A DNA stretch of 64,000 nt, from contig JASLMV010000015.1 of the NCBI GenBank assembly GCA_030746435.1, positions 124-64,123 on the forward strand, given 5' to 3'. Position numbers and translations under genes: made by a program. The stretch's first letter is position 1. Each line of letters opens with the position of its first letter. Shown here one piece after another: positions 1-64,000 of this stretch. A model generated the notes under the pieces. That model was not told the DNA's origin, did not search any database, and worked only from the letters and a program-made list of their open reading frames with translations. Source of the DNA: Gammaproteobacteria bacterium. Lineage in GTDB: Bacteria; Pseudomonadota; Gammaproteobacteria; Steroidobacterales; GCA-2729495.

Positions 1-449
1 TCGGTATTGTTACGGGCATGGTCGCCGGCCTGGGCACCATTACTCCTGCATCCGGTTTTGTAGGGCCTATGGGAGCGCTGATCATCGGCCTGGCCGCCGG
101 TTTTGTTTGTTTCTGGGCAACCCAGGCTGTGAAGCGCAAATTTGAGATCGATGACTCGCTCGATGTTTTCCCGGTTCACGGAGTAGGTGGTTTCCTGGGG
201 CTTTTGTTAACCGCATTCCTTGCTGACAGCCTGGGTGGCCAGGGGTATCTGAGCGAATCAATATCGAGTCCCGGAGCCCAGTTTATTGAACAATTGATTG
301 GAGGACTATCGGTTGCAATCTGGTGTGCGATCGTCTCATTCATCATCTTCAAGGTTATCGATGCACTAGTCGGGTTGCGTGTATCCGAGGAGGAAGAAAT
401 CGAGGGGCTGGATCTTACGCAGCACGACGAGCGCGGCTACAACACCTAA
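1..449 (+). CDS. amtB: Ammonium transporter (Amt family), C-terminal part; 5' end lies outside the window
   Basis: The frame of ORF 18..449 stays open to the window edge. TM-rich sequence with the Amt block DDSLDVFPVHGVGGFLG. Followed by an intrinsic terminator. Confidence 0.85.
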   Translation, partial: GIVTGMVAGLGTITPASGFVGPMGALIIGLAAGFVCFWATQAVKRKFEIDDSLDVFPVHGVGGFLGLLLTAFLADSLGGQGYLSESISSPGAQFIEQLIGGLSVAIWCAIVSFIIFKVIDALVGLRVSEEEEIEGLDLTQHDERGYNT

Positions 450-501
450 ACAGCCAGCTGAACAATTTGCTGGCCGTTTAAGAAGCTATGGGTTATTGAT
501 T

Positions 502-536
502 TCCCGCGTCCGGTTATCCGGGCGCGGGATTTTTTT
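502..536 (+). terminator. Rho-independent terminator after amtB
   Basis: Stem-loop TCCCGCGTCCGG-ttat-CCGGGCGCGGGA followed by a run of 7 T, about 50 nt after the amtB stop. Confidence 0.7.
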
Positions 537-570
537 GTCTTGCAGTCGAAGTCTTTCGGGTACTGCCTGC

Positions 571-1197
571 TTAGCTTTGCTGAGCTTTCCGGTTTTTTAT
601 TAGTCGAAAATAGACCCGCACCCCCAGCAGCACTGCAAGTATGCCGGCGTAAATGGTCGGTTCCAGGGTATCCAGCTTTACCTGCCACCAGAAATGTGTG
701 CAGGCGAGGATTCCGATGGCATAAACGAGCCGGTGCAGTTTTTGCCAGCGGCGGCCCAAACGCCGTCTCCAGCCGTGCGTTGATGTTATCCCGAGTACGA
801 TCAGGCAGGTCAGCGCTGCTATGCCCAGCGTAATGAAGGACCGCTCAACAATATCCTCTGTGATTGCTCCCAGGTCCAGTCCCTGGTCGGGAATCAGATA
901 GTTCAGGAAGTGTATGCTGACGTAGAAAAGCACGTACAGTCCGGTCATGCGCCGCAGTTGTATAAGCCACACCTGTCCGGTCAGCAGGCGCAAAGGTGTA
1001 AGCGCGAGCGTAACGAGCAGCAGGCGCAGCGCCCATATGCCGATAAAGTCCTGAGTTTCCTCGATCGGGTCTGCACCCAGGCTTAAGCCTGCGAGCCCGA
1101 ATACGGCCAGGGTTAACCATACGAACGGGGCGAGGCAGGCCAGAAACCAGACCGGCTTGATCAACCAGCGAACCTGTCGGGTCGTCGGAAAGTTCAT
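571..1197 (-). CDS. msrQ: Protein-methionine-sulfoxide reductase heme-binding membrane subunit MsrQ (YedZ)
   Basis: Multi-TM protein collinear with E. coli YedZ as I recall it (...WL.K...FLACLAPF.WL...GADP...). Lies directly downstream of msrP. ATG at 1197 (MNFPTTRQVRWL) preferred over the ORF-track start at 1260. Confidence 0.85.
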   Translation of the reverse strand: MNFPTTRQVRWLIKPVWFLACLAPFVWLTLAVFGLAGLSLGADPIEETQDFIGIWALRLLLVTLALTPLRLLTGQVWLIQLRRMTGLYVLFYVSIHFLNYLIPDQGLDLGAITEDIVERSFITLGIAALTCLIVLGITSTHGWRRRLGRRWQKLHRLVYAIGILACTHFWWQVKLDTLEPTIYAGILAVLLGVRVYFRLIKNRKAQQS

Positions 1198-1263
1198 CGT
1201 CGGGTATCCGGGGAACACGCCTGCACTTATGCTGCCAGATTTAGCGCTGCGGATGAGCAAGAA

Positions 1264-2223
1264 TCAGAAATTCTTTGCGAGGTCCATACCGGTATACAAA
1301 CCGGCGACTTGCTCAGCATAGCCGTTAAGCATCAGCGTGGGTATTTTTGATGCAAAAAATCCTGCACCGATCGGCCTTTCACGGGCCTGGCTCCAGCGGG
1401 GATGATCTACTTCGGGATTTACGTTGGCGTAGAACCCGTATTCCCCCGGCAAAGCATCGCTCCAACTGGTGTAGGGCATGGTTTCGGTAAAACTGATGCG
1501 GACGATGGACTTGATGCTCTTGAAGCCGTATTTCCATGGGACGACCAGCCTGAGCGGAGCGCCATTCTGGTTGGGAAGCTCCACCCCGTACAAGCCCGTG
1601 GCGAGTATAGTCAACGGATGCATCGCCTCGTCTATGCGCAGGCCTTCGCGATAGGGCCAGTCGAGTATCGGGCGGTGCTGACCGGGCATCTCGCTCGGTC
1701 GCACGATCGTTTCGAAAGCAACATATTTTGCATTCGACGTGGGCTTAAAACGTTTCAGAAGATCACCGAGCGGGATGCCTACCCACGGCACAACCATTGA
1801 CCAGGCCTCGACACAGCGTAACCGGTAGGTGCGTTCTTCCAGTGTATGCGGGGCCATAATATCTTCGAAGCTGAAAGTGCCGGTCACCTCCGCTGCGCCG
1901 TCAATCGTGACTGACCAGGGCTGTGGTTTAAAGTTGCCGGAATTATCAACCGGATCACTTTTGTTGGTGCCGAATTCGTAGAAATTATTGTAGGTGCTAA
2001 CGTCCTCGAAGGGGTTCGGTTCCTGGGACGTGCTGTAGGGGCTTTTTATGATGCCCTCCAGCTTTCTGTAGCGGGCGGGGATATCCGCAGCCCGGGTAAC
2101 TTGCGGCAACAATGCCGCGGTGCCCGAGAGACCTGCTGCCTGCAGCAGCTTTCGGCGATTCAGGTAAACGGATTCCGGCGTTATATCCGAGCTCTTGATG
2201 TTCCGGGGTTTCTTGATCAGCAT
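1264..2223 (-). CDS. msrP: Protein-methionine-sulfoxide reductase catalytic subunit MsrP (YedY), Mo-pterin, Tat-exported
   Basis: Tat motif [17 protein letters not shown]. Sulfite-oxidase-fold body like YedY. Adjacent to msrQ. Confidence 0.9.
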
Positions 2224-2323
2224 GTTGGTTCCACGGCAGGGCTCTGGTAAGAATACGCAAAGACCCTAAAAGTTCCTGTATACAGTTTGTATCGGCAGGT
2301 GCGTAATAATCAGATTATAGTTA

Positions 2324-3385
2324 ATGATGTTATATGTAACCCGGATAATTCAGGACTTATCCAAATCTTTACGGGCGATCGTTCTGCTCCTTTCCGGGCT
2401 GACACTCATTGTCGGCTGCGACAGCAGCCAGGGGCCTGATACAGAACGTCCGGTCATGATTGCGGGTACCACTTTTCCTGACACGGCGGGCGAAGGCCAC
2501 TGGTTAGGTTTTTACGAGCGCCTCGTCGAAGCTACCGGCGGGCAGATGCCTTTGCGTCTGCTGATCTATGGTCAGCTTGGTTCGGAGGACCAGCTTGTCT
2601 CCGGGCTCAGGCGCGGCCGCGTGCAGTTCGCAAACTTGTCGGCCATGGCGGTGTCAACCGTAGTCCCGGAAATGGCTTTGCTGTATGCGCCCTTTCTTTT
2701 TGACGATGAAGCCGAGGCGGATTACGTTTATGACCGGTATCTCACGCCACTGTACAGGGGATTGCTGGCCGAAAAAGGGCTGCACCTGGTGAGTTGGTAT
2801 GAGATTGGTTTCCTCGAGGTCTACGGCAAGGAGCCGGTGCTGGTGCCGGGGGATGCGAGGGGCCGTCGTTTCCGTGTCGGTGCGGGGCCGGCCGCGCGAC
2901 TGTTTGCGGGCGCCATCGGTGCGGACGTTATTCCGCTCGGTTTTGCAGATGTGGTCGCCTCACTACAGACTGGTTTGATCGAATCGGGTGAGAACTCGGT
3001 CAGCCTGTACGCGCGTACCGGCATAGCCGGCGAAGCTCCCCACCTCACGATGACAGACCATGCTTTCGGCATCTCGGCGATAGTAGCGAGCAAGGACTGG
3101 TGGGACTCTTTAAGTTATGAGCGGCAACAGCAGGTCAGTAATGCCTGGCCGGACATCGCCGAGACACGCCGCGCAGTGCGCGCCGAATCACAGAGTGATT
3201 TGCAGTATGCTGCCGAACTCGGGATTGTGGTGCATCATCTTAGTAAGGAACAACGTGGACTCTGGCGGGAAGTAACGGCGGGTGCGACCGACAGGATTAT
3301 CGAAATCATCGGCGGTCGTTCGAGGGAAGTTTACGAAGTTATCCGGAACGCAAGGCAGGAGCACCGTCTGCAGCGTAACAACTAG
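2324..3385 (+). CDS. DctP-type TRAP transporter solute-binding protein (lipoprotein), orphan
   Basis: DctP-like blocks (LGSEDQLVSGLRRGRVQFANLS, LFDDEAEADYVYD, RFRVG...). Lipobox LIVGC. No dctQ/dctM in the window. Confidence 0.65.
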   Translation: MMLYVTRIIQDLSKSLRAIVLLLSGLTLIVGCDSSQGPDTERPVMIAGTTFPDTAGEGHWLGFYERLVEATGGQMPLRLLIYGQLGSEDQLVSGLRRGRVQFANLSAMAVSTVVPEMALLYAPFLFDDEAEADYVYDRYLTPLYRGLLAEKGLHLVSWYEIGFLEVYGKEPVLVPGDARGRRFRVGAGPAARLFAGAIGADVIPLGFADVVASLQTGLIESGENSVSLYARTGIAGEAPHLTMTDHAFGISAIVASKDWWDSLSYERQQQVSNAWPDIAETRRAVRAESQSDLQYAAELGIVVHHLSKEQRGLWREVTAGATDRIIEIIGGRSREVYEVIRNARQEHRLQRNN

Positions 3386-4803
3386 CCTGTTTCTTCACCG
3401 GTAGTACTCGTGGGCAGCTCGATGCGTTCGCCCTTTTCATCGTCGGTATCGTCTTCTTCAATTTCACCTGCGAGGTACATGAACTCGTGGCTTAGCCTAT
3501 TGTTGGGTGTTGCAACAGGCTCGCCGTCTACCATGCGAGGCCTGTAGCCTATCCGGGAAACCAGTATCTTTATGCGTTTATCTATCAGGCCGGGCGGATC
3601 GGATTCAAGCACTTCCACATTTTTCACGCGCCCGCTCTTGTCTATATCGTAACTAATATTTACGTAACCGGTCAGGAATGCATCCGGTTGTTTATGTAGT
3701 AGCTTGCGGTTCTTGGATCGGCTGGGGTACACATCGGGCAGGCGTTCCGCCCGTATCCCCACCGGAGTTCCGAAATAGTTGTTGTGTAGTTTGTCAGCTT
3801 CATCTTCTTCTGCCAGTATCTGCCATGCGCTTTGGTAGACACGGCGAGCATCGCGCATGCTGCCTAACATGCTGTAGTTGTCGCCGAGTTCAATGAGTAT
3901 GTCGGCGGTCAGGACAGGATCAGGCTCCGCGCTTGTCTCGTTGAGCCTGATAGCCTGTTTCAGGAGGCGAATAGATGTAGCCTGATTTACGCTGCGCATA
4001 TACGCAGCAGACAAGCCGCGCAATGCATTGATCTGCAGTGTACTGTTCTGGCCCTCAAGCTGCCTGATTGCATTAACCGCAAACGTGTACTGCTGTTGTT
4101 CTTTCTCCGGCTGGTTTGTACGTTGGTACCACTCGGCCAGTTTAAAAACGGCGGGGACAACCAGTTCCAGATCATCTCCATGCTCCTGCCGGATGATCAT
4201 TGCCTGAACCTGCTGCTGAAATCCGGCGTTTTGCATATCGCCGAGCCCAACATAACTTTCGGTCAGCCCGTCGCGTATTTTCATTTGATCTACGTTAAAC
4301 AGTCCGTGCTCGACGTGGTAGATCCTTAATGCGCGTTCATAAACGGCCAGGCCGAGGTCATAGTTTTCCATCGCGTTGTGTTCGGCAGCCACACCCAGCA
4401 ACGGATTGACCAGCCTTGGCGAAATAATTCCCTGGGTTGCTTCGATTATGGCGACGCTGGCCTGATAATTCATCAGAGCCGCGGGGTGGTCGCCCAGTTT
4501 TGCCTGAGCAGTTGCCAGGTTCGTGAGCGCCAGGCCCGCTTCCAGGGATGCCTCGCCGTAAATAGCGTGTGTATGTTCGACCACCTGCGCCGCGGCGACC
4601 AGGGCGAGCTGGTACTGCTCTTCGGCGTAATAGTCCATAAAGCGCTGGTGGGCATCATCCAGCGTTGCCTTTCGGTTATGCAGTTCCTGAGTGGGGCTAT
4701 TGTCACCGGCTGCGGGCGGATCCTGGGCCACGCCCGCACCTGCCGCCAGCAACAGGGACAGCGCAAGGCACAAGCCATTATATTGAGTGCTTCGGATACC
4801 CAT
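3382..4803 (-). CDS. Secreted TPR-like repeat protein with C-terminal TonB_C-like domain
   Basis: Signal peptide (LLLAAGAGVA/QD). Long helical-repeat region. C-terminus GYVNISYDIDKSGRVKNVEVLESDP...GYRPRMVDGEPV resembles the TonB C-terminal domain. No TM anchor or Pro-rich spacer. Confidence 0.5.
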   Translation of the reverse strand: MGIRSTQYNGLCLALSLLLAAGAGVAQDPPAAGDNSPTQELHNRKATLDDAHQRFMDYYAEEQYQLALVAAAQVVEHTHAIYGEASLEAGLALTNLATAQAKLGDHPAALMNYQASVAIIEATQGIISPRLVNPLLGVAAEHNAMENYDLGLAVYERALRIYHVEHGLFNVDQMKIRDGLTESYVGLGDMQNAGFQQQVQAMIIRQEHGDDLELVVPAVFKLAEWYQRTNQPEKEQQQYTFAVNAIRQLEGQNSTLQINALRGLSAAYMRSVNQATSIRLLKQAIRLNETSAEPDPVLTADILIELGDNYSMLGSMRDARRVYQSAWQILAEEDEADKLHNNYFGTPVGIRAERLPDVYPSRSKNRKLLHKQPDAFLTGYVNISYDIDKSGRVKNVEVLESDPPGLIDKRIKILVSRIGYRPRMVDGEPVATPNNRLSHEFMYLAGEIEEDDTDDEKGERIELPTSTTGEETG

Positions 4804-5118
4804 AAGTCTGCGGTTCTGAGAAATCGTTTAGACGCGTCAACCAGTTATTCGTTCGTTCTTTGTAAGCACTGACACGTGGTAGTGCGCCACATGGATTCTA
4901 GCAGGAGAGAACAGCATAAAAGGCGAGCGCATAGACCGTCATCCGGACAAGTGTGGCAAGCACGTGGCCAACCAGGGGCGCAGCCTCCGGATGAGTTAGT
5001 CGCTCCTCACGGCTGGCACCTCCCGGGGATGCGCCGGCTTTTTCATTTCCGTATAAACTGAAGGGAACCAAAAAGTGGATGCATTGCCCAAACCTTTCGT
5101 TCAAACGATATAGATCTG

Positions 5119-5754
5119 ATGGGGTTTTTTTCCAGGAAAACAGAAATACCGGAGGCTGACCAGGCCCTGTCGGGTCGCGCAGATACCATGCCGGTTTCCG
5201 GTATACATTTTGTCAATGGTCATTCGACCATCGAACTGTTTCCCGCAGGCATGGAAAAAGCAATATTTGGACTGGGCTGTTTCTGGGGCGCCGAAAAATA
5301 CTTCTGGGAACTACCGGGTGTGTATAGCACAGCCGTGGGTTACTCGGCAGGCACCACCCCAAACCCGGGCTACGAGGAAGTATGTACTGGCCTGACCGGC
5401 CACAACGAAGTAGTCATGGTCGTATTTGATCCGAAGACCTGCTCATACGAGCAGTTACTGAAAGTGTTCTGGGAAGTGCATGATCCGACCCAGGGGATGC
5501 GTCAGGGTAACGATGTGGGTACGCAGTACCGTTCGGGCATATACACCCTGAGTGATGAACAGAAACAGGCTGCAATGTACTCGAAAGAAGCTTTCCAGGA
5601 GTCCCTGACTGCGTCAGGATACGGAAATATTACGACAGAGATTCAGGAAGCCGGGCCTTTCTACTATGCCGAGGATTATCACCAGCAATACCTCGCCAAG
5701 AACCCGACCGGATATTGCGGCCTTGGCGGGACCGGCGTGCGGATGCCTGCCTAA
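5119..5754 (+). CDS. msrA: Peptide-methionine (S)-S-oxide reductase MsrA
   Basis: GLGCFWGAE active-site motif. Full-length collinearity with MsrA. Confidence 0.95.
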
Positions 5755-6107
5755 TTCAGTACCCGGTAGCCGCGGCCCCTCAGGCAGTTTTTGACGACGG
5801 CCTGTTTTTCGTTCGCTGCCCTGCCGCCCGACTTGGTCGCACCGACTATTGCTCCGCTTGCAGCCCCACGTTTTCCGCTGCCGCCGCTAACGGCACCTAA
5901 CGCGCCTCCGACTGCGGCGCCAACCGCAGCGCCCTTGGTAACGCCGGACGATGTGTCTACCTGCAGGGCATACTGCTGGCACTCAGCCAGATCTTGCTGG
6001 TAAACGGTCATATCCACGCCCTTCGTATCTATGATGGGTTGTGGTGCCGATGAGCAGCCGGCGATGAGCAGCAGGGCCAGCCCTGCGAAGCGGTATTTGG
6101 TATCCAT
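5751..6107 (-). CDS. Glycine-zipper lipoprotein (small outer-membrane lipoprotein family)
   Basis: Lipobox LLIAGCSS. Gly/Ala zipper [23 protein letters not shown] at 6107 preferred. The stop overlaps the msrA stop. Confidence 0.7.
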
Positions 6108-6296
6108 GTCTCTGTAACGCCTTATCCCTAGCGAAGTTGACACCACAATACCTGATTTTCCCCCTGCCGGAGAGCCCGCCGGGCCGGTTACTTATGTTTA
6201 AAAGTGTGACATCGGCCAGCCTGCAAGGGGGGCAATCTCCCTAGAATCAGTGGGATAACCATGCGGGCAGCCCCCTGCAGGGGGCCTTGCAAGTAT

Positions 6297-7622
6297 ATGC
6301 GAAGAGTCAAGATAGATACGGCCAACCTTATAGCTGGAATGTACGTTGCCCAGCTCGATCGCCCGTGGCTGGAGACACCGTTCCTGTTCCAGGGTTTTGA
6401 GATTCGGGACGATTCGGAAATCGATCTCCTGAAACACTATTGCCGCCATGTGTATATTGACGTCATGCGCGGCAGCGTATCCGAGGAAGAAATCAAGAAA
6501 TACACCGATCGATCCGGCACGGAAGTGGCGCTGAAAACCGGCCAGTACAAACCCAAAGTAGCGCCCAGGCCAACGCTAAAGCACCATATTCTGAGTGCGC
6601 TCAGCAAAATCGACCCAACTGGCCGCATCGCTCACCAGCTTGAAGGTTCCAGAACCTATCGGATCAAGACACCAATCAAGCGGGAAATGCCGCAGGCAAT
6701 GGCAGCCTATGAAGTTGCAATGATCACGATGAACAATGTGCTGGAGCATGTGCGGGAAGGGCGCACTGTCGACGTGGGCCAAGTGCAGGAAGCTGCCGGG
6801 CCGATTATAAACAGTGTCCTGCGTAACCCCGGCGCTATGGGCTGGTTCGTTCTGCTGAATAAGCGTGACGAATATGCCTACAGCCACTCGATTGCTTCTT
6901 CGGTATGGGCAGTTGTGCTCGGTCGCCACCTGGGCTTTGATCATGCGGCGCTGGAAATGCTCGCACTCGGCGGCATGCTGCTCGATATTGGCAAGGCGTG
7001 CATCCCGGAAGCCCTTTTGCGGAAAACCGACAAATTGACCAATGTCGAAAAAGACCTGTTGGCCCGCCATGTCGAATACGGGCTCGAATTGGTTAGTGAC
7101 TATCCTGGTATCGGCCGCGAAGTGCTCGACATGATAGGTAGCCATCATGAACGGCTCGATGGCTCAGGTTATCCCGACGGCTTGCAGGGCTCTGATATCC
7201 ACGCATACGGGCGTATTGCCGGTCTGGTCGATTGCTATGACGCGATGACCGGCAACAGGCCCTATGCAGCGGCCATGTCTTCATATGACGCGGTTTGTGA
7301 ACTTAATGCGTTGGCTGAAGTGCATTTTCAGAAAGAACTGGTCGAGCAGTTTGTGCAGGCGCTGGGGATGTTTCCGACGGGGAGTATTGTCGAGCTCAAT
7401 AGCGGCGAGGTCGGGATTGTGGTCGAGCAGAACCGCGTCCGCCGGCTGCGCCCGAAGGTGATGCTGGTGCTGAGTCCGGACAAACAGCCCCTGAAGAAAA
7501 ATCCTACTGTTGATCTCCGTAAAGTATCGGGTGATGCAAGCAAGCGAAACTCCAGGTGGATACTCAAGGGCTACGAATCTGGTGCATTCGGAATAGATCC
7601 CGGCGACTACTTCATCGTCTAG
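6297..7622 (+). CDS. DUF3391 + HD-GYP domain protein (HD dyad reads LD)
   Basis: N-terminal GMYVAQLDRPWLETPF (DUF3391 type). HD-GYP blocks HSIASSV, LLDIGK, HHERLDGSGYPDGL, DCYDAMT. ATG at 6297 preferred over 6261. Confidence 0.85.
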   Translation: MRRVKIDTANLIAGMYVAQLDRPWLETPFLFQGFEIRDDSEIDLLKHYCRHVYIDVMRGSVSEEEIKKYTDRSGTEVALKTGQYKPKVAPRPTLKHHILSALSKIDPTGRIAHQLEGSRTYRIKTPIKREMPQAMAAYEVAMITMNNVLEHVREGRTVDVGQVQEAAGPIINSVLRNPGAMGWFVLLNKRDEYAYSHSIASSVWAVVLGRHLGFDHAALEMLALGGMLLDIGKACIPEALLRKTDKLTNVEKDLLARHVEYGLELVSDYPGIGREVLDMIGSHHERLDGSGYPDGLQGSDIHAYGRIAGLVDCYDAMTGNRPYAAAMSSYDAVCELNALAEVHFQKELVEQFVQALGMFPTGSIVELNSGEVGIVVEQNRVRRLRPKVMLVLSPDKQPLKKNPTVDLRKVSGDASKRNSRWILKGYESGAFGIDPGDYFIV

Positions 7623-7638
7623 CCGGCGATTCCCGAAA

Positions 7639-8919
7639 ATGGCTACCAGGATAAAAAACTTAAGCGAGCTTCTGGTCGAGATTGACAGGCTGCGTTCGGG
7701 CGCTGCCGGTGCATCGGTTGGCCTGATGATCGGGGAACTGCAGGGGCTGAAAAAAATCAATGCGCGGCATGGTTACGGGACAGGTGATGCCGCTATCGAG
7801 GTTTTCCACGAAAGAATAAGGGGTGTGGTACACGATAGTGACCTTCTGGTTCGGATAAATGGCAAGAAGTTTGCGCTGATCGTGAGCGACGCTTCACACG
7901 ATGGGCATGCGCTGGCGACAGCGGAGAAAATTGCCTCGCTGGCGGAAGAATGGATCGTTATCAAGGATGTGCGGTTGCGGCTTACTGTAAATATGGGGGT
8001 CTCCCTGTTCCCCTCGCTGGCAGATTCTCCCGAGGTGCTGTTGGCGCAGGCTGAAGCAGCGCTGGAGCGTTGTATAGCATTGCATGAGCGCTTCATCCTT
8101 TGGCGGCCTGATATCAACAACGGTTCGGCCGTGCAGACCCACCCGCTGTTCGATGCAAAGAGCGCGATAGATAACGGTGAGTTTCGTCTGCACTATCAAC
8201 CGAAAGTTGACTTGCAAAGCGGGGATACTGTGGGCGCAGAAGTGCTCGTCCGCTGGCAGAGCATGGATGGGCTGATCGCGCCGGGCAGTTTCCTGAACGA
8301 GATAGAGCGGTCGCGGACCGTTGCGCCGCTATTGCGTTTCGTAGTCAACAGCGCTTCCAGGGAAATGGCTCGCTGGATACGGTGGGCCCCGGATTTCACA
8401 GTCGCAATTAATGCGACTCCTACCGATATTGAAGATATTGATCTTGTCGATGTGCTGGCCGACGTCCTGGACATGTGGGGGTTGGATCCCAAGCACCTTA
8501 TTCTCGAGCTGACCGAAACGACGCTCATGCACGATATAGACAAGGGCATCGAAACCCTGCAGAAACTTCGTGAATTCGGCGTACGCACATCTATAGATGA
8601 TTTCGGCACCGGCTATTCCAGCCTCGCCTATCTTCGGCAGTTACCCGTTGACGAAATTAAGATAGACCGGTCTTTCGTATTGCGGATACTCGAAGATGAG
8701 ACCGACCAGCACATAGTTGAGTCGCTTGTCGCCCTCGCCCAGGCCATGGGTCTGCGGGTTGTAGCCGAAGGCATCGAAAGCAAGGCGGTTGCCATCGCGC
8801 TTGCCGGCATGGGCTGTGATTTGGGCCAGGGTTTTCATTTTGGCCATCCGGTCATCGCCAGGGAGTTCGAAGACCGCTGGCTGCGTGGCAACCACGGGCA
8901 ATCCTCGGCCAGCGCCTGA
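7639..8919 (+). CDS. Degenerate GGDEF + EAL domain protein (probable c-di-GMP phosphodiesterase)
   Basis: The GGDEF position reads RINGKKFALIV. EAL-domain blocks are intact: YQPKV, ILELTE, AINATP, DDFGTGYSSLAYL, KIDRSF, VAEGIE, GQGFHFG. Confidence 0.85.
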   Translation: MATRIKNLSELLVEIDRLRSGAAGASVGLMIGELQGLKKINARHGYGTGDAAIEVFHERIRGVVHDSDLLVRINGKKFALIVSDASHDGHALATAEKIASLAEEWIVIKDVRLRLTVNMGVSLFPSLADSPEVLLAQAEAALERCIALHERFILWRPDINNGSAVQTHPLFDAKSAIDNGEFRLHYQPKVDLQSGDTVGAEVLVRWQSMDGLIAPGSFLNEIERSRTVAPLLRFVVNSASREMARWIRWAPDFTVAINATPTDIEDIDLVDVLADVLDMWGLDPKHLILELTETTLMHDIDKGIETLQKLREFGVRTSIDDFGTGYSSLAYLRQLPVDEIKIDRSFVLRILEDETDQHIVESLVALAQAMGLRVVAEGIESKAVAIALAGMGCDLGQGFHFGHPVIAREFEDRWLRGNHGQSSASA

Positions 8920-9048
8920 CCCGCTATCGTCCGGTTGCCGCGCCGGGTTCCACTTTTCGGTCATCTTAGTTTCCTCACCTGCTTCGAACAATTCCTATGG
9001 GGTATGCTTGGCCGCAATACCAAGAACCAAGCAGGTGGGAGAATAGCC

Positions 9049-10026
9049 ATGTCAGATTTAGTTCCCGAAGGTTACAAGGGTTTTACGCGGCGCCAAATGC
9101 TGGCCGGGGCCGGCGGAATAGCGGGCGCAGCCGCGCTGGCAGGGTGCGCACAGGAACAGGCAGACAAACCGCTCGCGGCGGGCCATGCGTCACTGGACCT
9201 CGACGATCCGGAAGGCAACCTCAAAGCTTTAATTAAACTGCAGGCCGATTTGTCCGGAGCTGACGCGATCGGCGGTTTCGGGGGCGAAGTCTGGGGCTGG
9301 GTGCCAGGTGAGGGTAATCGCTTGTTGTTCAAGAGTTATGGCATCGGCGCGAGCCATGTCGAACGTGTCGACAACGGCTGGCGGTTCTACCATCGCGAAG
9401 TCATGTACTACCTGGACCCCAAGACGGGCGAGATCGTGCACGACTGGCTGAACCCCTATACCGGAAGGCGTGTAGAAGTGCTGCATATCCTGAATGATCC
9501 GGTGCATCGCTTTTACGCAATCAGCGGTGGACCGTTTTCCGCACCGTGGCCCTATACCGTCATGGGCGACGACCTGGTGTTTCGTATCAGCGTGTTCGCG
9601 TTCCGGGATTCGGTGCTGCCACGCAAGGAATATCCGCTGCATTCACCCGATGACCATTACCAGGCATCGGAACTGTGGATGATGAACGGTCGCGTCAGCG
9701 AGGTGATGAACCCCGATATTACTTCGGCAAGTTGTGCAACGTCGTGGGCGAGGGTAGGGCAGTGGTTGCCGTTCATGGAGATGGGCAACCGGCACGGCGT
9801 CATGGTCTACCACAGCGATGCCTACAAGCTGCTTAATGGCCTGGACGATATTCCGCCTGCTATACGGGCCTATACAGAGAAGCATCATCCCAAGTATCTG
9901 GAATCGCCGAAGACATGGCAATCGCTCGCCGGCAACCAGAGCCAGATGACGGTCTCGAAAATAGAGATCGACGCTCGCTGGGATAGCGATGTACGCCCGG
10001 TCGGCAGCGTATTTGAAAAAAGCTGA
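9049..10026 (+). CDS. Tat-exported DUF1838-like protein (paralog of 23642..24526)
   Basis: Tat motif FTRRQMLAGAGG followed by LAGCA. Blocks YYLDPKTGEIVHDWLNPYTGRRVEV shared with the second copy. ATG at 9049 follows GGTGGGAGAA. The DUF1838 assignment is from memory. Confidence 0.5.
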   Translation: MSDLVPEGYKGFTRRQMLAGAGGIAGAAALAGCAQEQADKPLAAGHASLDLDDPEGNLKALIKLQADLSGADAIGGFGGEVWGWVPGEGNRLLFKSYGIGASHVERVDNGWRFYHREVMYYLDPKTGEIVHDWLNPYTGRRVEVLHILNDPVHRFYAISGGPFSAPWPYTVMGDDLVFRISVFAFRDSVLPRKEYPLHSPDDHYQASELWMMNGRVSEVMNPDITSASCATSWARVGQWLPFMEMGNRHGVMVYHSDAYKLLNGLDDIPPAIRAYTEKHHPKYLESPKTWQSLAGNQSQMTVSKIEIDARWDSDVRPVGSVFEKS

Positions 10027-10038
10027 GCTGAAAAAGCC

Positions 10039-10902
10039 TCAGCCAGCGATAGCTGCTTCTTCTTTCTCGGTGCTCTCCACGGCATTCTGTGCCGGTGGCA
10101 GGTTCAGGAGTTTACGTGCCTGGCCTCCCCAATCATTTTTCTTCATCCGGGCGGCACTGATTGACAGTGACTTGCCAACCGCTACCAGTTTGGCCAGGTC
10201 CATATCGGCCAGTTGCTGTAGTTTGTGTATCCCCAGTTCGGCAAGTTTTTTCTGCAGCACCGGACCGATTCCCCGCACCGCAAGTATTTCGTCTGACTGC
10301 AACTCGGGAGTGGCAGGTGCCAGGGCGGGGGCGGTCGGGGTTTTCTCACGCTGTTTCTCTTCGAGTACCCGCTGACGCATTTCGCGCACCTTGAGTTCCT
10401 CCCTGAGCTCGCCGATGATCATTTTCTGTTGCCGGAACTGTTTGGCAAGCGGTTTGATGCGTACGCGCCAGGATTGCAGCCGCTGCCGCATCTGGCTGGT
10501 TTTCTCGTTGGCCGTATTGACCTCGGCCTGCATTTTTTCCAGTTGTTTATCCTTGTTCGCCAGACCCTCGCGTAAAGCCTGCACCGTTTCCTTCAGTTTC
10601 GCGTGGTGTACCGTTGCGTTAACCGGGGTGTCTTCGAGTGGCGATATCCTGGCGGTCAGTTTTTCCCTCAGGTCCCGGACCACCTGGTCGCGTTCGGCAA
10701 GTGCTTCTTTCAGCAGTTGAATTTCGTTGCGGTCGGGTGCCAGATCTCCATGCGCCGGTGAGGCCTTTTGTACGCCGGTTTCAGATGGGCGGTTCGGGCG
10801 CAGGACAGACATGCGCTGGAACACGGCCTTGCCAAGCAGCCACCCGGCCAGGAAGGCAAGCGGAGCGGTCAAAAGTACTGTAGACAGGGTACTGCTGCCC
10901 AT
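10039..10902 (-). CDS. Membrane-anchored coiled-coil protein with C-terminal helix-hairpin-helix
   Basis: One N-terminal TM helix, about 170 aa of heptad-like charged sequence, and a C-terminal VRGIGPVLQKKLAELGIHKLQQLA HhH motif. Confidence 0.5.
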   Translation of the reverse strand: MGSSTLSTVLLTAPLAFLAGWLLGKAVFQRMSVLRPNRPSETGVQKASPAHGDLAPDRNEIQLLKEALAERDQVVRDLREKLTARISPLEDTPVNATVHHAKLKETVQALREGLANKDKQLEKMQAEVNTANEKTSQMRQRLQSWRVRIKPLAKQFRQQKMIIGELREELKVREMRQRVLEEKQREKTPTAPALAPATPELQSDEILAVRGIGPVLQKKLAELGIHKLQQLADMDLAKLVAVGKSLSISAARMKKNDWGGQARKLLNLPPAQNAVESTEKEEAAIAG

Positions 10903-11003
10903 TAGCGGAGTTCCCGAAAGCCCTGGTCAGTCTGAGAATAGGGGCTGGGCGCGGGCCCAACTATGAGCCAGGTCACGGTTCATGACCTTTGGTGGATTAC
11001 GCG

Positions 11004-12197
11004 TCAGGCAATAGCTTCGAGGTCGGGGGCATCTGTTCCGGGGCCCCCTGAATGGCGGGCACGGATGATCGGGTTGCGGCGGCTCGCGATTACCAGCTGC
11101 AACTCGTCCGTTTGCCCACCGTTTCCGGATGTGACCGCAATACGCGGGGTCAGCGGCCAGCAGTCGTCCTGTGAGCAGACCATGCCGATAGACCCGTCCA
11201 GCAGTTCAACCCAGGTTCCGGTCGGGTAAATACCCATGGCATGGATAAAATCCTGGAGGAGCGCATTGTCGAACTTGGAACCTCGCTGACCGTTAAGGTA
11301 CCGAAGCGCCGTATGTGCCGAGATCGCAGGTGCATACCGCCGGTCCTGCGTAATTGCGTCAAAGGTATCCGCGATTCCGGCAATGCGTGCGTACAGGGGA
11401 ATTTCGGTACCGCGTTGCTGCTGCGGATAGCCGGTACCATCGAAACGTTCGTGATGGTTACTGATCATATCTACAACATGCTCCGGAACTTCTTCCAGTA
11501 GTCGCATAATGTCCAGCCCGTGGCAAACATGCTTGCGCACCAATCCAAATTCATGGGGCGTAAGGTTCTCGGACTTGGCAAGGATTGTTATCGGCACTTC
11601 CAGTTTGCCAATGTCGAGCAGCAGTCCGCCGAGCGCCAGTTCAAGCAGTGCCGGGCGATCGAAACCAAGGTGGTGGCCAAACACGGCCGCAACGACGGCT
11701 GTGCCAATGGCACGGCGATAGAGATAGGCGGCCGAAGGTTCGGTCCTTAGGAGCCAGATGACGGCATCCGGACAACGTTGAATACTTTCTATCAACGGTA
11801 CAAGGGCAGTGTTCAGTGCCTCGAGGTCGGGCAACCGGCCGGTGCGCACATCGCGCATCATCTGGCGCACGGAGTCTGTCAGGGCGCCAAGGGCCGGCCG
11901 CGCCCACGGCAGTTCCTCGCCGACACTGTGGCGGTCGACGCGCGGCGCCAGTGCAGATACCGGAACAGCCTCGAAAGGCACCACGATATCCTGCGGCTCT
12001 TCGCTCTTGAGCGGATCTATATAGACGTAGGTGCAGAAACGCTGGATTTTCTCGATCTGTCGTAAGTCGCGCACGTAGAAACCACCCGGCGGAAACGGGG
12101 TATGGAGCCACAGACGATCGAGTGCCGCGACGTACATACCGGGTCGCAGACGATCTGCCTTCAAGGCAACCAGATGGTCTTCGCGTGCTTTGCCCAT
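11004..12197 (-). CDS. DUF3391 + HD-GYP domain protein, more degenerate paralog
   Basis: GMYVAALDRLWLHTPF; LLLDIGK; HHERFDGTGYPQQ; DTFDAIT. The first conserved His block reads RRAIGTA instead of xHSxxxx. Confidence 0.85.
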   Translation of the reverse strand: MGKAREDHLVALKADRLRPGMYVAALDRLWLHTPFPPGGFYVRDLRQIEKIQRFCTYVYIDPLKSEEPQDIVVPFEAVPVSALAPRVDRHSVGEELPWARPALGALTDSVRQMMRDVRTGRLPDLEALNTALVPLIESIQRCPDAVIWLLRTEPSAAYLYRRAIGTAVVAAVFGHHLGFDRPALLELALGGLLLDIGKLEVPITILAKSENLTPHEFGLVRKHVCHGLDIMRLLEEVPEHVVDMISNHHERFDGTGYPQQQRGTEIPLYARIAGIADTFDAITQDRRYAPAISAHTALRYLNGQRGSKFDNALLQDFIHAMGIYPTGTWVELLDGSIGMVCSQDDCWPLTPRIAVTSGNGGQTDELQLVIASRRNPIIRARHSGGPGTDAPDLEAIA

Positions 12198-12359
12198 AGG
12201 ACACTTCTTCTTATATTTGGATTACAGGCACAGCAAACTGTAGCAGCCGGCCCGCAGGCGAACTGTGACGCGGGTCACACGTGTCTGAGCAGTGGAGGTA
12301 TTAGGTTAAGTGACGGCGGGCTTCTGCGACTCGTGAAACAGTCGCGGAAGGCCAGTGCC

Positions 12360-12637
12360 GGAACTTATGTCGGCAAAGCATTGCTTTGTCGACTTCTAAA
12401 ACTAACAGCAGAAATGTCTGTCGGGCGGACTTGGTGGAAAGCCCGCGCGAAGCAGTCGCGGAAAGCCCGCGCGAAGCAGGGCTGGAAATCTAAACGTCGG
12501 AACTTATGTCGGGCAAGCGCTGCTTGCCCGACTTCTGCAATCAGTTACCGCAGTATCTGTCGGGCGGACTTGGCGGAAAGCCCGCGCGAAGCAGTCGCGG
12601 AAAGCCCGCGCGAAGCAGGGCTGGCAACCTGTCGTTA
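12360..12637. repeat. Tandem direct repeat, 2 x 139 bp, hairpin-rich (REP-like or structured RNA)
   Basis: Unit A is 12360-12498 and unit B is 12499-12637. Their 3' 68 nt differ at one position. Each unit has a 25-nt hairpin (12369-12393 / 12508-12532) plus two copies of GTCGCGGAAAGCCCGCGCGAAGCAG. A partial inverted copy forms a hairpin at 12318-12353. Confidence 0.85.
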
Positions 12638-12638
12638 C

Positions 12639-13256
12639 TTAGAAATTCCAGCGCGCGCCCAGTTGCCACTGATCGACCTGGTACTCCAGGTCGTCGTCAT
12701 CGACATCGGTAACTTCGTAGCTAAAGGTTGCCGCGAAAGCATCACTGAAATTCCAAACCAGCCCCAGGTCTGTTGACGTACCGCCCTCATAGTTGCCCAG
12801 CAGGTATCCGAGGCGGCCGTAAACTTCCAGCGAATCGGTGACGTTGCTGCGCAACCCTATCAACAGGACCGGGCCATCGAAATCGACTTTGCCGAAGCCC
12901 TCGAGTTCGGCTTCATCATCGCGGTATTGAAAGCTGAGATCGAAGGTGGTGTTTTCGCCGACCTCTTTAATCGTACCGATCGAAATCTCAAAAGTATCGA
13001 TCTCCAGGTCCGGGCCGCTGATATCTTCTTCAAGTCCCGTGACAGCGGCCTGCAACAAAATACTGTCACTTACGACCAGGCTTCCCTCGATATCATATCC
13101 ACCAATATCGATACGGCTATCCGGCAACTCTGTGCCTTCGACATCGCCTCCGCTTATGGCTATTTCGAGGTAGTTGTAATTGGGCAGTTCGGCCATGGCC
13201 GAACTTGAAAAGAGCGCTACGACGCCCGCGGTTACAGCGATTGATTTGGTATTCAT
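12639..13256 (-). CDS. Small outer-membrane beta-barrel protein
   Basis: Signal peptide MNTKSIAVTAGVVALFSSSAMA/E. Alternating-hydrophobicity strands. C-terminal ...GARWNF with terminal Phe. Confidence 0.7.
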   Translation of the reverse strand: MNTKSIAVTAGVVALFSSSAMAELPNYNYLEIAISGGDVEGTELPDSRIDIGGYDIEGSLVVSDSILLQAAVTGLEEDISGPDLEIDTFEISIGTIKEVGENTTFDLSFQYRDDEAELEGFGKVDFDGPVLLIGLRSNVTDSLEVYGRLGYLLGNYEGGTSTDLGLVWNFSDAFAATFSYEVTDVDDDDLEYQVDQWQLGARWNF

Positions 13257-13667
13257 CGAAAAAATCCCCCGGACAGCCTGTGAACATGGGCTGCGCTGGA
13301 TGCGCATACCTGTGGTCGATTATCGGGGCATGGCTGGCCGTAGGCAACACGGTGAAAGACTTTGCTGCTGACGCGTCCGGAGAGCGGGTTCGGCCTCACG
13401 TTGCGTTACGCTACAATGCTCCGGTCTGAGCCGCCAAGGCCTATGGTCTAAACCACGAATAGCATTTGCCCGGATACGGCTCCCTCAGCCTAACCCTGCC
13501 AAAGCGCAAGCCACTGCTTGTTACAATTGTGTCGTTTTTTGGCAACACTAAATATAAACGGCTGTAATACTAAGGCAAACAAGTCAAAAGTTTGGTTTTC
13601 AGGGGCCAAACTCTTGATAACTTGTAAAAAATTTATTTGAGTGATAAAAGCCACGCGAAGCCGTGAC

Positions 13668-13708
13668 GCCAACAAAAAAGCCTCGCTTTGCGAGGCTTTT
13701 TTGTTGGC
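13668..13708. terminator. Bidirectional rho-independent terminator
   Basis: Perfect palindrome GCCAACAAAAAAGCCTCGC-ttt-GCGAGGCTTTTTTGTTGGC, with an A-run and a T-run on either side. Lies 35 nt from the stop of the 13743..14651 gene. Confidence 0.75.
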
Positions 13709-13742
13709 AGCGGGCAAGCTACGAACTAGAAGCTGTTTTTAT

Positions 13743-14651
13743 TTAACCTGACGTGAATTCGATGACCCGGCGGGCCAGCTCCGCCGCGGCATCCTCCACG
13801 ATATAGAAGCTCGTGTCCTCGATTATTGCGTGTGGCTGGCCCGCCGCACCGGGTATGTGGTCGATGAGTTTTTGCGGTCCCATCGGACCCGCGCGGAAAC
13901 TATCCGCAAACAGCGTTAGTACCGGTTTATCGTAGCTAGCCAGCTTTTCCCAGGCAGCGAGGTTAGCGGCGCGTGCCGGACTGTCGAGGTCTATCGGCAG
14001 AATCATCGGGAAGCGCCTGGGCCCGGTCAGGTAAGACTGGTCCGGGTAAGGAGCGTCGTAGGCGGCGATAACTTCGGGCGGTAGTTTCTGGACCACACCA
14101 TCGTTGACCATGTCACCCTGCGGAAAGCGCGGCATAGCCAGCATTCGTTTGCGCCAGTCGCGAAACCAGGCATGACCCGAAGAAGGGTCGCCGGTGGGTA
14201 ACTGCGTATTCAGTAGCACGAGGCGGGCGAAATAATGGGGTTCCTCTACGGCCAGCCGCAGTCCGAAGAATCCGCCCCAGTCGAGCAGAAAACCGGTCGC
14301 ATCGCGGATGTCCATCTGGTCCAGGAAGGACTTGAGCCAGCCTATGTGCCGGTTAAAGCTATAGTCTTCTTCCTTGCGTAACTTGTCCGACCGGCCGAAG
14401 CCAATGTAATCGGGGGCCACGATCCGAAAGCCGGCCGCTGTCAGCTGCGGGATCATTTCCCGGTAGATATATACCCAGCTCCCCTGGGTCGGCATCAGCA
14501 ATATAACTGGCGCAGTGCTGTTGCCCTCGTCCAGGTAGTGCATACGCAAGGACCCGTAACGATCATCCGGGACTTCAAGGTAGTTAGGCCTGAAGTCATA
14601 ACCAGGCAGTTTCGCGAACCGTTCGTCAGGTGTTCGTAGCGCTTCGGTCAT
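13743..14651 (-). CDS. Haloalkane-dehalogenase (DhlA-type, HLD-I) homolog lacking catalytic His and the HGEP loop
   Basis: Collinear with DhlA as I recall it (RTPDERFAKLPGYDFRPNYL, HYLDEGN, APDYIGFGRSDK, LLDWGGFFGL). HGEPTW is replaced by PTQGSW and AGHFVQE by TSFYIVE. Confidence 0.8.
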   Translation of the reverse strand: MTEALRTPDERFAKLPGYDFRPNYLEVPDDRYGSLRMHYLDEGNSTAPVILLMPTQGSWVYIYREMIPQLTAAGFRIVAPDYIGFGRSDKLRKEEDYSFNRHIGWLKSFLDQMDIRDATGFLLDWGGFFGLRLAVEEPHYFARLVLLNTQLPTGDPSSGHAWFRDWRKRMLAMPRFPQGDMVNDGVVQKLPPEVIAAYDAPYPDQSYLTGPRRFPMILPIDLDSPARAANLAAWEKLASYDKPVLTLFADSFRAGPMGPQKLIDHIPGAAGQPHAIIEDTSFYIVEDAAAELARRVIEFTSG

Positions 14652-14757
14652 GGTCTCCCCCTGTTTTTATTTAGGACTGCGCAAGCTACCAACAACAGGC
14701 TACCGATTCCGGGTATCCGGGGTTTACGCGGGCATCGCAGCTGAGAAACCTGTCTGC

Positions 14758-15738
14758 CTAGTCCGGCGATGTTTCACTTTCGTTTGCAATGGCAACCTGT
14801 GCATCCAGCCATTCCCGGACATCGACAGCAATTTCCGCACCGGCCTCCTGTACAGCCATATGGCCGACACCCGGGTAACTAATGAACTTGATCGATGCCG
14901 CATTCTCCAGCAGATGCATAACCTCTTCCGCTTGTTCAAACTTGGCGGTGGTGTTGGCCTCACCCCACAACAGCAACACGGGTATATCCAGTTGCCTGTA
15001 AACCGATTCGATATCTCCCGAATCGTACTGGCGCAGGCGATCGAGTTGTGCTTCGCGTTGCCCGTCACGCATCCACAGTTCATACCAGCGGTCGATGAGT
15101 TCATCACTCAGTTCGCGCTTGGTTCCGAATCCCGATCTCAGCATGAATTCCGGTAATGCCTTCGGCATGATGTACTTCAGGATGTAGGCCGAATCCGGTA
15201 CGTTACCGCGCGCTTTTTGCTGCTTGCCCTCCAGCGAACCCGGGCTGAGCAGTATCATTCGTTTGACGCGGCCCGGGTTGCGGTGATCGTACAGGACTGA
15301 CACGGTGCCGCCGAGCGACGTTCCTGCCATCGTGAATTTATCGATTCCCATCGCATCGATAAACTTTTCCGTAATTTCCATCGTGCGTTCGAGCGTGTAA
15401 TCACCGGTTGGATCCGGACCGGTCAGGCCGTGGCTGGTCATGTCAAAGCGGACCACCCTGTAGGAATCTTTCAGCGCTTCTACCCACGGTGCCCAACCCA
15501 GCAGGCTTGCGAAATTTGCATGTACGAGGACGATAACGGGCGCCTCATGAGGCCCTTCGTCGCGATAATGTATGCGTACACCGGCGACGTTCATGAAACG
15601 GGATTCCTGGTTGCCGTATTTTGTCTCCAGCTCGGCTGCGGGTATGTCCCGGTAAATCCATGCGGCGATAAGGAAGCCAATCAGGGCAATGGCAGCCAGT
15701 CCACACAGCATCCATGCCACTACTCGCAGAAATTTCAT
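14758..15738 (-). CDS. Membrane-anchored alpha/beta-fold hydrolase
   Basis: N-terminal TM helix (VVAWMLCGLAAIALIGFLIAAWIY). Nucleophile elbow GTSLGG. C-terminal GVGHM. Confidence 0.8.
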   Translation of the reverse strand: MKFLRVVAWMLCGLAAIALIGFLIAAWIYRDIPAAELETKYGNQESRFMNVAGVRIHYRDEGPHEAPVIVLVHANFASLLGWAPWVEALKDSYRVVRFDMTSHGLTGPDPTGDYTLERTMEITEKFIDAMGIDKFTMAGTSLGGTVSVLYDHRNPGRVKRMILLSPGSLEGKQQKARGNVPDSAYILKYIMPKALPEFMLRSGFGTKRELSDELIDRWYELWMRDGQREAQLDRLRQYDSGDIESVYRQLDIPVLLLWGEANTTAKFEQAEEVMHLLENAASIKFISYPGVGHMAVQEAGAEIAVDVREWLDAQVAIANESETSPD

Positions 15739-15869
15739 GCCGGTGCTCTCCTTAATAGTAGGGGTGGGCTATTTCGCCGGTTGCGGCAGCTCTTCTTGAT
15801 TCCCGGGCGCCAGGTCAGCCCGGATAATAGCGCGTCTGCTGTTAATGTGGCTATCGTTACCAGTGAAGG

Positions 15870-15899
15870 TTGACTATTTGAAGATCGCAAGCCTATATA
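15870..15899 (+). promoter_or_regulatory. Candidate sigma70 promoter for the ABC/CbiX-like operon
   Basis: TTGACT (15870-15875), an 18-nt spacer, then TATATA (15894-15899). Lies 25 nt upstream of the ATG at 15925. Confidence 0.3.
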
Positions 15900-15924
15900 G
15901 GATAAAGCCGGATAAATTTAAATA

Positions 15925-17070
15925 ATGTTTATAGCACTGCGCGATCTCAAGTTTGCCAAGGGCCGATTTCTGCTGATGGGCCTGGTGGTCGCGCTTGTCG
16001 CATTCCTTATGACATTTCTTAGCGGAGTCGCTGCCGGTCTGATCAGGAATAATATTTCCGGATTGATACAGCTGGATGTCACGCATCTTTCCTTCGAATA
16101 CAACAACAACAAGCCCAGCTACCGGAACAGCATGATCGAGCGCGAAATGTGGGAAGGTTGGCAGGCATTGCCGGGCGTGCTGAGCGCCGAGCCGATGGGC
16201 CATACGATGTTTGGTGCCCGGCAGATGAATGATGCGCCCCTCGACGACGTTGTCCTGTGGGGTATACAGCCCGGCTCCTTTCTGGAGCCGGAGGTTCTGG
16301 AGGGCGAGGCGCTGGGTAGACTGGAAAATGGCGTGATTATTTCAGAGCTCCTCGTCGATCGTGGCCTGAAATTGGGTGATAAATTTATTCTGGACCGCGT
16401 GCTTACCGAACTTGAAGTCGTAGGCATTGTCGGCGAGCACACTATCGGCCATGTCCCGATCGTTTATACGCCTATACGCAAGTGGCAGGAGGCCACTTAC
16501 GGTCCGCCCGGCGGCCCCCCGCCCGGCGAGGTTTTGCCCGATATCCTGTATGACTTTGCAACCATCATTGCGTTGCAGGTATCGCAGGATTTCAATCAGA
16601 ACAGGATGGAAAACGCGGATATGGAACTGGGCACACTAACCATCGACAAGGTCGATGCTTATGAGGCCTCCAGCGGCTATATCGAGGAAGTGCGTACCGT
16701 GCAGATGATCCAGGCTTTCCTGACCGTTATTTCCGCCGTCGTTATCGGCGCATTTTTTACCGTCTGGACTATCCAGCGCACCAAGGAAATCGGCCTTATC
16801 AAGGCGTTGGGCGGTTCGAGCGCCTATCTGCTCAGGGATGCCCTGTCCCAGGTGATTATCCTGATGGTGATGGGAACCGTGGTTGGAACATCGATAGCAA
16901 TCTGGTTGGGTGGCGGTATCGAAACAACCGGTGGCTTTTTCGTGCTGGACCGGGATACCGTCATCGCTTCCAGTATCCTGCTGATTGTTGCTGGCCTGAT
17001 CGGCAGCGCGCTGTCGATCAGGCTGATTACGCGTGTTGATCCGATTATTGCGCTTGGTCGCGAACAATGA
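15925..17070 (+). CDS. FtsX/MacB-type (type VII) ABC permease, HrtB-like
   Basis: One TM helix, an about 200-aa periplasmic domain, then three TM helices. N-terminal ...FLSGVAAGLIRNNIS and C-terminal ...RVDPIIALGREQ resemble HrtB as I recall it. The stop overlaps the ATPase start (ATGA). Confidence 0.7.
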   Translation: MFIALRDLKFAKGRFLLMGLVVALVAFLMTFLSGVAAGLIRNNISGLIQLDVTHLSFEYNNNKPSYRNSMIEREMWEGWQALPGVLSAEPMGHTMFGARQMNDAPLDDVVLWGIQPGSFLEPEVLEGEALGRLENGVIISELLVDRGLKLGDKFILDRVLTELEVVGIVGEHTIGHVPIVYTPIRKWQEATYGPPGGPPPGEVLPDILYDFATIIALQVSQDFNQNRMENADMELGTLTIDKVDAYEASSGYIEEVRTVQMIQAFLTVISAVVIGAFFTVWTIQRTKEIGLIKALGGSSAYLLRDALSQVIILMVMGTVVGTSIAIWLGGGIETTGGFFVLDRDTVIASSILLIVAGLIGSALSIRLITRVDPIIALGREQ

Positions 17071-17744
17071 GCCTGGTTTTCGAACATGTTTCGCTTGAGC
17101 TGGGCGACGGCGACCAGAAAGTTAAGGCACTCGACGATGTATCGGGAAGCGTTTCCCCCGGTGAACTTGCAGCCGTGGTCGGGCCGTCCGGTGTCGGTAA
17201 ATCCAGCCTGCTGGCGGTATGCGGTGGACTGCGCAGCCCGACCGATGGCGAAATCAGCATCAATGAACAGTCAATTTCCGGTCTTTCGCCGGCACAACTG
17301 ACCCGCATCCGACGGGACTACATCGGTTTCGTATTTCAGCAATCCAATCTTGTGCCTGCACTGACATCGGTTGACCAGTTGCTGCTGGTGCCCAGTCTGC
17401 GGGGCAGGAGGCCTACGGCCACTGACCGGGAGCACGCGCTTGCACTGCTTGCGGAAGTGGATATGTCACACCGTGCCGATCGCCGGCCGGACCAGTTGTC
17501 GGGTGGTGAGCGTCAGAGGGTGGGTATCGCGCGGTCACTGATGAGCGATCCAATGGTCCTGTTGGTGGATGAGCCGACCTCAATGCTCGATCATGCGCGT
17601 GGTCATGCCATCGTGGAACTGTTGGCTACCCGGTGTGTCGAACACAAGGTCGCCGCACTCATGGTTACACATGATGCGACTATGCTTGATTCGGCCAGCA
17701 GTGTTATGCATATAAAAGATGGCCAGATCACGCAAGAGCATTAA
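17067..17744 (+). CDS. ABC transporter ATP-binding protein, HrtA/LolD-like
   Basis: Walker A GPSGVGKSS, signature LSGGERQRV, Walker B LLVDEPTSMLD. The block IGFVFQQSNLVP is typical of the MacB/HrtA class. Confidence 0.9.
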   Translation: MSLVFEHVSLELGDGDQKVKALDDVSGSVSPGELAAVVGPSGVGKSSLLAVCGGLRSPTDGEISINEQSISGLSPAQLTRIRRDYIGFVFQQSNLVPALTSVDQLLLVPSLRGRRPTATDREHALALLAEVDMSHRADRRPDQLSGGERQRVGIARSLMSDPMVLLVDEPTSMLDHARGHAIVELLATRCVEHKVAALMVTHDATMLDSASSVMHIKDGQITQEH

Positions 17745-17753
17745 GGTTATAAG

Positions 17754-18854
17754 ATGAAAATACTGCATCTGCATTTATTTGTGCGCTTGTCCTGCGTTTC
17801 CCTCGCGGCGCTCGTCTGCGTGTTGGCCAGCCCCGGCGGAGTAAATGCCCAGGAGCACCTTGCGCACCAGCACACGGCTATTCCGGAGATGGATGTCGAT
17901 GGCAGACGGCTGGATCCCAATGCCAAGCAACACAATATGAACGATGCGCAGCTCGCCGCGCTGCGCGAGAAAATTGCCCTGTACCGTGCGCTGACCGACA
18001 ACGAAGTGCGCATGAACATGGCGCTGATGGGACCTAACTATGAGTGGTACGTCAGCGATACAGGAAAACAGGGGGATATCGGCGTCCTCATTCTCGCGCA
18101 CGGTATAGGCGAGAACAGCGACAGACTGCTCGTCGACAGGCTGAAGCCCATGGCAGAGCGTTGGCCGACGGCGGTCAGCTTTGGTATGGCGATGATGATG
18201 TCGTCGCCTATCCAGTCTTCGGTAAACGACCTGACCGCACGGGGCGTCAAAACCATAGTGCTGGTGCCGACTTCGGTAACACAACACAACTCGCTGACAC
18301 GGCAATGGCAATATATTTTCAATATGCGGGATGAGTCGTCTTATCTCGATGTGCCGCGCGTAAATACGGATGCAAATATCCTGATGAGCTCGCATTTCGA
18401 GGACCATCCACTGATCTCGGAAGCGCTACTTGAATACACCATGGAGCAGAGTGAAGATCCATCCAATGAGGTGGCCATCCTGGTGGGCCACGGGCCGGAG
18501 GATATCGAAGACAATATCCCCGACCTCGAGTTACTGCAGGCACATGTCGACTATATTGCCGCTGCAGCCCCCTTCAGCGACGTTAAAGTCATAAACCTGC
18601 AGGATGATGCCTATCCGCCGATCCGCAAATCGAATGTCAAGAAACTCAGGCGCTGGGTTACCAGTGCGCAAAGGCAGGGCAAAGAAGTGATTGTGACGGT
18701 CGTCACCAGCGGGAGTTTCGGCGTGCAGGCGCATATCAGAGAAGACCTGCGGGGGCTCGACTACCGCTTTGCCAAAAAGGGTTTAGTGGAGCACCCTAAC
18801 TATCTCAAGTGGCTGGAGAAAGCCGTCGAGGAGCGGCTCGCTGCCGCTGACTGA
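17754..18854 (+). CDS. Exported two-domain CbiX-like (class II chelatase fold) protein, copy 1
   Basis: Signal peptide (...VLASPGGVNA/QEH). Two CbiX-type halves: GVLILAHGIGENSD...IVLVPTSVTQHNS and VAILVGHGPEDIEDN. Starts 9 nt after the ATPase stop. Confidence 0.6.
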   Translation: MKILHLHLFVRLSCVSLAALVCVLASPGGVNAQEHLAHQHTAIPEMDVDGRRLDPNAKQHNMNDAQLAALREKIALYRALTDNEVRMNMALMGPNYEWYVSDTGKQGDIGVLILAHGIGENSDRLLVDRLKPMAERWPTAVSFGMAMMMSSPIQSSVNDLTARGVKTIVLVPTSVTQHNSLTRQWQYIFNMRDESSYLDVPRVNTDANILMSSHFEDHPLISEALLEYTMEQSEDPSNEVAILVGHGPEDIEDNIPDLELLQAHVDYIAAAAPFSDVKVINLQDDAYPPIRKSNVKKLRRWVTSAQRQGKEVIVTVVTSGSFGVQAHIREDLRGLDYRFAKKGLVEHPNYLKWLEKAVEERLAAAD

Positions 18855-18865
18855 CGGTCAAACAT

Positions 18866-19471
18866 TCAGTCGCCGTTTTCTTCTGCCTGATCCGGTGTAC
18901 TGCTCCTCCGGGTAATCCATGTGCCTGCAGCACCCAGCAACAGCAATGCTGTAACAATAAAGGCGAGCGTCATCGTCGTTAGCTTCCCTATCTTGGAGGC
19001 GACCGCCAGATTGGCTGCAATCTCCACCTGTTGCGGCCAGGTATTTACTACCCATAGCAGGTTAATGTTTTCCAGGTAGTCAAAGACAGCAGGCATCATT
19101 AACAAGATGAAATATTTTCGGGCCAGGAATGCTTTATACAGGTCTATAGAAAAGTTTCGCAAGGCAAATGCACACAGGCTTGCAATCGTTAGTGAAGCAA
19201 AGAATGGAAATACAAAGTCTACCGCCTGGAAGATGATGTACAGGTCAAATGCCTGATCGGTATAACCGTTGAGTTGCTGAAATATTTCAGCCGGTGTCAA
19301 TGCGTTCTGCATATCAAATGGCGGAACGCCACCGGAAACTGCCGGAAACTCATTGCTGAGACGTTGCAGTATTAGAAGCGAACCCACAAATACTACGAAG
19401 ACAATGAGAAACTTCTGCCACGTACTGGAACATTCAACGATCAGGCCATTCAGTCTGGCAAGCATATCCAA
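18866..19471 (-). CDS. Polytopic membrane protein of unknown function
   Basis: About 4 predicted TM helices. I recognise no motif. Downstream of, and on the same strand as, hydrolase 19546..20511. Confidence 0.5.
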   Translation of the reverse strand: MDMLARLNGLIVECSSTWQKFLIVFVVFVGSLLILQRLSNEFPAVSGGVPPFDMQNALTPAEIFQQLNGYTDQAFDLYIIFQAVDFVFPFFASLTIASLCAFALRNFSIDLYKAFLARKYFILLMMPAVFDYLENINLLWVVNTWPQQVEIAANLAVASKIGKLTTMTLAFIVTALLLLGAAGTWITRRSSTPDQAEENGD

Positions 19472-19545
19472 TCCCCCGCTAGACCAATGTGGAAGAAACG
19501 CCGGTCATATTACCACCGCCCGTTACCCGGCCAGTGTGCCAATCC

Positions 19546-20511
19546 TTAGCGGCGGCTGGCCCAGAAGGACCGGGCGTCGCGGATGGCAAATGCCGCATCC
19601 GCGGGGTTTTCCTCATGCACGAAATGCCCGGCATCCTCCACCAGGACCAGTTGGCTGCCAGAAATCATTTTCTGTAACTTGTCCGCCTCATCGACTGTTT
19701 TACGTCGGTCATCAACACCCCAGACGATAAGGGTCGGAATACGCACATCGCCCAATAGCTCAATTTCCCGGCCCGGTTTGAAGTTACTCATCAAGGCGGT
19801 GACACCTTCGATGTAACCCTCGCTGCGAGTTGTCAGCATAAGCTCATCGAGCCTTGCTTGCGTGAAAGTTTCCGGAATGACATACGAACTCCTCAGCAGG
19901 TTCTCCCTGAACTCCCGTTCCGCGAAGGTCCTTGCGACCAGCCGGGGAAATGGAAAAATCAGGTACTGGGTTGTCGGAGGAATGCTTGTGCTGATTATGC
20001 CGGGATTGAACAGGATCATGCCGACTACCACCGGAGAGTTAATCGCAACGCGTACCGCATGCGTACCACCCATCGAATGGCCGCCGATGACAACCTCATC
20101 GAGTCCAAGGGCATCGATAAACTCGATTACCGTTTTGGCCTGTGTGGCGTTGTTATAGTCGCGGTCGGCCGGCTTGTCAGAGAGGCCAAAGCCCGGTAAA
20201 TCGAGTGCAATAACGTAGTGATCGGCTGCGAGGACTTCGGCAACAGGCTGAAAAGACATGGCGGAATTGGCGAAGCCGTGGAGCAGGACAATGGATGGCC
20301 GGTCCTCGTCGGGCTCGCCCCAGGTTCGATAGCGTAGCTGCAGACCGTCGGCGGTGATGAACTTGTCATCGGGAGCTGCAAGCTGTACCGAGGGAACGCC
20401 GTCGTCGTAAGGCCAGTATGCGAATATTATGAGTCCGGTATACACAACCAGCAGCAGTCCGAATATGGTGACCAGAATCCTGCCTAACATGGGAGTACCG
20501 TGAATTGTCAA
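19546..20511 (-). CDS. Membrane-anchored alpha/beta-fold hydrolase (second copy of the module)
   Basis: N-terminal TM helix (ILVTIFGLLLVVYTGLIIFAYW). LLHGFANS, GGHSMGG, DAGHFVHEE. Confidence 0.8.
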   Translation of the reverse strand: MTIHGTPMLGRILVTIFGLLLVVYTGLIIFAYWPYDDGVPSVQLAAPDDKFITADGLQLRYRTWGEPDEDRPSIVLLHGFANSAMSFQPVAEVLAADHYVIALDLPGFGLSDKPADRDYNNATQAKTVIEFIDALGLDEVVIGGHSMGGTHAVRVAINSPVVVGMILFNPGIISTSIPPTTQYLIFPFPRLVARTFAEREFRENLLRSSYVIPETFTQARLDELMLTTRSEGYIEGVTALMSNFKPGREIELLGDVRIPTLIVWGVDDRRKTVDEADKLQKMISGSQLVLVEDAGHFVHEENPADAAFAIRDARSFWASRR

Positions 20512-20576
20512 CCTGAGGCTTTTTTAGACACTATGCAACAGCATGTCAATGAAGACTCCCGGAGCCTGCCAACCTT

Positions 20577-20612
20577 GTTTACATTCTGTTGACATTGCCG
20601 GGACTTGCCGGG
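20577..20612 (+). promoter_or_regulatory. Two adjacent direct-repeat pairs upstream of CbiX-like copy 2 (candidate response-regulator site)
   Basis: GTTTACATT-ct-GTTGACATT (20577-20596, 11-bp period; contains TTGACA), then TTGCCGGG-ac-TTGCCGGG (20595-20612, 10-bp period). Lies 53-88 nt upstream of the ATG at 20665. Confidence 0.3.
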
Positions 20613-20664
20613 CGTGCGGTTTGCTGGTATCCGTACGGGCTGCAGATCTTTTGGGGCACGGAAT

Positions 20665-21795
20665 ATGACAAGCGTGTACACGTTGGAAAATCATCTTATA
20701 AATATTCTGACGGGCTGCATTGCATCAGTCGCATTATTGGCCGGCTGTGCAACGACACCGGCCGATACCGATACGGGGGCTGTCGAGACACCGGTTGCGG
20801 CTCCTTCGCATGGCGCGCATATGAACCATGCCCGGCCGGATGAACTCGGGCGCCTGCTCTATGGCATGGAGCATTCCGCGGACGAGGCCATGCTGGACGA
20901 AATCAGGGTGAAAGGGCTGTTCCCGGGCGCCTCCTCGAACGAGCAAATCCTGACCATGATGAACAATATGGGATCCAACTATACGTGGCCCGCCAGCGAC
21001 GAAAGCCTGCGGGGCGATTCGGGCATCCTTATTCTGGCGCATGGTTTTGGCGATCACGGTGACCAGGTATTACGTGAACAGATGCTCGGCACGGGCACGG
21101 AGGTTCCTATCAGCTTCGCGTTCGGGATGAGCATGATGATGTCCGACCACATCCAGCTTGGTCTGGATGACCTGACGGATTCCGGCGTTAGGGATATCGT
21201 AGTTATTCCTGCCGTGAGCACCCGGCATAACACGCTAAAACGGCAGTGGGACTATGTGTTCGCGTTGCAGGATGAACCGGAATACGCCAGCGTACCGAGG
21301 GTCAGTTCGAATGCGCGGTTGCATTTTGCCAAACCGCTGGAAGACCATCCCCTGGTTGGGGAAATCATTGCCGACTATAGCGCCGAGATCAGCCAGAACC
21401 CGCCGGTCGAGGAGGTCATCATCGTCGGGCACGGCCCCGTCGACGCCGGCGATAACCAGCAACAACTGGACATGATGAATAACCTTGCAGATTACGTTCG
21501 CGAATCGGCTGATTATGCAGCCGTGCATGTTGCGACCCTGCAGGATGATGCGCCCGTCGAAGTTCGCAGAGCCAATGTTAATAGATTACGGGAACTGATC
21601 ACCAAAGCCAGCGAGGCGGGGCGGAATACGCTTGTGGTGACCAACCTGCTCGGAACACGGATGGTCCAGTCGAGCCTGCGGCGCGATTTGCGTGGCCTCG
21701 GGTATCGCTTTAACTTCAAGGGGCTGATCCAGCACGATAACTTTATCGAGTGGATAAACGCGTCAGCGCAAGAAAAGCTGGCTGCTATCAAGTAA
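20665..21795 (+). CDS. Exported (lipoprotein) two-domain CbiX-like protein, copy 2
   Basis: Lipobox VALLAGCAT. SGILILAHGFGDHGD...IVVIPAVSTRHNT and VIIVGHGPVDAGDN. Clear paralog of 17754..18854. ATG at 20665 preferred over TTG at 20605. Confidence 0.6.
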   Translation: MTSVYTLENHLINILTGCIASVALLAGCATTPADTDTGAVETPVAAPSHGAHMNHARPDELGRLLYGMEHSADEAMLDEIRVKGLFPGASSNEQILTMMNNMGSNYTWPASDESLRGDSGILILAHGFGDHGDQVLREQMLGTGTEVPISFAFGMSMMMSDHIQLGLDDLTDSGVRDIVVIPAVSTRHNTLKRQWDYVFALQDEPEYASVPRVSSNARLHFAKPLEDHPLVGEIIADYSAEISQNPPVEEVIIVGHGPVDAGDNQQQLDMMNNLADYVRESADYAAVHVATLQDDAPVEVRRANVNRLRELITKASEAGRNTLVVTNLLGTRMVQSSLRRDLRGLGYRFNFKGLIQHDNFIEWINASAQEKLAAIK

Positions 21796-21825
21796 GTAGC
21801 GTGTTGCGCAGTTCCTTATAAGTAA

Positions 21826-21926
21826 CCCCGCTTGCGCGGGGTCACTAATCTATCTATAAAAAAACCCCACTTACGTGGGGTTACTAATCTATCTATAAAA
21901 AAACCCCACTTACGTGGGGTTTTTTT
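21826..21926. terminator. Triplicated 39-bp bidirectional terminator hairpin array
   Basis: Three hairpins: CCCCGC-ttgc-GCGGGG (21826-41), CCCCAC-ttac-GTGGGG (21865-80) and the same again (21904-19). Each is preceded by an A7 run and the last is followed by T7. Located between convergent genes. Confidence 0.8.
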
Positions 21927-21967
21927 GTCTTCCATCTTTTCGGCGGCAAGAACCGCCTGACAGCTGA

Positions 21968-22303
21968 TTATTCAGCGCTTACCCAGTCACCGCCCTGGAA
22001 ACCGCAGCCGATTTCCAGACCACCGGCGTCGCCGGAGAAGTAACGCAGCTGGCTGTCACCCAGGTCGCAGGTTCCAACCAGGCCATCTGCGGAACAGGCG
22101 CCGTCAGAATGCACGGCATCCGCATTGTCATCGGTCTGGCCCAGTTCTGCGCAGGCATCCGCATCAACCGGTTCCTGGCAGACATTGAACGGACCTGCAA
22201 ACATGTTTTCCTGTACATAGTTGCAGCTGTCAGCGTAAACAGCCGAAGTGCTTCCAGCAAATGCTATTGCTGCGGTCACGGTAAGAATTCGAATTATTTT
22301 CAT
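21968..22303 (-). CDS. Small secreted acidic cysteine-rich protein (6 Cys)
   Basis: Strong SD (AAGGAG) 7 nt before the ATG at 22303. Signal peptide MKIIRILTVTAAIAFAGSTSAVYA/D. The mature part is about 87 aa with 6 Cys and many Asp. Confidence 0.6.
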   Translation of the reverse strand: MKIIRILTVTAAIAFAGSTSAVYADSCNYVQENMFAGPFNVCQEPVDADACAELGQTDDNADAVHSDGACSADGLVGTCDLGDSQLRYFSGDAGGLEIGCGFQGGDWVSAE

Positions 22304-22416
22304 GGTACTCAGTCTCCTTAGGACTATATTTGTGGGTATGAGTTGGCAAGATGATACCAAAAAGGGCTGCCTGCAAACCCTCATTGTTATGTATTGGATC
22401 GTTATAAGCCCGGGGC

Positions 22417-22635
22417 TCAGTAATGGGGCGGCTTTTCATCGTCCGGCGAACCGGTATCAGTACTTTCCGAAACGGCTTGCATGCGCTGGCGCAACTCGTC
22501 ACAGGTCTCCTCGAGGCCCCTGATAAGCTTCTGCTGGTCGAACATCGCATCGCTGAGTTCGGTTAATGCCTGGTCCATGTGGGCGAGCCGTATTTCGATT
22601 TCGGTCAGTTTCTGCTGCATGTCAGGTTGTTCCAT
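22417..22635 (-). CDS. slyX: SlyX family protein
   Basis: About 70-aa coiled coil (IEIRLAHMDQALTELSD) with a C-terminal ...PPHY as in E. coli SlyX. Confidence 0.8.
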   Translation of the reverse strand: MEQPDMQQKLTEIEIRLAHMDQALTELSDAMFDQQKLIRGLEETCDELRQRMQAVSESTDTGSPDDEKPPHY

Positions 22636-22790
22636 AGCGTGTTCTCATTGTGGTCAGGCGCGGGCGGGGTTCACGTATCCGTCGGCGAGAGCATAAACTA
22701 GTGCGGCCGGATAAGCGGTGTTTTACCGCGTTCAAACAATGCATTGCCACAACATATCCGGGCCCCCAATCGATAAAACCAGGTAGACAA

Positions 22791-23615
22791 ATGACGATGT
22801 ACACCATTCTTCGCAATGCTTTCTTGTTGGCACTCAGTACTCTTGCAATCCTGTCCTGTGCCACAGCGTCATCCGGCAACCAGGCAGGTGGGTTCGATCC
22901 CGGGCAGCCTACGGTGCTGATTACCGGATCCAACCGGGGCATAGGGCTGGCGCTGACACGACATTATGCAGGTGCCGGCTGGAATGTCATTGCAACTGCG
23001 CGCAATCCGGTAAAAGCCGATGAACTGAATGCATTGGCGGCAGGCGATCCGACAGTCATAGTCGAACAACTGGACGTTACTGACCTTGAACGTATCAATG
23101 GGCTTGCCGATGCCTACCAGGGCGTCCCGGTAGATGTGCTGATTAACAATGCGGCTGTGCTCGGGGACCTCGGCGGCCAGTTCTACGGTTCACTCGACTA
23201 TGATCAGTTTCAGTGGACGATGGCGGTGAATGTTTTTGGGCCCATGGCCATGGCGGAAGCATTCGAGCCACATGTTGCAGCCAGCAAACAAAAGAAAATA
23301 CTGACGCTAACAAGTGGTCTGGGGTCGTTAACGCTGATGAGCAAGATGCAGGGCATGACTTACTACCGCATCAGCAAGGCCGGCGTGAATATGGGCATGC
23401 GTGCTATCCGCGCAAACCTGATCAAGGACGGTATTATCGTTGCGCTGATAGCGCCGGGCATGGTCCAGACACAACTGCTTGCCGATTCGGGTTACACCGG
23501 CAAGGCGCTGACGCCCGATGAAAGTGCAGCCGGAATGGCCGGGATTATTGCCGGACTGACGCTTGATGATAGTGGCAAGCCAACGAATGTAGATGGCAAA
23601 ACAATACCCTGGTAA
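22791..23615 (+). CDS. Short-chain dehydrogenase/reductase (C-factor/CsgA-like SDR) with N-terminal lipoprotein-type signal
   Basis: TGSNRGIG cofactor loop, NNAA, YYRISK (YxxxK). N-terminus FLLALSTLAILSCAT. ATG at 22791. Confidence 0.85.
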   Translation: MTMYTILRNAFLLALSTLAILSCATASSGNQAGGFDPGQPTVLITGSNRGIGLALTRHYAGAGWNVIATARNPVKADELNALAAGDPTVIVEQLDVTDLERINGLADAYQGVPVDVLINNAAVLGDLGGQFYGSLDYDQFQWTMAVNVFGPMAMAEAFEPHVAASKQKKILTLTSGLGSLTLMSKMQGMTYYRISKAGVNMGMRAIRANLIKDGIIVALIAPGMVQTQLLADSGYTGKALTPDESAAGMAGIIAGLTLDDSGKPTNVDGKTIPW

Positions 23616-23641
23616 GACCGTAACCAGAGGAGTAGGTAAAA

Positions 23642-24526
23642 ATGGGCGAGCATCAAGTTAAGAAATTCGGAGAGTTGAGCCGACGGGACATCATACTTGG
23701 CGGTGCGGCTGCACTGGTGACAAGTTCTTTGCCGCTTAGGGCGGCTGACGGGCTGGATCTGGAAGACCCGTGGGACCGGTTAACAGCACTGGCCAAGTTA
23801 CGCGGCAGCACGGACGGCAGCACGGTAATGTGGTGGATGAAAGGCGTACGTTTCGGCGTCGTCGACCACATCGTAACGCCCATGTTCGGGATGCTGATAG
23901 GTAGTTTTCAGCGGATGCGGCCGCTACCGGGCAAAGGCTTTGAGCTGAATATGCTGGAGATGGGTTACTTCACCGATCTCGAGACCGGCGAAGTACTGGA
24001 TACCTTCCGTAATCCCTACAACGGTAAATTGTGTGAGGTACCCGAGCAGCGCCTCGGACCCTATCCGGTACTGATGACGCCTACCGGAGTCATTCTGCCT
24101 GACGTGCCGCCGTTCAACGAAGTCGAACTCAGTACCCGGATCGGCCCTGTAATCGTGCAGGGTGACGATGTCTGGATTCGCGACGACAGCACGGTCAAGG
24201 TTGATTCAGATCACCCGATGATGGGTAAGCATACCTACAACGAAATGGTTACCTATCGCGGCAAGCTTAGCGATATTAATAATCCGGATCTCGCATCGGC
24301 ACCCGCCGAGATCAGTTTCCAGAGTATTACGAGCTGGCGGGCCTGGCTGCAGGCCGATGGAGTTGGCGGCCACACGACAGGGCGGGCAAATGGCATGAAA
24401 ATATCCAGCGTCGACGAGTTTCCGGTTGAATATCTTGCAGCTGCGCGTGAGCGCCACCCGGATATCATCGCGGACCCTGATGCGGCAATGGACGCCGTTC
24501 CGGCCGCCCCCGGCGGACATGACTGA
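23642..24526 (+). CDS. Tat-exported DUF1838-like protein (paralog of 9049..10026)
   Basis: Tat-like SRRDIILGGAAALV...LRA/AD. YFTDLETGEVLDTFRNPYNGKLCEV parallels copy 1. Confidence 0.5.
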   Translation: MGEHQVKKFGELSRRDIILGGAAALVTSSLPLRAADGLDLEDPWDRLTALAKLRGSTDGSTVMWWMKGVRFGVVDHIVTPMFGMLIGSFQRMRPLPGKGFELNMLEMGYFTDLETGEVLDTFRNPYNGKLCEVPEQRLGPYPVLMTPTGVILPDVPPFNEVELSTRIGPVIVQGDDVWIRDDSTVKVDSDHPMMGKHTYNEMVTYRGKLSDINNPDLASAPAEISFQSITSWRAWLQADGVGGHTTGRANGMKISSVDEFPVEYLAAARERHPDIIADPDAAMDAVPAAPGGHD

Positions 24527-24540
24527 AAAATTTTCAGGCT

Positions 24541-26745
24541 ATGGCTGAAAAGACCCCACCAGCGCCCCGGCGCCGCTTTACACGGCGTCGCTTTCTCCTC
24601 GGTACCGTAGTCGTAGCGGGGGGCGGTTTTGCACTGAGTTGGGCAACCCGTGAAAAAGACTCGCTTGCCATTAGTGACGATGTTCTCGAGCCCAACGCAT
24701 TCCTGCAGATTACCCCGGAAGGGCGGGTTGTGTTCCAGCTCGATAAAGTCGAAATGGGGCAGGGGACGATGACCGGCCTTACGACGCTCATTGCCGAAGA
24801 ACTGGATATAGATCCGGCGCGGCTGGATGTGCGCCGTGCGCCGGTCATGGGTACTTTCAGACGACCGCAACAAACGACCGGGGGCAGTGACAGTATCGCG
24901 AGCAGCTGGGACATTTTGCGGGAAACAGGCGCGACTGCGCGGGCCATGCTGGTGCAGGCGGCCGCAGATCAATGGGGCACTTCGGCCGATACTCTTTTGA
25001 CTGATAACGGTACCGTGGTTAATCCGGCGACCGATGAATCCTTGTCCTACGGTGCGCTCGCCGAAGCCGCATCCCGGGTGAGCCCGCCCTGGAACGTGCA
25101 GCTGAAAGACCCGTCTGAGTTCCGGTGGATCGGTCGTGACCAGCCGCGCTTCGATGCGTTGCCCAAGGTTACCGGCAGTGCGGATTACGGCATAGATGTG
25201 CAGCTCGACGGCATGCTGACAGCTGTCGTTGCCCGAATTCCTGAAATGCGGGCGAAGCTGCGCGAATTTGATGCGAACAAAGCAAGCACGATGCCGGGCG
25301 TGCGCGGCATCGTGCCTCTGGTTGATGGCGTTGCGGTTGTCGCCGAAGATTTCTGGAGCGCCAGCCAGGCCGCCAGGCAGGTTGAGTTGAGATGGGATCC
25401 CGGGCCTTTAGCCCAACTGAGTGATGAGCTGGTGCTGGATCAGCAGCGCGAGGTACTGGACGAAATGGCGGCAACTGTGGCCGCTGACGATGACACCGTA
25501 AAGCTTGCTGCAAACGATATGGTCGCAGAGGGTGAGTACACAACTCCGTATCTTGCTCATGCACCTATGGAGCCACTAAATGCCACGGTTCATGTTCGCG
25601 ACAATAGTTGCGAGATCTGGGCGCCAACCCAGTCGCCGGACGGCGCGCAGGAAGTTGCATGCCTTGTTACCGGGCTGACGCGCGACCGGGTCAAGGTGCA
25701 TACCACCTTCCTCGGGGGCGGATTCGGACGACGCTTTATTAATGACTACGTAAAGGAAGCGGTACACATTGCGATTGAGTTTGATGTACCGGTCAAGCTC
25801 GTCTGGCCTCGTGAGCACGATATACAGCGCGGCTATTTCCGTCAGCAAACCGCACATCGCATGAGCGGATCTGTTGATGGTGAAGGCCGGATCAGGGCTT
25901 GGCGGCATCACGAAGTTGCGGCATCTGCAGCACAGGCAATGTCTCAGGAAATGATGGCCAGTTTCCTGCCGGAAATTGCCTCTGCACAGAAACGTGCCGA
26001 CTTTGGCGCCTGGATGGGCGACTTTATGTCGAATACCGCTGGCGCATTTCAGGCGATGGACGGTACCAAGACCTCGCTTTACGAAGTCGACACACTTGAT
26101 TTTGCGCTCGAAACGCATAACACACCTGTCGTAATAGGGATCTGGCGATCAGTGGGGGCGTCATACACAGCCTTTGCCATCGAAGGTTTCATGGATGAAC
26201 TCGCACATGCAGCCGGTATCGATCCCATGCAGTTCCGGATCGATAATGCGCCGCAGCCCTCGCGACAACGGACGGTGCTTGAGCGGCTGAGGCAGGAAGC
26301 CAGCTGGGGCAATGTGCAGGCTGGCCGACACCAGGGCGCCGCAATATTTAAGGCTTTTGATACCTATGTCGGACAAGTTGCAGAAGTTTCGGTCGAGGGA
26401 AACCGTATTCGGGTTCATAAAGTGACATGCGTCGTCGATTGCGGACAGGTTGTTAATCCCGATATCGTGCGCGCACAGATGCAAAGTGGCGTGATCTTTG
26501 GCCTGACCGCGGCACTGCATGGCGAAATTAATTTTGACCGCGGCCAGGTAAGGCAAAGCAATTTTCACGACTACCGGATGTTACGGCTGGCCGAATCACC
26601 CGAAGTTGAGGTACACATTGTTGACAGTAGCGAACGCCCAACCGGCGTCGGCGAACCCGGCACTCCGCCTATTGCTCCTGCCGTTGCGAATGCAGTATTT
26701 GCCGCTACTGGTAAACGGCTGCGCTCCTTGCCCCTGAAGCTTTAG
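24541..26745 (+). CDS. Molybdopterin-binding oxidoreductase, IorB / membrane-bound aldehyde dehydrogenase large-subunit family
   Basis: Tat motif [13 protein letters not shown]. Blocks [28 protein letters not shown] and [17 protein letters not shown] are typical of xanthine-dehydrogenase-family Mo subunits. Confidence 0.85.
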
Positions 26746-28814
26746 GCCTCACTGAGTTCTGCCGCCAGTTCCGAAAGTGTACTGATTGGCGTGCTGCAAC
26801 GCGTGCCGCGACACACGTAGGCAACTGTTTGTTCGCCGGGTTCCCTGAGTTCGAGTGCACCGGGCAGGTCTTCGGCATCTGACGGTATTCCAAATACCAA
26901 TCTGCGCGGCGCATAAACTGCACTGATACTTTGCGCCCAGGCTTCTGCTTCTTCGGTGCTGCCGCGTATAACTACTATTTCAGGTGGGTCGAGATATTCA
27001 TCGAGCGCCATAATCAGCGCTGCGTGTCCGTGCGGAAAATCGAGCATGGCGGCGAAGCTTGCCTGCAAAGTTTTCTCCGCAGCCTGCAGGTAACGTGCTT
27101 CACTGAGAAGGTGGCCAAGGCGGCCCAGCGCCAGCGCCGCTATCCCGTTACCTGAGGGCAGCGAATCGTCACTGAAGGTGCGCGTGCGGTGCGCAAGCTG
27201 TTCATGCTCGTGGGATGTGAAATAGAAACCGCCGCCGCTTTGATCCTCGAAACCGCTCAACAGGCGATCCGCGATCTCCGTGGCAAACTCGAGGTGTGTA
27301 CTGTTCCAGCGTGCCTGCAGGAGCTCGAGTATTGCGTCCAGCAAAAAGGTGTGGTCGTCCAGGTAGGCATCAATACGCGCTCTGCCATCCTTGTAGGTGG
27401 CAAGCAGCCGGTCGTTATCGACGAGCTTGTTCCGGACAAACTCCAATGCGTGTACAGCGGCATCGACCAGATCTTCGCGGTCCAGGGCTCGCCCCGCCAT
27501 TGCAAGGCCGCGAATCATCAGCGCATTCCAGGCGGTGAGAATTTTTTCGTCACGCGCGGGCCAGGTGCGTTGGTTACGCACTTCCAGCAACCGGTTACGC
27601 GCATCATCCAGCAGTGCGACAACCGATGATGCGGTTTCACCCGCGGTTTCGGCAGCACTCTCCAGTGTATCGCGCACCAGCAGGTGCCAGCGGTCACCGA
27701 AGTTGGCCGCCTTGTCGAGGCCGAAGCGACGGGCAAACGCGGGGGCTGCAGGTCCCGTCAGAATCTCACCTGCTTCCCGCGGGTCCCAGGTATAAAACCT
27801 GCCTTCTTCACCTTCGGAATCGGCGTCGAGCGTCGACCAGAAGCCACCTTCGGGGGCCTGCATGTCACGGATAACCCAGTCGGCGGTCTCAGTGGCCGCT
27901 TTGCGGTAAGCATCGTCACCACTAGCGCGCCAGAGCTGCGCCAGCAGTGCAAGCAAGGGGCCGTTGTCGTAAAGCATTTTTTCGAAGTGTGGGATGGACC
28001 ATTCACGATCGACGGTATAACGGAAGAAACCGCCACCGAGCTGGTCGTAAATGCCTCCGTCCAGCATCCGCATTAATGTGAGCGCACACATTAAAAGTGC
28101 ATCGACATCGGGTTCTTCACTGTGCGCAGTGCTGCGCCAGTGCCGTAACAGGAATTCAAGGCTGGTGGGGTGCGGGAACTTGGGCGCTTCTCCAAAGCCA
28201 CCCCAGTCCTTGTCGAAGTTACTGTCCAGCTGACTTCGCAGGCCATCCAGTGGGCGCCGGTCAAGCGGGGTACCGGGCTCGGCCGTCCCCGGTTCGAGGC
28301 TGGCGAGCGCTTTGATAACAGCAGTGCCCTGATCGTCGAGTTCTTTCCCGTTTGCCTCGTAATGTTGGGCAACGCGCATCAGCAGGTCGGCAAATGCGGG
28401 CATCCCGTGGCGTTCTTCGTTCGGGAAATATGTACCGGCGAAAAATGGCAACTGTTTTTCCGGGGTAAGGAACACTGTCAATGGCCAGCCGCCTGCCCGG
28501 TGCGTAATAAGTTGATGGGCCGTCTGGTAAATCTTGTCGATGTCGGGGCGTTCTTCACGGTCAACCTTAATGTTCACGAACAGCCGGTTCATAATCTCCG
28601 CGGTTGATGCGTCTTCGAAAGATTCATGGGCCATGACGTGACACCAGTGGCAGGCCGAGTACCCGACCGAAAGGAGTATGGGCTTGTTCTCGGCGCGGGC
28701 CCTGTCCAGTGCCTCCTGTGACCAGGGGTACCAGTCCACGGGGTTGTCCGCATGTTGCAGCAGGTAGGGGCTGGTTTCGTCGGTGAGTCGGTTCATGCTT
28801 ACAGGTGTCTCCAA
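26742..28814 (-). CDS. yyaL: Thioredoxin-domain (DUF255) / glycoside-hydrolase-like protein YyaL family
   Basis: [17 protein letters not shown]...[17 protein letters not shown]-terminal block, followed by a long alpha/alpha-toroid-like region. Confidence 0.85.
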
Positions 28815-28900
28815 AGGACTGCCGACTATAACCGAAGGGCTTTTGGGTGTTCATGTCTGTATGCCCTTACGCCGCGTCCCGGCGGTGGTAGACTGCTACT

Positions 28901-29692
28901 GTGTTCACCTATACCGATATAGACCCGGTCGCGCTGCAGCTGGGGCCTTTGGCTGTGCGCTGGTACGGGCTGATGTACGTCATTGGCATACTGGGCGGCT
29001 GGTGGCTCGGCCGTGTACAGTCGCGCCGGCCGTGGTCGCCGCTGACCGGGCAACAGGTCGACGACATGGTTACCTGTGTTGCACTGGGTGTAATTCTCGG
29101 CGGTCGCGTCGGCTCGGTATTGTTTTACCACTTCAGCGATTTCCTGCGCGATCCCCTGATGCTGATAAGAATCTGGGAAGGCGGGATGTCTTTCCACGGC
29201 GGTTTTCTCGGCGTCCTCGTTGCGATGCTCTGGTACGGGCGGCGTATCGGCAGCGGTTTCTGGACGCTCACCGATTTTATTGCGCCGTTAGTGACCGTCG
29301 GACTCGGTGCCGGCAGAGTCGGCAATTTCATCAACGGCGAGCTTTGGGGCAAGGTCACGGACGTGCCCTGGGCATTCATCGTGAACGGCACTCCCCGGCA
29401 CGCCTCGCAGCTTTACGAAGCGCTGCTGGAAGGCCTTGTGCTGTTTATTATCCTGTGGACCTTCGGCCTGAAGCAGCGCCCGAGGATGGCAATGTCCGGG
29501 CTGTTCCTGCTGTGCTATGGCGTGTTCCGGTTCGGGGTCGAGTTCGTGCGCGTGCCGGATCAGCATATCGGCTACATGGCATGGGGCTGGTTGACACGTG
29601 GGCAGCTACTGACATTCCCGATGATCGTGTTCGGGGTTATTATTCTGGTCATGGCTACAAAGCAGGCTCCCAGTGAGCCGGCCAAAGTTTAA
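28901..29692 (+). CDS. lgt: Phosphatidylglycerol-prolipoprotein diacylglyceryl transferase
   Basis: GTG start. ...GPLAVRWYGLMYVIG..., WGKVTDVPWA, HASQLYEA blocks. Upstream of thyA as in E. coli. Confidence 0.9.
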   Translation: MFTYTDIDPVALQLGPLAVRWYGLMYVIGILGGWWLGRVQSRRPWSPLTGQQVDDMVTCVALGVILGGRVGSVLFYHFSDFLRDPLMLIRIWEGGMSFHGGFLGVLVAMLWYGRRIGSGFWTLTDFIAPLVTVGLGAGRVGNFINGELWGKVTDVPWAFIVNGTPRHASQLYEALLEGLVLFIILWTFGLKQRPRMAMSGLFLLCYGVFRFGVEFVRVPDQHIGYMAWGWLTRGQLLTFPMIVFGVIILVMATKQAPSEPAKV

Positions 29693-29716
29693 GTTACGAG
29701 CCAACAGAACGGGGCT

Positions 29717-30511
29717 ATGCAGCAGTATCTTGATTTAATGCGACACGTGCGCGACAAAGGCGCCCGTAAAGATGACCGGACCGGTACGGGAACACTCAGC
29801 GTATTTGGTTACCAGATGCGTTTTGACCTGTCGCATGGCTTCCCGATGGTGACAACCAAGAAATTACACACGCGGTCGATTATTCACGAGTTATTGTGGT
29901 TCCTGAGCGGCGACACGAACATCGCCTACCTGAACGAAAACAAGGTCAGTATCTGGGATGAGTGGGCGGACGAGAATGGTGACCTTGGCCCTGTTTACGG
30001 TGCCCAGTGGCGTTCATGGCCGACACCGAACGGCGGCAACATCGATCAGCTGCAGAAGACGCTCGAGCTCCTGCATACCAACCCGGATTCCCGCCGCATC
30101 ATTATTTCTGCATGGAATGTAGGTGAACTGGACAAGATGGCGCTGATGCCGTGCCATGCACTGTTCCAGTTTTATGTGGCGGACGGCAGGCTTTCCTGCC
30201 AGCTTTATCAGCGTAGTGCGGATATTTTCCTGGGCGTGCCGTTCAATATCGCATCCTATGCATTATTGACGCATATGGTTGCCCAGCAGTGCGACCTGAA
30301 GGTAGGAGAATTCATCTGGACAGGTGGGGACAGTCACCTTTATTTGAACCATCTCGAACAGGTCGAGGAACAACTTGCACGCAAGCCGCTGCCTTTGCCG
30401 CGTTTATCGATACAGCGCCGGCCGGATTCGATAACCGGGTACCGGTTCGAAGATTTCGAGATCCTCGGCTACGAATACCATCCGCATATCGCCGCACCGG
30501 TAGCTGTTTAG
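29717..30511 (+). CDS. thyA: Thymidylate synthase
   Basis: [11 protein letters not shown]..., [12 protein letters not shown]-equivalent [11 protein letters not shown], full length 264 aa. Confidence 0.97.
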
Positions 30512-31341
30512 TCTTCGAAGACTCGTGGTTGCCGGCTCCGGACCTGTACCGGCTTTGCTTCGCCATCCAGCCTGACCGCAGTCAGTGCGCCGCCCCAGGT
30601 GCATCCCGTATCCAGCGCGAGAAGAGACTCAGACTGCATCAGACTCAGCGTAGACCAGTGGCCGAAAACGATACGCGTGTCGGTGGTCGCACGGTCCGGC
30701 ATTTCGAACCAGGGTTGCAACTCCGCGGGTTGGGTTCCTGGTGCCAGTTTGTGGTCAAAATCGAGACGGCCGTTAGCCGCACAGTAGCGGATTCGCGTCA
30801 GGCAGTTGGTGATAAACCGCAATCTGTCCATGCCATCCAGATCGTCCGACCATGTGTCCGGTTGCCGGCCGTACATGGCGCACAAAAATTCGTGCGCACT
30901 TTCACCCGCCAGCGTATCCGCTACCTCGCCCGCACGTTCCAGCGTATCGGCTACCGACCAGGTGTTTATGACACCCGCATGCACCATCAGCGTATTTAGT
31001 CCGGCATCGAAATGGGCAAGCGGCCGACGTCTCAGCCAGTCTATAAGCTCGCCCGAGTCTTCGGCCTGCAATACAGCGGACAGGTTACCCGCTGCGACAG
31101 GAACATCATCGGCCAGGGCCAGCGCCAGCAGGTGCAGGTCATGATTGCCGAGTATACAAACCACGGCATCGCCAAGTTCCTGCACAAGCCTGAGCGTTTC
31201 CAAAGATTTGGGGCCACGGTTTACCAGGTCGCCCACCAGCCAGAGGCGGTCATGGCCGGGGTCGAATGTGATTGCGTCCAGCAGTGTTGCGAACTCGTCG
31301 TAACAGCCCTGGATATCACCAACGGCATAAACTGCCATCAA
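30508..31341 (-). CDS. apaH: Bis(5'-nucleosyl)-tetraphosphatase, symmetrical
   Basis: Metallophosphatase blocks [18 protein letters not shown]. Position downstream of apaG. Confidence 0.9.
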
Positions 31342-31356
31342 GCAAGTCCTGATAAA

Positions 31357-31749
31357 TCAATTCAATACGCCGGGTACCGCGAGCCGGAAGACGGGTATGG
31401 GCGTGTCGAAGTGACCGCCCGATTCGCTGATCATCCCGTAGCGGCCTTCCATAGTGCCCACGGGGGTTTCGATAACCGCCCCGCTGGAATAGGAATGCGT
31501 GGTGCCGGGAGCGATTTTCGGTTGCTTGCCGATTACACCATCGCCGTGTACTTCCTGGATACGGCCATCCGCATCGGTAATAAGCCAGTGGCGCGTGAGT
31601 AACTGCGCCGGAGCAGAACCGGCATTATGGATATTGATGGTGTAGGCGAATACGAATCTGCCTTCGCCCGGATCGGACTGTTCAGCGAGATAGACTGCTT
31701 CTGCATCTACCTGGATATCCGTATCGATATTGGCAGCATCCGTTGTCAT
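31357..31749 (-). CDS. apaG: ApaG (DUF525) protein
   Basis: About 130 aa, with blocks ...FAYTINIHN...[22 protein letters not shown]. Confidence 0.9.
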
Positions 31750-31755
31750 TGGTAT

Positions 31756-32577
31756 TCATTCTAGCGCATATCCCCGCATCTGATCCGGGGACTGTTTTTG
31801 CAGTTGTCGCCCCAGGGCTGCAAAGTCTTCCACCGGAAGAGTTTCGGCGCGTGCCATCGGATCAATTCCCGCTGCTTCAATGGCATCGGCGCTTAGCAAG
31901 GTTTGTAATGCGTTGGCCAGTTGCTTCCGCCGTTTGCCGAATGCTTCACGAAGTACCGCATCGAAAGCCGGTAATTCATTTTCTGAAACCAGGGGGCTGG
32001 CCAGCGGAATCAGCCGCACAAAGGCAGACCCGACCTTTGGCGCCGGTGAAAAAGCGCCCGAGCCTATATTGAATAGCGATTCCACCCGGCATCGTGCCGC
32101 AAGCGCAACGGTAAGCCTGCCATAATTTTTGCTCCCGGGGTCTGCGGTCATTCTCTGTACAACTTCCTTCTGCAGCATTACGTGTATATCGCTGAAAAGT
32201 TTCTGTGCTTCCAGGAAGTGGAACAGCAACGGTGTGGAGATGTTGTAAGGCAGGTTCCCGGCGAGACGCAGCGATGACTCAGTGTCGGACAATGAAGCAA
32301 AATCAAATTCCAGTGCATCTGCCGTATGGATAGTCACTCCGGCCTCAACTGCCCACTCCGCGTTGTGCAGTTCTGCAGCAAGGTCGCGGTCTATTTCGAC
32401 AACATCGAGCTTTCGTGCACGTGCTGCCAGCTCTCTTGTAATGGCGCCGCGGCCGGGGCCTATTTCGACGAAATGGTCTTCGGGCCCAGGCCCGATACTG
32501 TCGATGATGTGCCGGATAACACCTTTCTCATGCAGGAAGTTCTGCCCGAAGCGTTTGCGTGCCTGTTGCCTTGCCAT
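31756..32577 (-). CDS. rsmA: 16S rRNA (adenine1518-N6/adenine1519-N6)-dimethyltransferase
   Basis: KRFGQNFL, EIGPGRGA(I)T, NLPYNISTP blocks. Confidence 0.95.
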   Translation of the reverse strand: MARQQARKRFGQNFLHEKGVIRHIIDSIGPGPEDHFVEIGPGRGAITRELAARARKLDVVEIDRDLAAELHNAEWAVEAGVTIHTADALEFDFASLSDTESSLRLAGNLPYNISTPLLFHFLEAQKLFSDIHVMLQKEVVQRMTADPGSKNYGRLTVALAARCRVESLFNIGSGAFSPAPKVGSAFVRLIPLASPLVSENELPAFDAVLREAFGKRRKQLANALQTLLSADAIEAAGIDPMARAETLPVEDFAALGRQLQKQSPDQMRGYALE

Positions 32578-32583
32578 GGGGCG

Positions 32584-33579
32584 CTAATTCCTGGTGCGGC
32601 AGACCAGTTCTTCGGCCAGTTGCAGCGCTGCATAGAGACTGCCCGGGTCCGCTTTGCCGGTGCCGGCAAGGTCGAGAGCGGTGCCGTGGTCAACTGATGT
32701 TCGAATAATGGGCAAACCGAGGGTCAGGTTTACGGCGCCTCCGAATCCGGCATGTTTCAGCACGGGCAGGCCCTGGTCGTGGTACATCGCGAGCACCACA
32801 TCGAAGTTTTCAAGCGAGTCGTTCGTGAATGCGCTATCCGCCGGCAGCGGGCCGATGACGTCGATCCCTTCCTGCCGGAGTTCCTGCAGGGCGGGCCTCA
32901 TAATTTCCTGCTCTTCGGTACCCACTTGTCCTGCTTCTCCGGCGTGGGGGTTCAGTCCCAGGACCGCGATGCGCGGCACCTCAATGCCGAACAGTCTCTG
33001 CAGGTCTCTCGCCAGCACGTGGCATACGGAGTCGATACGCCGCCCGCTTATATGGGCCGGAACCTCGGCAAGGGCAACGTGAGTAGTCAGCAAAGCGACG
33101 CGCAAGTCTCCCGCGCACAATAGCATCACCGGCGTATCTGCACCGCAAAGCCTGGCCAGGTACTCGGTGTGTCCCGAAAAAGGAGTGCCTGACTCCGAAA
33201 TTACGCTTTTCTGTACCGGCGCGGTCAGCAGTGCGTCGAATTCGCCGCCCTGGCAGCCCTGTACCGCCCGGTCCAGTGTTTCAAGAACATAAGGACCGTT
33301 CGCGGGGTCCGGGGACCCCGGCATTACCGGTGCACCCATCGTAACCGGGGCAATTAAAAGTTCACCCGGTTTACCCGTTTCCGCGCGGACTTCCGGATCG
33401 TAGTCTGTAAGCATGAGCGAAACATTCAGCAACTCCGCTCGTGAGTGCAGCAGGTCCGGATCAGCAATCACGACCAGTTCCGCATTGCGCGGCCGGGTGG
33501 CAAGTTGAAGGATGAGGTCAGGCCCTATCCCGGCGGGTTCGCCAGGTGTTACTGCGATTCGGGAGATGGGCGAGTTCAC
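32584..33579 (-). CDS. pdxA: 4-hydroxythreonine-4-phosphate dehydrogenase
   Basis: GEPAGIGPD, GHTE(Y)L, LNPHAGE, YHDQGL, RTSVDHGTA blocks. Confidence 0.95.
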   Translation of the reverse strand: MNSPISRIAVTPGEPAGIGPDLILQLATRPRNAELVVIADPDLLHSRAELLNVSLMLTDYDPEVRAETGKPGELLIAPVTMGAPVMPGSPDPANGPYVLETLDRAVQGCQGGEFDALLTAPVQKSVISESGTPFSGHTEYLARLCGADTPVMLLCAGDLRVALLTTHVALAEVPAHISGRRIDSVCHVLARDLQRLFGIEVPRIAVLGLNPHAGEAGQVGTEEQEIMRPALQELRQEGIDVIGPLPADSAFTNDSLENFDVVLAMYHDQGLPVLKHAGFGGAVNLTLGLPIIRTSVDHGTALDLAGTGKADPGSLYAALQLAEELVCRTRN

Positions 33580-33612
33580 TGCATATTGCGACGCTTGTGT
33601 CGCAGCCTGCTT

Positions 33613-34926
33613 CTATAGCCGGTATTCGACGAAAGATTCGTCCCGCATCTGCCGCAGCCATAATTCGGTTTCTTCGGCGACCTTGCTGTCGCGTATCGCG
33701 ATCATCGCGCGGTTCCTGGCGACATCGTCGGTCGTGTCATGAACGCGGCGTTCCAGCACCTGGAGAATGTGCCAGCCGAACTGGGTCTTAAACGGTTCGC
33801 TGATTTCATTAAGTTCGAGTTTGTTCATAGTTTCCTCGAATACATCGACGAACACGCCGGAACCATTCCAGCCCAGATCGCCGCCCTCGATAGCGGATGA
33901 AGGATCATCGGAGACGGCTTTGGCAATCGTTGCGAAATCGTCGCCATCAAGAATACTCTGGCGTATCTCAGTGAGCTTCTGCCAGACTACATCGTCATCC
34001 ATGATCTGGTCGGTTTCCATCAATATATGCCGGGCACGGGCCTGGTTTTCCATGATGGGTTCACCGCCCTGGACCTCGTCCAGTTTCACGATATGGAAAC
34101 CGCTCGACGTACGTACCGGTTCTGAAATCTGACCCGCTTCCATATTGGGTACCACTTCGGCAAACAGCGTGGGGAGCGCATCCCCGTTGCGCCAGCCCAT
34201 CGAGCCACCTTCCAGCGCAGTCTGGGCATCCGAGTAAGCCACCGCCGCCTGGGCGAAGTCGGCGCCTTCTATTAACTGGTCATACAGGTCCCAGGCCTTT
34301 TGGCTGGCCGCTTCCAATTCTTCCGGCGTAGTTGTCGTCGACAGGGAAATGAGTATGTGTGACACGCGGTAGCGCATATTGCGGTAGGCTGAATTGCGTT
34401 CCCGTTCGAGGTGGTCCCCCAGTTCACGCGGTGTGACGCCTATGCGCGAGACCACATCGCGCTGGCGCAGCCGTTCGACAATTAACTGCTCGCGCATTTC
34501 CTTGCGGTAGGAGGTGTAGTCCACACCGTCTCTCGCCAGCAGGGAGGGTAATTCAGCCAGCGTGGTGCTATTTCGCCTGGCTACGTCGGCCAGCGCCCTG
34601 TTAAGGACCTCGTCCGGCATAGTTATGCCGTCGCGCCTGGCCCGTTGCAACTGAATCTCCATGATAATCAGCCGTTCAAGCACCTGCCCGACCAGGATTT
34701 CCTGCGGCGGCAACTGCGTGTTTTCCGCCCGCAAGCGCCGCACGATCAGCATCGTTTGTTCGTCGAGTTCGCTCAGCAACACGGCACCGTCATTTACCAC
34801 CGCTGCAATGCCGTCGATCAGCACCCCTGTATCGCTGAGTTCCCTGGTTTGCGCGCGGGCAGTACCCGGCTGCAAGGTCATCACGACGACAAACAACGCT
34901 AAAGCAATGTGTGTGCGTTTGTGCAT
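33613..34926 (-). CDS. surA: Periplasmic chaperone / PPIase SurA
   Basis: Signal peptide and two parvulin domains (...GW....LP..F, GFHI(V/L)K). Located between lptD and pdxA. ATG at 34926 preferred over TTG at 34947. Confidence 0.9.
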   Translation of the reverse strand: MHKRTHIALALFVVVMTLQPGTARAQTRELSDTGVLIDGIAAVVNDGAVLLSELDEQTMLIVRRLRAENTQLPPQEILVGQVLERLIIMEIQLQRARRDGITMPDEVLNRALADVARRNSTTLAELPSLLARDGVDYTSYRKEMREQLIVERLRQRDVVSRIGVTPRELGDHLERERNSAYRNMRYRVSHILISLSTTTTPEELEAASQKAWDLYDQLIEGADFAQAAVAYSDAQTALEGGSMGWRNGDALPTLFAEVVPNMEAGQISEPVRTSSGFHIVKLDEVQGGEPIMENQARARHILMETDQIMDDDVVWQKLTEIRQSILDGDDFATIAKAVSDDPSSAIEGGDLGWNGSGVFVDVFEETMNKLELNEISEPFKTQFGWHILQVLERRVHDTTDDVARNRAMIAIRDSKVAEETELWLRQMRDESFVEYRL

Positions 34927-34965
34927 GTATTCACCACCAACGGTCAACCTGCTGTCTGACCTGAA

Positions 34966-37230
34966 TCAGTAACGTCTGCCTTCCATAATGTCTTCCCTGA
35001 GGCCCACCGCGGCTTCGCTGCCTAAACTTGAGAAACCCTTAAGAATAAATTGTATCGAAAGCGAGGAGTCCCGCTCACCTGTTATACGGCTTACGCTACG
35101 CCGGGTCAGCACATTTATTTTCCGGCAGCAGGATTCGTATTCTATACCGATAAACCGGTCCAGGGCTTTATCTTCAAGCAGTGAATAGTTGTACCGGCCG
35201 ATAAGGTCCCAGGTTTTGCCAACTGGCCAGGCAAACGAAAGATCCGTTTGCTCCAGTGAGCCGTCGACATAACGATAGGCCATATTGAGGGCCTTAAACT
35301 CACCCGGTTTGTATTGCACACGTATGGACGATCTTTCCGTCCGGTCGGTGTCGTCATCCCACTGGTGGCGCAGGTCTATATTCCACTTATCCCATACGTT
35401 GACCTCAACTTCCGCTATGTAATCAGAAGAGCTGTCGGACGAAGGGTCTTCTCCGGGTAGTGTCACGTCGCCATTATCGAAGAACCGTGTCTGACCGATG
35501 GTGGCAGTCAGTAGTTCATGACCGGTCTCCGAACTCAGCATGCGGCTGGTCAGTCCCCAGCTAAGCTGGCGGGTGTCTCCAAGGCGGTCATGGCCCACGT
35601 AGCGGTTCTGACGAAATAGCTGGATCAGGTTGAAGTCCGGTTTGATGGTGTCGAATATCGGAATATCATCCTGGTCCCGAAACGGTATGTGTGTATATTG
35701 TGCCCGCGGTTCCAGTGTTACCAGCCACTGGTCATTGTCACCCGTGGTCTTGTCGAAAACTGCTCCCGTGTCGATGCTGAAAACCGGGGCAGAACGATTG
35801 GGCGACGCTTCTTCGTCGTCCGGGATGTCGGTGAGTTTATAACCGGCATAATCCACCGCAATTTTCGGGATGAGGTACAACCCGGGTTTTCTCAGGGGCA
35901 GTGCAATAGCAGGCCGCAAATGCAGGCGCGCCCCCTTTACGCTGTCATCACGGTAGAAATATGAGGTTTCAGTATCGAGTGTGTAATCCAGGCCCAGGAA
36001 CCCATCCTCCCATTCACCGTTGGCGATAAACTGCGGAAGCTGGGCATACGGTTCCTCGAAGATATCAATCATGGGGTCGATGGTCTGAAAGTCCTGCAAT
36101 CGCACCCGCATTGACCAATGTTCGTTGTAGCGTTCGAAGTCTATGTTGCGGTTTAGGTGGGTCTTGCTGGTTAAGCTCCGCCGCGAACTGAAATCATCCA
36201 TGTATTCGTCGTCGGAAACGCCCAGTGCGTGCAGTGAAGCCCGCCACCCGTATGCCAGAAAGGACTCTGTCTCCACGTCGAATTGCCAACGGTCTTCCTT
36301 GGTCCTGTCGTCATCCGAGAGGAAATCTGCCCATAGTATGCCGTTACTGTCGCTCTCGGTCAGGAAGCGGAACTCGGTGCCCAGCTGCAGGCCACGCTTC
36401 GACATATACCGGGGCACAATCGTAGCGTCATAACTGGGCGCGATATTCCAGTAGATTGGCTGCTGGAGCTCGAAGCCACGCCTGTCACTCGTGCCTATCT
36501 TCGGGAACAGCAGACCTGACTTTCGCACGTCGTTAATCGGGATGCTGATATAGGGGAGATATAAAAACGGTACGCCCTTAAACGAGAGACTCGCACCGCG
36601 TACCGTCCCCATGTTGGTGTTGTCGTTGACTTCGATACTTTTAGCTTTAAGCATCCAGTCATCGTTACCGGCCGGACAGGATGTATAACGAACGCCCTGT
36701 AGTTTGACTATCCCTTCTCGTTCGACCACCAGCGCGTTGGCCGAACCGCGCGCCGGAGTTGCCAGCAGTTCGAATTCGGTATCGTTGAAACTGAATATGC
36801 CGGATTCGGTGTTGTACTGAACGGACTTGCCGCTGATCCTGTTTTCCTGATCCCGGTAAGTAACATCGCCCTCGATCGTGAAAGTTTCTGTTTCCTTGTC
36901 GAAGGTTGCAGACTCGGCAGTCAGGGTTACCCTGTCGCTCTGCATAACGATCGGTCCCGTGAACGAGGCATCGCCCTCTTCGGTGAAATCGGCCTCGTCC
37001 GAGGTGAATTCGATCGGGTCTTCTTCAGCCGGGACGATATCCGGCTGCTCTACGAATTCGGGCCAGCAGTTCAGGCCGCGGACTGTCTGTGAGTCCGGCA
37101 AATCCAATGAATCGGCCGGTGTATCCGCGAGCGCGCCGGCACTGAGCAGCACGGTTAAACTTATAATTTTCGCGGCGCGCACCTGATAGTTTTCCTCGTC
37201 TCCTGACGCAGGAATGCTGTTTACGGCCAT
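34966..37230 (-). CDS. lptD: LPS-assembly outer-membrane protein LptD
   Basis: 754 aa with an OstA-like N-terminal domain and a large beta-barrel. Conserved position upstream of surA. Confidence 0.9.
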   Translation of the reverse strand: MAVNSIPASGDEENYQVRAAKIISLTVLLSAGALADTPADSLDLPDSQTVRGLNCWPEFVEQPDIVPAEEDPIEFTSDEADFTEEGDASFTGPIVMQSDRVTLTAESATFDKETETFTIEGDVTYRDQENRISGKSVQYNTESGIFSFNDTEFELLATPARGSANALVVEREGIVKLQGVRYTSCPAGNDDWMLKAKSIEVNDNTNMGTVRGASLSFKGVPFLYLPYISIPINDVRKSGLLFPKIGTSDRRGFELQQPIYWNIAPSYDATIVPRYMSKRGLQLGTEFRFLTESDSNGILWADFLSDDDRTKEDRWQFDVETESFLAYGWRASLHALGVSDDEYMDDFSSRRSLTSKTHLNRNIDFERYNEHWSMRVRLQDFQTIDPMIDIFEEPYAQLPQFIANGEWEDGFLGLDYTLDTETSYFYRDDSVKGARLHLRPAIALPLRKPGLYLIPKIAVDYAGYKLTDIPDDEEASPNRSAPVFSIDTGAVFDKTTGDNDQWLVTLEPRAQYTHIPFRDQDDIPIFDTIKPDFNLIQLFRQNRYVGHDRLGDTRQLSWGLTSRMLSSETGHELLTATIGQTRFFDNGDVTLPGEDPSSDSSSDYIAEVEVNVWDKWNIDLRHQWDDDTDRTERSSIRVQYKPGEFKALNMAYRYVDGSLEQTDLSFAWPVGKTWDLIGRYNYSLLEDKALDRFIGIEYESCCRKINVLTRRSVSRITGERDSSLSIQFILKGFSSLGSEAAVGLREDIMEGRRY

Positions 37231-37403
37231 AGTGTTGCCTTTCCTCAGCCTGCACTCCGCGATTCAGGCGTGATTATATCCGGCATGGCAACTCCAGTCC
37301 CTAATCAGACAGTAAACCTATCCCGTAAACGAACAGACCCGGATTTTGACCGGGAGTCTCGTTTACTATCCACTTACCGACATTCGAGAATGAACGGGCA
37401 AAG

Positions 37404-38090
37404 ATGAAAGCGATGATCCTTGCTGCCGGCCGCGGCGAGCGCATGCGGCCGCTGACCGATAAGACACCGAAAGCGTTGCTCAGGGTGGGTGGCCGGCCGC
37501 TTATCGAGTTCCATATCGAAGCACTGAGAGCTGCAGGAGTAGCTGACATAGTGGTAAACCTGGCCTGGCTGGGCGAGCAGATCGCCGCATATCTGGGCGA
37601 CGGGAGCCGCTATGGCGTAAATATCGTGTACAGCGATGAGGGAGCTTCCGCGCTCGAAACAGGCGGTGGGGTCTTTCGTGCACTCGGACTTCTGGGGGAT
37701 AAGCCATTCTGGGTTGTTAACGGCGACGTGCATACCCGCTTCGCGTATAGCCGGCCACAGCTACCCGGAGACAGCCTGGCCCACCTCATCCTGGTCCCTA
37801 ATCCGGATCACAACCCCGACGGTGACTTCGTTCTGGACGGGAACAGCATCCGCAATACAGGTGAACCGGCATTTACTTACAGCGGTATAGGCGTGTTTAG
37901 TACCGCGTTGTTTGCAGGTCAGACCGATGGTGTTTTCCCGCTGGCCCCGCTGTTGCGTAAAGCGGCGGATGATAATCGTTTAACCGGTGAACTGTTCGAA
38001 GGGTTGTGGTCTGACGTCGGCACGCCCGAGCGCTTAAAGGAAATCGATAAACTCCGTGGAAAAGTCTCAGCCGGCACGATGCGGCGTTGA
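37404..38090 (+). CDS. murU: N-acetylmuramate alpha-1-phosphate uridylyltransferase (nucleotidyltransferase)
   Basis: [23 protein letters not shown]...GGRPLIE.H...AG; closely parallels Pseudomonas MurU as I recall it. Divergent from lptD. Confidence 0.8.
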
Positions 38091-38120
38091 GTCTTGTTTA
38101 ATTATTGGCTCACAATGCTC

Positions 38121-38273
38121 ATGTACTAGCCGTGTACATGCCGTGCTGGACAGGATGTCCGAATGCCGCGCGACAGGCAGGAGCCTAAGTGTCGCGGAGC
38201 GCAGGGATGGAATTTGCGCGTATTCGGACGCGCTATCAACAAGTCGCGTAGCGACTCAAACTGACCGCAGGTC
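38121..38273. other. Hairpin-dense intergenic element (REP-like or structured RNA), function unknown
   Basis: Hairpin ATGTAC-n7-GTACAT. A three-way junction at 38157-38229 (GTCCGAAT/ATTCGGAC enclosing CGCGAC..GTCGCG and GCGCA..TGCGC). Triloop hairpins GTCGC-gta-GCGAC and GACC-gca-GGTC. Confidence 0.35.
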
Positions 38274-38336
38274 AGGAGAGCGGCCTCGCCGATCCCCGCC
38301 TTGTCTCGCACTCGCCTGAGGCTTTTCATTGGGCGG

Positions 38337-38963
38337 TTAGGATTCGTGAGACATTCCGAGGTTCTTGAGAAGCGCCGGTAGCAAGTCTCGCGCCAATGTT
38401 TCGGATTTATCCGGCCCACCCAGGTCGGCCGTGCGGGTCACGGCAAGGCCCTCGTAGCCGCACGGGTTAATGCGCGTAAAGGGCTCCAGGTTATTGTTTA
38501 CATTGACGGAGATGCCGTGATAGCAGCAATTGCGCCGCACCCGCAGGCCGACGCTGGCGATCTTGGCCCCGTCTACATAAACGCCGGGCGCATTTTCACG
38601 GCCTTCCGCGACGATCCCGTAACCGGCGAGCGTTTCTATTATGGCTGCCTCCAGCCTGCATACGAGGTCCCGGACACCAAGCCGCGCGCGCCCGAGGTCG
38701 ATGAGTGCATAGACGACGAGTTGTCCCGGGCCGTGCCAGGTAACCTGACCGCCCCGGTCGACCTTCACCACCGGAATGTTGCCGGCATCGATGACGTGGC
38801 TTTCGTCTGCGTTGATACCCAGTGTGTAAACCGGCGGATGTTCCAGTATCCAGATTTCATCAGGCGTTTCCGGAGTACGTTCCTCGTTAAATTTTTGCAT
38901 ATCTGCCAGGGTTGCCGCGTAATCTGCAAGCCCTGTTTGACGAACGATCACCGGAATATTCAT
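38337..38963 (-). CDS. lipB: Octanoyltransferase
   Basis: ...LEHPPVYTLG..., RGGQVT(W)HGPGQLV.Y, KI(A)S(V)G blocks. Adjacent to ybeD. Confidence 0.9.
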   Translation of the reverse strand: MNIPVIVRQTGLADYAATLADMQKFNEERTPETPDEIWILEHPPVYTLGINADESHVIDAGNIPVVKVDRGGQVTWHGPGQLVVYALIDLGRARLGVRDLVCRLEAAIIETLAGYGIVAEGRENAPGVYVDGAKIASVGLRVRRNCCYHGISVNVNNNLEPFTRINPCGYEGLAVTRTADLGGPDKSETLARDLLPALLKNLGMSHES

Positions 38964-38976
38964 AACAAGTACGGGT

Positions 38977-39240
38977 TCAGAAAACCATTAGCACCAGTTC
39001 ATGGCCGTGTAATGAACGGTAAACGGCGTCTACCTGTTCCTGGTTTTCGGCGGTGAAGGTAACGGTAACCGAAATGAAATTGCCGTTACTGCTCGTTTGT
39101 TCACGAACATCAGCCTTACTATCAAATTGTGCATGCACCGCGATTACTTCGAGCACGCATTTCCGGAAGTCAGGATGTTTGCGCCCGAGCGCCTTGATCG
39201 GAAACTCGGTTGGGTATTCGAGTAACGACTCATCATTCAT
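38977..39240 (-). CDS. ybeD: DUF493 family protein YbeD
   Basis: 87 aa with the FP.(K)..G block. Located between dacA and lipB as in E. coli. Confidence 0.8.
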   Translation of the reverse strand: MNDESLLEYPTEFPIKALGRKHPDFRKCVLEVIAVHAQFDSKADVREQTSSNGNFISVTVTFTAENQEQVDAVYRSLHGHELVLMVF

Positions 39241-39319
39241 GTGCTGAATGTACTATGAACCGGTCCCGGTCAGTGCAGGAGAACAGGGGAGCTGGCCACC
39301 ATACGACCCGGCCGAACTA

Positions 39320-40462
39320 CTACTCAAACCAGAGCAGCAGTTCATCCCATGTAGTTTGCAGCAGGCTGCCTTCCCCGACTGTCGCCGAACTGTAGACGCT
39401 GTGGCGCGCAACCGTGTCGGCACCGACGACTGCACGCACTTCGCCGACCGCCTCGTTCGTTTGCAGCGGGGCTATTAGCTTGCCTGGAATGCTGACGCTG
39501 GTTTCGACCTGGTCCAGCGAGCCGCGCGGAATCGTTATATAGACCGGCTTGTTGACGATCAGGTCGGTCGATTCCTGTTCGCCTTTCCAGACCCTCGCAT
39601 CCGCAACGATATCACCCTGATCCCACAAGCGGTGGGTCTCAAAGAAGCGAAACCCGTAATTCAACAATGCCTGCGATTCATTCGCCCGGGCAGCCGTACT
39701 TTTGGTACCGAGAACAACGGCGATTAACCGCATGCCATTTCGTTCTGCCGAGGACACGAGACAGTAACCTGCATTTTCCGTGTACCCGGTTTTCATACCG
39801 TCCACGGTTTCATCGCGCCAGAGCAGACCGTTGCGGTTAGCCTGGGTAATCCCGTTGTAACTGAATTCTTTCTGCGAATACCATTTGTAGTAATCGGGAT
39901 ACTCTCGGATCAGTGCTCCTGCCAGCATCGCAATATCGTTGGCCGACGTGTAGTGGTTTTCGGCCGGCAGCCCGGTGCTGTTGAGGTAATTGGTGCGGGT
40001 CATGCCCAGTTCGTCGGCAAGCTGGTTCATAACTTCCGCGAAACTGTCTTCGGATCCGGCCACATGCTCGGCCAGTGCGACGCTGGCATCGTTGCCGGAC
40101 TGGACGATCATGCCGGGTAACAGCTTCTCGACCGAAACCCGGGTACCGACCTCTATGAACATGCGTGACCCGGGCGTCCGCCAGGCTTTTTCGCTGACGC
40201 GTACCTCGTCGTCTAAACTTATTTGTCCCGAGTTGATGGTCCGAAATACCGCATAGGCGGTCATGAGCTTGGTAATACTGGCCGGTTCAAGACGCTCGTC
40301 CGCATTCTTGCTCGCAAGCACCCGGCCGCTGTTGAAATCGATCAGCAAATAGCCTTTAGCATTCAGGGCAGGGGGCGAGGGTGCTGCGATCTGCGCCGAC
40401 CCGGTCATCGGCAGGGTTGTTGCCAGCAGAAGCACTACAAATAATCGGCTAAAGGTCGTCAT
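39320..40462 (-). CDS. dacA: D-alanyl-D-alanine carboxypeptidase (PBP5/6 class)
   Basis: Signal peptide plus SITKLMT (SxxK), SGN and KTG motifs. The symbol could equally be dacC. Confidence 0.9.
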   Translation of the reverse strand: MTTFSRLFVVLLLATTLPMTGSAQIAAPSPPALNAKGYLLIDFNSGRVLASKNADERLEPASITKLMTAYAVFRTINSGQISLDDEVRVSEKAWRTPGSRMFIEVGTRVSVEKLLPGMIVQSGNDASVALAEHVAGSEDSFAEVMNQLADELGMTRTNYLNSTGLPAENHYTSANDIAMLAGALIREYPDYYKWYSQKEFSYNGITQANRNGLLWRDETVDGMKTGYTENAGYCLVSSAERNGMRLIAVVLGTKSTAARANESQALLNYGFRFFETHRLWDQGDIVADARVWKGEQESTDLIVNKPVYITIPRGSLDQVETSVSIPGKLIAPLQTNEAVGEVRAVVGADTVARHSVYSSATVGEGSLLQTTWDELLLWFE

Positions 40463-40502
40463 TGATCAGTTTCCAGGATGTCAGGTCTTTGCGGGCAGTA
40501 TT

Positions 40503-41300
40503 CTAGCCCGGGTCTGTAACCAGATGGGTTTCAGTAATCAGTAGTCGCGCTGCTGCACGCACTATCCGGTCGTATTCAATGGTACTGCTGATCGGGCCGA
40601 TGCGTACCCGGTAAAGTTTCGGCGAATTGTTACGTGATTCATGCACCCTGACCTTGTTAAGGCCACCGGAGCTCAGCCGGTTCGCCATGGCGAGGGCTTT
40701 CGACCGGTCGCCGAAAGCTCCGAACTGTACATACATCCGTTCTCCGGATTTGGGCGCGCTGACGGGTTGGGCGGGTGTCGCTCGTGCGCGGGTCGGCTTA
40801 TCGACGCCTGCGGTGCCTGTGAGGGCGACGACTTCTACGTAGCCTGTGCCGTTCGCAATGATGTCCAGTTTACGAGCCGCTGCATAGGAAAGGTCGATGA
40901 GGCGGTTTTTCACAAACGGACCGCGGTCGTTAACCCTTACAACGATAGAACGCCCGTTGGCCAGATTGGTAACGCGTACATTTGTTGGCAGTGGCAGCGT
41001 TTTGTGGGCGGCGGTCATCTTGTGCATGTCGTAGCGCTCGCCGCTTGAGGTCGACCGGCCATGGAATTTCTTCCCGTACCATGAAGCGGTGCCCCGCTCA
41101 CGGTAGCCGCCGCTGCTTTTCATTACCGAGTAGCGCTTGCCATACACTTCATAGAAGGGCGGGTTACCTTGTTTGCTGCGGGACAGGTTGCCCGATGTGG
41201 CATGCGATTCTTCGTAGCCCGGGTCATCTGACCGGGACCAGCTGCATGAACCCAGGGCCAGGGCCAGTGTGATCAGGATGATGCCTTGCAGCGATTTCAC
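40503..41300 (-). CDS. rlpA: Septal-ring lytic transglycosylase RlpA (DPBB + SPOR domains), lipoprotein
   Basis: Lipobox LALGSCS. GTASWYG..FHG..T.SGE.YD block. C-terminal SPOR-like repeat. Confidence 0.9.
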   Translation of the reverse strand: MKSLQGIILITLALALGSCSWSRSDDPGYEESHATSGNLSRSKQGNPPFYEVYGKRYSVMKSSGGYRERGTASWYGKKFHGRSTSSGERYDMHKMTAAHKTLPLPTNVRVTNLANGRSIVVRVNDRGPFVKNRLIDLSYAAARKLDIIANGTGYVEVVALTGTAGVDKPTRARATPAQPVSAPKSGERMYVQFGAFGDRSKALAMANRLSSGGLNKVRVHESRNNSPKLYRVRIGPISSTIEYDRIVRAAARLLITETHLVTDPG

Positions 41301-42304
41301 AGGTTTGCCTCACGCACAATGCTATCGCCTAGTTCCCACGCGGCCAGTGCATACATCACGCTACGGTTATACCGGGTGATCACGTAAAGGTTGTTGAAAC
41401 CAACCCAGTATTCATCGCCATCCTCGCCATCCAGGACCCAGAGTCCTGCAACCTCGTCACAATCGAGGTCGGTTGGAAAGAATACGCCTGTATCGCTGAG
41501 TGTGCCGACAGTCGAATCAGGTTTCAGCCCTTCGTTCAATGGCAGCTTGGTAATGTTCTCGCCTACAGTCGCCAGAGTCGCAACCGGGGCGCCACCCTCC
41601 CATTTGTGTACCGCAAAGTAATTCGCAATGCTGGCCAGGATATCGTGCCAGTTATTAAGCAGGTCCCGCTGGCCGTCGCCATTACCATCGACCGCGAAAT
41701 TTCTGTAACTGCTTGGAATGAACTGTGGGGGCCCCATCGCCCCCGCGTACGACCCTTTCAGCTCCAGGAGGTCCATATTTTCCTCACGTGCCAGCCTGAA
41801 GGCATGCCCCAGTTCCGAACGGAAAAACTTGGCTCTCGGCGGATAGTCGAAACCCAGGGTCGCCAGCGCGTCGACTACGCGGTAATTGCCGGTCCTTCGC
41901 CCGAAATAGCTTTCCACTCCCACGATACCCAGGATCATTGATGGTGGCACGCCGGTATCCTGTTCGATCTTCCTGAGTGTTTCCTTGTGTTCCGCAAAAA
42001 ACTTTACGCCCGCACGTATACGCTCGGGCGTAATAAATATTGCCCGGTATTCATGCCACGGTTTGACTCGTTCGGCCGGTCGGCTGATCGCATCAAGGAT
42101 ACTTTGTTGCACTTCGCTTTCTGCAAGCACCTCTTCGACGAACGCCGGGTCGAAGTCGTATTCCAGTGCCAGTTCGTTGACGAATTGACGTACGTCGTCA
42201 CGCTGTACGTCGACGGACCATGCAGACATTGGTATCAGCAGAGTGGCTAGCAGGCCGAACTGTATACAGCGAGCCTGCTCTGCAAAATGAAAAATCCCTT
42301 TCAT
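41297..42304 (-). CDS. mltB: Lytic murein transglycosylase B
   Basis: ...GSYAGAMGPPQFIPSSY... block. ATG at 42304 overlaps the rodA stop (ATGA). The longer ORF-track version runs into rodA. Confidence 0.85.
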   Translation of the reverse strand: MKGIFHFAEQARCIQFGLLATLLIPMSAWSVDVQRDDVRQFVNELALEYDFDPAFVEEVLAESEVQQSILDAISRPAERVKPWHEYRAIFITPERIRAGVKFFAEHKETLRKIEQDTGVPPSMILGIVGVESYFGRRTGNYRVVDALATLGFDYPPRAKFFRSELGHAFRLAREENMDLLELKGSYAGAMGPPQFIPSSYRNFAVDGNGDGQRDLLNNWHDILASIANYFAVHKWEGGAPVATLATVGENITKLPLNEGLKPDSTVGTLSDTGVFFPTDLDCDEVAGLWVLDGEDGDEYWVGFNNLYVITRYNRSVMYALAAWELGDSIVREANL

Positions 42305-43425
42305 CGTGGCAACAGCTTCCGGTGCGTTTGTATAGACATGAGGATACCGAAACCGGCCAGAAGGGTCACCATTGAAGTGCCGCCCGCGCTGACCAGCGGC
42401 AACGGCACACCCACGACCGGCAGCAGACCCGTGACCATGGCCGTATTCACGAATACGTAGCAAAAGAAGGTCACGCTGACGCTGCCCGCCAATAGCCGGG
42501 AAAAGGTGTCCTGGGCGTCTGCGGCAATAACAAATCCGCGCGCGATAATAAGCCCGTAAAGCAGCAGGAGCAGGGTGACGCCGATAAAGCCGAACTCCTC
42601 TCCGATTACAGCGAATATAAAATCTGTCGACCGCTCCGGCAGAAACTCGAGTTGTCCCTGGCTGCCATTTAGCCACCCCTTTCCGAAAATACCTCCCGAG
42701 CCAATCGCGATCTTTGACTGGATGATGTGATAACCGGCACCGAGCGGGTCTTTCTCGGGGTCGAGGAGCGTAAGCACCCTTTGCTTCTGATAGGAGTGCA
42801 TGAAATACCAGAGCAACGGCATGGCGGCCACCCCGATCACTGTCGCGGCGACAATGTAACGCATCGCTATTCCGGCCAGGAAAATGACGGCAGCGCCGGT
42901 AAGGCCGATAAGGATCGCAGTGCCGAGGTCAGGTTGCAGTGCAATCATGCCGACCGGTGCCGCGATCAGCAGTAACATGCCGATAGTCAACATTATCGAC
43001 GGGGGCAGGGCCCGGTCATGCAGCAGCCAGGCCAGCATTGCCGGCACTGCAAGTTTCATGAGTTCGGAGGGCTGGAAACGCACGCCTAAGTCCAGCCAGC
43101 GTTGCGCGCCACCGCCTGCATCGCCGATGGCCAGTACCAGCACCAGCATCGCGAGGCCGATGAAATATACCCACGGCGCCGCGCGCCGCATCCAGGCAAC
43201 GTTGATCTGCGCAACGACCAGCATTACCAGCGCAGCCAGGCCGATGCGAGCGACCTGCCCGAGCAGCATATCCGTATCGTTTCCCGATGCGCTGAAGAGC
43301 ACGAACATGCCCAGCGTGAGTACGACCAGGAGGCCTGCCATCAGCGGAGGATCCAGGTGTATACGCCGCAGCAGGTGCGTCGTTGTGCCGTAGCTTTGTG
43401 TGCCGTGTTTACCGGTAGGCGACAT
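42301..43425 (-). CDS. mrdB: Peptidoglycan glycosyltransferase RodA (SEDS family)
   Basis: 10-TM SEDS protein with the blocks QPSE(L)MK and ..DFIF..IGEE.G. Confidence 0.95.
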   Translation of the reverse strand: MSPTGKHGTQSYGTTTHLLRRIHLDPPLMAGLLVVLTLGMFVLFSASGNDTDMLLGQVARIGLAALVMLVVAQINVAWMRRAAPWVYFIGLAMLVLVLAIGDAGGGAQRWLDLGVRFQPSELMKLAVPAMLAWLLHDRALPPSIMLTIGMLLLIAAPVGMIALQPDLGTAILIGLTGAAVIFLAGIAMRYIVAATVIGVAAMPLLWYFMHSYQKQRVLTLLDPEKDPLGAGYHIIQSKIAIGSGGIFGKGWLNGSQGQLEFLPERSTDFIFAVIGEEFGFIGVTLLLLLYGLIIARGFVIAADAQDTFSRLLAGSVSVTFFCYVFVNTAMVTGLLPVVGVPLPLVSAGGTSMVTLLAGFGILMSIQTHRKLLPR

Positions 43426-45287
43426 TACAGCGTGGCCCCTCCGAGGTAAGCATCCATTACCTGGCGGGCAACCGGCCCGGCAACACCGCTACCGCTGCCA
43501 CCGTTTTCCACGATTACGGCAACGGCAATACGCGGTTCTTCGACAGGTGCAAAGGCCACGAACAGGGCATGGTCACGCATGCGCTCGGCCAGTTCTTCCT
43601 TGTTATAGGTTTCGTCCTGCGCCACTGAAAACACCTGTGCGGTCCCGCTTTTGCCGGCCATGCTCCAGGGGGCATTTATTCCTATCGCCCGGGCCGTTCC
43701 CTGCGGGTCATTAATAACTCCTTCCATCGCGCGCACGATCTGATCCCAGTTCGCTTCGCTGGAAACAGTTACGGGTGCGAGTTCCCTGGGTTGTCGTTGC
43801 GCGATGACGCCCGTTACCGGGTCGCGGATGCCCTGTACTATCGATGGCCGGAAGCGTTTGCCGCGGGCAGCGATTGTCGCCGTCGCGTGCGCGAGTTGCA
43901 GTGGCGTTGCGAGCAGATAACCCTGGCCAATGCCGGTGATGACGGTTTCACCGGGGAACCAGATCTGGTCTTCCGGTGCCGAGAAATTACGGCGTTTCCA
44001 TTCCCTGGTTGGCACGAGTCCGTTGCTCTCGGGACCGATATCGATTTCGGTGGCGGCGCCGAGTCCAAAGTCTGATAGTGTGCGCGAAATAACGTCTATC
44101 CCCAGCTCATTCGCCATTTCATAAAAGTAGGTATCGCACGACTGCGCAACCGCATCATGCAGGTTGATCAGGCCGTGGCCTTCGGGTTTCCAGTCACGAT
44201 AGCGATGCGGGTTGCCGGGCAGACTGTAGTAACCGCGACAGTACGTCTGTTGCCTGGTTAGCGGCGAATTCTGCTCCAGGCCGGCCAGGGCCAGCATGGG
44301 CTTGATCGTCGAGCCGGGAGGATAGGCGCCGCGCAACGCCCGGTTAAACAGAGGCTGTTCAGTATCGTTCTGCAGCGCCCGAAATTCATCGCGTGACAGG
44401 CCGCGAATAAAGCCGTTCGGATCAAAGCCAGGCGCGCTCGCGAATACCAGGATCTCACCGTTGGTCGGATCGATCGCCACGACGGCACCCCGGCGCCCTT
44501 CAAGTGCCGCTTCGGCCGCAACCTGTGCGTCGATATCGAGGCTCAGGATCAGGTCGCGACCGGGTACCGCCAGTTGCGTATCCAGCACCTGCATCATGCG
44601 TCCGTGCACATTGACGAGCACATCCTGGTGACCCGGCGAACCGTGCAGGTCGGGTTCGAAGGTTCGTTCGACTGCCACTTTGCCTATATACGAGGAGCCC
44701 GCGTACTTGGCGGGGTCCAGCAATTCCTGGTCTGTCGCGCTGATGCCGCTGACGTAGCCAAGTGCATGCGCACCGATCCTGCCGTACGGGTAATAGCGCG
44801 CCAGCCGCGCACGAATCTCGACTCCGGGAAAATAAGGCCTCAGTACCGCGAACCGTGCCACCTCGTCGTCGGACATCCTTTGCCGTATGGGAATACTGTC
44901 GAAACGACGCTTGCTTGCGATCAGGTTGCGGATTCGGTCTGTCGATTCGGACTTGATGAGTCCGCTGGATTCCAGCCGGGTGAGCGTGTGCTCGAGGTCC
45001 GGAACCTGCTCGGGCGTGAGTTCGAGTTGATAGCTCGGCGTATTCTCGGCAAGGACATTGCGGTTCCGGTCATAAATGAGCCCGCGTGCGGGTGGCAAGG
45101 GTTGCACCCGGATACGGTTGCCCTGTGACTGGGCAGCGTAGTACTCGGCGTTGACGAGCTGGAGTACGGCCAGTCGCGTCAGGACCGTGCCGGTCAGCAA
45201 TATGGCTATCACGGAACACGCGATTATCCGGCGGGTAAAAAGCCGTTGCTCGCGCCAGTGGTCTTTTATCTGCCTGGTGTAATCCAT
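43425..45287 (-). CDS. mrdA: Penicillin-binding protein 2 (elongasome transpeptidase)
   Basis: N-terminal TM helix. PGSTIKP (SxxK), SCD-like SxN, KSGTAQV (KSG). Upstream of rodA. Confidence 0.95.
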   Translation of the reverse strand: MDYTRQIKDHWREQRLFTRRIIACSVIAILLTGTVLTRLAVLQLVNAEYYAAQSQGNRIRVQPLPPARGLIYDRNRNVLAENTPSYQLELTPEQVPDLEHTLTRLESSGLIKSESTDRIRNLIASKRRFDSIPIRQRMSDDEVARFAVLRPYFPGVEIRARLARYYPYGRIGAHALGYVSGISATDQELLDPAKYAGSSYIGKVAVERTFEPDLHGSPGHQDVLVNVHGRMMQVLDTQLAVPGRDLILSLDIDAQVAAEAALEGRRGAVVAIDPTNGEILVFASAPGFDPNGFIRGLSRDEFRALQNDTEQPLFNRALRGAYPPGSTIKPMLALAGLEQNSPLTRQQTYCRGYYSLPGNPHRYRDWKPEGHGLINLHDAVAQSCDTYFYEMANELGIDVISRTLSDFGLGAATEIDIGPESNGLVPTREWKRRNFSAPEDQIWFPGETVITGIGQGYLLATPLQLAHATATIAARGKRFRPSIVQGIRDPVTGVIAQRQPRELAPVTVSSEANWDQIVRAMEGVINDPQGTARAIGINAPWSMAGKSGTAQVFSVAQDETYNKEELAERMRDHALFVAFAPVEEPRIAVAVIVENGGSGSGVAGPVARQVMDAYLGGATL

Positions 45288-45291
45288 CGTG

Positions 45292-45789
45292 TCAGTTAAA
45301 GCTGGGGTCTCGGGTTTCTACCTGTGTTCTGAGCCGATCCATGATGCCCAGCACCAGCGGCCAGAAAAGCGCACCGCAAAGTACGCGCGACCAACGGGAA
45401 AAGCCGCCCGGGTCCAGCCCCGCCAGCCCTTCGATCATGAACCGGAGGAAGGCTTCAATCGCCAGCAGCGCAAACACGGTCATCGTCAGCTGCCAGAGCG
45501 GAAAAATCCGGATCTGCAGGTGAAAGCGGAGCGTGAGGTATATGACAACGCTCAGGGTCAGTGCGTTCTGGCCCAGTAACTGGCCATGCAGAATGTCGAG
45601 GCAGATCCCCATGATGAATGCCGTGCCCAGGCCAAAGCGCTGTGGCCACATCATCGCCCAATAGATCAGCACCATGGCCGGTAACGGTGGCCGCACCGGT
45701 TGCAGCGCAACGGGCAGGGGTACAACTTCCAGCGCAACAGCCGCCACGAAAGCAACAAATACAGGCCACACTCTGACCCGCCTTGCCAT
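45292..45789 (-). CDS. mreD: Rod shape-determining protein MreD
   Basis: 165-aa polytopic membrane protein directly after mreC. Confidence 0.85.
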   Translation of the reverse strand: MARRVRVWPVFVAFVAAVALEVVPLPVALQPVRPPLPAMVLIYWAMMWPQRFGLGTAFIMGICLDILHGQLLGQNALTLSVVIYLTLRFHLQIRIFPLWQLTMTVFALLAIEAFLRFMIEGLAGLDPGGFSRWSRVLCGALFWPLVLGIMDRLRTQVETRDPSFN

Positions 45790-46739
45790 TAGCCGGATTC
45801 CCCGTCGGCGGCTTCTGCTTCGACTGGCGGCTCGGGTGCCGAATCCGCCGCCGGCTCATCGGCCACCCGGGTGCTTTCCGGGTCTGCGAACGGGTCACGT
45901 CCGCCGGGCCTGATTAACAGTACTTCTCGAATCCTGTTCAGCGCTGCGGCGGGTTCCGCGTCGATTTCAAGGAAGGGTTGCCCCGTAACCTTACGCACAT
46001 CACGCACGACGCCGACCGGATACCCGGGTGGAAAAGTACCGCCCAGTCCGGAACTCACGAGCAGGTCACCGACTTGCACGTCTGCGTTGAGGGGCAGAAA
46101 CGGCAGTGACAGCCGGTCCAGTTCTCCCGTGCCAACAGCAATCGTCCGCAGTCGGTTGCGTGCAAGTTCGACGGGCAACGCGTGATCCACATCGGTAACG
46201 AGCATCGCTTCGGCACTGTAGTGCCTGTCGCGGGTAATCTGGCCGACGATGCCGTCCGCATCGATAAGCGCCTGTCCGATATAAACACCGTCGCTGCCGC
46301 CCTTGTTGATTACAAGCATGTTCCGGAACGGATTCATATCCACCGAGACGATTTCGGCAATCAGTATTTCATCGCCAACGATTACGGTTGAATCCAGTAA
46401 CGCCCTGAGCCTGGCATTTTCCGCTTCGAGTGCGGCCATCCGCTGCAGCCGCGCACTGCGGATCAGGGCTTCCTGCCGCAGTCGCTTGTTGTCTTCCTGC
46501 AGCTGCGTGCGTGTTGCCAGTGACTCGGAGACAGAGTTACTGATATCGAAGGGTGCGCTGACCAGCAGCTGCACGGGATAAAGGGCGACGGAAAGTGCCT
46601 TGCGCACACCGACGAGGTGCTCGTTACGATGATCCAGCACCATCAGGGTGATCGACAGTATGCAAAGTAATATGAGACGCAGGCCGGGGCTCGCGGTGCG
46701 AAAACTCCCCGGCTCACGTTCCACGGTGGTCAGCGCCAT
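45789..46739 (-). CDS. mreC: Rod shape-determining protein MreC
   Basis: N-terminal TM helix, a coiled coil (ENARLRALL) and beta-rich domains (G.P.G.PVG.V). Pro/Glu-rich tail. Confidence 0.9.
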   Translation of the reverse strand: MALTTVEREPGSFRTASPGLRLILLCILSITLMVLDHRNEHLVGVRKALSVALYPVQLLVSAPFDISNSVSESLATRTQLQEDNKRLRQEALIRSARLQRMAALEAENARLRALLDSTVIVGDEILIAEIVSVDMNPFRNMLVINKGGSDGVYIGQALIDADGIVGQITRDRHYSAEAMLVTDVDHALPVELARNRLRTIAVGTGELDRLSLPFLPLNADVQVGDLLVSSGLGGTFPPGYPVGVVRDVRKVTGQPFLEIDAEPAAALNRIREVLLIRPGGRDPFADPESTRVADEPAADSAPEPPVEAEAADGESG

Positions 46740-46953
46740 GACCTGAGCCGTTCCAACAACAACAATCCGCCCATGATGGGACAGCGGCCATTAAGTATCA
46801 ATGGTTTCCGCGACATTGCTCTCCCGGAGTGCAAAAAGCCGCGCTTATCAGCGTGCCCGGCTCGTTGTCTTTATTAGGGAATTAGTGGAAAAAGCGATTG
46901 TTCACGCGCGGCCAAGGCCGCGCGCTGCAACAGGCTTACAACCTGCCGCAGGC

Positions 46954-48021
<1,068 letters not shown>

Positions 48022-48175
48022 CTAAAGTGGAGCGTACTCTAGCAACGAGGGGGATTTTGGGCAACCGCGGGTGTATGATTACGCGCCCTTTGAGTGCCGG
48101 GCCTGCATCCGTCGCTGCTAATCTGTGGCAGCAACGCCGCCGGACTTGTGACAGCTAAACGCAGAACTCTGAATC

Positions 48176-48463
48176 GTGGCTCTATCCAAATCAGACATTG
48201 AATATATAGCTCAACTTGCGATGCTGAATATCGCCGAAGCCGATGTGCCTGATTACCAGGAGAAGCTGGGCAAGATCATCGATTTCATCGATGAACTGGG
48301 CAAGGCAGATACCAAAGATGTAGTGCCCATGGCGCATCCGCTCGATATGAGCCAGAGGCTGCGGCCGGATGTGGTTGCCGAAAGCGACCAGCGTGACTAT
48401 TACCAGCAGAACGCGGAGGCAACCGCCGGCGGGCTGTACATAGTTCCGAAGGTCATCGAGTAA
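48176..48463 (+). CDS. gatC: Asp/Glu-tRNA(Asn/Gln) amidotransferase subunit C
   Basis: GTG start. 95 aa. ...IAQLA.L...E..... precedes gatA. Confidence 0.9.
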   Translation: MALSKSDIEYIAQLAMLNIAEADVPDYQEKLGKIIDFIDELGKADTKDVVPMAHPLDMSQRLRPDVVAESDQRDYYQQNAEATAGGLYIVPKVIE

Positions 48464-48492
48464 GCGGATTCCTTAGCTGTGGTTGATACCTG

Positions 48493-49956
48493 ATGCCTGA
48501 GCAACGCCAAACCATCGCTGCACTGTCCCGCCTGCTTGGGGCAGGCAAGGCCAGCAGCCGTGAATTGGTGCAGGCCAGCCTGGACCGCATCGAGGAGCAG
48601 GATAAAGAGCTGAACTCCTTCGTTACGGTTACGCCAGAGCAGGCGCTCGCGGCGGCGGATGCTGCCGATGCGGCGCGCACCCAGGGAACGGCAGGCCCGC
48701 TGACGGGTGTGCCGATGGCGCACAAAGATATTTTTTGCACTGCAGGTATTACAACGACCTGCGCTTCGCACATGCTCGAAAATTTTGTATCGCCTTACGA
48801 TGCGACAGTAGTAGAACGGCTGGCAGATGCCGGCATGGTCTCGGTCGGCAAGACCAATATGGACGAGTTCGCAATGGGCTCGTCGAGCGAGACGAGCTAT
48901 TTTGGTGCTGTAAAAAACCCATGGGATACGGCGCGCTCGCCGGGCGGGTCATCCGGCGGGTCGGCTGCCGCGGTAGCTGCGGGCCTTGTGCCCATGGCGA
49001 CAGGTACCGATACGGGTGGCTCCGTGCGCCAGCCGGCGGCACTGTCCGGTGTCACGGGCTTCAAACCCACGTATGGCCGGGTATCGCGCTATGGCATCGT
49101 TGCATTTGCGTCCAGCCTGGACCAGGCGGGCGTCCTTGCCTTAAGTGCCGAAGATACGGCCCTCGTGATGCAGGTGATTGCCGGTTTCGATGCCCGCGAT
49201 TCCACCTGTTCGCCGGCAGAAGTGCCCGACTACGCGGCGGAACTGGATGCGCCTCTGAAGGGTAAAACAATCGGTATTCCGAAAGAATATTTTGATGCCG
49301 GGCTCGATTCCGCTTGCGGGGATGCGGTCCATGCCGCACTGGAAGTCTTTAAGCAGCAGGGTGCGAAACTGCGCGATGTCAGTTTGCCGAATCTGTCACT
49401 CGCCGTGCCGACGTATTACGTCGTTTGCCCTGCCGAGGCATCGTCGAACCTGTCCCGCTACGACGGTGTGCGTTTCGGCCATCGCAGCGAGGACGCTGAC
49501 GATATAGAAAGCCTTTTCAGGAACAGCCGTACCGAAGGTTTCGGTGACGAGGTAAAGCGGCGCATCATGACCGGTACCTACGTGTTATCGGCAGGATATT
49601 ACGATGCGTATTACCTGCAGGCACAAAAAGTCAGGCAACTGATCAGCGACGACATGCAGCGCTGTTTTGACGAGGTAGACATCATCGCCGGACCTACGAC
49701 GCCGACACCCGCGTTTCGGCTTGGCGAGAAAATAGATGATCCCGTGCAGATGTACCTGAACGATATCTATACGGTGTCGGTAAACCTCGCTGGTCTGCCG
49801 GGTATTTCGATTCCCTGCGGCAGCGTGGATGGTTTGCCCGTCGGTCTGCAACTGGTCGGGCCGCATTTTTCCGAAGCCCGTGTGCTGAACTTTGCCCACC
49901 GTTATCAACAGGAAACCGACTGGCACGAGCAGGCGCCAGGCGAAGGGCAAGGCTGA
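48493..49956 (+). CDS. gatA: Asp/Glu-tRNA(Asn/Gln) amidotransferase subunit A
   Basis: Amidase signature [14 protein letters not shown] and the KD(I)F block. Confidence 0.95.
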
Positions 49957-49958
49957 AC

Positions 49959-51392
49959 ATGGAGTGGGAAACCGTCATCGGCCTGGAAATCCATTGCCAG
50001 CTTGCGACCAACAGTAAAATATTCGGGAGCGCAAGTACCGCCTACGGCGCGGAACCTAATACCCAGGCCTGCCTCGTAACGCTCGGCTACCCTGGCGTGT
50101 TGCCGGTGTTAAACGGCGAGGTGGTGGTGATGGCGGCACGCTTCGGGATCGCGATCGATGCGACGATCGCCCCACGTTCGGTATTTGCCCGTAAAAACTA
50201 TTTCTATCCGGATTTGCCGAAGGGTTACCAGATCAGTCAGTTCGAATTGCCGATCGTGCACGACGGGCACATCACGCTGACGCTCGACGATGGTTCCGAA
50301 AAGCGTGTAGGCATTACGCGTGCGCACCTCGAGGAAGATGCCGGTAAATCATTGCATGAAAATATGGACGGCAAAACCGGTATCGACCTGAACCGCGCCG
50401 GTACACCCCTGCTCGAGATCGTGTCCGAGCCGGAACTGAGTTCGGCACGGGAAGCCGTCAACTACATGCGGCGTATCCACCAGCTCGTGCGCTATTTAGG
50501 GATATCGGACGGCAACATGCAGGAAGGCTCATTCCGCTGTGATGCGAATATTTCCGTGCGCCCGAAGGGTCAGCAGGAACTCGGCACGCGTACCGAACTG
50601 AAAAACCTCAACTCCTTCCGCTTTGTCGAAAAAGCGATCGACTTCGAGATCGAGCGCCAGGTCGAGGTGCTCGAGGACGGCGGTGAAGTGGTCCAGGAAA
50701 CGCGTCTGTACGATGCGGACCGGGACGAAACCCGCGCGATGCGCGGCAAGGAAGAGGCCAACGACTACCGCTACTTCCCGGATCCGGATTTACTGCCGGT
50801 TGAGCTGGATGAGGCATTTATCGTGGGCGTGCGGGAAGCCATGCCTGAGCTGCCGCGCGCGAAAGCTGCACGCTTTGCCGCGGACTACGGCCTGAAGCAG
50901 GCAGACATAGATCTGCTGACTGCCTCGCGTGACACAGCCGACTACTTCGAAGCGGTCGCGGCCAGCATCGAAGACAAACGCCTCGCGGCAAACTGGGTAG
51001 CCGGTGAACTAAGCGCCGCCCTGAACCGTGCCGGGCTGGATATTGCCGCCAGTAAAATAGGTGCGAGTTCGTTGGCGGGGCTATTGCAGCGGATCGAGGA
51101 CAACACCATTTCCGGCAAGATCGCCAAGGAAGTATTCGCGGCCATGTGGGATGAGGGTGCTGAGGCCAACGCGATTATCGAAAGCCGCGGGCTTGAACAG
51201 ATTACCGATAGCGGTGAGCTCGAAACCATGGTCGACCAGGTAATCGCAGACAACCCGGAGCAGGTGGAACAGTTCCGGGGCGGTAAAGAGAAGGTGCTCG
51301 GCTTCCTGGTCGGCCAGGTCATGAAAGCGACCCAGGGCAAAGCCAATCCGGCTAAAGTTAACGAGATACTGCGCGCGAAGCTTGGAAGCTGA
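49959..51392 (+). CDS. gatB: Asp/Glu-tRNA(Asn/Gln) amidotransferase subunit B
   Basis: WE.VIGLE.H.QL, NRAG.PL.EIVSEP blocks and a C-terminal YqeY-like tail. Confidence 0.95.
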
Positions 51393-51404
51393 GGACCGGA
51401 GGCG

Positions 51405-52274
51405 ATGGACACCGCTGACTCCCTGCGAAGGTTCGTATTCGAGAAGGAAGAGATACGCGGCAGCATCGTGCGTCTGGATAAGACCTGGCAGCAACTGGCG
51501 GCAGCCGACAATTATCCGCCCAAGGTCCGGCCGATGCTCGGTGAAGCGCTGGCCGCAACGGCGCTGCTTGGGCGCAACCTCAAGTTTGATGGCAACCTGA
51601 CCCTGCAGATTCAGGGCGGAGTACACGTGCGCCTCCTTGTCCTGCAGTGTGACAATGACCTGCGCATGCGCGGCCTGGCACAATTCGGCGATGATTTACC
51701 CGATTCTTTTACCGAACTCGTGGATGGCAGCTCACTGTGCGTCACGGTCGAGACCACGTCGCACGAATCGAAGCGCTATCAAAGCATCGTGCCTTTATCC
51801 GAGGTCAGCCTTGCGGAGAGCCTGGGGCATTACTACCGTCAGTCGGTGCAACTGCCTACATTTTTTATGCTTGCTGCCGACGAGCAGCGTGCCGCCGGAC
51901 TGATGTTGCAGGTGATGCCCGAGCGCAAGGGCGGCAGCGGCCGATGGAAACGCCTGGTAGCGGACCTCGAGGGCCTGGACGTTTCCCGTATCAGCCAGCT
52001 GGACGAGTCGGTACTGCTTAGCGCAATGTTTCCCGAAGACGATATCCGCCTCTTCAACTCCGAGCCGGTTTGTTTTCATTGCGACTGTTCGGAAGAACGG
52101 ATAGAAGCCATGCTGCAACTTCTGGGTGCCGATGAGCTGGATGAGCTGCTCAACAGTCAGAATCCCGTCGAAATATGCTGTGAATTTTGCAACGCAAAAT
52201 ACCTGTTCCCCGGTGAGCGAATTCAGCGCATCAGGGCTGAGGTTATGGCAACCGCCGGAAAACCTCTGCACTAG
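51405..52274 (+). CDS. hslO: Redox-regulated chaperone Hsp33
   Basis: C-terminal zinc centre CHCDCS...CEFCNAKYLF. N-terminal ...RFVFE...RG..VRL. Confidence 0.9.
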   Translation: MDTADSLRRFVFEKEEIRGSIVRLDKTWQQLAAADNYPPKVRPMLGEALAATALLGRNLKFDGNLTLQIQGGVHVRLLVLQCDNDLRMRGLAQFGDDLPDSFTELVDGSSLCVTVETTSHESKRYQSIVPLSEVSLAESLGHYYRQSVQLPTFFMLAADEQRAAGLMLQVMPERKGGSGRWKRLVADLEGLDVSRISQLDESVLLSAMFPEDDIRLFNSEPVCFHCDCSEERIEAMLQLLGADELDELLNSQNPVEICCEFCNAKYLFPGERIQRIRAEVMATAGKPLH

Positions 52275-52321
52275 GGAACGGCAGCTTTCCTGAGCCCGCG
52301 CAGCATAAGCGCCCTATGCCC

Positions 52322-52350
52322 TTTACAAATATAAAGAAATCTTTATATTT
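52322..52350 (+). promoter_or_regulatory. Sigma70-like promoter overlapped by a perfect 11-2-11 palindrome (candidate SahR operator)
   Basis: TTTACA (52322-27), 16 nt, then TATATT (52344-49). Palindrome AAATATAAAGA-aa-TCTTTATATTT at 52327-52350. The sahR ATG is at 52357. Confidence 0.5.
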
Positions 52351-52356
52351 CCCTGC

Positions 52357-53274
52357 ATGGACCTGGATGACTCCGTCAATTCGCTGAAAGCCGCATCGGA
52401 CCCCACCCGGCTGCGTTTACTTGCCTTGCTGGCTGCGGGTGAGTCGATGGTGGGCGAGTTGCAGGAAGTGCTCGACCAGAGCCAGCCCCGGGTATCGCGT
52501 CACCTGCGCATCCTGGCCGAAGGCGGACTCGCCGACAGTTTCAGGGACGGCCAGAACGTCTACTACTGCCTTCCCGCTGACCCTTCAGCACGGGCATTTG
52601 TGTCGGTACTTATCGGTCGCATGCCGGTGGATGAGCCGGTGCTGGCTGCGGACCGCGACAGGATGGCCGGCGTTCGCCGGAAACGGGCGCGGAGTGCATG
52701 GTCCGGCAAAGATGCACTGCTTGCGACCGCACCGCGTGACCCCGCTGACGGCGGACGAGTCGACGGCCTTGCCGATGCACTGGCGGAACTGCCGGATCAT
52801 CTCGGCGACGTGCTGGATATCGGTTCGGGCACGGGCACGGTGCTATGCCAACTCGCCCAGCGGGCAGACCGCGTAACCGGTGTGGATATTTCGCCGGCCA
52901 TGCGTGTCGTTGCCCGGACCCGGGTCCGCGAAGCGGGATTCAGTAACTGCACCCTCAGGCAGGGTGACATGCATGACTTGCCACTCGACGACGACAGCTT
53001 CGATACCGTGTTACTCGATCAGGTACTGAGCCTGACCGATCGTCCCCGGCCTGCGATCCGCGAAGCCGCACGGGTACTTAAACCTGACGGTTTGATGCTG
53101 ATCCTCGATCGAATTGGCATGGCCGGCAGTACCCAGGCTATCGAAGGGCTGGCCGAAAACCAGCTTGCCGTAATGCTGGCCGAGTCCGGCCTGCGTTTGC
53201 ATAAGCGCCGCGAATTGCCCGGGCGGCTGCCCGGTTTTGCGTTGTTGTCCGCCGTGACGACCAACGAACTTTGA
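52357..53274 (+). CDS. sahR: ArsR-type wHTH fused to a SAM-methyltransferase-like domain (SahR-type regulator of methionine metabolism)
   Basis: N-terminal ASDPTRLRLLALLA...VGELQEVL.QSQP.VSRHL..L. C-terminal VLDIGSGTG Rossmann motif. Heads the metF-metH cluster. Confidence 0.6.
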   Translation: MDLDDSVNSLKAASDPTRLRLLALLAAGESMVGELQEVLDQSQPRVSRHLRILAEGGLADSFRDGQNVYYCLPADPSARAFVSVLIGRMPVDEPVLAADRDRMAGVRRKRARSAWSGKDALLATAPRDPADGGRVDGLADALAELPDHLGDVLDIGSGTGTVLCQLAQRADRVTGVDISPAMRVVARTRVREAGFSNCTLRQGDMHDLPLDDDSFDTVLLDQVLSLTDRPRPAIREAARVLKPDGLMLILDRIGMAGSTQAIEGLAENQLAVMLAESGLRLHKRRELPGRLPGFALLSAVTTNEL

Positions 53275-57880
<4,606 letters not shown>

Positions 57881-57884
57881 GCCT

Positions 57885-59324
57885 TTACCTGGAGCCTGCT
57901 TTACCGCCGTTCAGTTCGAATGCAGGCTTGTCGACATAGGCCAGCGTCTGGGTTGCGAAGCGCCCGAATACTTTCTCATTAACAGGCCGGTCCGGCAGCA
58001 GCCCCGTGATGTCATGGGCGTTGATGTATTCCCACAGCACTTTGCCGCTCGCGAGATCGATCTCGAACGCACGGCCCTGCCGCGTGAGCGACACGAGCGC
58101 GCGCGTGTTATCGGCGTTAAGGGCAATATGCCCGGCCGTTGCCGACAGGAAGTCGATATCGCCAGGCGTGTTTTCGCCCGGGAAAATCACCTCGACGCTG
58201 TCGTCCCGCATATCCAGTTTGATGATCTGCGAACCGCCCTGGCGGATATTCCCGCCGAGGTTATCGAAGATCAGTAACTGGTCGTTACCGATATACCTTT
58301 GACTGTGTTGCTGCACCGCGCGCCCGGTAGACAGCCATTTAACCCGATGTGTTTCACCGTCGAGCACCGCGACCGCATTCGTGCTGCGCAGTGAAATCAG
58401 CAAATCGCCTTCGTTCAGCAGCGTTGAATCCGCCGCCTGCTCTGCGGAGATGACCCGAACATCATTAATGTGCGTCGGGTCGCATTCGCTGTCGACCAGC
58501 GGCAACTCCCAGTCGGGGTGTTTGTGTTCGAACAGGGCTCCGCTATACCCGGATTTAACGAAAGACTCGAAAATCGGGATTGAATCGATCTCGTTGCCAT
58601 TCGCGTCGAGCACCAGTATTACGTCCTCGTGCAGCTTGCCTTTCGGGCAACTCATCTGCAGGTGGCTTTCGCCCAACTGGTAGGGGATTTGTACCGCGCG
58701 AAACGCCGGCACGTAAACAGATCCGCCGTCGTCTACGGTGAACCAGTGATGCGCGAAGTTCTCCTTCTTCCAGAGTAGCTTCGAGTCCTTGTCGAACCGG
58801 GCAATGCCCAGCCCGTAAGGAAAAGTATTGCGGCCCTGGTAAACGACCAGCAGTCCGCCGTCTTCGTACAGGTGTGCGCCCACGGAATAGGCGTTTTCGG
58901 CCAGATCCATGCCTGCGACCTGCTCCAGGTCGCCCCAGATAAGCTCCGGGCCAATGTCCCAGGTATGGGCGATCGTTCCCCGGCGGTCGATGAGCCAGGC
59001 GATACAGCCATGATCCGGGCAGTGTGAGCGCAACTGGTTGTTGCCGCCGTCGACGAATATGTATCCGTCTCCCGGGCTTTCACCATCCGTATGTGCAATG
59101 ACTGTCGGTGCCTGGAAAGTATCGTCTATTACTTCGAGGCTCGGCAGTTTCTTGCCCTGTTGTTCGTCCTGGCGAATTTCTATCAAAGCGAGCAGCGCAT
59201 TTCCTGCATCGGTCAGAAAAGCATTGGGCCACAGGTTGAACTGCACTGTTGCTACGCCATAAATGAAAGCAATAAAACACAGGCTGATTACGAAAACGAT
59301 AGTCCCGGCTGTGTCTTTCTTCAT
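57885..59324 (-). CDS. Membrane-anchored beta-propeller protein, arylsulfotransferase (ASST)-like
   Basis: N-terminal TM helix. Repeated beta-strand blocks, DPTHINDV, LISLRSTNAVAVLD, GKVLWEY. ATG at 59324 with AAGGAA SD. The family call is from memory. Confidence 0.5.
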   Translation of the reverse strand: MKKDTAGTIVFVISLCFIAFIYGVATVQFNLWPNAFLTDAGNALLALIEIRQDEQQGKKLPSLEVIDDTFQAPTVIAHTDGESPGDGYIFVDGGNNQLRSHCPDHGCIAWLIDRRGTIAHTWDIGPELIWGDLEQVAGMDLAENAYSVGAHLYEDGGLLVVYQGRNTFPYGLGIARFDKDSKLLWKKENFAHHWFTVDDGGSVYVPAFRAVQIPYQLGESHLQMSCPKGKLHEDVILVLDANGNEIDSIPIFESFVKSGYSGALFEHKHPDWELPLVDSECDPTHINDVRVISAEQAADSTLLNEGDLLISLRSTNAVAVLDGETHRVKWLSTGRAVQQHSQRYIGNDQLLIFDNLGGNIRQGGSQIIKLDMRDDSVEVIFPGENTPGDIDFLSATAGHIALNADNTRALVSLTRQGRAFEIDLASGKVLWEYINAHDITGLLPDRPVNEKVFGRFATQTLAYVDKPAFELNGGKAGSR

Positions 59325-59350
59325 TCGGTTATTCCTTGGGCCTTGGTTTG

Positions 59351-60088
59351 CTACGTACAAACCGGACAATCATCGAGTTGCGGAATTGCTACTATCCGGC
59401 TGTTGCCGGATTTCGCATCGTACACCCAGAGTTTGCCTTCCAGACCTGATTCGATACCGGTCAAAAACTTCAGCGCTTCCGTTGCCATCATGCAACCGAT
59501 GGTTCCCGCTACGGGTCCCAGTATTCCCTGGCCGGCACAGTCATTCAGGTTCTCGTCTTCTTCCGAGTACAGGCAGCGGTAGCAGGGCCCATTGCCGAGG
59601 TCGTGCCGGAACAGGCTGAGCTGACCTTCGGTCCGGATTGCGGCACCGGTCACGAGCGCCGTCTTGTGCTCCGAGCACAGTTCGTTAATCAGCCAGCGGC
59701 TCTGAAAGTTATCGGTGCAGTCGAGCACGATGTCCGCCGCCGCCACCTGCTCGGCCAGGGCGTCGTGGTCCAGGCGTCCTCCAACAGCTTTCACCGTTAC
59801 ATGAGGATTCAGGACAGCAAGTCTGTCAGCCGCGACCTGCGCCTTCGGCCTGTCGATATCCCCATCGCTGTACAGCACCTGGCGCGGCAGGTTGGTCTGA
59901 TCAACGGTATCGAAATCGTTGATGACCAGCCGGCCGACACCGGCGGTCGCGAGATACAGCCCTGCAGCCGTTCCCAGCCCGCCCGCGCCGATCAGCAGGG
60001 CACACGAGTCTGCCAGTTTCTGCTGGCCGGCTTCACCCACTTCCGCGAGGCTGGCCTGCCGGCTGTAACGAATGTCCTTGCCGTTCAT
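59351..60088 (-). CDS. moeB: Molybdopterin-synthase adenylyltransferase (ThiF/MoeB family)
   Basis: RYSRQ...GQ.KL......IGAGGLG, D.V...NL.RQ, and two CxxC pairs (CYRC, CPVC). Downstream of prmC as in Pseudomonas. Confidence 0.8.
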   Translation of the reverse strand: MNGKDIRYSRQASLAEVGEAGQQKLADSCALLIGAGGLGTAAGLYLATAGVGRLVINDFDTVDQTNLPRQVLYSDGDIDRPKAQVAADRLAVLNPHVTVKAVGGRLDHDALAEQVAAADIVLDCTDNFQSRWLINELCSEHKTALVTGAAIRTEGQLSLFRHDLGNGPCYRCLYSEEDENLNDCAGQGILGPVAGTIGCMMATEALKFLTGIESGLEGKLWVYDAKSGNSRIVAIPQLDDCPVCT

Positions 60089-60104
60089 CTGGCGTTACCC
60101 ATCG

Positions 60105-60959
60105 TCACCCGAGGCGCCCTTCCGTCACCCGCTCGATGCCCGCGAGGTCTTTGTGACTCCGTATGGCATCGAAACCTGCATCTTTCATCAAACTGCAGAC
60201 GCTTTCCGCCTGACCGAGGCCGTGCTCCAGCAGCAGGTAACCGCCGGGCACGAGATGAGCGGGGCTGGCTGCAATAATCCTGCGTAGGTCATTCAGTCCG
60301 TCCGCGCCGCTGAATAATGCTTCGGCCGGTTCGAAGTCGGTTGCGCGATCCGTATCGTCGCCCGTCGCAACATAGGGCGGATTGCTTACGATCAGGTCGA
60401 ATTGCATGTCGATGAGAGCATCGAACCAGTCGCTGTGCACAAAATCTATGCGGCCGGGCACAAGCATGTTGCCATTTTCTGTTGCAATAGCGAGTGCGGC
60501 CCTGCTGATATCGGTCGCCGTGATTGTGCAATCGCCGCGCTCAGTCGCAATGGCAATAGCAATTGCGCCGCTGCCCGTGCCGAGGTCCAGTACACAACCT
60601 GGTTTGCTCTCAGGAAGGTGGGCCAGTGTGCGTTCGACCAGCAGCTCCGTTTCCGGGCGCGGAACCAGCACGTCACCCGAAACCTTCAGGGACAGTGACC
60701 AAAACTCCCGCCGGCCCGTTAGTTGCGCCACCGGCTGACCACTGCTGCGCGCGGCAATCAGGGCCATGAAGTTGCCTGAACAGGGTTCCGTCACCGGCTT
60801 GCCGGGGTCTGTATATATGGCGGCCCGGTTAAGCCCCAGCGCATGACCCAGCAGAATTTCGGCATCCAGACGCGGCGATTCACTGCCGCGCTCGAGCTGC
60901 TCACGGCCCCATGCGAGCAGTGTTTCGACTGTTTCCTGGTTGTGAATCCGGGGCTTCAA
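60105..60959 (-). CDS. prmC: Peptide chain release factor N5-glutamine methyltransferase
   Basis: VLDLGTGSGAIA SAM motif and NPPY catalytic motif. Confidence 0.9.
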   Translation of the reverse strand: MKPRIHNQETVETLLAWGREQLERGSESPRLDAEILLGHALGLNRAAIYTDPGKPVTEPCSGNFMALIAARSSGQPVAQLTGRREFWSLSLKVSGDVLVPRPETELLVERTLAHLPESKPGCVLDLGTGSGAIAIAIATERGDCTITATDISRAALAIATENGNMLVPGRIDFVHSDWFDALIDMQFDLIVSNPPYVATGDDTDRATDFEPAEALFSGADGLNDLRRIIAASPAHLVPGGYLLLEHGLGQAESVCSLMKDAGFDAIRSHKDLAGIERVTEGRLG

Positions 60960-61064
60960 GGTGTCCTGGTCCCTTTTTTTGTAAGCAGACTAATCTTATA
61001 GTAGCCCGCCCGTGGCGAGCAGGGTGGTTATTTCGACCACCCTGCCAGGTATTGGTACAGGATC

Positions 61065-62222
61065 ATGAACCGCAAGAGCAGCAAGGCCGAGACAAAGTGC
61101 ATACACGCAGGTGACACCGTAGACAAGGTCACCGGCGCGGTCATGCCTGCGATTGTTACCAGCTCGACCTTCGAGAACGCAGCTTTCGGCGAACCGCGCG
61201 AATACATCTATTCGCGTGGTGCAAACCCGACGCGCGCGGCGCTCGAACGCTGTGCGGCTGTACTCGAAGGGGGCGTGCAGGGATTTGCTTACGGGTCAGG
61301 TATGGCGGCAACTGCCGCGGTGCTGGATCTCCTTCCGGCTAACAGTCATGTGATCGTTCCCGGCGAGTTGTACGGCGGGACCTATTCGCTGTTCACCGGG
61401 GTGCGCGCCCACTCGGCCGGGCTCGAAATGTCAGTTGTCGATTTCACCGACACGGATAACGTGGCGGCTGCCTGCAAGGACAACACAAAGCTTGTCTGGT
61501 TCGAATCACCGACCAACCCGTTGGTCAGCGTGATCGATATAAAAGCGATCGCGGAAGTTGCACATGCGCACGGTGCACTGGCCGTGGTGGACAATACCTT
61601 TGCGACGCCGCTTAACCAGCGGCCGCTGGAACTCGGTTGCGATATCGTCATGCATTCGACAACCAAGTACCTGGCCGGACATTCGGATGTGATCGGCGGC
61701 CTGAACGTGGTTGCGGACCCGGAACTGGCCGAGCGGCTGGGCCGCGTCAACGCGGTAACCGGCGGTATTGCGGGGCCCTTTGATGCCTACCTGACCTTCA
61801 GGGGTATTAAGACGCTTGCGCTGCGCATGGAACGCCACCAGTCGAACTCACAGACCATAGCCGAATGGCTGGAAGCACGCGCAGGCGTGCATAAAGTCAT
61901 TTACCCGGGCCTGCAGAGTCACCCGGGGCATGAGTTGGCCAGGCGGCAGATGGATACCGGCTTCGGCGCAATCATCGCGATTGAGCTGGAAGGCGGGCAG
62001 GCTGAGGCCGCCGGTTTCATGAACCGGCTGCAGTATTTTGCGATTGCCGAAGGACTGGGCGGCGTGGAAAGCATCGTGGGCCACCCGCGCACGATGAGCC
62101 ACTCGCGCGTGCCCGAAGACCGCAAGGATGAACTCGGGCTGGTCGAGAACCTCGTGCGCTTGTCGGTTGGCATCGAGCACGTCGATGACCTTATTGCGGA
62201 TATAGATCAGGCGCTTGACTGA
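61065..62222 (+). CDS. Cys/Met-metabolism PLP enzyme (cystathionine gamma-lyase / gamma-synthase class)
   Basis: ...PI..SSTF..., ESPTNP, and STTKYLAGHSD (PLP lysine). Confidence 0.85.
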   Translation: MNRKSSKAETKCIHAGDTVDKVTGAVMPAIVTSSTFENAAFGEPREYIYSRGANPTRAALERCAAVLEGGVQGFAYGSGMAATAAVLDLLPANSHVIVPGELYGGTYSLFTGVRAHSAGLEMSVVDFTDTDNVAAACKDNTKLVWFESPTNPLVSVIDIKAIAEVAHAHGALAVVDNTFATPLNQRPLELGCDIVMHSTTKYLAGHSDVIGGLNVVADPELAERLGRVNAVTGGIAGPFDAYLTFRGIKTLALRMERHQSNSQTIAEWLEARAGVHKVIYPGLQSHPGHELARRQMDTGFGAIIAIELEGGQAEAAGFMNRLQYFAIAEGLGGVESIVGHPRTMSHSRVPEDRKDELGLVENLVRLSVGIEHVDDLIADIDQALD

Positions 62223-62232
62223 TAACTGGTTA

Positions 62233-63249
62233 TCAGGCTTCCAGGTTCAACCACCCGGGCAGTTCGAGTCCCTTGCTCGCAAGGAATTCGCGGTTAAACA
62301 GGCGCTCGCGATAACGCAGACCCGAGTCACACAGCAGTGTGACGATAACGTGGCCCGGACCAAGCTCCTTTGCCAGGCGCACTGCCCCGGCGACGTTGAC
62401 ACCCGTCGATCCACCGCAACAAAGACCCTCAAGCCGGATCAGGTCAAAGACCAGCGGGACGGATTCCGAGTCGGGTATCTGGTAGGGCGCGTCTACCGGC
62501 GTGTCGGCAAAGTTCTCCGTGATCCTGCTAGTACCGATACCTTCGCTGATCGAGCTGCCCTCGGCCTTCAGCTCCCCGGTCGTGAAGTAGTTATAAAGAG
62601 CGGAACCGGTCGGGTCAGAAAGACCGATGCTCACTTTTTCGTTGCGCGCCCTTAACGCCCTTGCTACCCCGGCCAGTGAACCGCCGGTGCCGACCGAGCA
62701 AACGAACCCGTCCACTTCGCCATTGGTCTGCTCCCAGATCTCGGGACCTGTCGTCGCTTCGTGGAAGTCCCGGTTTGCGACGTTGTCGAATTGGTTGGCC
62801 CAGAGTGCGCATCCCGGGTTGGCTGCATTCATCTCCTCGGCTATGCGTCGGGACTCGTGCACGAAATGGCCCGGATCCTTGAAAGGCACGGCGGGCACGA
62901 GCCGCACATCGGCGCCGTAAGCACGCAGCGTATCGACCTTGTCCTTGCTCTGGTTATCCGGCATTACAATAACGGTGGGGTAGCCAAGCGAGTTGCCGAC
63001 CACGGCCAGGCCTATGCCTGTGTTGCCGGCCGTGCCTTCCACGATGGTGCCACCGGCTGTTAACTGCCCCTTTGCTTCGGCGTCGCGCACTATCCCTAAT
63101 GCAGCGCGGTCCTTGACTGAACCGCCGGGGTTCATGAATTCTGCCTTGCCGAGTATTTCGCAGCCCGTCTCGTCGGACAGATGGTTGAGACGCATCAGGG
63201 GTGTCTGACCGATGTGGTCGGTCAGGGCTGGGTAAGGCTTGTTGCTCAT
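62233..63249 (-). CDS. Cysteine synthase / cystathionine beta-synthase-like PLP enzyme (no CBS pair)
   Basis: IGQTPLMRL, NPGGSVKDR (PLP lysine), TAGNTGIGLA, GTGGS. ATG at 63249 preferred. Confidence 0.8.
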   Translation of the reverse strand: MSNKPYPALTDHIGQTPLMRLNHLSDETGCEILGKAEFMNPGGSVKDRAALGIVRDAEAKGQLTAGGTIVEGTAGNTGIGLAVVGNSLGYPTVIVMPDNQSKDKVDTLRAYGADVRLVPAVPFKDPGHFVHESRRIAEEMNAANPGCALWANQFDNVANRDFHEATTGPEIWEQTNGEVDGFVCSVGTGGSLAGVARALRARNEKVSIGLSDPTGSALYNYFTTGELKAEGSSISEGIGTSRITENFADTPVDAPYQIPDSESVPLVFDLIRLEGLCCGGSTGVNVAGAVRLAKELGPGHVIVTLLCDSGLRYRERLFNREFLASKGLELPGWLNLEA

Positions 63250-63265
63250 AGGGCTAGTCTTCTTA

Positions 63266-64000
63266 TCAATTATCCAGTGAAGCAAGCTGGTCGGCCTGGT
63301 ATTCAGCAACCAGCGGGTCAATGACTGACTGCAGCGAACCCTGCAGGAATTCGTCCAGTTTATAAAGTGTCAGGTTAATCCGGTGGTCGGTTACACGGCC
63401 CTGCGGGAAATTATAGGTGCGTATACGTTCCGAGCGGTCGCCGCTGCCAACGAGGTTACGCCTTTGTTCGGCCTGGTCACTGATCTGTTTCTGCTGTTCG
63501 CTGTCCAGCAGTTTAGCCTGCAGCAACGACATCGCCCGCGCACGGTTTTTGTGCTGCGATCGTTCGTCCTGGCACTCGACAACAATGCCGGTTGGCAGAT
63601 GGGTCAGGCGCACCGCCGAGTCGGTCTTGTTAACGTGCTGACCTCCTGCCCCCGAGGCCCGGTAGGTATCCACCCGTAAATCTGCAGGATTGATATCGAT
63701 TTCATCTATGTCTTCCGCTTCCGGCAGCACGGCGACTGTGCATGCCGATGTATGGATCCTGCCCTGTGATTCCGTTTCTGGTACGCGTTGGACCCGATGG
63801 GCGCCCGACTCGAACTTAAGGAGCGAGTAGGCGCCGCGCCCTTCGATGCGGCTGATAATTTCCTTGTAGCCCCCGTGTTCCCCCTCGCGCTCACTCAGTA
63901 TTTCCAGTTTCCAGTTCTGTTGCTCGGCAAAACGTTGATACATCCTGAACAGATCGCCCGCAAACAGCGCGGCTTCGTCCCCGCCGGTACCGGCACGGAT
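63266..64000 (-). CDS. prfA: Peptide chain release factor 1, C-terminal two thirds; 5' end outside the window
   Basis: [13 protein letters not shown] (GGQ motif). The frame stays open to base 64000 (…[22 protein letters not shown]…). Confidence 0.95.

Follow-up and report, generated by a model that had tools for sequence, protein, structure and literature searches.

A locus in a marine gammaproteobacterial contig was found to encode an ABC pump whose permease and ATPase are true HrtB and HrtA homologues retaining the whole haem pocket, together with X1, an exported protein which has a predicted class II chelatase fold and whose gene belongs to the pump operon. The best reading of the locus, to which we give about an even chance, is a diderm (proteobacterial) form of the HrtBA pump, extracting haem and working with a periplasmic partner of its own. 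The hrtBA-X1 arrangement is conserved over about 50 species. HrtBA-type pumps had been thought missing from Gram-negative bacteria, a 2024 review stating that homologues had not yet been identified there, and the pair of pump and X1 may show haem extraction from the inner membrane and periplasmic hand-over. The original prediction did not recognise this gene combination as a described system, and the searchable literature likewise gave no description of hrtBA combined with an exported chelatase-fold protein.

The pump operon and its surroundings

The window is the whole stretch of 64,000 nucleotides that was analysed; the features of the locus are given in Table 1. The genes, the 4-nt overlap (ATGA) of permease stop and ATPase start and the start of X1 9 nt past the ATPase stop were all recovered from the ORFs as first described, although M201 had been left unmentioned. 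The locus is not an assembly artefact, since MAG GCA_030745335.1 and 16 contigs of independent marine metagenomes show the same gene order.

Table 1. Features of the locus, numbered by position in the window.
Feature	Position	Strand	Length	Description
H0	13743..14651	-		Cytoplasmic alpha/beta hydrolase, haloalkane-dehalogenase type (NCBIfam NF002043)
H1	14758..15738	-	326 aa	TM-anchored alpha/beta hydrolase, divergent from pump operon
H1/hrtB intergenic region	15739..15924			Divergent intergenic region (sequence reading)
HrtB-like permease	15925..17070	+	381 aa	Type VII ABC, best PDB match HrtB
HrtA-like ABC ATPase	17067..17744	+	225 aa	Pfam ABC_tran, best PDB match HrtA
X1	17754..18854	+	366 aa	Exported, predicted class II chelatase fold, third gene of pump operon
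M201	18866..19465	-	199 aa	Conserved membrane protein, convergent with X1
H2	19546..20490	-	314 aa	PlaF-like, divergent from X2; length from public gene calls, ORF reaches 20511
X2	20665..21795	+	376 aa	Length from ATG used in public calls; ORF from 20605

The permease has four TM helices, the first two of which (TM1 and TM2) flank an extracytoplasmic domain. Its best PDB match, over the full length, was HrtB of Corynebacterium diphtheriae (7w78_B, E 1.2e-34), whereas MacB was matched only at E 1.6e-6; identity to the C. diphtheriae protein is 28% in the part comprising TM1 and the extracytoplasmic domain and 41% in TM2-4. The ATPase (Pfam ABC_tran, 113 bits) matched HrtA best (7w78_A, E 2.9e-46) with LolD close behind. 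The roles of the haem-pocket residues of HrtB, including Glu219 as haem ligand and His163 as stacking residue, have been described (PMC9271180). The equivalent residues of the permease, E255 and H176, are present in 51 of 51 orthologues, L39 in 50 of 51, Leu at position 35 in 42 of 51 and Pro at position 338 in 44 of 51. The description of the pump as HrtBA-like was therefore stronger than could be known when it was made, given these top PDB matches and the conserved pocket.

Compared with the Gram-positive HrtBA pumps (C. diphtheriae, 7W78-7W7D; Staphylococcus aureus, Lactococcus lactis), the system shares a four-TM FtsX-type permease with an extracytoplasmic domain, a separate ATPase, the Glu axial ligand, stacking His and hydrophobic pocket, and it likewise lacks a membrane-fusion protein. 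It differs in its diderm proteobacterial host, in an extracytoplasmic domain about 37 residues longer, in an operon that always contains an exported chelatase-fold protein, in its association with PlaF-like hydrolases and the conserved membrane protein M201, and in the absence of HssRS or ChrSA two-component control.

The original prediction had also stated that no membrane-fusion protein, outer-membrane factor, TonB-dependent receptor or regulator is present. None was seen among the 38 window ORFs scanned, which included all but about a dozen of those of at least 200 aa; the part concerning the regulator describes a peculiarity of this lineage (see below). The surrounding genes offer no exit route through the outer membrane, which counts against the haem reading; the closest envelope genes encode a small OMP beta-barrel (12639-13307) and a TPR/TonB_C protein (3382-4803).

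Conservation and regulation of the operon

The order hrtB-hrtA-(tetR)-X1 was kept in 44 of 44 informative loci, all from uncultured marine Gamma- and Alphaproteobacteria, so the association of hrtBA with X1 extends far beyond the source genome. Of the 33 loci whose flank was long enough, 28 had H1 upstream and divergent. M201 was found downstream of X1, at a distance of up to 5 kb, in 31 of 36 loci, and within the same distance of X1 lay X2 in 10 of 36 and H2 in 2 of 36.

A tetR gene lies between hrtA and X1 in 34 of 44 related operons, and a palindrome, CGACA-N3-TGTCG with at most two mismatches, was found upstream in 30 of 36 TetR-containing loci against 2 of 14 TetR-less loci. The palindrome was absent from the H1/hrtB intergenic region of the window. 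Since most related operons carry TetR and the matching palindrome, the missing regulator is particular to the lineage of the window, in which the gene and the operator-like palindrome have both been lost. In most relatives the in-operon TetR would act as a repressor through this operator. The arrangement recalls hrtRBA of L. lactis, controlled by the TetR-family sensor HrtR, in that tetR forms part of the pump operon and is accompanied by an upstream palindromic operator. It differs in the gene order hrtB-hrtA-tetR-X1, in the loss of TetR and operator from the window lineage, and in the putative regulator itself, for which a PDB search gave no specific similarity to HrtR. The best named matches of the TetR protein were fatty-acid-responsive FadR-type regulators, and these were weak and generic. 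The lack of detectable closeness to HrtR counts against the haem reading.

The exported proteins X1 and X2

Alignment of X1 with X2 gave 40% identity over 335 residues (E 1e-88), in agreement with the estimate made by eye. X1 carries a Sec-type signal peptide (…GGVNA/QEH) by sequence reading, followed by a His-rich mature N-terminus, and has two domains and an N-terminal extension of about 75 residues. The lipobox of X2 (LLAG/C, Ala at +2) predicts a lipoprotein, and about 7 of 13 X2 orthologues have a lipobox as well; the X2 orthologue in L005 is 51% identical.

That both are exported proteins of the CbiX type, as originally proposed, held for the fold and failed for the Pfam family. X1 had no Pfam match, CbiX (PF01903) included, and X2 scored 16.2 bits against CbiX, under the cutoff of 22; NCBIfam CfbA matched X1 at E 1.8e-4, far under its cutoff, and a sequence search of the PDB with X1 and X2 recovered no chelatase. 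These failures count against the haem reading. The link to CbiX was made only by profile search, which ties X1 and X2 to proteins that do pass this family. The AF2 model of X1 (pLDDT 86.8, pTM 0.83) gave periplasmic CbiK(P) as its top Foldseek match (2xvz, E 1.9e-7), this being one of the exported chelatases named in the original prediction, and SirB (TM 0.71, normalised to target), ferrochelatases and CbiK were also matched.

CbiK(P) of Desulfovibrio vulgaris shares the exported class II chelatase fold and is known to bind haem. X1 is only 11% identical to it, without a sequence-level match, has the additional 75-residue extension and a GMxMM motif, and is tied to an exporter-type ABC system whereas CbiK(P) belongs to an importer operon. 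The second catalytic His conserved in CbiK(P) and other known chelatases is not kept in the X family, position 178 being Tyr, His or Phe and position 327 being His only in X1, and this again counts against haem. A precedent is FetB/IhtB of Porphyromonas gingivalis, an exported CbiK-type lipoprotein which binds metalloporphyrins and is catalytically active, loading porphyrins with Co or Mn in the envelope. X2 is also a predicted lipoprotein; however, FetB is 37% identical to Salmonella CbiK, to which X1 and X2 have no detectable sequence similarity, and its locus has a TonB-receptor and ABC importer.

In the mechanism we propose, the HrtB dimer would draw haem or another metalloporphyrin sideways from the periplasmic leaflet of the inner membrane, with Glu255 as axial ligand and His176 as stacking lid, and ATP binding by HrtA would close the pocket by squeezing and expel the ligand. 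In a Gram-positive cell the ligand would be lost to the medium, whereas here soluble X1 would capture it in an interdomain cleft lined by the invariant H116, H246, GMxMM and QDD. C. diphtheriae HrtBA releases haem in vitro to a soluble acceptor, the hemophore HasA, when ATP is present, and X1 would be the counterpart of this acceptor. X1 may then hand the ligand to its lipoprotein paralogue X2 or, alternatively, may exchange or remove its metal by means of the His/Met-rich tail. Haem binding by X1 and X2 is a prediction, supported by the haem-binding CbiK(P) as best fold match of the X1 model. By analogy only, LolCDE-LolA-LolB also has a type VII ABC extractor at the inner membrane, which takes a hydrophobic cargo out of the outer leaflet for transfer first to a carrier soluble in the periplasm and from there to a paralogous lipoprotein of the outer membrane; cargo and carrier fold are unrelated, and the hand-over in the present system is a proposal.

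The X family can also be read as metal binders on a chelatase-like scaffold, the locus then handling soft metals (copper-type or other) in the periplasm. His/Met-rich tails and the GMxMM/His/Asp cleft would take up ions, and the ABC pump would expel a metal complex or mechanically drive metal release from X1, as FtsEX-type transducers act on their periplasmic partners. His and Met abound in the mature N-termini, with 3-7 tandem MDHSQ units in Rhodospirillaceae homologues, a pattern similar to the Met/His repeats known from CopA/PcoA-type copper proteins. No variation was seen at M145, M147, M148, H116, H246, D284 or D285 among 97 family members. These tails and the Met cluster, resembling soft-metal sites, weigh against haem, as do the X homologues without any pump in Rhodospirillaceae and the retention of H1-M201-H2-X2 without hrtBA-X1 in L083. 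Genes for distant members adjoin those of Fur or DtxR-type regulators, and fusions to NosD or to a TonB-dependent receptor occur as well. On the other side, the pump retains the Glu, His, Leu and Pro of a porphyrin pocket and lacks any conserved cluster of Met or Cys, the regulator belongs to the TetR type, which usually senses organic ligands, and the loci examined contained no CopA/B/C, CusF, multicopper oxidase, CueR/CusRS or other metal-resistance genes, an RND pair inserted in some of them being of the multidrug and not the CusA/CzcA type. Metal handling stays alive because of the His/Met-rich tails and invariant GMxMM motif; we nevertheless regard it as unlikely and the tetrapyrrole (haem) reading as moderately supported.

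Hydrolases and neighbouring genes

H1 and H2 each have a single N-terminal hydrophobic helix, with positive charges N-terminal to it, and GxSxG and GH motifs (GTSLGG/GVGHM in H1, GHSMGG/AGHF in H2), as originally noted. Both match Pfam Abhydrolase_1 (E 3e-21 and 1e-28). In the PDB, H1 matched lipase 4opm (E 1.5e-16) and, over residues 18-313 including the TM helix, PlaF (6i8w, E 6.7e-14); the best match of H2 was PlaF (E 2.5e-22, residues 19-307 onto 10-297). Ser141 in the GTSLGG motif of H1 is kept in 43 orthologues. The suggested chlorophyllase or pheophytinase identity was not supported, the TM-anchored periplasmic phospholipase A1 PlaF being among the best structural-database matches instead. 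H1 and H2 align end to end with PlaF of Pseudomonas aeruginosa (6I8W), the N-terminal TM and juxtamembrane helix among the aligned parts; like it they contain the Ser and His motifs and have a catalytic domain predicted to be periplasmic. They resemble PlaF only distantly (E 1e-14 to 1e-22), the triad acid of H1 may be Glu, and PlaF has no known link to an ABC pump or haem. In the haem mechanism these hydrolases would act on the same leaflet as the pump and may repair or remodel its lipids.

The mirrored duplicated module of the original prediction is only partly real: X1 and X2 are old paralogues, both present in many relatives, the identity between H1 and H2 is just 23% (E 3e-23), and the divergent H2-X2 pair occurs in just four species (those of the window, L007, L010 and L083). 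It is possible, though less probable than metal handling, that the functional unit is hrtB-hrtA-X1 only, with the hydrolases and perhaps X2 and M201 as mere neighbours and the mirror layout coincidental. The low identity of H1 and H2 and the scarcity of H2 and X2 near X1 would fit this, as would the closest relative, L006, which has X2 and no H2, and the 5-kb insertion which separates H1 from hrtB in some lineages. Against this, the positions of H1 and M201 are maintained in most loci though the proteins are only 50-65% identical, L083 holds H1, M201, H2 and X2 together after pump loss, and the H2-X2 pair recurs. M201 itself (51% identical to its counterpart in L005) is represented by only 59 clusters in a database of 5.8 billion proteins; its AF2 model is an all-helical bundle (pLDDT 94.2), it matched no Pfam family, and no PDB fold scored better than E 0.2.

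Least probable is a membrane-lipid or hydrophobic-compound stress island, in which the PlaF-like lipases would restructure the periplasmic leaflet, lipids, fatty acids or xenobiotics would leave through the pump, and X1 and X2 would carry these molecules and be unrelated to tetrapyrroles: the PlaF-like or lipase-like H1 and H2, the weak FadR-type matches of TetR, the adjoining haloalkane-dehalogenase-like H0 and a multidrug-type RND, adaptor and methyltransferase between H1 and hrtB in one lineage speak for it, but it leaves unexplained both the invariant haem-ligating Glu and stacking His and a partner with a chelatase fold and conserved cleft His, Asp and Met, the lipid carriers LolA, MlaC and LptA having quite different folds.

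H0 (NCBIfam NF002043, 339 bits, cutoff 265) shows no signal peptide or TM helix in its sequence. Lying downstream of H1, it is a tentative member of the system and a recurrent neighbour in relatives, being found beyond H1 in L002, L006, L007, L014-16, L018, L022, L036 and L038.

Layout of the locus and the HrtBA-like pump

X1 is an exported protein of chelatase fold that is translationally close-coupled to an HrtBA homologue, in a conserved synteny and with PlaF-like hydrolases as neighbours. The open reading frames are collected in the table; the coordinates, the ATGA overlap and the 9-nt gap of the original prediction were all recovered.

Genes of the locus and its surroundings, with positions within the window
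Gene	Position	Strand	Remark
Outer-membrane protein gene	12639-13307		small beta-barrel
H0	13743-14651		dehalogenase-like hydrolase
H1	14758-15738	-	TM-anchored alpha/beta hydrolase
hrtB (permease)	15925-17070	+	
hrtA (ATPase)	17067-17744	+	ATGA overlap with permease
X1	17754-18854	+	start 9 nt past ATPase stop
M201	18866-19465	-	199-aa membrane protein; absent from the original prediction
H2	19546-20511	-	TM-anchored alpha/beta hydrolase
X2	20605-21795	+	start at 20665 in public gene calls
MetH	54143-57880	+	B12-dependent methionine synthase

X1 and X2 are 40% identical (E 1e-88) and H1 and H2 are 23% identical (E 3e-23). The identical arrangement was found on 16 contigs of independent marine metagenomes and in the MAG GCA_030745335.1, and this recurrence excludes an assembly artefact. 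The other window genes scanned are those of an ordinary chromosome (c-di-GMP enzymes, DUF1838, LptD, SurA, PBPs, MreB, GatAB and MetH). Two HD-GYP-type genes (DUF3391+HD_5), one GGDEF-EAL gene and two DUF1838 paralogues lie around the locus at 6261-10026, 11004-12197 and 23642-24526; since HD-GYP-type, GGDEF-EAL and DUF1838 genes likewise surround the locus of the relative L005, the wider neighbourhood is also syntenic. An Rfam scan of the whole window found zero RNA elements, a cobalamin riboswitch for example not being found, and the scan for promoters and terminators gave a signal no higher than the shuffled expectation.

The permease belongs to Pfam FtsX and the ATPase to ABC_tran. As in HrtBA, the permease is of the four-TM FtsX type, its extracytoplasmic domain lying between TM1 and TM2, and the ABC ATPase is a separate protein. 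By far the top PDB match of the permease was HrtB (7w78_B, E 1.2e-34, aligned end to end) versus 1.6e-6 for MacB, and LolC/E was not listed among its PDB matches. For the ATPase the top match was HrtA (E 2.9e-46), with a marginal lead over LolD (4e-44). On these sequence comparisons the pump is closer to HrtB/HrtA than to MacB, LolCDE, FtsEX or YbbAP.

The entries 7W78-7W7D are structures of Corynebacterium diphtheriae HrtBA, in which Glu219 of HrtB ligates haem axially, His163 stacks on the porphyrin, and the site is surrounded by L35, L39, L223 and P301 (PMC9271180). Alignment to HrtB gives E255, H176, V35, L39, V259 and F338 as the window equivalents of Glu219, His163, L35, L39, L223 and P301. 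Among 51 distinct orthologues from related loci, E255 and H176 are found in 51/51 and L39 in 50/51, position 259 is Val in 48/51, and positions 35 and 338, Val and Phe in the window, are Leu in 42/51 and Pro in 44/51 respectively. Compared with C. diphtheriae HrtB, the permease is 28% identical in TM1 and the extracytoplasmic part and 41% identical in TM2-4. The extracytoplasmic domain has ~37 extra residues (about 193-238), several of them at invariant positions. Judged by this alignment, the pump is an HrtBA homologue in which the haem-pocket residues are retained. The HrtBA-like pump of the original prediction is thus borne out both by the margin over MacB and by the invariant Glu/His haem ligands.

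No membrane-fusion protein or outer-membrane factor adjoins the pump in the window, in L002 or in L005-type loci, whereas MacAB-TolC and DevBCA-type exporters have a cognate example of each. In L001-type loci an adaptor is present but goes with an RND permease, not with the HrtBA-like pump.

The exported proteins X1 and X2

X1 had no Pfam match and X2 scored 16.2 bits against CbiX, where the cutoff is 22, so that the gathering score of PF01903/CbiK was not reached. The NCBIfam model CfbA gave E 1.8e-4 and 7e-6 for X1 and X2, with 21-26 bits against a cutoff of 120. Neither single-sequence nor profile searches found a PDB chelatase for either protein, and neither has sequence-level similarity to CbiK. 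A direct Pfam or PDB sequence assignment was therefore dropped, nothing being above threshold. A confident AlphaFold (AF2) model of X1 from 30 homologues (pLDDT 86.8, pTM 0.83) shows two Rossmann-like alpha/beta domains around a cleft, as in class II chelatases. When the model was submitted to Foldseek, the periplasmic CbiK(P) of D. vulgaris came first (E 1.9e-7), next B. subtilis SirB (TM 0.71, target-normalised) and then ferrochelatases (CpfC/HemH) and Salmonella CbiK; these chelatase matches have target-normalised TM scores of 0.56-0.71 at a sequence identity of 11-14%.

A profile search with the X family over 1.84 billion cluster representatives (50% identity clusters) gave 934 related clusters at E 1e-3 or better. 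In the E 1e-40 to 1e-47 range, exported ~295-aa proteins pass Pfam CbiX; CbiX-passing matches with profile E around 1e-44 to 1e-47 include P0174 (37.6 bits) and P0181 (46.6 bits). Other relatives of that range are domain fusions with a TonB-dependent receptor, NosD, FmdE or dockerin. The fold matches together with the profile link to CbiX-passing proteins indicate that X1 and X2 form, within the CbiX superfamily, a clade of divergent exported proteins. The earlier description as CbiX-like therefore holds for the fold and for the profile link, but both proteins lie below the Pfam CbiX cutoff. P0181 (L085:2337-3221) is encoded beside a DtxR-type iron-dependent repressor. In P0222 (L090:2595-5804) a distant exported CbiX-like domain is the N-terminal fusion to a TonB-dependent receptor, and a Fur gene adjoins.

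X1 has a Sec signal peptide, and a lipobox was found in the window X2 and in ~7/13 X2 orthologues. The setting is not that of cytoplasmic sirohaem, cobalamin, F430 or haem biosynthesis, given that the proteins are exported and are encoded next to a pump, lipase-like hydrolases and cytochromes c. Invariant in 97 family members are H116-G117, G144-M145-x-M147-M148, Q154, W185, Y187, H246-G247-P248, N254, Q283-D284-D285, R291 and N294. Judged by secondary structure in the model, they fall where strands 1 and 2 of either domain end C-terminally and would line the interdomain cleft, as those positions do in class II chelatases. Class II chelatases carry a metal-binding His pair in one domain, for example H10/H76 in SirB or H145/H207 in CbiK. 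In the X family each domain has an invariant first His (H116, H246). The second chelatase His is not conserved: position 178 is Y/H/F in the 97 members, and at position 327 X1 alone has His, with Glu in X2 and Lys in distant members, these positions having been mapped by the NCBIfam CfbA alignment range and secondary-structure position, not by superposition.

The clade has an N-terminal extension of ~75 residues, and the mature N-terminus is His- and Met-rich. In X homologues of Rhodospirillaceae MAGs (L058, L059, L062-L067, L070-L074, L077) 3-7 tandem MDHSQ units directly follow the signal peptide, and in their place X1 orthologues have HxHHxH-type stretches. N-termini of this composition suggest metal capture, and we take the Met/His-rich repeats to resemble CopA/PcoA. 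No haem or copper genes were found beside the Rhodospirillaceae homologues, whether those bearing MDHSQ units or those lacking a pump; the latter lie among housekeeping or unrelated genes (a tesA-ybbA-ybbP-like set, FIST, LigT, SnoaL-like, LMW phosphatase). A role of the X1/X2 system in metal handling is a serious rival to one in haem transfer, because the His/Met tails and the GMxMM motif resemble sites for soft metals, X homologues occur without pumps and distant family members stand beside Fur or DtxR-type regulators. On balance we consider this role rather unlikely.

Conservation, neighbouring genes and regulation

When one genome of each GTDB species was scanned, 243 stretches were found to encode an X1 relative, and the best 79 distinct loci were examined; these best 79 of 243 are all MAGs of Gammaproteobacteria (labelled Chromatiales/Chromatiaceae) and Alphaproteobacteria. 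Synteny was counted by tblastn with the window proteins, with an X1 orthologue of at least 49% identity and with loci having enough flank as denominators. The genes hrtB-hrtA were immediately upstream of X1 on the same strand in 44/44 loci, so that the gene association is conserved beyond this genome. H1 was upstream and divergent in 28/33, M201 convergent within 5 kb downstream in 31/36, and a cytochrome c′ on the far side of H1, with a dihaem cytochrome c and H0 often coming next, in 16/33. X2 was within 5 kb of X1 in 10/36, and H2 in 2/36 (7/30 within 10 kb). The mirrored duplication originally proposed is wrong or overstated, given the low identity of H1 and H2, the occurrence of the divergent H2-X2 pair only in the window, L007, L010 and L083, and the absence of H2 from the closest relative, L006, where X2 is present.

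In L083 (1-5848) the dihaem cytochrome c, cytochrome c′, H1, M201, H2 and X2 follow in the usual order while the hrtB-hrtA-X1 block is missing; accessory genes thus persist without the pump. In many relatives H1 is immediately followed, on its own strand, by the genes of a cytochrome c′ (PF01322) and of a dihaem cytochrome c of 295 aa with two CxxCH motifs (L005:3057-4377; L002, L009-L011, L014-L016, L018, L039, L041, L044 and others); in the window H0 and the small beta-barrel gene occupy their place. In the Alphaproteobacteria MAGs L053 (5684-11011), L054 and L056 the same parts are arranged otherwise, with X-family genes 41% and 45% identical to X1 on either side of hrtBA and TetR downstream of the second. 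The context of L053-type loci (DUF4112 and hydantoinases) is uninformative.

H1 and H2 are generic Abhydrolase_1 proteins by Pfam. The top PDB match of H2 was 6I8W (E 2.5e-22; residues 19-307, N-terminal helix included), and those of H1 were the lipase 4OPM (1.5e-16) and 6I8W (6.7e-14; residues 18-313). The P. aeruginosa phospholipase A1 PlaF (6I8W) has an N-terminal TM anchor in the cytoplasmic membrane, a periplasmic catalytic domain and the triad S137/D258/H286. PlaF has an N-terminal TM and juxtamembrane helix, and H1 and H2 align to it over their full length with Ser and His motifs present, H1 also having a conserved E260, which may be its triad acid; judged by how charges are distributed around their helices, H1 and H2 are predicted to share the topology of PlaF. 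A chlorophyllase or pheophytinase reading was rejected since the PDB matches prefer the PlaF/lipase type and the BchO-type NCBIfam matches are generic and far below cutoff. Of the original interpretation as a whole, the pump, the chelatase-like fold and the conservation stand, and the duplication and the chlorophyllase idea were mistaken or went too far. It is improbable, in our estimate, that the hydrolases are only loosely linked to the pump.

A 5.4-kb insertion between H1 and hrtB in L001 (2051-7310) encodes an RND adaptor, an RND permease and a SAM methyltransferase, and the insertion recurs in the L021, L024-L030 and L033 lineages. The permease is of the multidrug type; a heavy-metal type was rejected. 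The lipases, TetR and the RND insertion would fit a role in lipid or xenobiotic stress, but this role, which we regard as very unlikely, does not explain the conserved haem ligands and the chelatase fold.

M201 gave a confident model (pLDDT 94) with no PDB fold match and no family, and only 59 clusters among 5.8 billion proteins. It is devoid of histidine; its invariant polar residues include FD-Q-N, D83, D129, E132-N133, K158 and K161 (199-aa numbering).

No regulator gene was found among the window genes scanned. In 34/44 related loci a TetR gene lies between hrtA and X1, and its ligand domain has conserved H108, H132 and M71. The palindrome CGACA-N3-TGTCG, allowing at most two mismatches, was found ~30 nt upstream of hrtB in 30/36 TetR-containing loci versus 2/14 TetR-less loci, with a chance expectation of ~8% by our own calculation. 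It is probably the TetR operator. Examples such as TAGCGACAGCCTGTCGCTA occur in L001, L005, L009, L021, L024-L028, L033 and others. The palindrome is absent from window 15739-15924; as it tracks TetR and both are missing, the window's lineage has lost repressor and operator. Elsewhere the haem-responsive regulator of HrtBA is HssRS, ChrSA, HrtR or FhtR. No specific similarity of the in-operon TetR to HrtR was detectable.

Proposed role of the pump and its partner

The above results describe an HrtBA of diderm bacteria whose dedicated partner is a periplasmic protein of chelatase fold, and from them we infer the following function. His and Met are a common pair of haem axial ligands, and the invariant cleft of X1 would offer both to haem. 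The HrtBA-like pump would lift haem from the inner membrane, with X1 as candidate catcher in the periplasm. X1 is the obvious candidate acceptor because haem expelled in a diderm would otherwise fall back into a membrane. In HrtBA, haem ligated by Glu219 is squeezed out on ATP binding, and haem released in vitro is captured by the hemophore HasA (PMC9271180). X2, as a lipoprotein, could take over from X1, by analogy with the hand-over from LolA to LolB, and the PlaF-like H1 and H2 may act on the same leaflet that supplies the pump with its substrate.

The periplasmic CbiK(P) binds haem. CbiK(P) and FetB/IhtB are exported, have a chelatase fold and bind metalloporphyrins; X1 shares their export and, in the model, their fold. 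FetB/IhtB, an exported CbiK-type protein, is catalytically active on porphyrins (PMC13065792). Given these two precedents, metal removal or exchange by X1 could be envisaged by analogy but is unsupported here. An ATP-coupled relay, in which HrtBA extracts haem, X1 loaded with metal by its His/Met tail removes or swaps the metal and the product passes to X2 as an outer-membrane lipoprotein, is a long shot. If true, it would provide the first case of a periplasmic (de)chelatase coupled to an extractor, and tetrapyrroles would be passed along a bucket brigade similar to the Lol system.

Literature searches gave no paper on proteobacterial HrtBA homologues or on exported CbiX-like partners in this phylum, nor on this gene combination. 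A 2024 review states that HrtBA homologues are not identified in Gram-negative bacteria, and a 2025 review of P. gingivalis gives an HrtB resemblance of only 22% identity at 33% coverage. Here a clade of ~50 proteobacterial species carries HrtBA with invariant haem-ligating Glu/His, and the co-encoded candidate acceptor X1 suggests how a diderm copes with haem expelled into the periplasm, which would otherwise be without exit. The exported divergent CbiX-like proteins form a sizeable family, and the hosts are uncultured bacteria that abound in the sea, where haem matters to them as a source of iron. The components are small and soluble or easily reconstituted, so haem transfer from the pump to X1 should be directly assayable. 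With its MetH the organism is a user of cobalamin, and cobalamin too could conceivably be bound by an exported CbiX-like protein.
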